DNA of 32,000 nucleotides from Alkalilimnicola ehrlichii MLHE-1 (GTDB taxonomy: Bacteria; Pseudomonadota; Gammaproteobacteria; Nitrococcales; Halorhodospiraceae): the NCBI RefSeq assembly GCF_000014785.1, contig NC_008340.1, positions 720,001 through 752,000 of the forward strand. Reading direction: 5' to 3'. The notes below the pieces were generated by a model, which was not told the origin of the DNA, did not search any database, and saw nothing but the letters and a program-made list of their open reading frames with translations. This document shows, in pieces, positions 1 through 32,000 of this stretch. The position numbers were made by a program, and so were the translations under genes. Within the stretch, counting starts at the first letter, position 1. Each line of letters starts with the position of its first letter.

Positions 1-223
1 AGCCGGAATCGAACAGGATGACGGCCAGCGCCAGGCTGCCGACGAGGTAGGCCAGATCGGCATCGTTGAAGACGAACCCCAGCCCGTCCTCTCCGGCGAT
101 CAGGCCGATGCAGAGGAAAACCAGCAGCAGGGGCGCGCCGAAGCGAAAGGCGATCACCGAGGTGAACACCGAGAGGGCGATCAGGCCGGCCCCGATCAGG
201 ATGAGCGGATAGATCCAGTCCAT
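1..223 (-). CDS. Monovalent cation:proton (K+/H+) antiporter, NhaP2/CvrA-like, N-terminal fragment; the gene runs off the left edge of the window
   Basis: Absent from the ORF track because it is open at the window edge. Reverse complement from the ATG at 223-221 reads MDWIYPLILIGAGLIALSVFTSVIAFRFGAPLLLVFLCIGLIAGEDGLGFVFNDADLAYLVGSLALAVILFDSG. It has two hydrophobic helices and the G.P.L..FL.IG.(I/L)AG.DG.G...F.......SLAL..IL.D.G pattern I recognise from the N-terminus of E. coli CvrA/YcgO-type CPA1 antiporters. Confidence 0.7.
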   Translation of the reverse strand, partial: MDWIYPLILIGAGLIALSVFTSVIAFRFGAPLLLVFLCIGLIAGEDGLGFVFNDADLAYLVGSLALAVILFDSG

Positions 224-281
224 GCTGCTAGCCTACTTGGAAAGCCCTCGCTGGTGGACCTCAGCGTGGGTCTTGGGGCAT

Positions 282-302
282 GGCCCGAAGCTCGATCGGG
301 CC
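282..302. other. 7-bp stem / 7-nt loop hairpin (GGCCCGA-agctcga-TCGGGCC) in the divergent intergenic region
   Basis: Read directly from the sequence. It lies between the antiporter start (223) and the PII-like start (353). No U-tract follows. Function unknown. Confidence 0.2.
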
Positions 303-352
303 AGTGAAATTCCATGGTATGCTCCCCGGTATTACGACGGAAGGAGAGGGCT

Positions 353-703
353 GTGACGGCGAAACTCCTGGTGGCGGTCATCGCCGATGAACTGGAAGAG
401 CGGGCTGTGCGGATCGCGAGGGAAGAGGGGGCCCGCGGGGTCACGATACTCTCCGGTCGCGGTATCGGTTTTCCCGAACGCATCACCTTCTTCGGCCTCA
501 CCTACCGGGGCCTTACCAAGATCCTCCTTTGGGTGCTGCCCGACGCGGCCGCGGAACTCATCTCCGAGCGCCTCAACCGCGAACTCGACCTGATCAAGCC
601 CGACCAGGGCCTGGCCTTCGTCCTGCCGGTGAGCGAGACCGGGGGGATCGACGTGGAGGCCATCCGCCGGGAGATCATTGCCGGCACCCGGGCCGACGAT
701 TGA
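353..703 (+). CDS. PII-like (GlnB-fold) small signalling protein, paralogue 1
   Basis: ORF track 314..703. I prefer the GTG at 353, which sits just after GGAAGGAGAGGG (339-350) and gives VTAKLLVAVIADELEE. This is co-linear with the N-terminus of the paralogue at 2261 (MKFAVLVAILAEDLEE). The product is about 116 aa, and both paralogues share the loop GRGIG-x5-TFFGLTY-G. Confidence 0.8.
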   Translation: MTAKLLVAVIADELEERAVRIAREEGARGVTILSGRGIGFPERITFFGLTYRGLTKILLWVLPDAAAELISERLNRELDLIKPDQGLAFVLPVSETGGIDVEAIRREIIAGTRADD

Positions 704-752
704 CCGTCGACCTTTCCGCTCATCCCACGCGAGCTAAGAAGACAACGAATCA

Positions 753-2264
753 GTGAATCAGCTCAAGGAATTTTACGGGATACTCAAGCACGCCTTCCGC
801 AACCTGCTGCCGATCATTGCGGTGGTGGCCTTCTTCCAGTTCGTGGTGATGCAGGAAGTGCCCGAGGGCATGATGTCCATGGTGCTGGGCCTGGGCATCG
901 TGGTGCTGGGTGTGGCGCTGTTCCTGCAGGGGCTGGAACTGGGCATCTTTCCCATCGGCAAGAACATCTCCAACGAGTTCGCCAAACGGGGCTCGCTGCC
1001 CCTGCTGATGGTCTTCGGCTTCTGCCTGGGGTTCGCGGCGGTGATCGCCGAACCGGCCCTGATCGCGGTGGCGGATCAGGCGGAGGTGATCAGCGAGGGG
1101 CGGGTGAATGCCTTCACCCTGCGGTTGCTGGTGGCCGGTTCCGTGGGCGCGGTGGTGGCCCTGGGCGTGGTGCGCATCATCCTGGGGCACAGCCTGCACT
1201 GGTACATGATCATCGGCTATATCATCGTGGTTGCCGTCACCTTCTTCTCGCCCGAGGAGATCGTGGGCCTGGCCTACGACTCCGGCGGGGTGACCACCAA
1301 CATCGTCACGGTGCCGCTGATCGCCGCCCTCGGTATCGGGCTGGCGGTCTCCCTGCGCGGGCGCAACGCCCTCACCCACGGCTTTGGCCTGGTGGCGCTG
1401 GCGGTGATGGTGCCCATGATCACCGTGCAGCTCTACGGCATCATGGTCTACACCTTCGGCGAGACGGGCGATGTGGCCGCCAATGGGCTGCAGATGGAGG
1501 CCGAGACCGAGGGGGTGGCCGATCCGGTGGCCGGCAGCGTGCTGCTGGGCATGCTCACGGATCTGGGGCTGATGGTGCGGGACGTGTTGCCTATCATCGG
1601 GGTCATCCTGATCTTCCAGTACCTGGTCATCCGCAAGCGCATCGCCCACCTGCACAAGGTCGTCGCCGGCTTCGTGCTGGTCATCGTCGGGCTGTACGCC
1701 TTCGTGGTGGGGCTGAAACTGGGGCTGTTCCCCATCGGCGAGCGCATGGCCGAGCAGCTCATCGCCCTGGAGGGCTTCTTCTGGCTCTACCTCTTCGCCT
1801 TCACCATCGGGTTTGCCACCACCATGGCCGAGCCGGCGCTGATCGCCATCGGCGACAAGGCGGAGGAGGCGGCCAAGGGCAAGCTCAAGGGCAACGTGAT
1901 CCGGCTGCTGGTGGCGGCCGGGGTGGCCATTGGTATCACTATCGGGGTGCACCGGATCATCACCGGCGACTCCATCCACTACTACATCATGGCCGGTTAT
2001 ACCCTGGTGATTCTGCTCACCTGGTTGTCGCCCAAGTACATCGTGGCGCTGGCCTTCGATCTGGGCGGGGTGACCACCTCCGAGGTCACCGTGCCGCTGG
2101 TCACCGCCCTGGGTATCGGGCTGGCCACCCACATCGAGGGGCGCAGTGTCATCATCGACGGCTTCGGGCTGATTGCATTCGCGTCGATCTTCCCCATCAT
2201 CACGGTAATGCTCTACGCCATCGCCGTGGAGCGCATCGCCAAGGCGAGAGGAGTGCAGACATGA
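753..2264 (+). CDS. Polytopic membrane protein of the DUF1538 family, internally duplicated (two halves of about 245 aa)
   Basis: 503-aa ORF with a GTG start, hydrophobic throughout. The halves align by eye: AEPALIAVADQAE / AEPALIAIGDKAE, DSGGVTTNIVTVPLIAALGIGLA / DLGGVTTSEVTVPLVTALGIGLA, and LPIIAVVAFFQFVV / LPIIGVILIFQYLV. The GTG start at 753 is supported because the N-terminus aligns with the start of the second half. The family name is from memory of this motif set. Confidence 0.85.
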   Translation: MNQLKEFYGILKHAFRNLLPIIAVVAFFQFVVMQEVPEGMMSMVLGLGIVVLGVALFLQGLELGIFPIGKNISNEFAKRGSLPLLMVFGFCLGFAAVIAEPALIAVADQAEVISEGRVNAFTLRLLVAGSVGAVVALGVVRIILGHSLHWYMIIGYIIVVAVTFFSPEEIVGLAYDSGGVTTNIVTVPLIAALGIGLAVSLRGRNALTHGFGLVALAVMVPMITVQLYGIMVYTFGETGDVAANGLQMEAETEGVADPVAGSVLLGMLTDLGLMVRDVLPIIGVILIFQYLVIRKRIAHLHKVVAGFVLVIVGLYAFVVGLKLGLFPIGERMAEQLIALEGFFWLYLFAFTIGFATTMAEPALIAIGDKAEEAAKGKLKGNVIRLLVAAGVAIGITIGVHRIITGDSIHYYIMAGYTLVILLTWLSPKYIVALAFDLGGVTTSEVTVPLVTALGIGLATHIEGRSVIIDGFGLIAFASIFPIITVMLYAIAVERIAKARGVQT

Positions 2265-2608
2265 AGTTCGCAGTGCTAGTGGCCATCCTGGCCGAGGACC
2301 TGGAAGAGCAGGCCATCGACTCGGCCAAGCAGGCCGGGGCGGGTGGCGTCACCATCCTGGACGGGCGGGGTATCGGCACCAAGGAGAAGAAGACCTTCTT
2401 CGGGCTGACCTATGAGGGCAGTCAGTCGGTGCTGGTCTTCGTGCTGGAGAAGAAGCTGTCGGTGAAGGTGCTCAAGCAACTGACCAAGGATTTGGACCTG
2501 AACTCGCACAGCAAGGGGGTGGTGTTTACCATACCGCTGGAGCATATCGCCGGCATCGATACGGCGCAGGTCCAGAAGTTCGAATCGCAGATCAAGGACG
2601 AGCTTTAA
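2261..2608 (+). CDS. PII-like (GlnB-fold) small signalling protein, paralogue 2
   Basis: 115-aa ORF. Its ATG overlaps the DUF1538 stop in an ATGA junction (2261-2264), which suggests translational coupling. It is clearly paralogous to 353..703 along its whole length. Confidence 0.85.
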   Translation: MKFAVLVAILAEDLEEQAIDSAKQAGAGGVTILDGRGIGTKEKKTFFGLTYEGSQSVLVFVLEKKLSVKVLKQLTKDLDLNSHSKGVVFTIPLEHIAGIDTAQVQKFESQIKDEL

Positions 2609-2635
2609 AACCCGCCAAGAGCGTCAGGAGCCGAC

Positions 2636-3025
2636 ATGCTGGTTAAAGACATCATGAGAGAGGATGTGGTCACTATCTCCCCGCTGGCCACCATCCGTGA
2701 GGCCATGAAGCGGATGAAGGACCACGGGGTGAAATCCCTGGTGGTGGAGAAGCAGGGGCCGCACGATGCCTACGGCATTATCACCTACACCACGATCCTG
2801 CGCACCATCGTGGCGGAAGAGGGCGATATCGACCTGATCAACGTCTACGACGTCTGCACCAAGCCGGTGATCTCGGTGAGTGGCGAGCTGGAGTGCAAGC
2901 ACGTGGCCCAGCTTATGGTGCGCCAGCAGTTCCGGCGGGTGGTGGTGCTTAAGGACAACGAACTGCGGGGCATTATCACCCGCAACGACATCGTGCGCCC
3001 CATCCTGGAGATTGCCGAGCAGTAG
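2636..3025 (+). CDS. Stand-alone CBS-domain pair protein
   Basis: 129 aa, with a GGAG-type RBS at 2626-2629. It contains two CBS repeats: VKDIMREDVVTISPLATIREAMKRMKDHGVKSLVV, and DVCTKPVISVSGELECKHVAQLMVRQQFRRVVVLKDNELRGIITRNDIV. Confidence 0.85.
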   Translation: MLVKDIMREDVVTISPLATIREAMKRMKDHGVKSLVVEKQGPHDAYGIITYTTILRTIVAEEGDIDLINVYDVCTKPVISVSGELECKHVAQLMVRQQFRRVVVLKDNELRGIITRNDIVRPILEIAEQ

Positions 3026-3055
3026 GCAGCGATCTCACGCGAGGAGAGTGTGTGT

Positions 3056-3658
3056 ATGGTCAGCGACAGAGCGCCGGCTGGGGGCGATTCTTGGCGCCGC
3101 CAGGGCTGGGACCAGCGCTACCGGCAGGCCGAGCCCGGCTCTGCCGCGGCCGTGCTGGCGGACAACCTGCACCTGCTGCCGCCCCGGGGGCGGGCGCTGG
3201 ATCTGGCCTGCGGGTTAGGCAGCAACGCCATGCTGCTGGCTGGCGCCGGGCTGGAGACCGAGGCCTGGGATTACTCGCCGGTGGCGCTGGAACGGCTGAT
3301 GGAGCGCGCCAGGCGCCAGGGGCTGGCTATCACCCCCCGCGAGCGCGACGTGGAGCAGCACCCGCCGCCGGCGGTGTCCTTTGACGTGATCGTGGTGGCC
3401 CACTTCCTCCACCGGCCCACCGCGCCCGATTTGTTCCGGGCCCTGCGCCCGGGTGGGGTGCTGTTCTACCAGACTTGGAGCCGGGCGCGGGTCTCCGACG
3501 CCGGCCCGTCCAACCCGGCATTCCGCCTGGCCGAGGGGGAGCTGCTGACCCTCTTCGCGGGCCTGCGGCCGCTGCTGTACCGCGAGGAGGGGGACCAGGG
3601 CGATACCACCCAAGGCCTCCGCGACGTCGCCTGCCTGGTGGCCCGCAAGCCTGCCTGA
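3056..3658 (+). CDS. Class I SAM-dependent methyltransferase (TehB-like by motif I)
   Basis: ORF track 3050..3658 (GTG); the first ATG is at 3056. Motif I region ALDLACGLGSNAMLLAGAGLETEAWDYSPVALERL and post-I/II region FDVIVVAHFLH...LRPGGVLF. Substrate unknown. Confidence 0.75.
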   Translation: MVSDRAPAGGDSWRRQGWDQRYRQAEPGSAAAVLADNLHLLPPRGRALDLACGLGSNAMLLAGAGLETEAWDYSPVALERLMERARRQGLAITPRERDVEQHPPPAVSFDVIVVAHFLHRPTAPDLFRALRPGGVLFYQTWSRARVSDAGPSNPAFRLAEGELLTLFAGLRPLLYREEGDQGDTTQGLRDVACLVARKPA

Positions 3659-3675
3659 GCCGGCCCGACTCCGAC

Positions 3676-4392
3676 TGTCACGTGGCAAGGGCCACCCCCC
3701 GTTACTGCGAGCGGGGCCCCACCCCCACCGTCACTGCGAGGAGGCGAAGCCGACGTGGCAGTCCACCGCCCTGGATCGCCACGGGCCTTCGGCCCTCGCG
3801 ATGACGGTGGGGGTGCCTCCCCCGTCACTGCGAGGAGCGAAGCGACGTGGCAGTCCACCGCCCTGGATCGCCACGGGCCTTCGGCCCTCGCGATGACGGT
3901 GGGGGTGCCTCCCCCGTCACTGCGAGGAGCGAAGTGACGCGGCAGTCCACCGCCCTGGATCGCCACGGGCCTTCGGCCCTCGCGATGACGGTGGGGGGGC
4001 CTCCCCCGTCACTGCGAGGAGGCGAAGCCGACGTGGCAGTCTACCGCTCTGGATCGCCACGGGCCTTCGGCCCTCGCGATGACGGTGGGGGTGCCTCCCC
4101 CGTCACTGCGAGGAGGCGAAGCCGACGTGGCAGTCCACCGCCCTGGATCGCCACGGGCCTTCGGCCCTCGCGATGACGGTGGGGGTGCCTCCCCCGTCAC
4201 TGCGAGGAGCGAAGTGACGCGGCAGTCCACCGCCCTGGATCGCCACGGGCCTTCGGCCCTCGCGATGACGGTGGGGGGGCCTCCCCCGTCACTGCGAGGA
4301 GGCGAAGCCGACGTGGCAGTCTACCGCCCTGGATCGCCGCGGGCCTTCGGCCCTCGCGATGACGGGTGGGGCGCCCCCCTCGCGATGACGAC
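3676..4392. repeat. Tandem array of a 92-94-bp unit: 7 full copies starting at 3731, 3825, 3917, 4009, 4103, 4197 and 4289, with degenerate partial copies at both ends
   Basis: Period measured from recurrences of TCACTGCGAGGAG, with offsets of 94, 92, 92, 94, 94 and 92. Unit example 3825-3916: tcactgcgaggagcgaagcgacgtggcagtccaccgccctggatcgccacgggccttcggccctcgcgatgacggtgggggtgcctcccccg. Each unit contains imperfect hairpins ATCGC..GGGCC-ttc-GGCCC..GCGAT and GACGG.GGGGG-tgc-C.CCCCCGTC, plus a weaker CGTCAC...GTGACG / ACTGC...GCAGT hairpin. There are no unique spacers. Confidence 0.95.
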
Positions 4393-4419
4393 CGAAAACC
4401 CGCGGCCCTCGCCATGGCA

Positions 4420-4460
4420 GCCCCGCTGTTCTTCCCTGATTCGGGCCCGCGCAGCGGGGC
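4420..4460 (-). terminator. 9-bp-stem palindrome (GCCCCGCTG - 23 nt - CAGCGGGGC) 3' of the aminotransferase gene; possible terminator or REP-like element
   Basis: Arms at 4420-4428 and 4452-4460 read directly from the sequence. It lies 39 nt past the stop at 4499. There is no clean U-tract. The loop contains CTGATTCG, shared with the element at 5701-5747. Confidence 0.35.
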
Positions 4461-4498
4461 CGGCCATGCCCGGACCCGAGCTGTTCGTTTGCCTTCAC

Positions 4499-5623
4499 CT
4501 AGGCCTTGCTCAAAGCCTCTTTCAGCGCCTCCACCACCCGCACCTGGGTGGCCCGGTCGATGGCCGGCCACATGGGCAGGCTGATCACCTCGCGCGCGGC
4601 GCGCTCGGCCTCGGGCAGACTCACGGTGTAGCCCTTCTCCCGGTAAACCGGTTGGGTGTGCAGCGGCGCGGAGTAGTAACTGTTGGCGCCGACCCCCTGA
4701 TCGTTCATGTACTGGCGGATGGCGTCGCGCCGGTCCGAAGGCACCCGCAGGGTGTACTGGTGAAAGACGTGGTCACCGTGGGGCGCGACCACCGGCGGCG
4801 TTACCTCCGGAAGGGGCGCCAGCAGGTCGTCGTAACGGGCGGCCGCGGCCTGACGGCCGGCGTTCCAGTCGTCCAGGTGGGGCAGCTTGACCCGCAACAG
4901 GGCCGCCTGCAGGGCGTCCAGCCGGGAGTTGTAGCCGATGGCGGTGTGGTGATCGCGGCGGCTGGAGCCGTGCACCCGCAGCAGCCGGCAGCGCTCGGCC
5001 AGCGCCGCGTCGTTGGTGGTGATCATGCCCGCATCGCCGGCGGCACCCAGGTTCTTGGTGGGGTAGAAACTGTGGGCGGCAATGTCGCCCAGGCTGCCCA
5101 AGCGCCGCTCCCCCTGGCGCGCGCCGAAGGCCTGGGCCACATCTTCCAGTACCTTCAGCCCGTGTTTTTCTGCCAGGGCGTTGATGGCCGCCATGTCCGG
5201 CCCCTGACCGTACAGATGCACGGGGATGATGGCCCGGGTGCGCTCGGTGATCGCCGCCGCGATGGTCTCGGCGGTGATATTGAAGGTGGTGGGGTCGATC
5301 TCGGCAAAGACCGGTTTGGCCCCCACCAGGTCCACCGACTCGCTGCTGGCAAAGAAGGTGAAGGGCGAGGTGATCACCTCGTCGCCCGGCCCGATGCCCA
5401 GCGCCGCCAGGGCGATGATCAGCGCATCGGTGCCGCTGTTGCAGCCGATGGCGTGCTCGACGCCGAGGAACTCGGTCACCTCCGCTTCCAGCCCCTGCAC
5501 TTCCGGACCCAGTACGTAGCCGCCTGAGGCCAGCACGCGCAGGGCGGTCGCCTCGAGCTGCTCGCGAAGCTGGTCATACTGCGGGCGTGGGTTGTAGATG
5601 GGGATGAAGGGCTGGTCGGTCAT
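4499..5623 (-). CDS. DegT/DnrJ/EryC1/StrS-family PLP-dependent sugar aminotransferase
   Basis: 374 aa. N-terminal PIYNPRPQYDQLREQLEATALRVLASGGYVLGPEVQGLEAEVTEFLGVEHAIGCNSGTDALIIAL and the later SFYPTKNLGAAGDAGMITTND (PLP-lysine region) are typical of this family. Confidence 0.9.
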   Translation of the reverse strand: MTDQPFIPIYNPRPQYDQLREQLEATALRVLASGGYVLGPEVQGLEAEVTEFLGVEHAIGCNSGTDALIIALAALGIGPGDEVITSPFTFFASSESVDLVGAKPVFAEIDPTTFNITAETIAAAITERTRAIIPVHLYGQGPDMAAINALAEKHGLKVLEDVAQAFGARQGERRLGSLGDIAAHSFYPTKNLGAAGDAGMITTNDAALAERCRLLRVHGSSRRDHHTAIGYNSRLDALQAALLRVKLPHLDDWNAGRQAAAARYDDLLAPLPEVTPPVVAPHGDHVFHQYTLRVPSDRRDAIRQYMNDQGVGANSYYSAPLHTQPVYREKGYTVSLPEAERAAREVISLPMWPAIDRATQVRVVEALKEALSKA

Positions 5624-5700
5624 CGTCGGCTCCGTAAGCGGGTCTGGCGGGAAGCTTAATGGAAAGCAGCGGAGCCACGCAAAAGCCCCGTGGTCGCGGG

Positions 5701-5747
5701 CGCGCCGCTGCGTTACGCGAAGCTGATTCGCACGGCGCAGCGGCGCG
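5701..5747 (-). terminator. 12-bp-stem palindrome (CGCGCCGCTGCG - 23 nt - CGCAGCGGCGCG) with a nested GCGAA/TTCGC hairpin, 3' of the isocitrate dehydrogenase gene
   Basis: Arms at 5701-5712 and 5736-5747. It lies about 20 nt past the stop at 5768. No U-tract. Related in sequence to the element at 4420-4460. Confidence 0.35.
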
Positions 5748-5767
5748 TTGGCCGGCGGGCTTTAAGG

Positions 5768-6775
5768 TCAGATGCGTTCGATCACCGCGTCGGTGAAGCC
5801 GGTAGTGGTACCGTGGCCGCCCAGGTCGGGGGTGACCCGGTCGCCGGCAAAGATGGCGTTGCGGATGGCGGTGCGCATTCGGCTCGCTGGCTCGTGCAGC
5901 TGCATATGATCAAGCATCAACGCGGCCGCAAGCATCATGGCCGTGGGGTTGGCGATGTTCTTGCCGGCGATGTCCGGAGCACTACCGTGCACGGCCTCGA
6001 ACAGCGCCTTGTCCTCACCAATGTTGGCCCCCGGTGCCATGCCCAGGCCGCCCACCAGCCCGGCGCAGAGGTCGGAGATGATGTCACCGAACAGGTTGGT
6101 GGTGACGATGACGTCGAACTGCTCTGGGTTCATGACCAGCTTCATGCAGCAGGCGTCCACGATCATCTCGTTCATCTCGATGTCGGGATAGTCCTCGGCC
6201 ACCTCGCGGGCACAATTCAAAAACAGCCCCGAGGTGGTCTTCAGGATGTTGGCCTTATGGACCACCGTGACCTGTTGGCGCCCCAGCCGCCGGGCCATGT
6301 CAAAGGCGAAGCGCACCAGGCGCAGGGATTCATCCCGGGTGATCACCGAGCGTGCCTCGGCGGTGTTGCCGTCCTCGCTTAGCGTCTGGCCGATGCCCGA
6401 GTACATACCCTCGGTGTTCTCGCGCACGGTGATGATGTCGATGTTCTCGTAGCGGGCGCGGGTGCCGGGGATGGTGATGACGGGGCGGACGTTGGCGAAG
6501 AGCTGGAATTCTTTGCGGAGGGTGACGTTGACCGAGGTGAAGCCCTCGCCCACCGGGGTGGTGATGGGGCCCTTCAGGACAATGCCGTTGCGTTCAATGG
6601 CATCCAGGGCCTCCTGTGGGATGAGCTCCCGGCCCTGTTCCAGCGCGGTCAGCCCCACGTCGGCGTATTCGTACTCCAGCCCGCAATTGAGTCGGTCCAG
6701 GACGCGTTGGGTGGCCTCTACAATGCTCGGCCCTATGCCGTCGCCGGGCAGAACGGTGATCTTACGGCTCGCCAT
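5768..6775 (-). CDS. Isocitrate dehydrogenase, short (335 aa) NAD-type member of the isocitrate/isopropylmalate dehydrogenase superfamily
   Basis: Motifs: ITVLPGDGIGP, GPITTPVGEGFTSVNVTLRKEF (the IDH-type substrate Ser/Asn/Arg block rather than the IPMDH block), VRENTEGMYSG, NLFGDIISDL and HGSAPDIAGKNIANP. Homoisocitrate or another substrate cannot be excluded. Confidence 0.8.
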   Translation of the reverse strand: MASRKITVLPGDGIGPSIVEATQRVLDRLNCGLEYEYADVGLTALEQGRELIPQEALDAIERNGIVLKGPITTPVGEGFTSVNVTLRKEFQLFANVRPVITIPGTRARYENIDIITVRENTEGMYSGIGQTLSEDGNTAEARSVITRDESLRLVRFAFDMARRLGRQQVTVVHKANILKTTSGLFLNCAREVAEDYPDIEMNEMIVDACCMKLVMNPEQFDVIVTTNLFGDIISDLCAGLVGGLGMAPGANIGEDKALFEAVHGSAPDIAGKNIANPTAMMLAAALMLDHMQLHEPASRMRTAIRNAIFAGDRVTPDLGGHGTTTGFTDAVIERI

Positions 6776-6955
6776 TCGGGTGCCTCCATGTCGGGTTGTA
6801 ATGTTTATAAGCAGGTTTCATGTGTGGCGTTGCGCCACGGGGGGGTGGAACCCGCTAAGCCTCTCTATTCTACACCCCGTGGGCCTTTTCAGCAGCCTCG
6901 TCCGTGCCGGTGGAGGGCGCGGGCAGGCGTCACGGGCCTCCTCTGCGCCGAGGGT

Positions 6956-9900
6956 TCAGGCCCCATGATGCAGTGGGGGTGGAGCCGCCATCAGTTGGCC
7001 GGCGCGCTCCGCATCCAGCGGGCGGCTGTAGTAAAAGCCTTGGATTTCGTCGCAGCCCAGCGCCTGTAATACCCGTAACTCGGCCGCGGTCTCCACCCCT
7101 TCGGCGATGACCCCAAGGCCAAGGCTGCGGGCGATGCTGATGATGGCCTGGTTGATCGCTGTGTCGTGGCCGCTGTCGCCTATGCCGCGGACGAAGGATT
7201 GGTCAATCTTCAGCTTGGCGATGGGCAATCGCTTGAGATAGCCGAGGTTGGAATAACCGGTCCCGAAATCGTCAATGGCCAGACTGATGCCCATTTCCCG
7301 AAGGGTCTGGAAACCGGTGACCACCGCCGGGTCGTCCTCACTCAAAAAGAGGCTTTCGGTGACCTCCAAGTGGAGCCCGTCACCAGGCAGGCCGCTGGTC
7401 TCCAGTGCCCGGCGCACGTCTGCGACCACGTCGCTGCGACGGAGCTGGACCACCGATAGATTCACCGAGACCGGTAGGGCGGGAAGCCCGGCCTGCCGCC
7501 AGGCGCGGTTCTGGCGGCAGGCCTCGCCGAGCACCCAGCGGCCCAGTGGGACGATCAGCCCCGTCTCCTCGGCGATGGGGATGAAGCGCGCCGGTGAGAT
7601 GTCGCCCTCGTCCCCGGCGTGCCAACGCAGCAGGGCCTCCATTCCGGTGAGGGTGCCGTCGGCCAGGCTTACCTGCGGCTGGTAATGTAGGCGGAATTCA
7701 CCCCGGTCCAGTGCGCGGCGCAGCCGGCTCTCCAGCGACAGGCGCTCGCGGGCGCGGCTGGTCATGTCGCTGCTGAAAAAGCGGTAGCCCTCATGGCCAC
7801 TGGCCTGTTTGGCCATCGACATGGCCGCATCCGCGTGACTGTGCAGGGTCTCGAGGTTATCCCCGTCTTCGGGGTAGAGTGCGATGCCCACGACGCTGGA
7901 GGGGGTCAGCTCCTGTCCGCTCAGGTCCAGTGGCTCGGCGACGCAGGCCATCAGGCGTTCGGCGGCTTGGGCCGCCTCGGTGGGCTTGTGGATCTCCGGC
8001 AGCAGGATCAGAAACTGATCGCTGCCGATCCGGGAGACCGTGCCCGCCCCGTTCACGTGGTCTTGCAGGCGCTGCGCCACCGTTTGCAGCACCTCGTCAC
8101 CGGCCACATGACCAAGGGTTTCGTTGATGATCTTGAAACGGTCGAGGTCCAGCGACAGCAGGGCCAGCCGGTAGTGCTGGTCCTGGGCGCGGCGCAACGC
8201 CTGTCCCAATCGGTCGGCGAGCAACCCGCGATTGGGCAGCCCGGTGACCGGATCGTGCTGGGCCAGGTAGCGGATGTGCGCCTCGCGATCCTTGGTCTCG
8301 GTAAGGTCAAGGCCTACCGCGATATAGTGGGTGATCCGCCCTGCCTCGTCCCGGACCACCGATAGGGTGAGCCAAAGGGGCGCGTTTTCGCCCCCCTTGC
8401 GCCGGTTCCAGATCTCGCCTTCCCAAAAGCCGTGGCGGCGGAGCCGGGCGAGTATACGGCGGTAGAACTGTTGCGTGTGGTGGGGGGAGCGGAGCATGTG
8501 CGGGCGCCGGCCGAGCACCTCGTCGGGGACATAGCCGGTGCGTTCAGTGAAGGCCCGGTTCACCCGCATTATCCGCTGTCTGGCATCGGTGATGATGATG
8601 GCCTCGGTGCTGTGCTCGAACACCTCCTCGGCCAGGCGCATCTGCTCTTCGGCCGCCTTGCGGGCCTGTTCCCGCTCTATGTTGTCCAGCGCGAACGAGA
8701 GGTCCCCGGTCATCTCCGCCATGAGCTGGATGATATCCGCGCTAAAAAAGCGCTCCTCGCTGGAGTAGACGGCCAATGCGCCGATGCAGTCGTCGCTCTG
8801 GAACAGGGGGAAGGCGGCGACCGAGCGAAACCCGCGGCGGGCCGCGGCGGCCTGCCAGGGGCCGGCGTCCGGGTGATCCAGGAACCGGTCGAACACGCTG
8901 GCCCGCCGCTGGCGGATGGCGCGTCCTACCGGGCCCCGGCTCTCCGGGCGCGCAGGATCGGTACTGATACGGATCTCGTCCAGATAACCCATGTCGCGAC
9001 CGGCCCGGCTCACCGGGGTGACGCGGCCACTGGCCTGATCCACCAACCCGATCCAGGCCATGTCGAGTCGGCCATACCGGACCACCACCTCGCAGGTCCG
9101 CTGGAACAATTCCTTGGGGTCGTCGATACGGATGATGACCTGATTGGCCTGGCTGAGGGCAGCGTAGAGATCGCGCAGTCGGCTGATCTCCTCGCGGGCC
9201 TGGACGTGGCCGGTCACGTCGTGGCTGATACAGAGCACATGGGCGATATTGCCGGTGTCATCGGTCTCCGGGACGATCAGCGCCTCGAAGTGGCGGACCC
9301 GGCCCTCGCGGTCCGGATGGGAAAAGGTCATGGTCCCGGGTTCGCCGCTTTCCAGCGCCTGGTTCAGGTGCCGCTCCCAGGTCGCGAGCAGTTTGCCGCG
9401 GAAGCCGACCTCCTCGTGTGTTCGGCCCAGGTAGTGCTCCCGCGGGATGCCGGTGAACGCCTCCAGGGCACGGTTGACGTAGAGATGCCGGAGGTCGCGG
9501 TCGAGTCGGACGATGATGTCGGGTGAGTTTTCCGCCAGGGTCTCGTAGGCCCGCTCTCGCGCGGCGAGGTCGGCCTGCGCCATCAACTCGGTGCGTAGCC
9601 GTCGGGCCTCCAGACCGTGCACATGGCCCCGCCACCAGAGGATGATGCCCGTGCCCGCTGCGACCACCAGCAGCAGACCGGTGGTGAAGCTCCAGCGCGC
9701 CAGGTGCCGGATATCCGCTTCCGGCGGGGGCGTGGGGGTACTGGAGACCTGGTGGTAGAAGAGGTAACCGAGCGCCGCCAATCCGCCGGCGAGCCCGGTC
9801 AGGATGCCCACGGGCACCCAGTAGTCGCCGGCAACGGGGAGCAGGTCGGAATCAGGGGCGCGAGGGCGCCGGGCCTGCTCTTCCAGCCGGGTGGTGTTGA

Positions 9901-10111
9901 TGGTAAAGCGGATCACTAGGTAGAGCAGCCCGGCGGTCACCAGCACGTAGAACCAGCCCTTGGCGGTTTGCAGCCGGGCCACCAGCTCGGTGTCCTCTAT
10001 GAGCACCAGCAACAGGCGGTCTGAGCCGAAAATCCACAGCAGCCCGAGCGCCGCGTAGGCCAGGCAGATGGTCAGGGCGGGGCCGTGGCCCGGTTTGCGC
10101 AAGGCTGGCAT
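6956..10111 (-). CDS. Membrane-anchored PAS-GAF-PAS-GGDEF(degenerate)-EAL c-di-GMP signalling protein, probably a phosphodiesterase
   Basis: 1051 aa. It has N-terminal TM helices and PAS segments (e.g. ENSPDIIVRLDRDLRHLYVNRA, FEHSTEAIIITDARQRIMRVNRAF). The GAF-like middle contains RLDMAWIGLVDQASG...ALAVYSSEE. The GGDEF domain carries RIGSDQF instead of RxGGDEF (8012-8026). The EAL domain is intact: EALLRW (EAL codons 7631-7639), DDFGTGYS, EGVET and QGFYYSRP. Confidence 0.9.
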   Translation of the reverse strand: MPALRKPGHGPALTICLAYAALGLLWIFGSDRLLLVLIEDTELVARLQTAKGWFYVLVTAGLLYLVIRFTINTTRLEEQARRPRAPDSDLLPVAGDYWVPVGILTGLAGGLAALGYLFYHQVSSTPTPPPEADIRHLARWSFTTGLLLVVAAGTGIILWWRGHVHGLEARRLRTELMAQADLAARERAYETLAENSPDIIVRLDRDLRHLYVNRALEAFTGIPREHYLGRTHEEVGFRGKLLATWERHLNQALESGEPGTMTFSHPDREGRVRHFEALIVPETDDTGNIAHVLCISHDVTGHVQAREEISRLRDLYAALSQANQVIIRIDDPKELFQRTCEVVVRYGRLDMAWIGLVDQASGRVTPVSRAGRDMGYLDEIRISTDPARPESRGPVGRAIRQRRASVFDRFLDHPDAGPWQAAAARRGFRSVAAFPLFQSDDCIGALAVYSSEERFFSADIIQLMAEMTGDLSFALDNIEREQARKAAEEQMRLAEEVFEHSTEAIIITDARQRIMRVNRAFTERTGYVPDEVLGRRPHMLRSPHHTQQFYRRILARLRRHGFWEGEIWNRRKGGENAPLWLTLSVVRDEAGRITHYIAVGLDLTETKDREAHIRYLAQHDPVTGLPNRGLLADRLGQALRRAQDQHYRLALLSLDLDRFKIINETLGHVAGDEVLQTVAQRLQDHVNGAGTVSRIGSDQFLILLPEIHKPTEAAQAAERLMACVAEPLDLSGQELTPSSVVGIALYPEDGDNLETLHSHADAAMSMAKQASGHEGYRFFSSDMTSRARERLSLESRLRRALDRGEFRLHYQPQVSLADGTLTGMEALLRWHAGDEGDISPARFIPIAEETGLIVPLGRWVLGEACRQNRAWRQAGLPALPVSVNLSVVQLRRSDVVADVRRALETSGLPGDGLHLEVTESLFLSEDDPAVVTGFQTLREMGISLAIDDFGTGYSNLGYLKRLPIAKLKIDQSFVRGIGDSGHDTAINQAIISIARSLGLGVIAEGVETAAELRVLQALGCDEIQGFYYSRPLDAERAGQLMAAPPPLHHGA

Positions 10112-10122
10112 GGGGCGTCCGT

Positions 10123-12868
<2,746 letters not shown>

Positions 12869-12885
<17 letters not shown>

Positions 12886-13096
12886 CCTGGCCGTCCTGGC
12901 GTGAACCGGCGCGTGGGCGGCGGTATAAGACCAGCCCGGTCAGCAGGATGATCAGCAGCCAGCTGAGGAAGAGGTAGACATAGAGGACGGGCAGGCCGAA
13001 CACCCAGCCGTCGCGGGCGAACAGGGATAGCAGGGGGTAGTTGAACAACAGCGCCGCAAGCAGGGCCAGGGCGACGATGCGCTCGGTACGTTGCAT
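12869..13096 (-). CDS. Small two-TM membrane protein (75 aa) translationally overlapped with the SLC5-kinase gene; CbrX-like by position
   Basis: The track ORF 12869..13198 would overlap the upstream gene. The internal ATG at 13096 lies 13 nt past that gene's stop and gives MQRTERIVALALLAALLFNYPLLSLFARDGWVFGLPVLYVYLFLSWLLIILLTGLVLYRRPRAG. Its 3' end overlaps the kinase start. A second module with the same arrangement is at 27455..27652. Confidence 0.6.
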
Positions 13097-13109
13097 GTGG
13101 GCTCCCGGG

Positions 13110-15269
13110 CTAACGGAATCGGGCCTGCTCTCTGCGGACCGTGACCACCTGCTCTGAGGCCTGGATTGCCTGGCCCAAAGTGACCACACCCCGTTCACGC
13201 AGAAGGGGAATCATTCGGGCGAAGACATCGGCGGTGACCCGCGCGTCGGCCAGTGCGCTGTGGCGCTTCTGGACTTCGACCCCCAGCCTCTCTGCCACGC
13301 CCTCCAGCGTGTGGTCGGGGGAATGGTCGTGCAAATACACCGACAATAGTAGCGTATCGAGCACCGGCTGGGGGAACGCCAGCCCGGCCCGGGCCTGTGC
13401 CCGGCGCAGAAACCCCATATCGAAGGCGGCATTGTGGGCCACCAGTACGCTCTCCTCGCCGATGAAGCGCGAGAAGGCCCGCAGAACCGGTCCGATCTCC
13501 GGCGCCCGTGCCACATCCTCGTTGCTGATGCCGTGGAAGCGGGTGGCGCTGTCCGGTATCGCCCGGCACGGTTTCACCAGTTGCTCGAAATACTCGTCCT
13601 GCAGCACCCGTCCGTTGACCAGACGCACGGCACCGATGGCGATGATCTCGTCGCCGCGCGCCGGCGACAGGCCGGTGGTCTCGGTATCGAAGACCACGCA
13701 ACTGAGCTGATCCAGCGCTCGCTCGGCCCACTCGCCCAACTGCGGCGGTTGCTGCGCCACGGAAAAGTCGTAAAACTCGTGCTGCACGGCGGGTGCGTGG
13801 CTGGGCGATTGCCATTGGCGCTCCGAGGCCGGTAGGGGGATGCGCAGAAAGGCGCACCCCGGGTCGCGTTCGCTGTGCTGGCTCCAGGCGACCGTGTGGT
13901 GCCGCTCCAGGAGGGTCCGCGCGGAGAGCTCGCCCCCCAGGTCCGGGAGGGGGGCGTCCAGCCATCGATCCAGGGTCTCGCTGGCGACCGGCCTGCCGCG
14001 CCAGGTGAGGTCGAGATAGACGCGTTGATCGCCCATCAGGGCCTCCACGGTCACCCGGTCCACCCCGTGCTCCCCGGCCAGGCGGGCGAGCAGATCCTCC
14101 AGTACCAGCCCAATCGCATGGCCCTCCGCGTGGACCCACAGCGGCAGCCCGACCTCGTCCACCCGGGGCAGGGCGCGCTGGCTGCGGCGCAATACACTGC
14201 CGAGCAGGTCAGCGGTGTAGAGATCGGCCATCACCCAGGGGGTGGAGACGAAGCGCTGCGCCTCGGCGGCCAGTTGCTCGAAGCGTGTCCCGAGGGCGCT
14301 GGTCTCCCGGGCCACTAAGGCCTCGAAGGCCTGGCGCTGTTCCGGGGTCATGTCCGCCCGCCGGTCCAGGCTGTCGGTGGCGGCCCGAAGGCTGGCCAGC
14401 GGTGCCCGCAAGGCCTCCATGGTCTGGCGTAGTCGTTGCTCCCGTTCGGCCATGCCCCGGAGCTCGCGGGTGATGTCGTCGAAGGTGAGCACAAAGGCGG
14501 ACTGTAACAGGCTGGAGGCGGGCAGAAGAGCGAGTTGGCAGTGGAGCAGGCTGCCCTGATCCTGGGTGGCGCAGACGAACTCCGTGCTGGCCTCGGTGAC
14601 CGCCTCGTCGGGCTCGGCCTTGCCTTCGCCCTCGTCGCGCTGGTGGCGCAGCAGCTCGAGGCTGTGCTCCAGCGGCGCCCGGGCGAGAATACCGTAAAGC
14701 GACCGGCACAGGCCCAGCGCCGGGTGGTCGCCGAGGATGGCGCGGGCGGCCGGATTGTAGAGCATGATGCGACCCTGCTCGTCGCAGACCACCACCCCCT
14801 GGCGCAGCCCGCGCAGGACGATCTCCAGCCGCGCCTTCTGGGCCTCCAGGCCGCGCGGGTCGCCGGTGATGGCCTTGGCCACCTCCTGCCGGCACTCGTA
14901 AAGTGCCCGTCCCAGGGTCTCGACCCGCTCGGGGAGTTCGCCCAGAAGGTGCGGGCCGGGCAGCTCGATCCGGTGGCTGGGGTTGCCGTGGCGCATGATG
15001 GCGGCGCCCCGGCTGACCGCCGCCGCGGCGGTGGCCAGGCGCTGGTCCAGCACCAGCCAGAGCAGGGCCAGCAGGCCGCCGAAGCCGAGCCCAAAGCCGC
15101 CCAATGCCAGGATGGCACGGCCCTGCTGGAGCTCGTCGGGCAGTTGCGGCACCAGGTAGCGGCCCAGCGCCAGCAGCGTAAGGACCAGCACCCCAACGGG
15201 CACCAGCAACAGGAGCCAAAACCGGGTGCGGGGCTCCAGTGCACGCGGCGGGCGGTGTGGTGCGGACAC
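13110..15269 (-). CDS. Membrane sensor: 2 TM - HAMP-like - PAS-like - degenerate HisKA/HATPase (pseudokinase) - C-terminal DEDDh 3'-5' exonuclease (DnaQ/RNase T fold)
   Basis: 719 aa with a GTG start. TM helices are FWLLLLVPVGVLVLTLLAL and LALGGFGLGFGGLLALLWLVL. The H-box-like RLRQTMEALRAPLASLRAA has Glu (14415-14417) where the neighbouring kinase has its phospho-His. The CA-like region lacks the N-box Asn and has G1 WRGRPV and G2 GGELSA. The exonuclease domain (about 13110-13712) has ExoI VVFDTETTG, ExoII LVAHNAAFDMGFL and ExoIII HSALADARVTADVF. Confidence 0.85.
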   Translation of the reverse strand: MSAPHRPPRALEPRTRFWLLLLVPVGVLVLTLLALGRYLVPQLPDELQQGRAILALGGFGLGFGGLLALLWLVLDQRLATAAAAVSRGAAIMRHGNPSHRIELPGPHLLGELPERVETLGRALYECRQEVAKAITGDPRGLEAQKARLEIVLRGLRQGVVVCDEQGRIMLYNPAARAILGDHPALGLCRSLYGILARAPLEHSLELLRHQRDEGEGKAEPDEAVTEASTEFVCATQDQGSLLHCQLALLPASSLLQSAFVLTFDDITRELRGMAEREQRLRQTMEALRAPLASLRAATDSLDRRADMTPEQRQAFEALVARETSALGTRFEQLAAEAQRFVSTPWVMADLYTADLLGSVLRRSQRALPRVDEVGLPLWVHAEGHAIGLVLEDLLARLAGEHGVDRVTVEALMGDQRVYLDLTWRGRPVASETLDRWLDAPLPDLGGELSARTLLERHHTVAWSQHSERDPGCAFLRIPLPASERQWQSPSHAPAVQHEFYDFSVAQQPPQLGEWAERALDQLSCVVFDTETTGLSPARGDEIIAIGAVRLVNGRVLQDEYFEQLVKPCRAIPDSATRFHGISNEDVARAPEIGPVLRAFSRFIGEESVLVAHNAAFDMGFLRRAQARAGLAFPQPVLDTLLLSVYLHDHSPDHTLEGVAERLGVEVQKRHSALADARVTADVFARMIPLLRERGVVTLGQAIQASEQVVTVRREQARFR

Positions 15270-15290
15270 GGCGCTGGCGCGGGCCCGTGG

Positions 15291-15662
15291 TCAGTCCGCG
15301 CCCAGGAGCTCTCGCACCTTGTCGATGACCTCCTGGGTGGAAAAAGGCTTGGTGATGTAGTCGTCGGCGCCCAGGGAAAGCCCCTTCTCGCGCTCCACGT
15401 CGCGCCCTTTGGCCGTCAACATCACGACCAGAATGTCCTTCCAGTCATCGCTGGCCCGGATGGTCTCGCAGACCTCGTAGCCGTTCTTGCGCGGCATCAT
15501 GACGTCCAGCAGGACCAGATCGGGCTTCGCCCGCTCGATTGCCTCCAGCGCCTCGTCACCGTCGGTCGCGGTCTCTACCTCGTAGCCCGCCTGTTTCATC
15601 AGGAATTCCAGCGACAGGACGATGTTGGCCTCATCGTCGACGATGAGTATGCGTTTCGGCAT
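15291..15662 (-). CDS. Stand-alone CheY-like receiver (REC) protein
   Basis: Track ORF 15291..15740. I prefer the ATG at 15662, preceded by GGAGGAG, giving MPKRILIVDDEANIV. Acidic pocket DDE, phospho-Asp in LVLLDVMMP, MLTAK and ITKPF are all intact. 123 aa with no output domain. Confidence 0.9.
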   Translation of the reverse strand: MPKRILIVDDEANIVLSLEFLMKQAGYEVETATDGDEALEAIERAKPDLVLLDVMMPRKNGYEVCETIRASDDWKDILVVMLTAKGRDVEREKGLSLGADDYITKPFSTQEVIDKVRELLGAD

Positions 15663-15756
15663 GTGTGAAGCTCCTCCGGTCACGGCCCGTTTGGGATGGC
15701 GCCGCCGCATCGGCGTGTGGGGGCGGCGGGGCCCTGGCAATGGGCCTGTATCCTTA

Positions 15757-15784
15757 ATTGTACCCGGCTTTTTCGTTATGAAAA
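15757..15784 (-). promoter_or_regulatory. Candidate sigma70 promoter for the REC/exonuclease genes (minus strand: TTTTCA - 16 nt - TACAAT)
   Basis: This is the only AT-rich patch in the 150-nt gap between the DUF294 gene stop and the REC start. The match was made by eye and is weak at -35. Confidence 0.25.
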
Positions 15785-15812
15785 TGCGGTATCGCCCGTG
15801 ATCCCGGCGGGG

Positions 15813-17690
15813 TCAGGCCCCGAACCGGGCGTGCATGTTCTCCTGGAAGCGTTTGATGACCCGCATGGCCAGGGTGAGGCTCTGGCGCGCCAGGGGATGG
15901 AGATCGTCCGGCGCCACCAGTTTGTCCAGTGGCTCCCCGGCCTCGCACTGGGCCAGTTGGTGGGAGAGCAGCAGGTCGAGCAGGTCCTCGTGGGCGGCGA
16001 TGATCGACTCGGCCGCATCAGCGCTGAGCACGCCCTGCCGCACCAGCGCGTGTACCCGCCCGCACGTGTTGGTCTCCTGAATCCCGGCTGCTACCGCATG
16101 GACCCGGGCGCAGTTGGCGATGATGCGCAGGCCCTGGCGTTTGATGTCGATCTTGCCGCGGTTGGCGCCTCGATCCGGGGTCACCAGGCGGTTGAACAGC
16201 CCCAGCGGCGGTCGACCCTCGGCATCGTCCATGGCCAGGGCCCGCAGCGCCCTCGGGTGGGTTGGCAGGGTGTCGAGGACGTGGCGCCAGAGGCTGTCCA
16301 CCAGCCGGTCCTCGCCGTAGAGCAGCTCGAAGTCGAGCACGATGTTGCTCCAACGGGCCGCCTTGCTCCCGGGGTACTGGGCGGCACGGGTAAAGCTGGT
16401 CTGCCATTCCTCAAGGGTCTTCTGGTAAGCGGGGTTACGCGCCATGATCTCGCCCGGGCAGATGGCGTAGCCCACCTCGCCCAGGTTGACATTCACCCGG
16501 TCGCAGAAGGTCTCGAACCACTGTTTCTCCGCCGCCGACAGTGGCCCCGGCTCGTCATCGATGATGATGCCGTTGTCCTGGTCGGGCTCGAACAGCATCT
16601 CCCGGCGCCCCCCGGAGCCCATGATGATGAGCGCATAGGGGCGTGGCGCCGTGCCGTGGCCCTCGCGCTGGATCTCCTCCAGGGTCAGGTCAATGCAGCG
16701 CCTTTGCAGGGCGAGGTGGAACTCGCTGATCACCCAGGCTGCCTGGCTGGCGTCGCGATGGCTTTCGAAGGCGTCGCGCACCACTTTGCCGGTGTTGCGG
16801 TAGAGGCGCTGGAGCTGTTTCAGGTTGCCGGCGTTGTAGGCCAGCTCCAGGGCGGTGCTCTCCTGCATCAGCAGGGCGCGGAGGATGTTGGTCTGTGACA
16901 GCATGCCGGCGGGTTTGCCCTCGTCCATCACCACCAGGTATTTCTGGCGCAGTTCCGACTGCAGGGCCTCGGCCTTCCACAGGGGGGTGTCCGGGCTGAT
17001 GGGGATGGTCGGCCGGGTGATGCTGCTGATCGGTGCGGACGGCGGGTAGCCGGTGCCCAGCACCGCGTGCGCCAGGTCCGGCGCCGTGACCAATCCGAGC
17101 AGGTTGCCGTCCGGGGCCATGACCCCCATCGAGCCGATGCAGCGGGCCTGCATCTCGCCGTGTACCGACATCAGGGTGTCGGTGCTGCGGCAGGTGGCCA
17201 GGGGGCTGTTCATCGCCGTCCGCACCGGGCGTGCCAGCGCACCGGTGGGGGCCTGATTGGCGTAGCTGCGGGCGCGGATGCGCTGGGTGATGACCTGCTC
17301 GAGGGCATCGTGCAGGCCGGGGTGCGCCTCCTCCAGCGCCCGCACGCGCTGAAAGGGGACCACGGCGAGCTGCGCGGGCCGGGTGACCACGGCGGTTGCG
17401 CTGTAGGGTTGATTGTCCAGGTAACTGGAGATGCCCAGCAGGCAGATGGCCTCGCGCAGCGCGGTCTCGCCGTTGGGGTAGACCAGGTCGGCGGCCCCCT
17501 CGAGCAGCACGAACAGCGCGCCGGGGTCGGCTTCGCCCAGCCGGAACAGGGTGTCGCCGGGTTCGGCGTGGCGGATCTCGGCATCCTGGATGAGGGTACT
17601 CAGCGCCGCCGGGTCCATGTGGTGCAGGGGGCGGCTCTTGGCCAACTCGGTGATATCGGGCGGTGCCTGCCCGCCGGCGTCTTCGGCCAT
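15813..17690 (-). CDS. cNMP-binding - CBS pair - DUF294 nucleotidyltransferase - DUF294_C signalling protein
   Basis: 625 aa with RBS GGGGAGAA. The N-terminal cyclic-nucleotide-binding-like barrel contains IRHAEPGDTLFRLGEADPGALFVLLEGAADLV. Two CBS repeats follow. The pol-beta-type NTase motif is YALIIMGSGGRREMLFEPDQDNGIIID, and the C-terminus is a helical substrate-binding-like region. Confidence 0.85.
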   Translation of the reverse strand: MAEDAGGQAPPDITELAKSRPLHHMDPAALSTLIQDAEIRHAEPGDTLFRLGEADPGALFVLLEGAADLVYPNGETALREAICLLGISSYLDNQPYSATAVVTRPAQLAVVPFQRVRALEEAHPGLHDALEQVITQRIRARSYANQAPTGALARPVRTAMNSPLATCRSTDTLMSVHGEMQARCIGSMGVMAPDGNLLGLVTAPDLAHAVLGTGYPPSAPISSITRPTIPISPDTPLWKAEALQSELRQKYLVVMDEGKPAGMLSQTNILRALLMQESTALELAYNAGNLKQLQRLYRNTGKVVRDAFESHRDASQAAWVISEFHLALQRRCIDLTLEEIQREGHGTAPRPYALIIMGSGGRREMLFEPDQDNGIIIDDEPGPLSAAEKQWFETFCDRVNVNLGEVGYAICPGEIMARNPAYQKTLEEWQTSFTRAAQYPGSKAARWSNIVLDFELLYGEDRLVDSLWRHVLDTLPTHPRALRALAMDDAEGRPPLGLFNRLVTPDRGANRGKIDIKRQGLRIIANCARVHAVAAGIQETNTCGRVHALVRQGVLSADAAESIIAAHEDLLDLLLSHQLAQCEAGEPLDKLVAPDDLHPLARQSLTLAMRVIKRFQENMHARFGA

Positions 17691-17802
17691 GCTGTTCTCC
17701 CCGGTGATGCCAAGTATGGGTCGTGGTCGGGCCTCTGCCTTGAGCCGTTCTGAAAATATCGCATCATCAACGGTTTTTGTCCAAAGGGGCGACCGGGTGC
17801 GC

Positions 17803-17839
17803 CGTTACGGGGGTACACAGGGTGCTACCCCAGGTAACG
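17803..17839 (+). promoter_or_regulatory. Inverted repeat CGTTACGGGGGTA - 10 nt - TACCCCAGGTAACG (GTTAC-N25-GTAAC); candidate enhancer-binding-protein site
   Basis: Arms at 17803-17815 and 17826-17839. It is centred about 100 bp upstream of the -24 element at 17924. A further GGGGGTAAC half-site lies at 17878-17886. Confidence 0.35.
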
Positions 17840-17922
17840 CCGAAGGGGTGGTCGGCCGGTGTCCGGTGCCGGTGACCGGGGGTAACTGACTGATCCTGGG
17901 GCCGACGTCCGGCCCTGGAGGG

Positions 17923-17938
17923 TGGCACGATTCTCGCT
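17923..17938 (+). promoter_or_regulatory. Sigma54 (RpoN) -24/-12 promoter TGGCACGATTCTCGCT upstream of the SSS transporter gene
   Basis: TGGCACG matches the -24 consensus exactly. GG (17924-17925) and GC (17936-17937) have the canonical 12-nt offset. The -12 region is TCGC against the consensus TTGC. It lies about 137 nt upstream of the ATG at 18074. This is the only intergenic TGGCAC in the window. Confidence 0.6.
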
Positions 17939-18073
17939 TCCCTCTCGTACCCACTCGACGGGGCATCCGGTGGGCGCGCCGGGAACGCGGGTGCCGGGAT
18001 GCCCACGCCCAAAGATGACCGGAGCATGCAGGCAACGCGAGCCGCAAAGCGCCAACGGGGGGCGCACCCGTAA

Positions 18074-20179
18074 ATGGAAGCCAAGGCGGTATGGCTGTTC
18101 ATCTTTGTGGCCATCTACTGGGGCTACTGCGTGTTCTGGGGGGTGCGGGGCGCCATGGAGGCGCGGACCGCCACCGACTACTTCGTGGCCGGCCGCAGTG
18201 TCTCCATGTGGGTGTTTATCCTGGCCGCCACCGCCACCTCCTTCTCCGGCTGGACCTTTATTGGCCACCCGGGGCTGATCTACCAGGATGGCCTGCAGTA
18301 CGCCTACGCCTCCTTCTACGCCATCACCATTCCGTTCACCGGGCTGCTGTTCCTGAAGCGCCAGTGGATGATCGGCAAGCGCTGGGGCTTCGTCACCCCG
18401 GGGGAGATGTTTGCCACCTACTACCGCTCCGATACCCTGCGCATCCTCATCGTGCTGGTGGCGCTGATCTTCGCCGTGCCCTATCTCGGGGTGCAGTTGC
18501 GGGCCTCGGGCTTTCTGTTCAACGTGCTCACCGACGGCATGCTGGGGGTGGAGGTGGGCATGTGGTTGCTGTCCGCCATCATCGTCTTCTATGTGGCCTC
18601 CGGGGGGCTGCGGGCAGTGGCCTACGTGGATGCGCTGCAGGCGATATTGCTGGCGGCCGGCATCGTCATCGTGGGTGGGGTCGCGGTCTACTTCATGGGC
18701 AGCTGGGGGGTGTTCGTGGAGGGCATCGCGCGGCTGGCGGAGCAGTCCGTGGCCAGCGGCGAGTACGTTACCCCCGCCGGACTGAGCGGCTATGTCGCCG
18801 TGCCGGGTGTGATCCAGTTCGTCAGTGACGGGCCCTCGGCCACCGGCGGCGCCTGGACCGGGCTGATGATCCTGACCTACATGTTCGCCCTGATGGGCAT
18901 TCAGTCCAGTCCGGCCTTCAGCATGTGGGCCTTCTCCAACGCCAACCCGCGCCCCTTTGCCCCGCAGCAGGTCTGGGCCTCGGCGGTGGGTATCGGCCTC
19001 ATCCTGTTCACCTTCACCGCCATCCAGGGCATGGGTGGCCATCTGCTGGGTGCCAACCTGGGCTTCACCGCCGACAACCCTGACCTGTTCGACAGCCGTG
19101 ATCGGGTGGTGTTGCAGCGCGGACTGATCGCCACCGCTGAGCCGGCGCTCTCCCGCGACGAGGTGGAGGCCCGGATCGAGTCCGGATTGGCGGCGCTCGC
19201 CGCCGCGGGGCCGGACGAGACGGTGGACCTGGCGGGCGACCACGGGTGGGTGGACCTGGAGGCCCACGGCGGCGGCGACCCGGCGCTGGTGCCCCAGATG
19301 ATCAGCCTGCTGGAGGTGGGGGCCCCCTGGCTGGTAGGCCTGCTGGCGGTCTGTGCCCTGGCCGCCATGCAGTCCACCGGCGCTGCTTATATGTCTACCT
19401 CGGGGGGCATGATCACCCGCGATATTCTGCGCCGGTACCTGATACCGGAGGCGGATCATGCCACCCAGAAACTCTGGGGGCGGGTGTTCGTGCTGCTGAT
19501 TGTCGCCGCCGCCTTGGTCACCGCCACCGTCGCCACCGATGCCCTGGTGTTGCTGGGCGGCTTGGCTGTGGCCTACGGCTTCCAGATGTGGCCGGCGCTG
19601 ATCGGCTTGTGCTTTTGGCCCTGGCTTACTCGCCAGGGGGTGGTCGCCGGCCTGATCGTTGGGCTGGTGGTGGTCACGCTGACAGAGAACATCGGTGTGC
19701 AGTTGCTGGCCGCCCTCGGCCTGGAGTGGTGGGGCCGGTGGCCCTGGACGCTGCACTCGGCGGGATGGGGCATTCTGTTCAATATCACCACCGCGATCCT
19801 GGTCTCCGCCATCACCCAGGATCGCGGTGAATTGGAACACCGGATGGTCTATCACCACTTCCTGCAGGAGCATGCTGGTCTGCCGGTGGCCAAGCGCCAT
19901 CTGATCCCGGTGGCCTGGATCCTCACCATTGGCTGGTTCTTCTTCGCTGTGGGACCGGGCACGGTCATCGGCAACACCCTGTTCGGCTACCCCCAGTCCT
20001 TCCTCTTCGGGCTCCCTTCCATCTGGGTTTGGCAGCTCCTTTTCTGGGCCGCCGGGTGTCTGCTGCTCTACTTCCTGGCCTACCGCATGGAACTGAGCAC
20101 CGTGCCACGCAAAGAGGTGGAGGTGCTGGCCGAGGATGAGCCCGGGGACATTCGTCTCGACATCCACCGCCCGTCGTAG
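18074..20179 (+). CDS. Sodium:solute symporter (SSS/SLC5) family transporter; substrate unknown, monocarboxylate/acetate plausible from context
   Basis: 701 aa, polytopic. The N-terminal block DYFVAGRSVSMWVFILAATATSFSGWTFIGHPGLIY and the block VASGGLRAVAYVDALQAILL are typical SSS motifs. There is no DUF485/YjcH-type small gene upstream. Confidence 0.85.
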   Translation: MEAKAVWLFIFVAIYWGYCVFWGVRGAMEARTATDYFVAGRSVSMWVFILAATATSFSGWTFIGHPGLIYQDGLQYAYASFYAITIPFTGLLFLKRQWMIGKRWGFVTPGEMFATYYRSDTLRILIVLVALIFAVPYLGVQLRASGFLFNVLTDGMLGVEVGMWLLSAIIVFYVASGGLRAVAYVDALQAILLAAGIVIVGGVAVYFMGSWGVFVEGIARLAEQSVASGEYVTPAGLSGYVAVPGVIQFVSDGPSATGGAWTGLMILTYMFALMGIQSSPAFSMWAFSNANPRPFAPQQVWASAVGIGLILFTFTAIQGMGGHLLGANLGFTADNPDLFDSRDRVVLQRGLIATAEPALSRDEVEARIESGLAALAAAGPDETVDLAGDHGWVDLEAHGGGDPALVPQMISLLEVGAPWLVGLLAVCALAAMQSTGAAYMSTSGGMITRDILRRYLIPEADHATQKLWGRVFVLLIVAAALVTATVATDALVLLGGLAVAYGFQMWPALIGLCFWPWLTRQGVVAGLIVGLVVVTLTENIGVQLLAALGLEWWGRWPWTLHSAGWGILFNITTAILVSAITQDRGELEHRMVYHHFLQEHAGLPVAKRHLIPVAWILTIGWFFFAVGPGTVIGNTLFGYPQSFLFGLPSIWVWQLLFWAAGCLLLYFLAYRMELSTVPRKEVEVLAEDEPGDIRLDIHRPS

Positions 20180-20193
20180 GTTGGACCCGGGCC

Positions 20194-20772
20194 ATGGATG
20201 AACGGCAATACCGGTTTATCAAGTGGGCGGCGATCACGTTGGCGCTACTCTGGGTGGGCTGGACGGTGTACGACGGTGTGCTCAGCCAGCGGGGGCCCGG
20301 CGACAATGCGACCCTGGCCGGTGATCGGGCCTTCTCCGACGGCCACCCCGAACGCGCTGAGCGCCGCTACCGCGAGGCACTGGCGCAGGCACCGAAGCAC
20401 CGCCGCGCCCGCCGGGGACTGGCGCTGGCGCTGATGGAGCAGGGCCGCTATGACGAGGCATTGGCCGCGATGAATGAGGTCATCCGCGGTGAGCCCGACT
20501 TCGCTGGCAACTACGCCAACCGGGGCATTCTGCACGATCGGATGGGCCGCCACTTGGAGGCACTGCACGATTACGAGCGGGCCCTGGTCATGGACCCCGG
20601 CCTGGCCGACGGCCCCGGCTGGTTAACCCGTTTTATTCGCTTGCAGAGCGAGCCCCCGCCCACCATTGCCGATCGGGCCGCCTATCTGCGCCAGCAGCTC
20701 CAGTTGCCGGAGGCGCAGCGGGAACTTCGCCGCCCGGCGGTGGACGAGGCCCAGCGGCCCTGGCGCCAGTAG
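20194..20772 (+). CDS. Membrane-anchored TPR-repeat protein
   Basis: 192 aa. One N-terminal TM helix (WAAITLALLWVGWTVY), then TPR-like repeats (AERRYREALAQAP, YDEALAAMNEVIRGEPDFAGNYANRGILHDRMGRHLEALHDYERALVMDP). Confidence 0.7.
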   Translation: MDERQYRFIKWAAITLALLWVGWTVYDGVLSQRGPGDNATLAGDRAFSDGHPERAERRYREALAQAPKHRRARRGLALALMEQGRYDEALAAMNEVIRGEPDFAGNYANRGILHDRMGRHLEALHDYERALVMDPGLADGPGWLTRFIRLQSEPPPTIADRAAYLRQQLQLPEAQRELRRPAVDEAQRPWRQ

Positions 20773-20830
20773 TCACTCCAGGCAGGCCGCCCCCATCGGC
20801 GGCGGCCCGGCTCGTCCGTCCCTCCCAGGA

Positions 20831-20866
20831 ACAAAAAAACCGGCCGCCCCCAGGGGGGACGGCCGG
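20831..20866 (-). terminator. Rho-independent terminator of acs
   Basis: On the minus strand: CCGGCCGTCCCCC-ctg-GGGGGCGGCCGG followed by TTTTTTTGT (A-run 20833-20839 on the plus strand). It lies about 30 nt past the acs stop. Confidence 0.8.
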
Positions 20867-20895
20867 CTGGCCGGTAAGCCTTCGCGGTACGCGTC

Positions 20896-22833
20896 TTACT
20901 TGTTGGGACGATCCTCGATCAGATTGTCCACGACCGTCGGATCGGCCAGGGTGCTGGTGTCGCCCAGGCTGTCCAGCTCGTTGGCGGCGACCTTGCGCAG
21001 GATGCGGCGCATGATCTTGCCGGAGCGGGTCTTGGGCAGGCCCGGGGCCCACTGGATGACATCGGGCTTGGCGATGGGCCCGATCTCGTTGGAGACCAGC
21101 TTCACCAACTCCTTCTTCAGCTCATCGCTGGGCTCCACACCGGCCATTAGAGTGACGTAGGCGTAGATGCCCTGGCCCTTGATGTCGTGCGGGTAGCCCA
21201 CCACCGCGGCTTCGGCGACGGCATCGTGCAGCACCAGGGCACTCTCCACCTCGGCGGTGCCCATACGGTGGCCGGAGACGTTGATCACGTCATCGACGCG
21301 GCCGGTGATCCAATAGTAACCGTCCTCGTCCCGACGGGCCCCGTCACCGGTGAAGTACATCCCCGGGTAGGCCGCCAGGTAGGTCTCCATGAAGCGCTTG
21401 TGGTCGCCATAGACCGTACGCATCATGCTCGGCCAGGCCCGCTTGATCACCAGGTTGCCGCTGGCGGCACCTTCCAGCTCCTTGCCTTCGGGGTCCACCA
21501 GGGCCGGCTCCACGCCGAAGAAGGGCAGGGTGGCGGAACCCGGCTTCAGGTCGGTCGCGCCCGGCAGCGGGGCGATCAGGATGGAGCCGGTCTCAGTCTG
21601 CCACCAGGTGTCCACGATCGGGCAGCGGCCGTCGCCCACCACGTTGTAGTACCACTCCCAGGCCTCCGGGTTGATGGGCTCACCCACCGTGCCCAGGATG
21701 CGCAGGCTCTTGCGGCTGGTCTTGGTGACGTGCTCGTTGCCCTGGCCCATCAGGGCGCGGATGGCGGTCGGGGCGGTGTAGAAGATGGAGACGTTGTGCT
21801 TGTCGACCACTTCCCAGCAGCGGGCGGCGCTGGGGTAGGTGGGCACACCCTCGAACATCAGGGTGGTGGCGCCGTTGGCCAGCGGACCATAGACGATGTA
21901 GCTGTGACCGGTAACCCAGCCCACGTCGGCGGTGCACCAGTAGACCTCGCCCTCCTGGTAGTCGAAGACGTACTTGTGGGTCATGGCTGCGCCCAGCAGG
22001 TAGCCGGCGGAGCAGTGCTGCACGCCCTTGGGCTTGCCGGTGGAGCCGGAGGTGTAGAGGATGAACAGCGGGTCCTCGGCGTCCAGTTCCTCAGCGGGGC
22101 AGTCGGCAGAGACATCGGCCACGGCCTCGTGGTACCAGATGTCACGCCCTTCCTTCCAGTCGATGTCGCCCCCGGTGCGCTTGACCACGAAGACGTTCTT
22201 GACGTCGGGGCAGCTCTCAAGGGCCTTGTCGGCGTTGGACTTCAGGGCCACGTTGCGGCCACCACGGACGCCCTCGTCGGCGGTGATGACGGTCTCGCAG
22301 TCGGCGTTCTGGATGCGGTCCTTCAGGGCGTCCGGGGAGAAGCCGCCGAAGACGATGGAGTGGATGGCGCCGATGCGGGCGCAGGCCAGCATGGCCACGG
22401 CCGCCTCGGGGATCATCGGCAGATAGATGCAGACGCGGTCACCCTTCTTGACGCCGCGGGCCTTCATGGCGTTAGCCAGGCGGCAGACGCGCTCGTGCAG
22501 GTCCTTGTAGGTGATGTGCTCGGAGTTGTTGGGGTCGTCACCTTCCCAGATGATGGCGGTCTGATCGCCCCGCTGCTCCAGGTGGCGGTCCAGGCAGTTG
22601 TGGGCGACGTTGAGCTTACCGCCCTCGAAGAAGCGGATCTCGCCGTTCTTCAGGTCGGAGTGGTAGACCTTGTCCCACTTGCTGAACCAGTCGAGGAATT
22701 TCTCAGCCTGTTCGCCCCAAAACCCCTCCGGGTCATCCAGGGACCGGCGATACATCTCCTCATAGGTGTCCTTGGTGATGTGCGCCTTCTCGCGGATATA
22801 GTCGGGTACGGGGTAGACCTTCGTGTCGGACAT
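20896..22833 (-). CDS. acs: Acetyl-CoA synthetase (AMP-forming)
   Basis: 645 aa with RBS GGAGGAG. Full-length hallmark motifs are present: [60 protein letters not shown] and [15 protein letters not shown]. Confidence 0.97.
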
Positions 22834-22941
22834 ACTGGATCTCCTCCCAGTTTTGAATTATCGCCTATGACCCGGGTGCGGGCCGAAAAACACCGGCATA
22901 CAGCCTGATTTGGTGATTCTGAACACGCGCTGCGCAACCCC

Positions 22942-22953
22942 GGGGATATCCCC
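22942..22953. promoter_or_regulatory. Perfect 12-bp palindrome GGGGATATCCCC about 110-120 nt upstream of the acs start
   Basis: Read directly from the sequence. It is a candidate operator only; no known consensus is assigned. Confidence 0.2.
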
Positions 22954-23075
22954 TTCTTGTTTGGGTTTGACCCATTTTCCGGGCCCCCGGGCCAATGGAC
23001 CAACCGGGCTATTCCGGGGGGTCGAGCAGCGCGCAGCCCCTCGTGGGCTTGGCTCTCCCTGTCGATTAAAGCGGG

Positions 23076-23096
23076 CGCTGCGGCCCGCACGCAGCG
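23076..23096 (-). terminator. Hairpin CGCTGCG-gcccgca-CGCAGCG 3' of the NtrC-family regulator gene, overlapping the inverted repeat AGCGTTA-tgg-TAACGCT (23093-23109)
   Basis: It lies 77 nt past the stop at 23173. On the minus strand it is followed by CCCGCTTTAATCG, a weak U-tract. Confidence 0.35.
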
Positions 23097-23172
23097 TTAT
23101 GGTAACGCTTTCCACGCCATCTTTCGAAATCGCCATTAGTGAACCGTCCGCCAACCCTACCATTGTAAAACA

Positions 23173-24534
23173 TTATTTTCTCGGCCGTGGGATCCCCAGC
23201 CGCTGGCGCTTCTCCCACAGCGCCTTGCGGCTGATACCCAGCCCCTTGGCCAGGGCGGTCTCCGTCATATGGTCCTGGTTGGCCAGAACATACTCCCGGA
23301 AGTAGTCTTCCAGCGACAGATCCGGGCGTGCGCCGCCCCCTCCGTTGCCCGGCCGGGCCGTCGGCGCACTGTCCCGTGGGCGGGTGCGGGGCAGGGTGAG
23401 TTGGTCGGCGGTGATGGTGTCACCCTCGCACAGGATCACGGCGCGCTCGATGGTGTTCTCCATCTCCCGGACGTTCCCCGGCCAATGGTAGTTGCTGATG
23501 GCCTCTATCGCCTCCTCAGCGAGTTGCAGCTGCGGCCGGTTGAGGCGCTGGCAGGTCTTTTCCAGCAGCACCCGGGCCAGGATGGGGATGTCGCCCTCCC
23601 GTTCGCGCAGCGGCGGCAGGCGGATCTCCATGACATGGATGCGGAAGTAGAGGTCCTCGCGGAAACTCCCCTCATCCACCAGCGCCTGGAGGTCACGGTG
23701 GGTTGCGGCCAGCAGGCGCACGTCCACCTGCCGTTCGCGGGATGCCCCCACCCGGCGGATCTCGCCCTCCTGCAGCACCCGGAGCAGACGGCCCTGGGCC
23801 TGAAGGGGCAGCTCGCCGATCTCATCCAGGAACAGGGTGCCGCCGTCGGCCGACTCCACCAGACCGGCGCGGGCGCCCACCGCCCCGGTAAAGGCCCCCT
23901 TCTCGTGGCCGAAAAGCTCTGCCTCGATCAGGGTCTCGGGGATGGCGGCGCAGTTGACCGCGATCAGCGGCCCATCCTTACGCTGGCTGTGCTCGTGAAC
24001 GGCCCGGGCCACCAGTTCCTTACCGGTCCCCGATTCACCCAGGATCAGCACGGAGGTGTCGGTGGGCGCCACCTTGTGGATGCGCTGGAAGACGGCCTGC
24101 ATCGCCTGGCACTCGCCAATGATGCCGCTCACCGGGTAGTCGCGCTGGATATCGGCCTTCAGGGCCGCATTCTGGCGCTGAAGCCGGTGGTCCTTGAGCA
24201 CCTTGTCGACGGTGAGCAGCAGCTCATCGTGGTCGAAGGGTTTGGCGATGTAGTCCACCGCCCCCTCGCGCATGGCCTCCACCGCTGAACGGACGCTGGC
24301 GTAGCTGGTCATGATGATCACCGGCACCTCACTGGCCAGGGGGATGACGCCGGTGCCGGGTTCGCCGGGCAGGCGCAGGTCGGCGATGATCAGGTCGTAA
24401 TCGGCAAAGCGGTGGCCTTCGCGCGCCTCTTCCAGGGACTCGGCCTCGGCCACGCGGTAGCCATTGCGCGTGAGCAGGCGTCGCAAGGCCGAGCGGATGA
24501 CCGCTTCATCCTCAATGATCAGCAGATGTGCCAT
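23173..24534 (-). CDS. NtrC-family sigma54-dependent response regulator (REC - AAA+ - HTH), CbrB-like by context
   Basis: 453 aa. REC domain with [12 protein letters not shown]+ domain with Walker [15 protein letters not shown] ([11 protein letters not shown]) and FLDEIGELP. The C-terminal HTH is [21 protein letters not shown]. Confidence 0.92.
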
Positions 24535-24537
24535 GGT

Positions 24538-27465
24538 TTATGCCACTCCCTCCAGGGCGGGCAGTTCCAGCGTCACTGTAGTGCCGCCCACGTCCGATTC
24601 AATGTCCAGGGTGCCCCCGTGATCGGTGATGATGTTGTACACCAGCGGCAGGCCCAGCCCTGTGCCCTGTCCCGCCGGTTTGGTGGTGTAGAACGGGTCC
24701 AGCACCTTCTTCAGGGCCGACGCGGGGATGCCCGGCCCGTTGTCCGCCACCCGCACGATGATCCGGTCGCCCCGCTCCCGGGCGGTGAGCACCAGCCGGC
24801 CCTGCTGGGCGCAGGCGTCGGCGGCGTTGGAGAAGAGATTGACGAACACTTGGACCAACCGCTGGCTGTCGCCGGCCACCTCCAGGTGCGGCGGGATCCG
24901 GTTGTCGAACTCCATCTCCTTGCCCCGGCGGCTCAGGACCATCACCTGGCGGGCCTCCTCCGCCGCGTCGTGCAGCCGCACCGGCTCCGGCGGCGACTCC
25001 TCGGTGCTGCCGGCATGGGCGTAGCTGACCAGGGTGTGCACGATGTTACTGATCCGGTGGGTCTGTTCCAGGATCTGTTCCATGCTCTCGCGGATCAGCT
25101 CCGGGTCATCCTCGTCGCGCAGGTTCTGCGCCAGGCAGGCCACGCCGGTGACCGGGTTGCCAATCTCGTGGGCGACGCCGGCGGCGAGCCGGCCGATGGA
25201 GGCCAGCCGCTCGCTGTGAGCCAGCTCCCGCTCCAACACCCGCAACTCGGTGACGTCCTCCACCAGCAGCAGACTGTCGTTGGTGCGGCCCTTGTCCGGC
25301 TCCCCGATACTGGTGCGGTGCAGGCTCAGCCAGCGGGTGCCGTCGCCGGGAACCTGGGCCTGGTCGTGGGCGTGGGCCTGGCCCAGCGCCATGAACCGTC
25401 CCAGTAGCCGGCCCCAGGGGTGGGCCAGATCCTCCAGCCGGTTGCCCAGGGCATCCCGGGCACAAATACCGGTGAGCTGCTGCATGGCACTGTTCCAGCG
25501 CACGATCCGCTGGTTTGCCGTGACCGTGATCACGCCCAGCGGCAGGTCCTCAAGGATCTGGCGGTGGTAGCGGCGCAGGCGGTCCAGCTCGGCGGTCAGC
25601 CCGCGGAAGCGGCTGCTGGAGGACTCCAGCCGTTCCTCGATCTGGCGGATGCTCTGGGTATGGGCCTGATGGGCGGAGTGGTCCAGTTCCAGGCGCTCGT
25701 CCACGATCATACGGGCCAGGACCGGGCCCATCATGCCCGAGAGATTGCGCTCGATCTGGTCGCGCAGGTGCTTGAGCCGGTCCGGCCGGTTCTCCGTCCA
25801 GTCCAGTCCCAGGTCCTCCAGGGCCTTCCCCACCTCGGCGCGCGCCGCCTCGTCGCCGGTCACCGGCGCCAGTTGCACCACGAATTGGGCCGGTGAGTCG
25901 GCCACCAGGGTGCCGAAGGTCATGGGGTGGCCCAGGTCGCGACAGGCCTCGGCGGCCTGGCGCTCCGGCCCGGTTTGCGGGGTCAGGACAGACACCGCGG
26001 CGAACAGCAGCGAATTGAAGGCGATCGACCAGAAGGTGGCCAGGCCGTAAATGGCGGAGGCCGACTCCGGTGCGGTGGGGAAGCCCAACAGGAAAAAGGG
26101 CTCGGTGCCCACCAGCGCGGGCAGGAAGAGCGCGTCGAGCCAGACCAGCGCCCCACCCAAAAGCCCGGCGATGAAGCCCCAGACGTTGGCCCGGGTCCAC
26201 CAGAGCACGCCGACGATGCCGGGGATGAACTGGGCCATGGCCAGGAAGGAGATCAGGCCCCAGTCCACCAGCCCCTCGCCCGGGTCCAGCATCAGGAAGA
26301 AGTAATAGCCGGCGGCGATCATCAACAGGATCAGTGCGCGCCGGGTCCAGCGCAGGGTGGCGTACAGGTCCAGGTCCTGGCGTGGGCGGGCCCGGGTCAG
26401 GGGCAGCACCAAGTGATTGAGGGTCATCGAGGACAGGGCGAGGGTGGAGATGATGATCATCGCGCTGGCGGCCGAGATCCCCCCCAGGTAGGTCACGATC
26501 ACCAGCACGGGGGATTCGCTGAGCACCGCCATCCCCAGCACGTAGTATTCCGGCCCCGTGCCCGGTTGCAGCACCTGTCCGGCCCAGAGGATCGGGGGAA
26601 TGCAGATGGCCAGGGCCAGCAGGTAGGCGGGGAAGCCCCAGCTGGCCTTGAGCAGGCTGCGTGGTTTGAGGTTCTCGGTGAAGATCATGTGGAACTGGCG
26701 GGGCAATAGGAACGCCGCCGAGAAGGCCAGAAAGAGCAGGCTGATCCAGGGGCCGTCCAGGGCCGGCTGGTAAAAGGCCTGCAGGCGCTCCGGATTGTCC
26801 GCCAACCAGCGGTTCAGGCCGATGGGTCCGTCGAAGGCCAGGCTCATGGCCACCCAGGCGATCACCATCAGCGCGGCCAGCTTGACCACCGATTCGAAGG
26901 CAATGGCCACCACCAGACCGGTGTGTTTCTCCCGCGGGGTGACGTGGCGGGCGCCGAAGATGATGGCGAACACCGCCACGGTCATGCAAAACACCACGGC
27001 GAGCACGTGCGGCGAGGTCTCGCCACCCACCAGCCACTGGGTGGACTCGGCCACGGCGCGGATCTGCAGGGCGATGTAGGGCAGGATGCCGGTGAGCATC
27101 AATAGCGTCACCAGCACCCCGGCGGCCTGGCTGTGGAAGCGGAAGGCAAAGACGTCCGAGAGCGAGGTGAGCTGCTGGTCGCGGGTCAATCGCAGCAGCG
27201 GCATGAGCAGGACCGGCGTGAGCAGAAAGGCAATGGTCGCGCCCAGGTAGATGGGCAGGTAGGCGATACCGTAACGCTCGGCAAACCCGACACTGCCGTA
27301 GAAGCTCCAGGTGGTGGCGTAGACGCCCAGGGCCAGGACGTAGAACAGCGGATGCTGGGCCACCGCCCGTGGCAGCCAACGGCGTTCGGTGCCGTGGGCG
27401 ATGACGAACAGCAGCAGCAGGTAGGCCGCGGCACTGAAGAAGAGGGTGCTGAGGTTAAAGTCCAT
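24538..27465 (-). CDS. SLC5-STAC-PAS-histidine kinase sensor, CbrA-like
   Basis: 975 aa. SSS-like polytopic N-terminus. The STAC-like segment is FVVQLAPVTGDEAARAEVGKALEDLGL...NLSGMMGPVLARMIV. The PAS segment is LPLGVITVTANQRIVRWNSAMQQLTG. The H-box is LAAGVAHEIGNPVTGV (NtrB/AtoS type). N, G1 (DNGPGI) and G2 (GTGLGL) boxes are present. Its stop lies 3 nt before the regulator start. Confidence 0.9.
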   Translation of the reverse strand: MDFNLSTLFFSAAAYLLLLFVIAHGTERRWLPRAVAQHPLFYVLALGVYATTWSFYGSVGFAERYGIAYLPIYLGATIAFLLTPVLLMPLLRLTRDQQLTSLSDVFAFRFHSQAAGVLVTLLMLTGILPYIALQIRAVAESTQWLVGGETSPHVLAVVFCMTVAVFAIIFGARHVTPREKHTGLVVAIAFESVVKLAALMVIAWVAMSLAFDGPIGLNRWLADNPERLQAFYQPALDGPWISLLFLAFSAAFLLPRQFHMIFTENLKPRSLLKASWGFPAYLLALAICIPPILWAGQVLQPGTGPEYYVLGMAVLSESPVLVIVTYLGGISAASAMIIISTLALSSMTLNHLVLPLTRARPRQDLDLYATLRWTRRALILLMIAAGYYFFLMLDPGEGLVDWGLISFLAMAQFIPGIVGVLWWTRANVWGFIAGLLGGALVWLDALFLPALVGTEPFFLLGFPTAPESASAIYGLATFWSIAFNSLLFAAVSVLTPQTGPERQAAEACRDLGHPMTFGTLVADSPAQFVVQLAPVTGDEAARAEVGKALEDLGLDWTENRPDRLKHLRDQIERNLSGMMGPVLARMIVDERLELDHSAHQAHTQSIRQIEERLESSSSRFRGLTAELDRLRRYHRQILEDLPLGVITVTANQRIVRWNSAMQQLTGICARDALGNRLEDLAHPWGRLLGRFMALGQAHAHDQAQVPGDGTRWLSLHRTSIGEPDKGRTNDSLLLVEDVTELRVLERELAHSERLASIGRLAAGVAHEIGNPVTGVACLAQNLRDEDDPELIRESMEQILEQTHRISNIVHTLVSYAHAGSTEESPPEPVRLHDAAEEARQVMVLSRRGKEMEFDNRIPPHLEVAGDSQRLVQVFVNLFSNAADACAQQGRLVLTARERGDRIIVRVADNGPGIPASALKKVLDPFYTTKPAGQGTGLGLPLVYNIITDHGGTLDIESDVGGTTVTLELPALEGVA

Positions 27466-27652
27466 GTGGCCTCAGCCTTCTGACCACCAACCAGCAGAGC
27501 ACCAGCATGGCCGCCCAGCCCAGGAAGGGGAGATACCAGGGAGGGGCCTGACTCAACCACCAGGTGGCGAAGGGCGTGCACAACAGAAACACGGCCAACA
27601 GGCCGAGGATCACGCTGTTACCCCGGGCCCCTGGGTCAAACGTGCCTGGCAT
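27455..27652 (-). CDS. Small two-TM membrane protein (65 aa) overlapped with the CbrA-like gene; CbrX-like by position
   Basis: Track ORF 27455..27682. I prefer the ATG at 27652, preceded by GGGAGGGAGGAG, giving MPGTFDPGARGNSVILGLLAVFLLCTPFATWWLSQAPPWYLPFLGWAAMLVLCWLVVRRLRPHGL. Its stop (27455-27457) lies 8 nt inside the kinase ORF. Confidence 0.6.
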   Translation of the reverse strand: MPGTFDPGARGNSVILGLLAVFLLCTPFATWWLSQAPPWYLPFLGWAAMLVLCWLVVRRLRPHGL

Positions 27653-27752
27653 GGACTCCTCCCTCCCGCGGGGTTGGGCCACCCCGTCTGATCATTTGTT
27701 ACCTAAGGTAGCATGGCCCTGTGGCTTTTGCCCATACGGCCCTTGAGAGGCC

Positions 27753-28685
27753 CTACGGGAGGGGGCTGGCCGGGGTCGGGGACCCGACCTGGGGCACGCG
27801 GGTGTCGTCCCAGTGCGCCAGCGCCCAGTCCAGGACTGTCTGCGGGGGGGCGTGGCGCAGTGCCGCCGGAGGGGATTGGCCGAGAAAGCGCGCCGCCCGC
27901 AGCAGGTTGCCGGTGGCATCGGCATCGTTCAGGGCCGGGGCGTGGGTCTGTTTGCTGAGTTTCTGGCCCTGGGCATTCACCACGATGGGCAGGTGTCGGT
28001 AGCGCGGAGTGGGCAGGTCCAGTGCCCGCTGGATCAGGATCTGCGGCGGGGTGCACCAGAGCAGGTCGGCGCCGCGGACGATGTCGGTGAACCCAAACTC
28101 ACCGTCGTCCACGGCGCAGGCCAGGTGGTAGGCCCAGAGGCCGTCGGCCCGGCGGATGATGAAATCGCCCACGGTCGCGGCCGGATCGCACTGGATCGGG
28201 CCCTGCAAGGCGTCCTCGAAGCGCAGCGGGGCGTGCCCGCAGCGCAGCCGCCAGGCGCGCGGCGTGCGGCCCGCCGGCAGCCCCCGGGCGCAGGTGCCGG
28301 GGTAGATGGGGCCATTGGGGCCGCGCCGGGCCACGGCCATGATCTCGCGCCGCGTGCAGCCGCAGGGGTAGGCCTGGCCGGCGGCGCGCAAGCGGGCCAG
28401 CGCGGCCTCGTAGGCGCTGCTGCGGCGGGACTGGAAGACCACCGGCCCGTCCCAACAGAGGGCGTGGGCCTCGAGGCTGCGGCGAATCGCATCGGCGGCA
28501 CCCGGCTGTTCCCGCGGTGGGTCCAGGTCGTCGATACGCAGATGCCACTCGCCGCCCTTGCGGTGGGCATGCACATAGCTGCCCAGCGCCGCCACCAGCG
28601 AGCCGAAGTGCAGCGGCCCGGTGGGGCTGGGCGCGAAGCGGGTTCGGCAGAGGCGTTCCGGGGCTTGGGTCACGTCGGCGTCCAT
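27753..28685 (-). CDS. gluQ: Glutamyl-Q tRNA(Asp) synthetase (truncated GluRS paralogue, YadB)
   Basis: 310 aa, about the size of the GluRS catalytic domain only. Motifs RFAPSPTGPLHFGSLVAAL (HIGH region), RIDDLDPPRE and KLSKQ. Confidence 0.9.
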   Translation of the reverse strand: MDADVTQAPERLCRTRFAPSPTGPLHFGSLVAALGSYVHAHRKGGEWHLRIDDLDPPREQPGAADAIRRSLEAHALCWDGPVVFQSRRSSAYEAALARLRAAGQAYPCGCTRREIMAVARRGPNGPIYPGTCARGLPAGRTPRAWRLRCGHAPLRFEDALQGPIQCDPAATVGDFIIRRADGLWAYHLACAVDDGEFGFTDIVRGADLLWCTPPQILIQRALDLPTPRYRHLPIVVNAQGQKLSKQTHAPALNDADATGNLLRAARFLGQSPPAALRHAPPQTVLDWALAHWDDTRVPQVGSPTPASPLP

Positions 28686-28861
28686 CGGCCAGGGGTTACG
28701 GGGTTGCCAGCGCTACCCTAGCGGATTTCCAGGCCCGACATAAACTGCAACGGGGACGGACCTTGAAAGGGGCGCCGTCGGGCCCCAAGTCTACTGTTAA
28801 AGGGCCAAGAACATTCTCAGGTGCCTTGTGGCCAAGGGGCCGCCAAGCAGGAGGTTACACT

Positions 28862-29299
28862 ATGTCCCGTTATTGGGTCGTCGCGGCGGACGCCAGCTAT
28901 GCCCGGATCTTCGCCCGGGATAAGAAATTCAGCCCACTGGTGGAGGTGGAGACCCTGGCCCACCCCGAGTCGCGGCTGCACCGCCAGGACTTGGCCAGTG
29001 ACAAGCCGGGCCGGCTGTTCGAGTCCTACGCCTCCAGCCGTAGCGAGGCGGAGGAGCCCACCGATCCCAAGGTGCGCGAGGCGCAGGCGTTTGCCCGGCA
29101 GGTGGCCGAGACCCTGGAGGTCGGGCGTAACCAGGGGAAGTTTCAGGAATTGATTATTGTGGCGGACCCGAAGTTCCTCGGATTGCTGCGTAAGGCCCTG
29201 GATGCTGAGACCCGGGGGAAGGTCGTCCACGCGGTGGACAAGAACCTCGCCCGGGAATCCGTGGAGGTCATCACTCACACCGTGGACGAGATGCTCTGA
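28862..29299 (+). CDS. Host-attachment-protein family protein (Host_attach-like), function unknown
   Basis: Track ORF 28517..29299. The ATG at 28862 follows AGGAGG (28849-28854) and gives MSRYWVVAADASYARIFARD...LIIVADPKFLGLLRKAL. This matches the W.(V/L)VAD...ARIF N-terminus and the central (I/L)V(L/A).P..LG.LR block I associate with the family. 145 aa. Confidence 0.65.
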   Translation: MSRYWVVAADASYARIFARDKKFSPLVEVETLAHPESRLHRQDLASDKPGRLFESYASSRSEAEEPTDPKVREAQAFARQVAETLEVGRNQGKFQELIIVADPKFLGLLRKALDAETRGKVVHAVDKNLARESVEVITHTVDEML

Positions 29300-29326
29300 G
29301 GCCCCCGGGGCGGGGCAGCGGGGGCC
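29300..29326. terminator. Hairpin GGCCCCCG - 11 nt - CGGGGGCC that exactly fills the 27-nt gap between two convergent stop codons
   Basis: Arms at 29300-29307 and 29319-29326. It is flanked by the TGA at 29297-29299 (+) and the TAA at 29327-29329 (-). There are no U-tracts, so the role is likely bidirectional attenuation or stabilisation. Confidence 0.45.
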
Positions 29327-29716
29327 TTAGGCCAGCTCCACCTTCGGCGCCGGTGCCCAGCCCGGTTTGCGGTGCTCCGCCACCACCGTGGTATAGATCC
29401 CCCCCCGCACGTAAAACTCGGCGGTGACCTTCATGTACCGGGGCTCGGTGGCCCGCACCAGGTCATCGAGGATCTCGTTGGTGATGGCCTCGTGGAAGGC
29501 GCCCTGGTCGCGGAACGACCACATGTAAAGCTTGAGCGACTTCAGCTCCACGCAGCGCTCGTCCGGCACATAATCCAGGTGGATAGTGGCGAAGTCCGGT
29601 TGCCCGGTCTTGGGACAAAGGCAGGTAAACTCCGGGATACGCATGTGCAGCACGAAATCCCGCTCCGGACGGGGGTTGGGAAAGGTCTCCAGGTCTTTGC
29701 TGGGCTGAGTGCTCAT
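29327..29716 (-). CDS. queF: NADPH-dependent 7-cyano-7-deazaguanine (preQ0) reductase, unimodular type I QueF
   Basis: Track ORF 29327..29893. The ATG at 29716 follows AGGAGG and gives a 129-aa protein, [15 protein letters not shown]. It has the catalytic Cys block [14 protein letters not shown] and the QueF motif [13 protein letters not shown]. Confidence 0.9.
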
Positions 29717-29901
29717 GGGGGCAAGGGCCTCCTGTTCAGACGGCAATCGCGGACTATAATGGGCCGCTATTGTACCGGCTCCGCGGCCGTGAGGCCGCCC
29801 CGGATGACCCGATTTGTACAGGCCCGGCCCGCCCGACGCCGGCTCTGCTGCATCTCTCAGGCACCCGACACGCCCCGGATCCCGATGGGCCAAAGCGCCA
29901 A

Positions 29902-32000
29902 ATGCGACTGAAGAAGATCAAGCTCTCCGGCTTCAAGTCCTTCGTCGACCCGACCCAGGTGGCCATGCCCGGCGACCTGGTGGCGGTGGTGGGACCTAAC
30001 GGCTGCGGCAAATCCAATATCATCGACGCGGTGCGCTGGGTGATGGGTGAGAGCTCCGCCCGCCACCTGCGCGGCCAGTCCATGGCCGACGTCATCTTCA
30101 ACGGATCGACCGCCCGCAAACCGGTCAGCCACGCCTCGGTGGAGCTGGTGTTCGACAACAGCGATGGCCGCCTGGGCGGGCAGTACGCCCAGTACGGCGA
30201 GATCGCCGTGCGCCGCCAGGTCAACCGCGAGGGGCAATCGCAGTATTTCCTCAACGGCACCCGCTGCCGGCGTAAGGACATCACCGACGTCTTTCTGGGC
30301 ACTGGGCTGGGGCCGCGCGGCTACACCATCATCGAGCAGGGCATGATCTCGCGGGTGATCGAGGCCCGGCCCGAGGAGCTGCGCGTCTATCTGGAGGAGG
30401 CCGCCGGCATCTCCATCTACAAGGAGCGCCGGCGGGAGACCGAGCGGCGTATCCGCGATACCCGCGAGAATCTGGAACGGCTGGAGGACGTGCGCGAGGA
30501 GGTGCGCCGCCAGTTGGAGAAGCTGCGCCGCCAGGCCGAGGTGGCCCGCCGCTACCGGGAGCTGAAACAGGCGGAGCGGGATACCCGGGCCGAATTGATC
30601 ACCCTGCGCCAGGCCAGCCTCAAGGCGCAGCTCGAGGAACAGGAGGCGGTGATCGCCGCCAAGGTCAATGCCCGCGAGTTCGCCCTGGCCACCCAGCGTC
30701 AGGCCGAGCGGGAGATCGAGGCCATCCGCGCCACCCAGGGCGAGGCCGGCGACCGGCTGAACGCCATTCAGGCCGACTATTACGGCGTGGGCAGCGAGAT
30801 CGCCCGCATCGAGCAGCAGATCAGCCACCGCCGCGAACTGCGCGACAAGCAGTTGCGGGAGCTGCGTGACAGCGAGGGGGAGGTGCAGGCGCTGGAGCGC
30901 GGTCTGGAGGAGGACCGGGAGAAGCTGGCGCTGCTGGAGGAGCGCCTGGAGGCCCTGCAGCCGGAGCAGGAGGAGCAGGCCCAGTCGGAGGCCTTCGCCC
31001 AGGAGGCGCTGGATGACGCCCGCGACCGGCTGGAGGCCTGGCGCGAGGCCCGCGAGGGCTTTCAGCGCGAGCGGGCCGAGGCCGAGCGTGCCGAGCAGGT
31101 GGAGAAGGTGCGGGTGGAGGGGCTGGAGCGCCGCGCCGACGAACTGGCGCGTCGCCTGGAGCGGTTGGAGGTCGAGTACGAGGCCGAGGACCTGTATGCC
31201 CTGGAACAGGCCATCGGCGACCTGGAGGCGGAGGAGACTGAGCTGGCCGAAGAACTGGCCGGGATGGACGAGGCCCAGGCCGATGTGGCCGAGCGACTGG
31301 AGAGCGACCGGGCCCAGGCGACCGAGCTGGCGGACAAGCTGGAGGCGCTGCGCGGCGAGCTGCATCAGCAGCGCGCCCGCCTCGCCTCGCTGGAGACCCT
31401 GCAGCAGTCGGCGCTGGGTGAGGACGGGGGGCCGCTGGAGGACTGGCTGAGTGCCCGGGAATGGCAGCAGCGCCCGCGCCTGGCCCAGCAGCTGGTTGTC
31501 ACCCCCGGCTGGGAGCGCGCGGTGGAGACCGTGTTGGCCGAGGGGCTGCAGGCGGTGTGCGTGCGCCCCGAGGAGCTGGAGGGCGCCGCCCGGGAGTTGC
31601 CGGAGCAGGGCGATCTCACCCTGGTCAGTGCCGGCGCGGTCGCTTCAGGCGGTGCTGGCGGCGGCGACTGGCTCGCCGACCAGGTGCGGGACGACGGCCG
31701 CACCGCCGCGCTGTTGGCCGGGATCCGCTGTGCCGATGACCTGCCCACCGCCCTGGCACGCCGTGGCGAACTGGCCGCGGGTGAATCCTTCATTACCCCG
31801 GACGGTGTCTGGCTGGGCGCCAACTGGCTCCGCCTGCGAGCCGGCGACGACGCCGAGCGGGGGGTGATCGCCCGTGAGCGGGAGATCCACCAGCTCCGCG
31901 ACCGGGTGGCCGAGGGCGAGGCGCGGCTGGTGGAACGGGAGGAGGCGCAGGACCGCTTGCGGCAGGCCGTCCGCAGCCTGGAGGAGGAGCGCGAGGCGCT
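29902..32000 (+). CDS. smc: Chromosome partition protein SMC, N-terminal ~700 aa; continues past the right edge of the window
   Basis: Absent from the track because there is no stop in the window. My own translation from the ATG at 29902 reads [69 protein letters not shown] (Walker A head), followed by long E/R/L/A-rich coiled coil. Confidence 0.92.

Follow-up and report, generated by a model that had tools for sequence, protein, structure and literature searches.

The window analysed here is a 32,000-nucleotide stretch of the Alkalilimnicola ehrlichii MLHE-1 genome, in which four genes on the forward strand at positions 353 to 3,025 form one operon. In order, they encode a PII-like protein of 116 amino acids (PII-like-1; 353–703), a membrane transporter of 503 amino acids in which two DUF1538 units are fused (753–2,264), a second PII-like paralogue of 115 amino acids (PII-like-2; 2,261–2,608) and a stand-alone CBS pair of 129 amino acids (2,636–3,025). 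The first and second genes are 49 nt apart, the second and third share a 4-nt ATGA overlap at 2,261–2,264, and a 27-nt gap separates the third from the fourth; the open reading frames thus agree with the compact unit described in the initial annotation. The sequence GAGAGGAG lies ahead of the overlap, through which PII-like-2 is translationally coupled to the transporter gene, and AGGAG precedes the start of the CBS gene. PII-like-1 begins with GTG at 353, six bases after a Shine-Dalgarno sequence, AAGGAGAG, that closes the upstream intergenic region; an in-frame ATG at 314 is an unlikely start. Divergently transcribed on the reverse strand is the N-terminal fragment of a K+/H+ antiporter gene (222 to 1), the identity of which, suggested at first reading, is borne out by a match to PRK05326 (100.7 bits over 74 amino acids). 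The operon promoter is presumed to lie in the intergenic region between the two (223–352, forward strand), in which a promoter scan found no sigma-70 consensus. A scan for terminator-like sites returned these at chance level only, and an Rfam scan of the window gave no match. A downstream SAM methyltransferase gene was considered as a fifth member of the operon and rejected, as its linkage is not conserved in relatives.

The 503-residue protein, identical (100%) to the A. ehrlichii MLHE-1 protein, matches Pfam DUF1538 (PF07556) in two full-length copies with 441.5 bits (cut-off 22.6), and its halves are 45% identical (E = 1e-63), in line with the duplication first read from the sequence. Compared with the NCBIfam models of the UmpAB antiporter, it scores 443 bits for UmpA and 394 bits for UmpB (each the sum of two stretches), with the best stretches at residues 11–231 and 273–493, respectively. 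The membrane protein is therefore a UmpA-like N-terminal half fused to a UmpB-like C-terminal half, two homologous seven-transmembrane units of UmpA and then UmpB type within a single chain. Both scores fall below the equivalog cut-offs of these models (490 for UmpA, NF041627, and 500 for UmpB, NF041628). Fused homologues from Halomonas and Marinobacter reach equal scores to those of the window protein, and on these grounds the Halomonas fused genes were rejected as orthologues of UmpAB. The window transporter thus belongs to a sister subfamily of UmpAB rather than being its equivalog, and its substrate could differ. A 759-residue sequence from a short contig (P0391), considered as a triple fusion of transporter, PII and CBS, instead proved to contain three DUF1538 units and was left out of the analysis.

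The AlphaFold2 model of the transporter (pLDDT 80.3, pTM 0.80) displays helix breaks at AEP and D-x-GGVTT motifs. Four acidic residues (E100, D176, E360 and D436) stay unchanged throughout the DUF1538 family, down to 23% identity. The corresponding loops of the two halves are oppositely charged and the C-terminus is basic; judged by the positive-inside rule alone, this bias in charge points to a 7+7 inverted repeat, and the basic C-terminus is consistent with the natural C-terminal fusion of relatives to a cytoplasmic domain. Searching the PDB with the transporter sequence yielded no match, and Foldseek found no PDB match to the model at E values up to 0.001, with TM scores up to 0.23; an SbtA-, NhaA- or AmtB-like fold was rejected at the sensitivity used.

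Both small flanking proteins score above the Pfam P-II cut-off of 25 bits (PF00543; 27.1 bits for PII-like-1 and 31.2 bits for PII-like-2), and at E values up to 0.01 no further Pfam family matches either. They are 42% identical to each other (E = 6e-31) and have in common the loop GRGIG-x5-TFFGLTY-x-G, which had been recognized at first reading in a form one residue too short (GRGIG-x5-TFFGLTY-G). The AlphaFold2 model of PII-like-2 (pLDDT 80) has the order beta-alpha-beta-beta-alpha-beta, with a low-confidence loop at residues 36–42, and was aligned by Foldseek with a probability of 1.0 to GlnB/GlnK, CPII, TTHA0516 and SbtB. The Pfam scores and the modelled ferredoxin-like fold with its T-loop place the proteins in the PII superfamily, and the PII fold first attributed to these paralogues is confirmed by the predicted structure. 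The T-loop segment (residues 36–56 of PII-like-2) is nearly invariant in the family. In canonical PII proteins (GlnB/GlnK), Q39, K58, K90, R101 and R103 are residues of the Mg-ATP/2-oxoglutarate effector site. Alignment to Aquifex PII (2eg1) shows that this canonical site is absent from the PII-like proteins: Q39 is replaced by K or P, K58 by E63, K90 by V87, R101 by G98 and R103 by D100, and within the PII-like family G98 and D100 never vary, while E63 and V87 hardly do. With these residues missing, the proposal that the PII-like proteins are adenine-nucleotide sensors is unproven. NCBI labels of 'P-II family nitrogen regulator' or 'transcriptional regulator' are probably misleading for small proteins linked to DUF1538.

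The fourth protein contains two tandem CBS motifs (PF00571, 88.6 bits over two stretches), and with this match the three Pfam families expected at the locus, DUF1538, P-II and CBS, were all recovered. Among solved structures, its best relatives are CBS proteins of the stand-alone or tandem type. The second CBS motif contains GIITRND, a ribose-binding-type motif of the form G-h-h-T-x-x-D, as in other CBS systems. Against the model of the CBS protein CbpB (NF041630), it scores 33.2 bits, below the cut-off of 125.

To survey carriers of the transporter we used a pattern from a 7-sequence alignment, a very diverse 16-sequence alignment having no conserved stretch. A PII-like gene lies downstream of DUF1538, or is fused to it, in 76 of 77 genome loci (19 of them fusions), and in all 50 metagenome loci with split UmpA-like and UmpB-like genes a PII-like gene lies downstream. 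Among unfused genome loci the PII-like gene is followed by a CBS gene in 53 of 56, and among split-type loci in 43 of 45; none of the 19 fused loci has one, nor do the distant Firmicutes and Alphaproteobacteria. That fused systems lack CBS may have less to do with mechanism than with their belonging to a single clade, and the CBS protein is a partner at the level of the subfamily. Distant members with approximately 30% identity, from Methylocystis, Chelativorans, Paraclostridium, Peptoclostridium and Vescimonas, are in all five cases followed by an annotated P-II gene, which in the Firmicutes is a tandem double-PII. The PII-like domain is joined to the C-terminus of the transporter in several lineages, and further C-terminal PII fusions were found in four more distant sequences (P0242, P0317, P0333 and P0380). 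The linkage extends over Gamma-, Beta- and Alphaproteobacteria, Campylobacterota, Actinomycetota and Firmicutes, in nearly every relative examined, and this distribution, together with the fusions, upholds the proposal that the small proteins are functionally tied to DUF1538. Flanking genes vary, and no other neighbour of DUF1538 is conserved in the surveyed loci; a KefC-like gene was seen near one relative (locus L086) and a P-type ATPase gene near another (locus L085). The carriers include Thioalkalivibrio, Halothiobacillus, Guyparkeria, Sulfurimonas and Sulfurovum, and the heterotrophs Halomonas, Marinobacter, Arthrobacter, Kocuria and Clostridia.

The upstream paralogue has a different distribution. 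Orthologues of PII-like-1 (61–65% identity) precede DUF1538 in Thioalkalivibrio thiocyanodenitrificans, Aquisalimonas, Azoarcus and Ectothiorhodospira, and an upstream copy is found in 2 of 76 surveyed loci and a few close relatives but is missing from the other 74. Of the gene order PII, transporter, PII, CBS, for which the initial annotation had proposed a survey of homologues, the downstream PII and CBS genes are therefore conserved and the upstream PII gene is not. On the evidence of gene order, the conserved unit is the transporter with a downstream PII-like gene, usually followed by CBS; PII-like-2 is the core partner and PII-like-1 a rare, lineage-specific extra copy. No description of a link between DUF1538 and PII or CBS proteins was found in the openly accessible literature that was searched.

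The initial annotation held that DUF1538 had no experimentally assigned function; this is contradicted by the NCBIfam UmpA and UmpB models and by published work on Halomonas zhaodongensis UmpAB, a DUF1538 heterodimer with pH-dependent Na+(Li+,K+)/H+ antiport activity (Meng et al., 2017; PMC5484666). A published function for DUF1538 was among the outcomes that the annotation itself had named as refuting it. UmpAB complemented E. coli KNabc and showed antiport in everted vesicles; the assignment comes from one heterologous study, in which a UmpAB subclone carrying neither PII nor CBS genes was active; the PII and CBS proteins therefore fit the role of regulators rather than essential subunits. 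The 4.2-kb clone ended at umpB and the report does not mention PII or CBS partners (PMC5484666); that UmpAB itself has such partners would follow only from the UmpAB-like metagenome loci. DUF1538 also ranks among the key Pfam features for pH adaptation in a 2026 machine-learning study (PMC13255231). The window transporter resembles UmpAB in its Pfam family, its two homologous seven-transmembrane units, their A-then-B order and its haloalkaliphilic host, but differs in the fusion of the units in one chain and in its sub-equivalog scores.

The arrangement recalls other regulated transporters. AmtB is an ammonium channel plugged by the PII protein GlnK; SbtA is a cyanobacterial Na+/bicarbonate symporter with SbtB as its PII-like regulator, and CPII belongs to carbon-concentrating operons of chemoautotrophs. 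As with AmtB-GlnK, one operon contains a transporter gene and, directly behind it, a PII-family gene, the pairing appears ancient and spans phyla, and the conserved T-loop is likely to act as a plug. In contrast to that pair, the membrane fold is unrelated by Foldseek, the PII-like proteins lack the five GlnK effector-site residues, and the DUF1538 systems also include a CBS protein and, in some cases, one more PII unit. With SbtB and CPII the window proteins share the character of a non-canonical PII-like protein devoted to one transporter, although the match to either is no better than that to canonical PII; there is no R-loop, the partner in all loci is DUF1538 rather than SbtA or a DabAB-type protein, and, unlike for SbtA, the substrate is probably a cation/proton pair. 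The association of a CBS pair with a membrane transporter is known from OpuA, MgtE and ClC, whereas here it is a separate protein and not a domain of the transporter.

Taken together, these observations lead us to interpret the operon, with a probability of roughly two in three, as a DUF1538 (UmpAB) secondary cation/proton transporter with dedicated cytoplasmic PII-like and CBS regulators. The two seven-helix halves would be oppositely oriented, with the N-terminus inside, an acidic linker outside and the basic C-terminus inside, and the four invariant intramembrane acidic residues at the helix breaks (two AEP and two D-x-GG motifs) would make up the cation/proton site. Homology with UmpAB suggests exchange of Na+ (Li+, K+) for H+, an activity that fits a haloalkaliphile from Mono Lake; the K+/H+ antiporter gene beside the operon and the two cation-related genes near relatives were counted as context for cation transport. 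The PII-like protein is probably trimeric and probably docks on the cytoplasmic face of the transporter through its near-invariant T-loop, plugging or freeing it in the manner of GlnK on AmtB and SbtB on SbtA. Its effector would be something other than the canonical Mg-ATP/2-oxoglutarate pair, and with K58, K90, R101 and R103 missing, the ligand logic of GlnK and SbtB is not simply transferable. The CBS pair would supply a second input, either ionic strength or an adenosine nucleotide, and its probable target is the PII-like protein in its free state. PII-like-1 would bring the count to two PII units per transporter, as the tandem double-PII does in Firmicutes.

An unlikely alternative, yet one that several observations favor, is that the PII-gated transporter has a physiological substrate other than Na+/H+, either bicarbonate (Na+-coupled, as in SbtA/SbtB) or a different solute related to carbon or nitrogen, the Na+/H+ phenotype of UmpAB being a side activity or specific to its subfamily. 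Many carriers are alkaliphilic or sulfur-oxidizing autotrophs, the bicarbonate-binding CPII and SbtB are among the structural neighbors of the PII-like protein, the window protein is no UmpAB equivalog, and the characterized transporter-linked PII proteins all control carbon or nitrogen uptake (preprint 10.1101/2023.08.10.552651). However, the sole experiment on the family found cation/proton antiport (PMC5484666). The family is also equally present in heterotrophs, the transporter model shows no similarity to the SbtA or AmtB folds, and no SbtA, Dab, carboxysome, RubisCO or nitrogen-assimilation genes are conserved near the surveyed loci.

The PII-like and CBS proteins might instead be signal outputs, held by or released from a membrane sensor or transceptor to act on other cytoplasmic targets. 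PII proteins commonly have several targets, and sequestration of GlnK at the membrane has downstream effects on others; GGDEF/EAL signaling genes also lie just downstream in some relatives. We consider this improbable, as the covalent fusion of PII and transporter in many genomes bars release to distant targets, and the neighborhood offers no conserved gene that could be such a target. Still less credit is due to the c-di-AMP analogy drawn in the initial annotation, by which three sensors, DarA-like PII proteins and a DarB-like CBS protein, gate a channel or transporter in K+ or osmotic homeostasis. The folds are indeed those of DarA and DarB and a K+/H+ antiporter gene adjoins the operon, but the CBS protein is no CbpB/DarB equivalog by its score, the PII-like proteins match PF00543 and not a DarA/PstA family, the third sensor (PII-like-1) is not conserved, and diadenylate cyclases are, to our knowledge, uncommon in Gammaproteobacteria. 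A chance adjacency, with the small proteins serving as general regulators of nitrogen or metabolism, as the NCBI labels would have it, is scarcely credible: the survey effectively refutes it through the near-universal co-occurrence (76/77 and 50/50), its conservation across phyla, the 4-nt overlaps, the recurrent fusions and the varying flanks, and the canonical PII effector residues are missing.

That DUF1538/UmpAB is a family of sodium/proton antiporters is already published; its accompaniment across several bacterial phyla by PII-like and CBS proteins, which probably switch the transporter on and off, was not described in the literature searched. This linkage gives a testable account of how DUF1538/UmpAB activity is controlled, and the natural transporter-PII fusions lend themselves to structural study of a membrane fold without a solved relative. 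A bolder proposal, which we advance tentatively and regard as rather unlikely, is that DUF1538 and its PII-like partner constitute a third ancient transporter-PII pair beside AmtB-GlnK and SbtA-SbtB, present in at least four phyla, with a membrane fold absent from the PDB and a PII subfamily that senses another effector after losing the canonical site. In its strongest version the substrate would not be Na+/H+ but a solute related to carbon or nitrogen, for example bicarbonate, and the system, if this were true, an unrecognized uptake system of alkaliphiles and sulfur-oxidizing autotrophs. Few signal transducers are as widespread as PII proteins, and the transporters known to be gated by them handle nitrogen or inorganic carbon. 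If a PII-like protein is indeed tied to a cation/proton antiporter in the DUF1538 family, the PII 'valve plug' principle would reach into ion and pH homeostasis, and the loss of the canonical ATP/2-oxoglutarate site points to some other effector in its control.

The module on the forward strand (353-3025) comprises four ORFs, all lying at exactly the positions proposed in the initial annotation, and the HMM scan suggested there gave P-II, DUF1538 and CBS matches in Pfam as predicted. PII-like-1 (353-703, +) starts with GTG six bases past AAGGAGAG and matches the P-II family at 27.1 bits, against a cut-off of 25 bits. It is followed by the fused DUF1538 membrane protein of 503 aa (753-2264, +; two DUF1538 copies, 441.5 bits), by PII-like-2 (2261-2608, +; 31.2 bits), whose start lies within an ATGA overlap with GAGAGGAG ahead, and by the CBS pair (2636-3025, +; two CBS copies, 88.6 bits), which is preceded by AGGAG. 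In pairwise comparisons the two PII-like proteins share 42% identity and the two DUF1538 halves of the transporter 45%. The transporter matches its Alkalilimnicola ehrlichii MLHE-1 counterpart at 100% identity, which assigns the window to this organism. The divergent neighbour of the module is a potassium/proton antiporter gene, the beginning of which occupies 222..1 on the reverse strand; a K+/H+ antiporter also adjoins the module in four survey loci. Downstream, a TehB-like SAM-dependent methyltransferase gene (3050-3658, +) begins 24 nt past the CBS stop with its own Shine-Dalgarno sequence and may be co-transcribed with the module; in relatives no such gene was seen at this position, and the CBS gene is followed by one of the GGDEF/EAL, CHASE-GGDEF, KefC-like or short-chain dehydrogenase type.

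Between the methyltransferase gene and an aminotransferase-like ORF lies a tandem array (3728-4371) in which a 92-bp unit is repeated 6.9 times with 95% matches and which has no Rfam match; each unit forms a long DNA hairpin (-28.7 kcal/mol, z-score -3.8), and the array is the source of several spurious overlapping ORFs. The region 6956-31365 appears ordinary. It encodes two large histidine kinases, a response regulator of the sigma-54 type and a PAS-GAF-GGDEF-EAL protein, together with a sodium:solute symporter, acetyl-CoA synthetase, a paralogue of GluQ-type tRNA synthetases and an exonuclease of the RNase T type whose N-terminal region is long; two ORFs (15696-16898 and 29857-31365) lack Pfam matches.

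The initial annotation presented the module as an uncharacterised family and DUF1538 as lacking an assigned function, a view refuted by the publication of UmpAB as an antiporter. The umpAB genes were cloned from Halomonas zhaodongensis (Meng et al., 2017; PMC5484666); both DUF1538 proteins are required and form a hetero-dimer, which rescues E. coli KNabc on NaCl, on LiCl and at alkaline pH and confers pH-dependent Na+(Li+,K+)/H+ antiport on everted vesicles (PMC5484666). The subclone was active in E. coli without partner proteins; the clone stopped at umpB, and PII or CBS proteins are nowhere mentioned in the paper (PMC5484666). The best NCBIfam matches of the N- and C-terminal halves of our transporter are 'Na,Li,K/H(+) antiporter subunit UmpA' and 'UmpB', with scores, each totalled over both halves, of 443 bits for UmpA (equivalog cut-off 490) and 394 bits for UmpB (cut-off 500). 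Fused homologues of Halomonas and Marinobacter have equal scores. UmpAB consists of two separate DUF1538 proteins, whereas the window encodes one fused chain, which by these sequence scores is no UmpAB equivalog but a member of a fused sister subfamily.

The AlphaFold2 model of the transporter is good (pLDDT 80.3, pTM 0.80), with helices broken at both AEP motifs and both D-x-GGVTT motifs. Four acidic residues (E100, D176, E360 and D436) show no variation down to 23% identity. Interrupted helices with invariant acidic residues are typical of ion-coupled carriers. A PDB sequence search found no relative, and in Foldseek, where TM scores reached 0.23 at most, nothing matched at E up to 0.001; at this sensitivity the modelled fold therefore lacks a solved representative, and an SbtA-, NhaA- or AmtB-like fold was not recognisable by either search. 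In a set of 133 sequences, corresponding loops of the two halves differ in the sign of their net charge (half 1 and half 2, respectively: -0.5 and +2.3 in loop 1-2, -0.7 and +0.9 in loop 5-6, +1.2 and -1.1 in loop 6-7), with -3.4 in the inter-half linker and +1.8 at the C-terminus. Under the positive-inside rule, these charges lead us to infer an inverted repeat (7+7) with both termini inside and the linker outside, a topology in line with a cytoplasmic PII domain being attached C-terminally.

Scanning one genome per species gave 80 loci with a fused DUF1538 protein at 52-80% identity, from Gamma- and Betaproteobacteria, Campylobacterota, Actinomycetota (Kocuria, Arthrobacter) and one Peribacteria genome, in which ORFs were called and searched with HMMs made from the window proteins. 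A PII-like sequence lies directly 3' of the transporter in 76/77 informative loci, as a separate gene in 57, mostly with a 4-nt overlap, and in frame in 19, giving one protein of 615-678 aa. The CBS pair is next in 53/56 unfused loci with sufficient downstream DNA and follows none of the 19 fusions. The PII-x-PII-CBS order described in the initial annotation is conserved downstream of the transporter but not upstream, where PII-like-1 occurs in only 2/76 loci (Ectothiorhodospira, Azoarcus). Among close relatives checked separately, it is also present at 61-65% identity in Thioalkalivibrio thiocyanodenitrificans, Aquisalimonas and Azoarcus taiwanensis, the last with a 4-nt overlap between the PII-like-1 and transporter genes. 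No other conserved neighbour genes were found around the surveyed loci. A Pseudomonas sp. locus encodes a 170-aa two-ACT-domain protein at the position of PII-like-1, upstream of DUF1538-PII-CBS (L001:3722-4234), and a Candidatus Peribacteria locus (L076) is the sole informative genome locus with fused DUF1538 but no PII-like gene within 6 kb. Cation-transport genes recur beside the module without being conserved, among them a KefC-like Na_H_Exchanger-TrkA protein in Azoarcus (L086:6327-8291) and a P-type cation ATPase in Aquisalimonas (L085:931-3591).

When metagenomes were scanned with a UmpA-like protein of the split type, 56 loci with two DUF1538 genes were obtained, typically encoding a UmpA-like protein of 244-262 aa (about 330-370 bits) and then a UmpB-like protein of 255-273 aa (about 300-330 bits); a PII-like gene is next in 50/50 informative loci and CBS in 43/45. 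In annotated plasmids and chromids the DUF1538-P-II link persists at about 30% identity. Methylocystis and Chelativorans have the order DUF1538 + DUF1538 + P-II, and in Paraclostridium, Peptoclostridium and Vescimonas a fused DUF1538 protein precedes a 222-224-aa 'P-II family' protein that is two PII-like domains in tandem (L088:4572-5240, L089:4572-5240, L091:4717-5391); an adjacent CBS gene is absent from the loci of all five genera. PII is also fused to the C-terminus in remote lineages (cluster representatives P0242, P0317, P0333 and P0380), and P0244 (724 aa) has a cytidylate-kinase-like / AAA nucleotide-binding domain where others have PII. Taken together, the data from close, split and distant relatives show that the conserved core is transporter plus PII-like protein, that CBS is an addition at subfamily level, and that two PII units per transporter arose at least twice, through a separate paralogue in A. 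ehrlichii and through tandem domains in the Firmicutes protein. The tandem protein raises the question of its oligomer form. P0260, P0266, P0310, P0318 and about 20 other representatives (600-736 aa) make up a DUF1538 subfamily that has an insert of about 80-100 residues in the second DUF1538 repeat, with no PII or CBS domain detectable within their chains. Downstream of one split pair (L162, about 1650-2450), a single 264-aa ORF with PII-like and CBS regions is either a genuine fusion or a metagenome-contig frameshift.

The AlphaFold2 model of PII-like-2 (pLDDT 80) shows the topology of PII proteins, with residues 36-42 forming a flexible loop, and Foldseek matched it at probability 1.0 to GlnB/GlnK, CPII, TTHA0516 and SbtB, favouring no subfamily. 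Segment 36-56 (RGIG..EKKTFFGLTYEGSQS) is near-invariant among 62 homologues, as expected of an interaction loop, and alignment to canonical PII shows that the T-loop-base and B-loop glycines are retained. In canonical PII, Q39, K58, K90, R101 and R103 hold Mg-ATP and 2-oxoglutarate; the aligned positions are K or P, E63 and V87 (both near-invariant in the family), and G98 and D100 (both invariant). These replacements make effector binding in the canonical mode unlikely, and the PII-like proteins are at most putative nucleotide sensors. The CBS protein is a generic CBS pair with GIITRND (G-h-h-T-x-x-D) in its second motif.

By homology, the transporter would be a cation/proton antiporter exchanging Na+(Li+,K+) for H+, a role in keeping with a haloalkaliphile from Mono Lake and with the cation-homeostasis genes near the module. 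On the model of GlnK-AmtB and SbtB-SbtA, its dedicated PII-like protein probably occupies the cytoplasmic face, where the T-loop would block or permit transport. One-to-one fusions imply equal transporter:PII stoichiometry, and the transporter would be a trimer too if the PII domain trimerises. The presence of CBS with free PII and its absence with tethered PII suggest the PII-like protein as the target of CBS, although this pattern may be one clade's trait. The activity of UmpAB on its own fits small proteins that are regulators and not obligatory subunits.

Chance adjacency of the transporter and the small genes is ruled out by the neighbourhood survey, and a transceptor role of the membrane protein is opposed by the transporter-PII fusions. 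Another substrate, such as bicarbonate, would suit the many alkaliphilic autotrophs among the carriers, but heterotrophs and Clostridia have the module too, and the sole experiment, with UmpAB, showed cation antiport. The c-di-AMP sensors envisaged in the initial annotation find no matching family model, the NCBIfam test of the CBS protein as an equivalog of the c-di-AMP receptors CbpB/DarB being negative. We hold with high confidence that the PII-like and CBS proteins function together with the transporter and with moderate confidence that it exchanges Na+ for H+; confidence in the details of its gating is low to moderate.

The gene families, UmpAB-type transporter activity and the plugging of transporters by PII proteins are already known. 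Apparently undescribed in the searchable literature are the almost invariable association of DUF1538 with a PII-like subfamily of its own, the repeated DUF1538-PII fusions, CBS as a third partner and the fact that the linked PII-like proteins have lost the canonical effector site. There remains a well-supported and directly testable regulatory module whose transporter is structurally unexplored.

What the first reader, a model, noticed from the sequence alone, without database searches (positions are those of the whole stretch)
6956..17690. Six-gene signalling operon with a kinase lacking an output regulator, an orphan REC, a pseudokinase-nuclease and an EAL phosphodiesterase
All six genes are on the minus strand with very small gaps or overlaps. 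REC to sensor-exonuclease is 21 nt, and exonuclease to small ORF is 13 nt. The small ORF overlaps the SLC5 kinase, and the kinase to GGDEF-EAL gap is 11 nt. Only the DUF294 to REC gap (150 nt) could hold an internal promoter. The SLC5-STAC kinase has no receiver and no DNA-binding partner here, and the only candidate phosphoacceptor is the 123-aa single-domain REC. Receiver domains normally dock on DHp helices. My inference is that phospho-REC may dock on the dead DHp of the neighbouring pseudokinase and switch its exonuclease. The last gene is an EAL enzyme, whose product is linear pGpG. DEDDh enzymes of the Orn type are the established pGpG and nanoRNA degraders. The operon may therefore encode a sensor-controlled two-step c-di-GMP removal route (c-di-GMP to pGpG to GMP) tied to solute sensing through the SLC5 domain. 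This is a hypothesis only.
Basis: inference. Interest (0 to 1): 0.65.

Follow-up and report, generated by a model that had tools for sequence, protein, structure and literature searches.

The report
Sensor kinase module controlling an exonuclease
This is a gene cluster conserved across many bacterial groups in which a transporter-like sensor kinase and a small receiver protein probably switch a membrane-anchored "dead kinase" fused to a DNA/RNA-trimming enzyme, apparently to tune uptake and use of acetate-type nutrients; the proposed c-di-GMP disposal role is not supported.

Summary
Six same-strand genes with the stated gaps lie at 6956-17690 in Alkalilimnicola ehrlichii: a cNMP-CBS-DUF294 nucleotidyltransferase, a 123-aa receiver (REC), a TM-PAS-pseudokinase-DEDDh exonuclease (EXO), a CbrX-like 2-TM peptide, an SLC5/STAC histidine kinase, and a PAS-GAF-PAS-GGDEF(degenerate)-EAL protein.

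Comparative genomics splits the cluster. In 80 loci from many phyla:
- REC sits directly upstream of EXO in 67 of 77.
- The SLC5 kinase (38 of 52), DUF294 (44 of 52) and acs (16 of 52) co-occur.
- The GGDEF-EAL gene is never adjacent. It follows the kinase only in Alkalilimnicola and Alkalispirillum.

The exonuclease is PolC/epsilon-like, not Orn-like. The c-di-GMP to pGpG to GMP idea therefore fails its own refutation test.

The pseudokinase reading holds. The profile and the predicted fold match histidine kinases. The phospho-His position is Glu or Asp and never His, and the N-box Asn is lost.

Best model: SLC5/STAC kinase to REC~P to pseudo-DHp docking (as in DivL-DivK) to control of the exonuclease. 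The exonuclease would work with DUF294 on monocarboxylate uptake and activation. The short DUF294/exonuclease pair is already known as a CrbS/R (MxtR/ErdR) target of unknown function, so this is a new wiring variant of a known kind.

The parts
15813..17690 (-). cNMP-binding, 2x CBS, DUF294 and DUF294_C: a GlnD/GlnE-like nucleotidyltransferase (625 aa)
   Evidence: Pfam E 1e-9 to 2e-45. The pol-beta signature GSGGRREMLFEPDQD is visible in the translation. Co-occurs with EXO in 44 of 52 loci.
15757..15784 (-). Sigma-70-like promoter candidate (TTTTCA-16-TACAAT) in the 150-nt DUF294-REC gap
   Evidence: Consensus scan. This is a pattern match only. It fits the variable position of DUF294 relative to REC-EXO in other genomes.
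15291..15662 (-). Stand-alone receiver (REC, 123 aa) with phospho-acceptor D53
   Evidence: Pfam Response_reg 9e-31. D53, T83 and K105 are at least 90% conserved in 67 orthologues. Directly upstream of EXO in 67 of 77 loci. The top 120 homologues are stand-alone receivers of about 123-126 aa, with a few longer records up to 184 aa.
14868..15269 (-). EXO N-terminus: two TM helices and a HAMP-like helical linker (residues 1-134)
   Evidence: AlphaFold2 helices 13-42, 46-94 and 112-134. R14 and W18 are nearly invariant.
14475..14858 (-). EXO PAS domain (residues 138-265)
   Evidence: Weak Pfam PAS hits. PAS fold in the model. Conserved LYNPAA and GLGRS motifs.
13827..14471 (-). EXO pseudo-histidine-kinase core: DHp-like hairpin (residues 267-341) and degenerate CA-like domain (348-481)
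   Evidence: The profile hits histidine kinases in PDB (9m08_C 2.7e-7; WalK 2e-3). Foldseek matches WalK, YF1, VicK and ThkA. The His position is E/D/other and never H in 80 loci. The N-box Asn is replaced (alignment).
13116..13703 (-). EXO DEDDh 3'-5' exonuclease domain (residues 523-718)
   Evidence: RNase_T 4e-40. D528, E530, D617, H670 and D675 are invariant. Closest are PolC-exo 2p1j (1e-28) and epsilon (2e-14); rmsd about 2 A to epsilon and PolC.
12869..13096 (-). CbrX-like 75-aa two-TM hairpin peptide, translationally coupled to the kinase
   Evidence: The stop overlaps the kinase start (ATGTCTGA). Homologues lie upstream of the kinase in at least 24 loci. Analogy to CbrX, which binds the CbrA SLC5 domain (PMC13022988, PMC6591292).
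10123..12876 (-). SLC5-STAC-DHp-CA histidine kinase (917 aa), non-hybrid, with no PAS
   Evidence: PDB 10ED (CbrXA SLC5-STAC) 6e-76 and HK853 4e-41. 33% identity over 683 aa to the CbrA-like paralogue. HisKA and HATPase_c present. His conserved in 52 of 52.
6956..10111 (-). TM-PAS-GAF-PAS-GGDEF(degenerate, GSDQF)-EAL protein: a lineage-specific addition to the operon
   Evidence: Pfam. NCBIfam DibA-like phosphodiesterase (PDE). Motifs read. Found downstream of the kinase only in Alkalispirillum, not in Halorhodospira or the other 80 loci.
17923..17937 (+). Sigma-54 -24/-12 promoter-like element upstream of the divergent SSS symporter gene
   Evidence: TGGCACGATTCTCGC. Conserved in Alkalispirillum and Halorhodospira.
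18074..20772 (+). Divergent SSS-family symporter (701 aa) and TPR protein: conserved context
   Evidence: Pfam and NCBIfam. The same pair faces DUF294 in L081, L083 and L084.
20896..22833 (-). Acetyl-CoA synthetase (acs): conserved context
   Evidence: NCBIfam acetate--CoA ligase, 1101 bits. Within 10 kb of EXO in 16 of 52 loci.

Best explanation
The conserved unit is a five-gene signalling module linked to monocarboxylates. It is not a c-di-GMP disposal route.

Proposed mechanism:
1. A CbrX-like membrane hairpin and an SLC5/STAC 'transceptor' histidine kinase sense a transported solute or transport state. An acetate- or pyruvate-type acid is inferred.
2. The kinase autophosphorylates on its conserved His and transfers the phosphate to D53 of the stand-alone REC.
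3. REC~P does not bind DNA. It docks on the DHp-like hairpin of the membrane-anchored PAS-pseudokinase-exonuclease protein. That kinase core has lost the phospho-His (Glu/Asp instead) and the ATP-binding N-box, so it serves as a receiver-sensing input, as in DivL-DivK.
4. This docking switches the C-terminal DEDDh 3'-5' exonuclease on or off. The PAS domain adds a second input.
5. The exonuclease works together with the cNMP/CBS-gated DUF294 (GlnD/GlnE-like) nucleotidyltransferase on a shared, still unknown nucleic-acid or nucleotidylated substrate. The outcome adjusts expression or activity of the neighbouring SSS symporter and acs.

In Pseudomonas the same kinase family controls the short DUF294/exonuclease pair transcriptionally, through CrbR. 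Here the control is post-translational.

The GGDEF-EAL gene is a recent passenger in the Alkalilimnicola/Alkalispirillum operon. It adds a c-di-GMP output without being mechanistically tied to the nuclease.

Shown: gene content, domain states, synteny.
Inferred: phosphotransfer, REC docking, nuclease regulation, substrate.
For: - Synteny in 80 loci from many phyla. REC is directly upstream of EXO in 67 of 77. SLC5-HK is present in 38 of 52, DUF294 in 44 of 52 and acs in 16 of 52. The gene order is permuted (small-HK-REC-EXO in 42 loci, REC-EXO-small-HK in 10), but REC-EXO stays adjacent.
- REC-EXO persists where the kinase is not nearby, for example in Rhodobacterales loci L065, L074, L076 and L080.
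- Pseudokinase: profile hit to histidine kinases; AlphaFold2 model with pLDDT 84 showing TM-PAS-DHp-CA-exo; Foldseek top hits WalK, YF1, VicK and ThkA. The His position is E 57, D 9, other 14 and H 0 of 80.
- The pseudo-HK domain occurs almost only in proteins of about 700 aa; 561 cluster representatives score E<=1e-10.
- The exonuclease catalytic DEDDh residues are invariant.
- The kinase and REC are intact and of matching class, HK853/WalK and RR468/WalR.
- The small ORF is CbrX-like (PMC13022988).
- Literature on the short pair. PP_0354/PP_0353 are the strongest MxtR/ErdR targets, and deletion of PP_0353 impairs growth on pyruvate, as does deletion of actP-I (PMC9927547; bioRxiv 10.64898/2026.09.07.749794). 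Pflu5625 is in the CrbS/R regulon (PMC5715377). [quoted passage not shown]
- Reverse signalling from a REC to a pseudokinase has a precedent in DivL-DivK (PMC4211667).
Against: - No experiment or structure shows REC binding to the pseudo-DHp.
- Mutual information between REC and the pseudo-DHp on 68 true pairs gave no interface signal. It was uninformative because REC helix alpha1 is nearly invariant.
- Paralogues without REC or kinase (P0011 locus; L008, L011 and L072) keep the same pseudo-DHp motif, so the motif does not strictly require an adjacent REC.
- No Shine-Dalgarno sequences are evident at the 21-nt and 11-nt junctions.
- The substrates of the exonuclease and of DUF294 are unknown.
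- The Pseudomonas knock-outs have only mild phenotypes.
- The SSS symporter is adjacent in few of the distant loci by my tblastn criterion (2 of 52).
Confidence: 0.5

Rival explanations
1. The EAL protein linearises c-di-GMP to pGpG, and the REC-controlled DEDDh exonuclease acts as an Orn-like pGpG/nanoRNA hydrolase. Together they give a sensor-gated two-step c-di-GMP removal route.
For: - In this genome and in Alkalispirillum the EAL gene follows the kinase by 11 nt, in the same operon.
- The EAL catalytic motifs are intact and the GGDEF is degenerate, so the protein is probably a pure phosphodiesterase (PDE) (DibA-like).
- Orn is also a DEDDh enzyme (general knowledge).
Against: - The GGDEF-EAL gene is not co-conserved. 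None is adjacent in 80 loci; 5 of 52 have one at least 3 kb away, which is about the background rate. Halorhodospira has an alpha/beta hydrolase gene at that position.
- The exonuclease is PolC/epsilon-like (2p1j 1e-28). No oligoribonuclease appears among PDB sequence hits at E<=10, nor in the Foldseek top 50.
- The conserved partner of the nuclease is DUF294, with acs and symporters, and not c-di-GMP enzymes.
Confidence: 0.06
2. The pseudokinase acts upstream, not downstream. Like DivL on CckA, the EXO protein's DHp/PAS region binds and modulates the SLC5/STAC kinase or sequesters REC~P. The exonuclease would then be constitutively active or regulated only by the PAS domain.
For: - Both proteins are membrane-anchored, and their DHp helices belong to the same HisKA subtype.
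- DivL is a precedent for a pseudokinase that regulates a true kinase (PMC4211667; 4q20 is among the kinase hits).
Against: - REC-EXO adjacency (67 of 77) is tighter than HK-EXO co-occurrence (38 of 52), and persists in loci without the kinase.
- Paralogues without any kinase nearby keep the pseudokinase.
Confidence: 0.15
3. REC is a generic single-domain regulator. It could be a phosphate sink, or it could act on another target such as the symporter, acs, DUF294 or the motility apparatus. Its adjacency to EXO would reflect only co-expression, and EXO would be regulated by its own PAS/TM sensor.
For: - Stand-alone receivers often act as sinks or bind diverse targets (general knowledge).
- No covariation signal was found with the pseudo-DHp.
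- REC-less EXO paralogues exist.
Against: - REC-EXO adjacency survives gene-order permutation and large phylogenetic distance, often with overlapping or nearly abutting genes (gaps of -24 to 50 nt in about 20 loci).
- It would leave unexplained why a kinase core without His and N-box is kept in more than 500 protein clusters.
Confidence: 0.2
4. The exonuclease protein is a DnaQ-type DNA proofreading or repair paralogue that lies next to signalling genes by chance.
For: - Source annotations read 'DNA polymerase III subunit epsilon'.
- The closest solved structures are proofreading exonucleases.
Against: - It is fused to a TM-PAS-pseudokinase sensor in a fixed architecture of about 700 aa.
- It shows conserved synteny with REC, the SLC5 kinase, DUF294 and acs.
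- The short homologue is regulated by CrbS/R and has carbon-source phenotypes (PMC9927547).
Confidence: 0.03

Closest known systems
CrbS/CrbR (MxtR/ErdR) system and its target pair PP_0354/PP_0353 (PA3233/PA3232, Pflu5625)
   Same: Both have an SLC5/STAC sensor kinase. Both have a cNMP-CBS-DUF294 nucleotidyltransferase followed by an RNase_T/DEDDh exonuclease gene. Both are linked to acs and to acetate- or pyruvate-type symporters (PMC5715377, PMC9927547, PMC9765439).
   Different: CrbS is a hybrid kinase with its own REC. It signals to the LuxR-type regulator CrbR, which transcribes the pair. Here the kinase has no REC, and there is no DNA-binding regulator in the operon. The phosphoacceptor is a stand-alone REC, and the exonuclease carries a TM-PAS-pseudokinase input of about 500 aa. 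The function of the pair is unknown in both cases.
CbrX-CbrA transceptor (PDB 10ED) with CbrB
   Same: An SLC5 domain homologous to CbrA (6e-76). A small two-TM ORF overlaps the kinase start, as cbrX does (PMC6591292, PMC13022988). The kinase is non-hybrid.
   Different: There is no PAS domain between STAC and DHp, and no NtrC-type partner for this kinase. A true CbrA/CbrB-like pair with its own CbrX-like ORF lies elsewhere in the window (23173-27682). The small ORF shows no detectable sequence similarity to solved chains.
DivL-DivK reverse signalling in Caulobacter
   Same: A histidine-kinase core that has lost the phospho-His and is proposed to read the phosphorylation state of a single-domain receiver (PMC4211667). 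Both have PAS domains upstream of the dead DHp.
   Different: DivL has Tyr at the His position, keeps a CA domain and acts on the kinase CckA. Here the position is Glu/Asp, the CA is degenerate, and the output is a covalently fused exonuclease. REC binding is untested here.
Oligoribonuclease (Orn), the pGpG/nanoRNA hydrolase
   Same: The DEDDh catalytic residues are shared.
   Different: No detectable specific similarity. Orn is absent from PDB sequence hits at E<=10 and from the Foldseek top 50, whereas PolC-exo, epsilon, DinG-exo, Cas2-DEDDh, ExoX and RNase T are found. Orn is a small soluble dimer with no sensor domains (general knowledge).
HK853-RR468 and WalK-WalR class two-component pairs
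   Same: The kinase core is closest to HK853 (4e-41) and WalK. REC is closest to YycF/WalR (7e-34) and is also close to RR468 (2e-25), a stand-alone receiver.
   Different: The input is an SLC5/STAC transporter domain. The downstream target of REC is not a DNA-binding domain.

Membership tests
SLC5/STAC histidine kinases (CbrA, CrbS, RpuS) | N-terminal 13-TM SLC5/SSS transporter domain | tested here: met
   phmmer hit to CbrXA structure 10ed_A, E 6.3e-76, residues 6-469. 33% identity to the CbrA-like paralogue over 683 aa. Weak Pfam SSF hit.
SLC5/STAC histidine kinases (CbrA, CrbS, RpuS) | STAC four-helix domain between SLC5 and the kinase core | tested here: inconclusive
   Residues about 545-640 align with the corresponding region of the CbrA-like paralogue and hold conserved blocks (WrG...RflG, LAGaiGxASARvm). 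No STAC model was available, and the 10ED match reported covers only the SLC5 part.
SLC5/STAC histidine kinases (CbrA, CrbS, RpuS) | Functional DHp-CA core (H-box His; N, G1 and G2 boxes) | tested here: met
   HisKA 1e-20 and HATPase_c 1e-28. SHELRTPL His conserved in 52 of 52 orthologues. NLLSNA, DNGPG and GSGLGL are visible.
CrbS (MxtR) orthologues | Hybrid kinase with C-terminal REC and a LuxR-type partner, CrbR | tested here: not met
   The protein ends after HATPase_c at residue 907 of 917. No LuxR-type regulator is present in the window.
Histidine kinases (applied to the EXO protein) | Phospho-acceptor His in DHp helix 1 | tested here: not met
   The aligned position is Glu in the window and E/D/R/T/K/Q/F/G in 80 loci, never His.
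Histidine kinases (applied to the EXO protein) | ATP-binding N-box Asn and G2 lid in the CA domain | tested here: not met
   In the profile alignment to 9m08_C the N-box Asn aligns with Arg or His. There is no Gly-rich G2 motif. Only the G1-like D420/G425 remain.
Histidine kinases (applied to the EXO protein) | DHp hairpin plus alpha/beta CA fold downstream of a PAS sensor | tested here: met
   AlphaFold2 model. Foldseek hits WalK 8e-20, YF1, VicK and ThkA.
DEDDh (DnaQ/RNase T) 3'-5' exonucleases | Exo I (DxE), Exo II (D) and Exo III (Hx4D) motifs | tested here: met
   D528, E530, D617, H670 and D675 are invariant in 14 and in 50 homologues. RNase_T 4e-40.
Oligoribonuclease (Orn) | Specific sequence or structure similarity to Orn rather than to other DEDDh clades | tested here: not met
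   No Orn chain appears among 26 PDB hits at E<=10 or in the Foldseek top 50. The best hits are PolC-exo and epsilon.
Oligoribonuclease (Orn) | Dinucleotide-restricted active site and pGpG hydrolysis | not testable with these tools
   Needs an enzyme assay or a substrate-bound structure.
Response-regulator receivers | Acidic pocket (DD), phospho-Asp, and the Thr and Lys switch residues | tested here: met
   D9/D10, D53, T83 and K105 are present. D53, T83 and K105 are at least 90% conserved in 67 orthologues.
OmpR-family transcription factors (source annotation of REC) | C-terminal winged-helix DNA-binding domain | tested here: not met
   The protein is 123 aa with only Response_reg. Most of the top 120 homologues are 122-130 aa; a few records run to 184 aa.
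EAL c-di-GMP phosphodiesterases | The EALxR, N, ExxE, DDFGTGYS, K, EGVE and Q motifs | tested here: met
   EALLR, VNLS, LEVTES, IDDFGTGYS, KLKIDQSF, AEGVET and IQGFYYSRP read in the translation. EAL 3e-74.
GGDEF diguanylate cyclases | GG(D/E)EF active-site motif | tested here: not met
   The motif reads GSDQF (RIGSDQF).
DUF294 / GlnD-GlnE-like nucleotidyltransferases | pol-beta signature G[SG]x9-13Dx[DE] plus the DUF294_C helical domain | tested here: met
   GSGGRREMLFEPDQD seen. DUF294 1e-40 and DUF294_C 2e-45. Activity and substrate were not tested.
Anti-phage defence systems (PADLOC) | Match to a complete known system | tested here: not met
   Only domain-level hits were found: Cas-associated DEDDh, and the cNMP domain of Pycsar effectors.

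The most novel reading that the evidence does not exclude
This would be a previously undescribed output class for two-component signalling. A phosphorylated stand-alone receiver is read by a dead histidine-kinase core that gates a fused DEDDh exonuclease. The exonuclease and a cNMP/CBS-gated GlnD-like nucleotidyltransferase would form a 'write/erase' pair acting on the 3' end of a regulatory RNA (or on a nucleotidylated protein), and that pair would set monocarboxylate uptake and activation. If so, it would at last assign a function to the DUF294/exonuclease pair of the CrbS/R regulon.
Probability: 0.2. Interest if true: 0.85.

Novelty: new variant of a known kind. Interest (0 to 1): 0.55.

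Why it matters
The DUF294/exonuclease pair is the most strongly CrbS/R (MxtR/ErdR)-dependent target in pseudomonads. It is widespread next to acs and carboxylate symporters, yet its function has resisted genetics.

The long form found here ties the nuclease physically, through a pseudokinase input, and genetically, through an adjacent receiver and an SLC5/STAC kinase, to phosphorylation signalling. That gives concrete, testable handles: phosphotransfer, REC~P binding and nuclease gating.

If confirmed, it would add a nuclease to the repertoire of two-component outputs. It would also be a second, much more widespread example of DivL-type reverse signalling.

The analysis also corrects an attractive but unsupported link to c-di-GMP and pGpG turnover.

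Tried and rejected
1. **c-di-GMP/pGpG route.** Rejected on synteny and on the exonuclease clade.
2. **Covariation (MI-APC) between REC and the pseudo-DHp/CA.** Run on 68 true locus pairs. The top pairs were not enriched at the expected interface (DHp alpha1 21% against 15% expected), and REC alpha1 is nearly invariant. The test was uninformative.
3. **AlphaFold2 of a REC + pseudo-DHp chimera.** Considered and not run. AF2 docks most REC/DHp pairs canonically and no PAE is returned, so the result would not discriminate.
4. **Small ORF against PDB sequences** (to link it to CbrX by sequence). No hit. The CbrX analogy rests on size, the two TM helices, the overlap with the kinase start and conserved position.
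5. **Rfam and tRNA scans of the window**, looking for a candidate RNA substrate. Nothing found.
6. **PADLOC**, to test a defence-system reading. Only domain-level hits.
7. **EXO-DUF294 fusion as Rosetta-stone evidence.** L018 turned out to be two adjacent ORFs. The only fused protein, P0113, has a truncated exonuclease and may be an artefact.
8. **Intrinsic terminators.** None was found at intergenic positions.
9. **Literature searches** for the long architecture (DUF294, COG2905, PA3232/3, CrbS + exonuclease, pseudokinase + exonuclease, combined terms). These found only the short pair.

Full report
**Source and gene map.** The window comes from Alkalilimnicola ehrlichii MLHE-1. The 719-aa protein is 100% identical to an NCBI protein on a 3.28-Mb contig. 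On the minus strand between 6956 and 17690 there are six ORFs. Pfam and NCBIfam assign their domains:
- 15813-17690: cNMP-binding, 2x CBS, DUF294, DUF294_C.
- 15291-15662: a 123-aa stand-alone receiver (REC).
- 13110-15269: a 719-aa protein (EXO) with weak PAS hits and a strong RNase_T/DEDDh domain.
- 12869-13096: a 75-aa ORF with two TM helices.
- 10123-12876: an SSF-like membrane domain followed by HisKA and HATPase_c.
- 6956-10111: PAS, GAF, PAS, GGDEF, EAL.

The gaps are 150, 21 and 13 nt, then an ATGTCTGA overlap, then 11 nt.

**Surroundings.** An SSS-family symporter (18074-20179) and a TPR protein (20194-20772) are transcribed divergently from the DUF294 gene. Then follow acs (20896-22833) and an NtrC-type sigma-54 activator (23173-24534). 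After these comes a 975-aa CbrA-like SLC5-PAS kinase (24538-27465). That kinase has its own overlapping two-TM small ORF at 27455-27682. The window therefore holds two SLC5 kinases, and only the CbrA-like one has a DNA-binding partner.

**The pseudokinase-exonuclease.**
- An alignment of 14 and then 50 homologues shows invariant DEDDh residues (D528, E530, D617, H670, D675).
- A profile of residues 272-492 finds histidine kinases in the PDB (9m08_C, E 2.7e-7; WalK 5c93 and 4u7n, about 2e-3). It aligns across DHp helix 1 through the first part of the CA domain.
- In that alignment the phospho-His position is Glu and the N-box Asn is Arg or His.
- Across 80 genomic loci the His position is E (57), D (9), R, T, K, Q, F or G, and never H. 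The neighbouring SLC5 kinase has His in 52 of 52.
- The AlphaFold2 model has mean pLDDT 83.9. It shows two TM helices, a helical linker, a PAS domain, a DHp-like hairpin (267-341), a CA-like alpha/beta domain (348-481) and the exonuclease (523-718).
- Foldseek matches the N-terminal two thirds to sensor kinases (WalK 8e-20, YF1, VicK, ThkA). It matches the C-terminus to PolC-exo and the epsilon subunit, with rmsd about 2 A and target TM-score about 0.85.
- The pseudokinase profile finds 561 cluster representatives at E<=1e-10 in 1.84 billion proteins. Most full-length ones are about 690-730 aa with the domain at about 255-480, so the architecture is fixed.

**Which exonuclease clade.**
- By sequence the domain is closest to a PolC-type exonuclease (2p1j, 1e-28). 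Next come PolC (1.5e-21), epsilon (1.8e-14), Cas2-DEDDh, DnaQ and DinG, and more weakly RNase T and ExoX.
- With the threshold relaxed to E<=10 no oligoribonuclease chain appears. NrnC is at 0.5.
- None is in the Foldseek top 50.

The 'Orn-type' premise is not met.

**Kinase, small ORF and REC.**
- The kinase's membrane domain matches the CbrXA SLC5-STAC cryo-EM structure 10ED (6e-76), and its core matches HK853 (4e-41).
- It is 33% identical over 683 residues to the window's CbrA-like paralogue, which includes the STAC region.
- It lacks a PAS domain and a receiver.
- The 75-aa ORF has two TM helices and overlaps the kinase start. Equivalents of 65-78 aa overlap the kinase gene in Halorhodospira and Alkalispirillum.
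- This mirrors cbrX. cbrX is translationally coupled to cbrA (PMC6591292), and its hairpin product binds the CbrA SLC5 domain (PMC13022988).
- REC has all the receiver switch residues. D53, T83 and K105 are at least 90% conserved in 67 orthologues.
- REC belongs to a very tightly conserved family. The top 120 homologues are 71-100% identical, and most are about 123-126 aa.
- REC is closest to the WalR/PhoP receivers and to RR468, the stand-alone partner of HK853.

Kinase and REC are therefore of matching class.

**Comparative genomics, the decisive test.** I scanned one genome per species for full-length EXO relatives. At least 493 stretches matched, and the best 80 loci were kept. They come from Gamma-, Beta- and Alphaproteobacteria, Nitrospirota, Chloroflexota, Acidobacteriota, Desulfobacterota and others. 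I searched the window's proteins against these loci with tblastn.

REC lies immediately upstream of EXO on the same strand in 67 of 77 loci that have enough upstream sequence. Among the 52 loci with at least 4.5 kb on both sides:

| Gene near EXO | Loci (of 52) |
|---|---|
| SLC5 kinase | 38 |
| Small ORF | at least 24 |
| DUF294 | 44 |
| acs | 16 |
| GGDEF-EAL homologue | 5 (always at least 3 kb away, never adjacent) |

- The gene order is either small-kinase-REC-EXO (42 loci) or REC-EXO-small-kinase (10 loci). REC-EXO stays together, including in Rhodobacterales loci that lack the kinase nearby.
- Alkalispirillum mobile (EXO 75% identical) has the same six genes plus IDH.
- Halorhodospira halophila (53% identical) keeps CbrA-like/NtrC-like, acs, TPR-small-SSF, and divergently DUF294-REC-EXO-small-kinase. 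It has an alpha/beta hydrolase gene where the GGDEF-EAL gene would be.
- A paralogous locus in A. ehrlichii reads SSF-small-TPR, then divergently DUF294-DUF294-EXO, with no REC or kinase.

Five genes form a conserved module. The EAL gene is a recent addition in one lineage.

**The EAL protein itself.** Its GGDEF motif is degenerate (GSDQF). Nothing beyond operon membership in two genera connects it to the nuclease.

**Literature.**
- The short DUF294/exonuclease pair is a known target of the SLC5/STAC system CrbS/CrbR (MxtR/ErdR), but its function is unresolved.
- Pflu5625 is in the P. fluorescens CrbS/R regulon and has no acetate phenotype (PMC5715377).
- PA3232-PA3235 are co-induced with actP (PMC9765439).
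- In P. putida, PP_0354/PP_0353 are the genes most dependent on MxtR/ErdR. Deletion of PP_0353 impairs growth on pyruvate, as does deletion of actP-I (PMC9927547; bioRxiv 10.64898/2026.09.07.749794).
- Fitness data show an RNase T/COG2905 neighbour cofit with a DUF4212 + SSS symporter in Shewanella and P. stutzeri. The authors suggest that it is needed for expression of the symporter (bioRxiv 10.1101/072470, section 42).
- DUF294_C belongs with the GlnD/GlnE C-terminal domains (PMC3710099).
- I found no description of the long TM-PAS-pseudokinase-exonuclease form or of its REC partnership. The library is incomplete.

**Mechanism proposed.**
- Shown: intact kinase and REC; a dead kinase core fused to an intact DEDDh nuclease; conserved REC-EXO adjacency; association with DUF294, acs and symporters.
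- Inferred:
  1. The CbrX-like/SLC5-STAC kinase phosphorylates REC.
  2. REC~P docks on the pseudo-DHp, as DivK~P does on DivL (PMC4211667).
  3. This docking gates the exonuclease, with PAS as a second input.
  4. The nuclease and the cNMP/CBS-gated DUF294 transferase act on a common, unknown substrate that controls monocarboxylate uptake and activation.

On this view Pseudomonas controls the pair transcriptionally through CrbR, whereas this lineage controls the nuclease post-translationally.

**Weak points.**
- Covariation between REC and the pseudo-DHp was uninformative.
- REC-less paralogues keep the same pseudo-DHp motif.
- The junctions show no clear ribosome-binding sites.
- The substrates are unknown.

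**Transcription signals.** Two sigma-70-like matches fall on the minus strand. One is upstream of DUF294 (17755-17783). The other is in the 150-nt DUF294-REC gap (15757-15784). Both are pattern matches only. A sigma-54 -24/-12 element (TGGCACGATTCTCGC, 17923-17937, plus strand) lies upstream of the symporter. It is conserved in Alkalispirillum and Halorhodospira and is preceded by GTTAC/GTAAC repeats. This suggests control of the symporter by the neighbouring NtrC-type, CbrB-like regulator.

**Verdict.**
- The structural inferences (orphan REC, receiver-less SLC5/STAC kinase, pseudokinase-nuclease, EAL enzyme) are right.
- The REC-to-dead-DHp idea is plausible and is strengthened by synteny.
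- The c-di-GMP to pGpG to GMP pathway is not supported.
- What remains is a widespread, uncharacterised wiring variant of the SLC5/STAC plus DUF294/exonuclease system. Interest is moderate to high (0.55), and novelty is 'new variant of a known kind'.

Noticed in passing
window 27455-27682 (-): A second CbrX-like small ORF (75 aa from a GTG start, two TM helices). Its stop overlaps the start (27465) of the CbrA-like 975-aa SLC5 kinase. The window therefore carries two CbrX/SLC5-kinase pairs.
   Followed up: partly
window 17923-17937 (+), with upstream repeats at about 17795-17845: A sigma-54 -24/-12-like element (TGGCACGATTCTCGC) 136-151 nt upstream of the SSS symporter ATG. It is conserved in Alkalispirillum (L084) and Halorhodospira (L083). 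It is preceded by GTTAC/GTAAC repeats that resemble CbrB-type enhancer half-sites. This suggests that the adjacent NtrC-type regulator drives the symporter.
   Followed up: partly
window 15204-15269 (-): The NCBI record starts the EXO protein 22 codons downstream (697 aa). The longer GTG start at 15269 keeps the nearly invariant R14 and W18 and the whole predicted first TM helix, so the deposited start is probably too short.
   Followed up: partly
window 15291-15662 (-): Sources name the REC protein 'response regulator transcription factor' or 'OmpR family'. It is a 123-aa stand-alone receiver with no DNA-binding domain, as are most of its top 120 close homologues (122-130 aa).
   Followed up: yes
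L081 1942-12190 (same species, second locus): A paralogous module: SSF (724 aa), a small 79-aa ORF and TPR, divergent from DUF294 (603 aa), DUF294 (375 aa, no sensor domains) and EXO (729 aa). A DDE transposase is inserted in the divergent promoter region. There is no REC or SLC5 kinase. A short sensor-less DUF294 next to the long one also recurs in Rhodocyclales loci (L028, L029, L033, L054).
   Followed up: partly
P0113 (metagenomic representative, 1154 aa): A single protein reading PAS, pseudokinase, truncated RNase_T (exo motif III missing), CBS, DUF294, DUF294_C. It is either a real fusion of the two partners or a frameshift or assembly artefact.
   Followed up: partly
window 11001-13000 and 26001-27000: AT skew jumps to about +0.25 over the two SLC5 membrane domains encoded on the minus strand. 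This compositional signature reflects T-rich hydrophobic codons and is not a mobile-element boundary.
   Followed up: no
window 6835-6875 (-), downstream of the GGDEF-EAL stop: An inverted repeat (CCACGGGG ... CCCCGTGG) with a long loop and no T-run lies in the 180-nt gap before the isocitrate/isopropylmalate dehydrogenase gene. That gene has its own good Shine-Dalgarno sequence. The repeat may mark the end of the operon.
   Followed up: no

What the first reader, a model, noticed from the sequence alone, without database searches (positions are those of the whole stretch)
13110..15269. Membrane sensor in which a dead histidine-kinase core (His to Glu) is fused to an intact DEDDh exonuclease
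The domain order, read by eye, is 2 TM, HAMP-like, PAS-like, DHp-like, CA-like, then exonuclease. The DHp-like helix aligns position for position with the H-box of the genuine kinase encoded just downstream: FVSMVSHELRTPLTSIRAF versus RLRQTMEALRAPLASLRAA. The phospho-acceptor His is replaced by Glu (14415-14417), a potential phosphomimic. The CA-like region has lost the ATP-binding motifs: there is no N-box Asn, DNGPGI has become WRGRPV, and GSGLGL has become GGELSA. By contrast, all catalytic DEDDh residues of the C-terminal RNase T/DnaQ-type domain (13110-13712) are present: DTE, NAAFD and H-x4-D. A transmembrane signal input coupled to a nuclease output through a retained but non-catalytic kinase scaffold is not an architecture I know to be characterised. 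In the genomes I remember, the equivalent exonucleases next to acs/actP loci are short soluble proteins.
Basis: partly seen in the sequence, partly recalled or inferred. Interest (0 to 1): 0.8.

Follow-up and report, generated by a model that had tools for sequence, protein, structure and literature searches.

The report
Dead sensor kinase fused to exonuclease
This gene encodes a membrane-anchored protein in which a complete but catalytically dead histidine-kinase module is fused to an intact 3'-5' exonuclease, and in at least 80 bacterial species it sits in a fixed four-gene cassette with a stand-alone receiver protein and a real transporter-type kinase, which suggests a two-component system whose output is a nuclease rather than a transcription factor.

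Summary
The ORF at 13110-15269 (-) of Alkalilimnicola ehrlichii MLHE-1 encodes 719 aa in the order TM hairpin, HAMP, PAS, DHp-like, CA-like, DEDDh exonuclease.

- **Kinase homology.** Pfam finds only the PAS and RNase_T domains. A 47-member family profile matches the VicK kinase end to end (E 7e-17), and the top Foldseek hits of two AlphaFold models are histidine kinases.
- **Dead kinase.** Across 127 homologues the phospho-acceptor position is never His; it is Glu or Asp in 75 of 80 species loci. The N-box Asn, the G1 Asp (an invariant Trp instead), most of G2 and the phosphatase motif are also gone.
- **Live exonuclease.** The DEDDh residues are invariant.
- **New context.** The family is large: 188 clusters at 50% identity with E<=1e-30, and 214 species genomes. 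It lies in a conserved cassette of single-domain REC, this protein, a small TM protein and an SLC5-type (CbrA-like) kinase. REC is directly upstream in 72 of 76 loci and the kinase downstream in 59 of 62. DUF294 nucleotidyltransferase, an SSS transporter and acs are often nearby.
- **Best model (inferred).** The kinase phosphorylates REC, REC docks on the dead DHp as DivK does on DivL, and this gates the exonuclease.

The substrate is unknown. I found no publication describing this architecture.

The parts
13110..15269 (-). Whole gene: pseudo-histidine-kinase-exonuclease fusion, 719 aa, GTG start 21 nt after the REC stop codon.
   Evidence: The NCBI start (697 aa) corresponds to residue 23 and would cut TM1. 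The conserved R14 and W18 argue for the longer ORF.
15045..15233 (-). TM hairpin, residues 13-75, with a periplasmic turn of about 3 residues.
   Evidence: AF2 helices 13-42 and 46-94. This is the least conserved region, with mean pairwise identity 0.31.
14868..15044 (-). HAMP-like linker, residues 76-134.
   Evidence: The family profile hits HtrII and Tsr TM2-HAMP, and the VicK alignment starts at profile position 70. Pfam HAMP is only weak, in 4 of 47 members.
14472..14837 (-). PAS domain, residues 145-266, with three conserved Cys: C162, C233 and C244.
   Evidence: PAS_4, PAS and PAS_8 hit 46-47 of 47 members. Cys conservation is 116-123 of 127.
14247..14471 (-). Dead DHp-like helical hairpin, residues 267-341. 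It carries an H-box-like motif, E-x-LRxPLA(S/N)LRAAAE.
14415..14417 (-). Codon for E285, at the position of the phospho-acceptor His.
   Evidence: The profile alignment to the neighbouring kinase puts its H692 opposite the family's consensus Glu, which is E285 here. The position is never His in 127 homologues and is acidic in 75 of 80 species loci.
13824..14237 (-). Dead CA-like (Bergerat-fold) domain, residues 345-482. It has no N-box Asn, W423 replaces the G1 Asp, and the lid is shortened.
   Evidence: Mostly pLDDT >90; HK matches; column counts.
13734..13823 (-). Flexible linker, residues 483-512, carrying the conserved (R)PEFYDF motif. The window protein reads QHEFYDF.
   Evidence: pLDDT <50 over residues 488-500. 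The motif is conserved in long, TM-anchored and PAS-only relatives.
13110..13733 (-). DEDDh 3'-5' exonuclease domain of the PolC/epsilon type, with D528, E530, D617, H670 and D675.
   Evidence: RNase_T E 4e-40; 2p1j E 9e-46 with the profile; rmsd 1.6-2.1 A to PolC and epsilon; catalytic residues invariant.
15291..15662 (-). Stand-alone receiver (REC) protein, about 123 aa, with intact DD, D, T, Y and K residues.
   Evidence: Response_reg E 9e-31; sequence. A REC gene lies directly upstream in 72 of 76 loci that have room for it.
12869..13096 (-). Small 2-TM protein of 75 aa. Its 3' end overlaps the kinase start by 17 nt.
   Evidence: Present in 68 of 80 loci; sequences; no Pfam hit. The overlap with the kinase start recurs in L003, L006 and L087.
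10123..12885 (-). Genuine SLC5-type transporter-histidine kinase of 920 aa, with an intact H-box and HATPase_c.
   Evidence: HisKA E 1e-20 and HATPase_c E 1e-28. The N-terminus matches PDB 10ed_A at E 7e-76 and the core matches HK853 at E 4e-41. Found downstream in 59 of 62 loci with room.
15813..17690 (-). cNMP-binding / CBS / DUF294 nucleotidyltransferase, upstream of the REC gene and on the same strand.
   Evidence: A DUF294 gene lies within 7 kb in 24 of 80 loci. It is also linked in L001, L087, L089 and L090.
18074..20179 (+). Divergently transcribed sodium:solute symporter of 701 aa.
   Evidence: SSF E 6e-31. The same divergent arrangement appears in Halorhodospira and other Ectothiorhodospiraceae.

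Best explanation
**Shown.** The protein is a membrane-anchored pseudo-histidine kinase (TM hairpin, HAMP, PAS, dead DHp, dead CA) fused through a flexible linker to a catalytically intact DEDDh 3'-5' exonuclease. It belongs to a large, conserved family. In about 95% of surveyed species loci that have room on the contig, it is encoded between a stand-alone receiver protein and a small TM protein plus an SLC5-type (CbrA-like) histidine kinase.

**Inferred.**
- The SLC5-type kinase reports solute availability, probably a monocarboxylate such as acetate or pyruvate given the acs, SSS-transporter and DUF294 neighbours. It does so by phosphorylating the stand-alone REC.
- REC, in one of its two phosphorylation states, docks on the retained response-regulator-binding face of the dead DHp helix. 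The acidic residue that replaces His would face the REC active site.
- The resulting change in the dimeric DHp/CA scaffold, integrated with input from the Cys-bearing PAS domain, switches the tethered exonuclease on or off.

The output of this two-component system would therefore be nucleolytic: trimming or degrading an RNA, oligonucleotide or nucleotidyl adduct, possibly one made by the DUF294 nucleotidyltransferase. It would not be transcriptional. The substrate is not known.
For: **Architecture and dead kinase.**

**Intact nuclease.**

**The dead domains are under selection.** Mean pairwise identity is 0.45 for DHp* and 0.49 for CA*, against 0.48-0.53 for HAMP and PAS and 0.31 for the TM hairpin. 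The H-box-like stretch LRxPLAxLRAAAE is, with the PAS RILLYNPAA stretch, among the best-conserved N-terminal motifs despite the lost His.

**Cassette.**
- The exonuclease is fused in 80 of 80 loci.
- REC lies directly upstream in 72 of 76 loci with room. The median distance from the REC stop to the first candidate start of the ORF is 6 nt.
- The SLC5 kinase lies downstream in 59 of 62 loci with room.
- The cassette spans Ectothiorhodospiraceae, Competibacteraceae, Oceanospirillales and other lineages.
- None of the gene-called loci has a DNA-binding regulator inside the cassette, so REC needs a protein target.
- REC has all the phospho-switch residues.

**Independent link between the same players.** In Pseudomonas the SLC5 kinase system MxtR/ErdR (CrbS/R) most strongly controls transcription of the exonuclease/DUF294 pair PP_0353/PP_0354 (PMC9927547; bioRxiv 10.64898/2026.09.07.749794).

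**Precedent.** The pseudokinase DivL reads the phosphorylation state of the single-domain regulator DivK through its kinase core (PMC4211667).
Against: - No experiment or computation here shows that REC binds the dead DHp.
- A mirror-tree test did not single out DHp*. All correlations were r 0.87-0.92, and the best partial correlation of REC was with the DHp of the genuine kinase.
- Four 'type B' loci (L001, L018, L022, L023) keep the whole pseudo-kinase core and the acidic residue but show no REC, and in L001, L022 and L023 no kinase either. The core therefore has a role that does not need an adjacent REC.
- The acidic residue is not universal: the Marinospirillum-like clade has Pro.
- Conservation of the R and P of the H-box could be purely structural.
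- The exonuclease substrate is entirely unknown.
Confidence: 0.5

Rival explanations
1. Scaffold-only model. The dead DHp/CA core is just the dimerisation and signal-transmission module that couples the protein's own HAMP/PAS input (for example redox or a cofactor sensed through the three conserved Cys) to the exonuclease. REC is the ordinary cognate regulator of the SLC5 kinase and acts on another target or as a phosphate sink. The genes are merely co-expressed.
For: Type B loci lack REC, and three of the four also lack the kinase, yet keep the full core and the acidic residue. The PAS domain is among the best-conserved sensor parts (identity 0.53) and has a conserved Cys triad. REC co-varies best with the DHp of the genuine kinase.
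Against: It does not explain why REC sits directly upstream of this gene in 72 of 76 loci, separated from its presumed kinase by two genes. It also does not explain why none of the gene-called cassettes holds another REC target, or why the response-regulator-facing H-box flank is so well conserved without a His.
Confidence: 0.25
2. Kinase-regulator model. The pseudo-kinase modulates the SLC5 kinase itself, either by DHp heteromerisation as RetS does with GacS, or as DivL acts on CckA, possibly through the membrane with the small TM protein. The exonuclease would be constitutively active or simply tethered to the membrane complex.
For: The DHp of the pseudo-kinase resembles that of the partner kinase in both helices (35.5 bits; LRxPLxS(L/I)RA and EQRxxF...(K/R)E(S/T)xxL). 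All three proteins are membrane proteins encoded together. RetS and DivL cores appear among the structural and sequence relatives of both proteins.
Against: Three type B loci have no partner kinase. An invariant DEDDh site covalently fused in 80 of 80 loci argues that the nuclease is the regulated output, not a passenger. No direct evidence for heteromers exists.
Confidence: 0.15
3. It is still an enzyme of phosphotransfer: a kinase using another residue, or a dedicated REC~P phosphatase.
For: The kinase fold is complete. H457 is near-invariant. A minor clade has a His five residues after the canonical position.
Against: The N-box Asn is absent, the G1 Asp is replaced by an invariant Trp, G2 is degenerate and the lid is shortened. 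HATPase_c is not among the Pfam hits reported. H457 aligns with the ordinary CA-helix His, not with an acceptor. The HisKA phosphatase motif (E/D at H+1, T/N at H+4) is absent: position 289 is A/G/R/S/Q.
Confidence: 0.04
4. It is an annotation or assembly artefact, or a decaying gene fusion without function.
For: Some metagenomic relatives are split or truncated: L088, and the overlapping 437-aa and 277-aa ORFs in L090.
Against: The fusion is intact in 80 of 80 species loci and in complete genomes. All domains are conserved and AF2 confidence is high.
Confidence: 0.01

Closest known systems
DivL-DivK of Caulobacter (a pseudo-histidine kinase that reads a single-domain response regulator)
   Same: Both are membrane-associated kinase-like proteins with PAS domains and a complete DHp/CA core whose acceptor His is replaced. 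Both function together with a stand-alone REC protein and a genuine kinase, with information flowing from REC into the kinase-like core (PMC4211667). The DivL core (4q20) is among the fold matches.
   Different: DivL has Tyr, not Glu or Asp, at the His site. It has no fused enzyme and acts on another kinase (CckA). It is alphaproteobacterial and is not the closest relative by sequence; the best matches are WalK/VicK-type kinases. REC binding is proven for DivL and only inferred here.
PP_0353 / PP_0354 of Pseudomonas putida (RNase_T-type exonuclease plus cNMP-CBS-DUF294 protein, targets of the SLC5 kinase system MxtR/ErdR = CrbS/CrbR)
   Same: The same trio of players is involved: a DEDDh exonuclease next to a cNMP/CBS/DUF294 nucleotidyltransferase, near actP/acs-type genes, and functionally tied to an SLC5-type sensor kinase (PMC9927547; bioRxiv 10.64898/2026.09.07.749794).
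   Different: In Pseudomonas the exonuclease is a separate, shorter protein (short and soluble from my own knowledge) controlled transcriptionally through a DNA-binding regulator. Here it carries about 510 extra N-terminal residues (TM, HAMP, PAS, dead kinase) and sits in one cassette with REC and the kinase. Direct orthology to PP_0353 was not tested. The function of PP_0353 is itself unknown; its deletion impairs growth on pyruvate.
WalK / VicK-type class I histidine kinases (TM-HAMP-PAS-DHp-CA)
   Same: The domain order is the same, with homology across the HAMP, PAS, DHp and CA regions: VicK 4i5s E 7e-17 in one stretch, and a WalK model as the top Foldseek hit.
   Different: All catalytic motifs are lost, there is no extracytoplasmic domain, and a C-terminal exonuclease is added.
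Other non-catalytic kinase-like modules: NifL, RetS, and the plant phytochrome kinase-related domain
   Same: These are kinase-fold modules kept as protein-interaction or transmission scaffolds. NifL (9qq6) and phytochrome A appear among the fold and profile matches.
   Different: None is fused to a nuclease. NifL still binds nucleotide in its GHKL domain, and RetS keeps its His (both from general knowledge).

Membership tests
Class I histidine kinase (HisKA + HATPase_c) | DHp helical hairpin followed by a Bergerat-fold CA domain, homologous to known kinases | tested here: met
   Profile vs PDB: VicK E 7e-17; 4u7n, 5c93, ThkA. 35.5 bits to the neighbouring kinase. Foldseek top hits are all kinases.
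Class I histidine kinase (HisKA + HATPase_c) | Phospho-acceptor His in the H-box | tested here: not met
   E285 in the window protein. The position is E/D/P/Q/A/R/K and never His in 47 + 80 homologues.
Class I histidine kinase (HisKA + HATPase_c) | N-box Asn that binds Mg-ATP | tested here: not met
   The aligned positions are 392 (H/F/Y) and 396 (R/Q/H); no Asn occurs at either.
Class I histidine kinase (HisKA + HATPase_c) | G1 box (DxGxG) and G2 box (GxGxG) with an ATP lid | tested here: not met
   W423 replaces the Asp in 127 of 127 sequences. G2 keeps only G446. The lid is about 12 residues shorter than in the neighbouring kinase.
Class I histidine kinase (HisKA + HATPase_c) | Pfam HisKA and HATPase_c above their gathering scores | tested here: not met
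   HisKA scores E 0.15 (12.6 bits against a cut-off of 26.9) and is sub-threshold in 28 of 47 members. HATPase_c is not among the hits reported.
Class I histidine kinase (HisKA + HATPase_c) | HisKA phosphatase motif (E/D at H+1, T/N at H+4) | tested here: not met
   Position 286 is A/D/S/G and position 289 is A/G/R/S/Q, with T in only 1 of 47.
Class I histidine kinase (HisKA + HATPase_c) | ATP binding and autophosphorylation | not testable with these tools
   Needs biochemistry.
DEDDh exonuclease (DnaQ / RNase T superfamily, PF00929) | Pfam RNase_T above its gathering score, and the DnaQ fold | tested here: met
   138 bits against a cut-off of 24. 2p1j E 9e-46. rmsd 1.6-2.1 A to PolC and epsilon.
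DEDDh exonuclease (DnaQ / RNase T superfamily, PF00929) | ExoI D-x-E, ExoII D, ExoIII H-x4-D | tested here: met
   D528, E530, D617, H670 and D675 are invariant in 47 members and in all complete sequences of the 80 loci.
DEDDh exonuclease (DnaQ / RNase T superfamily, PF00929) | 3'-5' exonuclease activity and substrate class | not testable with these tools
   Needs nuclease assays.
DivL-type pseudo-histidine kinase (works like) | Kinase fold without the acceptor His, plus a stand-alone REC partner and a genuine kinase in the same pathway | tested here: met
   Dead core. REC upstream in 72 of 76 loci and kinase downstream in 59 of 62.
DivL-type pseudo-histidine kinase (works like) | Phosphorylation-dependent binding of REC to the DHp/CA core | not testable with these tools
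   No complex prediction was available. The mirror-tree test was uninformative.
DivL-type pseudo-histidine kinase (membership by descent) | Tyr at the His site, a multi-PAS N-terminus, a CckA partner, and DivL as closest relative | tested here: not met
   The site is Glu or Asp, not Tyr. There is a single PAS domain. The best relatives are VicK/WalK; DivL ranks only 48-50 in Foldseek.
DUF294-linked exonuclease pair (PP_0353/PP_0354 type) | Exonuclease gene next to a cNMP/CBS/DUF294 nucleotidyltransferase gene and SSS/acs genes | tested here: met
   Window: DUF294 at 15813-17690, SSS at 18074-20179, acs at 20896-22833. DUF294 lies within 7 kb in 24 of 80 loci. Also L001, L087, L089 and L090.
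DUF294-linked exonuclease pair (PP_0353/PP_0354 type) | Short soluble single-domain exonuclease | tested here: not met
   The protein is 719 aa with two TM helices and about 510 extra residues.
DUF294-linked exonuclease pair (PP_0353/PP_0354 type) | Orthology of the exonuclease domain with PP_0353 | not tested
   The PP_0353 sequence was not retrieved. The nearest NCBIfam model, PRK07740, scores 153 bits, below its cut-off of 261.
SLC5/STAC transporter-histidine kinases (the partner gene, 10123-12885) | SLC5-like N-terminal transporter domain fused to an intact HisKA/HATPase_c core | tested here: met
   N-terminus 9-472 matches PDB 10ed_A at E 7e-76. HisKA and HATPase_c are above cut-off. The H-box reads SHELRTPL.

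The most novel reading that the evidence does not exclude
This would be a previously unrecognised type of two-component signalling. A transporter-type histidine kinase phosphorylates a stand-alone receiver. The receiver is read by a dead kinase module (reverse signalling as in DivL), which directly gates a fused 3'-5' exonuclease. The pathway's output is then destruction or trimming of an RNA, oligonucleotide signal or nucleotidyl mark, possibly one written by the co-occurring DUF294 nucleotidyltransferase, giving a writer/eraser pair that controls acetate or pyruvate metabolism. The same logic would explain the enigmatic exonuclease/DUF294 genes of the CrbS/MxtR regulon in Pseudomonas and Vibrio.
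Probability: 0.3. Interest if true: 0.9.

Novelty: new variant of a known kind. Interest (0 to 1): 0.72.

Why it matters
Two-component systems are the main bacterial signalling device. Their known outputs are mostly transcription factors, cyclic-di-GMP enzymes, or CheY/CheB-type proteins (general knowledge). A conserved, widespread module in which the terminal effector is a DEDDh exonuclease, wired through a dead kinase, would matter in three ways.

- It would add a new output class to two-component signalling.
- It would be a second, independent example of a pseudo-histidine kinase used as a receiver-reading device, outside Alphaproteobacteria.
- It would give a concrete, testable handle on an open question: what the exonuclease/DUF294 pair does. 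That pair is the most strongly CrbS/MxtR-dependent operon in Pseudomonas, yet it has no known function.

The family also shows that standard domain annotation misses a 215-residue kinase core completely; it is named only 'exonuclease domain-containing' or 'PAS domain-containing' protein.

Tried and rejected
- **Single-sequence Pfam and NCBIfam scans.** They see only the RNase_T and weak PAS domains and would wrongly suggest there is no kinase core. They were superseded by the profile and fold searches.
- **Short-form relatives.** I tried to show that genuinely short exonucleases of the same subfamily exist among the top hits of the exonuclease domain. Most are fragments on short contigs. P0068 proved to be a broken long form at a contig end, so I could not establish the short-form link from these data. 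P0143 and P0167 (TM-anchored, about 300 aa) and P0140 (PAS-only) look like real alternative N-termini.
- **The search for related loci with the 11-sequence alignment A3.** It failed for lack of a conserved stretch. It was repeated with the 5-sequence alignment A4.
- **Mirror-tree and partial-correlation test of REC against each domain.** It was dominated by phylogeny and could not discriminate DHp* from the other domains.
- **Type A versus type B comparison of the H-box flank.** With only four type B sequences, the differences (R295 to S in three) are too few to interpret.
- **Anti-phage defence reading.** PADLOC gives only generic DEDDh, REC and cNMP domain hits with no system-level match, so I rejected it.
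- **Literature searches for the architecture.** Nothing was found. Most 'DUF294' hits were DUF2946 and similar.
- **Promoter and terminator scan.** Counts were not above chance. The two promoter-like sites do lie upstream of the DUF294 and REC genes, and no terminator-like site falls between the REC gene and the kinase gene.

Full report
**1. What is in the sequence**

The window comes from Alkalilimnicola ehrlichii MLHE-1. The ORF at 13110-15269 (-) is 100% identical to a protein annotated there only as 'exonuclease domain-containing protein'. The ORF is 719 aa from a GTG start located 21 nt after the stop of the upstream receiver gene. The database start corresponds to residue 23. That start would remove a conserved Arg/Trp motif and part of the first TM helix, so the longer ORF is the better reading.

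Single-sequence domain scans see a strong RNase_T domain (residues 525-683, E 4e-40) and weak PAS hits. HisKA scores only E 0.15, and there is no HATPase_c hit.

**2. The kinase core is real but dead**

I collected 59 homologues of the N-terminal 499 residues. All are roughly 660-730 aa except one 343-aa fragment, and all carry a C-terminal RNase_T domain. I aligned 47 of them (A1).

- **Profile evidence.** The family profile matches the VicK kinase (4i5s_A) at E 7e-17 in a single stretch covering HAMP, PAS, DHp and CA. It also matches WalK-type, ThkA and NifL chains, and the TM2-HAMP regions of HtrII and Tsr.
- **Neighbouring kinase.** An N-terminal sub-profile aligns to the genuine kinase encoded downstream at 35.5 bits. 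That alignment puts the kinase's H692 opposite the family's consensus Glu (E285 in the window protein) and its two N-box Asn opposite consensus His and Arg, which are D392 and R396 in the window protein.
- **Fold evidence.** The full-length AlphaFold2 model has mean pLDDT 83.9, and the CA-like domain is mostly above 90. A second model covers residues 77-509. Both give histidine kinases as top Foldseek hits: WalK, VicK, YF1, ThkA and HK853. The hits also include known non-catalytic kinase-like modules (plant phytochrome A, NifL, DivL). The C-terminal domain superposes on PolC and epsilon at 1.6-2.1 A.

Column counts show the following.

| Feature | Finding |
|---|---|
| Acceptor position (285) | E28 D7 P6 Q2 A1 R1 K1 in 47 diverse members; E67 D8 Q4 A1 in 80 species loci; never His |
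| N-box Asn positions | 392 is H/F/Y; 396 is R/Q/H |
| G1 Asp | invariant Trp (W423, 127/127) |
| G2 box | only one Gly (G446) kept; lid about 12 residues shorter than in the neighbouring kinase |
| HisKA phosphatase motif | T/N at H+4 absent |
| DEDDh residues | D528, E530, D617, H670 and D675 invariant |

The dead domains are not decaying. Their mean pairwise identity (0.45-0.49) equals that of HAMP and PAS and exceeds that of the TM hairpin. The H-box flank LRxPLA(S/N)LRAAAE is one of the best-conserved N-terminal motifs.

The only correction concerns the membrane part. The two TM helices are joined by a turn of a few residues, so there is no extracytoplasmic sensor domain.

**3. Size of the family**

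An exhaustive search with residues 1-509 finds 188 representatives (50% identity clusters) at E<=1e-30 and 598 at E<=1e-10. Most of the top 150 are 690-730 aa with the first 500 residues matched. A scan of one genome per species finds relatives in 214 species.

**4. Genomic context (new relative to the finding)**

On the window's minus strand the gene order is:

1. cNMP-CBS-DUF294 nucleotidyltransferase (15813-17690)
2. single-domain REC (15291-15662)
3. the fusion gene
4. a 75-aa two-TM protein (12869-13096), overlapping the next gene by 17 nt
5. a 920-aa SLC5-type transporter-kinase (10123-12885)
6. a PAS-GAF-GGDEF-EAL protein (6956-10111)

An SSS transporter (18074-20179) is transcribed divergently. 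Beyond it lie acs, a sigma-54 response regulator and a second SLC5-type kinase paralogue.

I built HMMs for each neighbour and scanned 80 species loci.

| Feature | Count |
|---|---|
| Exonuclease fused to the pseudo-kinase | 80 of 80 |
| REC gene directly upstream | 72 of 76 loci with room |
| SLC5 kinase downstream | 59 of 62 loci with room |
| Small TM ORF between them | 68 of 80 |
| DUF294 gene within 7 kb | 24 of 80 |

The cassette is also found in gene-called contigs from Halorhodospira, Competibacteraceae, Marinospirillum and Marinobacterium.

A minority 'type B' arrangement has SSS, one or two DUF294 genes and the fusion gene, with no REC; three of the four loci also show no kinase. 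It occurs in Thioalkalivibrio and Aquisalimonas, and as a second paralogue in MLHE-1 itself.

One metagenomic locus (L090) has every player co-directional: acs, small protein, kinase, REC, pseudo-kinase and exonuclease, two DUF294 genes, DUF485 and SSS.

**5. Link to the literature**

In Pseudomonas putida, the RNase_T-type exonuclease PP_0353 and the cNMP-CBS-DUF294 protein PP_0354 form an operon. It is a direct target of the SLC5-kinase system MxtR/ErdR (CrbS/CrbR) and is among the genes most strongly dependent on it. Their function is unknown; PP_0353 is needed for normal growth on pyruvate (PMC9927547; bioRxiv 10.64898/2026.09.07.749794; PMC5715377 for the P. fluorescens DUF294 homologue Pflu5625).

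So the same three players are connected in two different ways. In Pseudomonas the connection is transcriptional. In this family it is by gene fusion and cassette membership. I found no paper describing the fusion architecture.

**6. Mechanism**

*Shown:* the architecture, the loss of every kinase and phosphatase motif, the intact nuclease site, purifying selection on the dead core, and the cassette.

*Inferred:* REC is the cognate regulator of the SLC5 kinase, because it is the only receiver in the cassette, has intact switch residues, and co-varies best with the kinase DHp. None of the gene-called cassettes contains a DNA-binding output, so REC needs a protein target. The obvious candidate is the protein encoded immediately downstream, which retains a response-regulator-docking type of domain. 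The precedent is DivL, a pseudo-kinase that reads DivK~P through its kinase core (PMC4211667). REC docking, together with the protein's own HAMP/PAS input, would change the DHp/CA scaffold and gate the exonuclease, which is tethered by a flexible linker carrying the conserved RPEFYDF motif.

The acidic residue at the His site would face the REC active site and could help discriminate REC from REC~P. This is speculation. Type B proteins keep the acidic residue without an adjacent REC, and one clade has Pro there.

The substrate is unknown. The domain is closest to PolC/epsilon-type proofreading exonucleases. The recurrent DUF294 (GlnD/GlnE-like) partner suggests a nucleotide-adding and nucleotide-removing pair, but nothing here tests that.

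**7. Rivals**

- **Scaffold-only model (0.25).** The core serves only PAS/HAMP signalling.
- **Kinase-regulator model (0.15).** The pseudo-kinase controls the SLC5 kinase, in the manner of RetS/GacS or DivL/CckA.
- **Residual kinase or phosphatase activity (0.04).**
- **Artefact (0.01).**

Type B loci are the main argument for the first rival. The near-universal REC adjacency is the main argument against it.

**8. Verdict**

It turns out to be a large, conserved, unannotated family within a fixed signalling cassette.

It is best filed as a new variant of a known kind: a pseudo-histidine kinase used as a signalling scaffold, here fused to a nuclease output. It fails every catalytic membership test for histidine kinases and passes all sequence and fold tests for DEDDh exonucleases.

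Interest is 0.72. The proposed signalling route is plausible and directly testable, but it remains inferred from genomic context, sequence and fold.

Noticed in passing
window 15204-15269 (-): The database protein (P0001, 697 aa) starts at residue 23 of the ORF. That start would truncate TM1 and drop the conserved R14/W18 motif. The GTG at 15269, 21 nt after the REC stop, fits the homologue alignment better.
   Followed up: yes
window 14472-14837 (-), residues C162, C233, C244: Three cysteines in the PAS domain (VVCD, FVCA, LHCR) are conserved in 116-123 of 127 homologues. This hints at redox, metal or cofactor sensing. No coordinates were available to check how close they are in space.
   Followed up: partly
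window 12869-13096 (-) and 12869-12885: A 75-aa two-TM ORF with a conserved NYP motif has no Pfam hit. It overlaps the start of the SLC5 kinase by 17 nt, and the same overlap (4-11 nt) occurs in L003, L006 and L087. This resembles the translationally coupled cbrX-cbrA pair described for Pseudomonas (PMC6591292 abstract).
   Followed up: partly
window 20896-27465 (-): A second SLC5-type kinase paralogue of 975 aa carries an extra PAS domain and is 33% identical to the cassette kinase over the transporter part. It is followed by a sigma-54 response regulator and acs, a CbrA/CbrB-like pair next to acs. Halorhodospira (L003) likewise has a PAS-HisKA-HATPase kinase, a sigma-54 regulator and acs in this order.
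   Followed up: partly
L001 (A. ehrlichii paralogue P0011, 729 aa): The same genome holds a second copy of the fusion gene (50% identical) with no REC or kinase nearby. It is preceded by two DUF294 genes (603 and 375 aa), and an IS (DDE transposase) is inserted between the SSS transporter and the first DUF294. htpG lies convergently next to it, and htpG is also adjacent to the cluster in Marinobacterium (L087).
   Followed up: partly
A1 alignment, Marinospirillum/Marinobacterium clade (P0054-P0059; L006, L087): In this divergent clade the His position is Pro, and a His appears five residues later in place of the H-box Pro (LRGHAANL). The CA-like domain is equally degenerate there, so kinase activity is still unlikely.
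   Followed up: partly
L090 3724-5834; L088 3-1046: In two metagenomic contigs the fusion gene is split. L090 has overlapping ORFs of 437 and 277 aa. L088 has 93-aa and 240-aa ORFs at a 2x-coverage contig end. These are probably frameshifts or assembly errors, but a naturally split form is not excluded.
   Followed up: no
A2 alignment: P0143, P0167, P0140; L089: The same exonuclease subfamily, carrying the RPEFYDF motif, also occurs with other N-termini: a TM-anchored form of about 300 aa (near a CBS-DUF294 gene and an SSS transporter in L089) and a PAS-only form. The sensor part is therefore modular.
   Followed up: partly
window 6956-10111 (-): A 1051-aa PAS-GAF-PAS-GGDEF-EAL protein starts 11 nt after the kinase stop, so c-di-GMP turnover may be co-expressed with the cassette in this species. 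Halorhodospira has an alpha/beta hydrolase in that position instead.
   Followed up: no
window 4079-5527 (+), 29857-31365 (-), 3001-5000: Two long ORFs (482 and 502 aa) have no Pfam hit at E<=1e-5. The first lies in the most GC-rich stretch of the window (0.72-0.73). I did not examine whether they are real genes.
   Followed up: no
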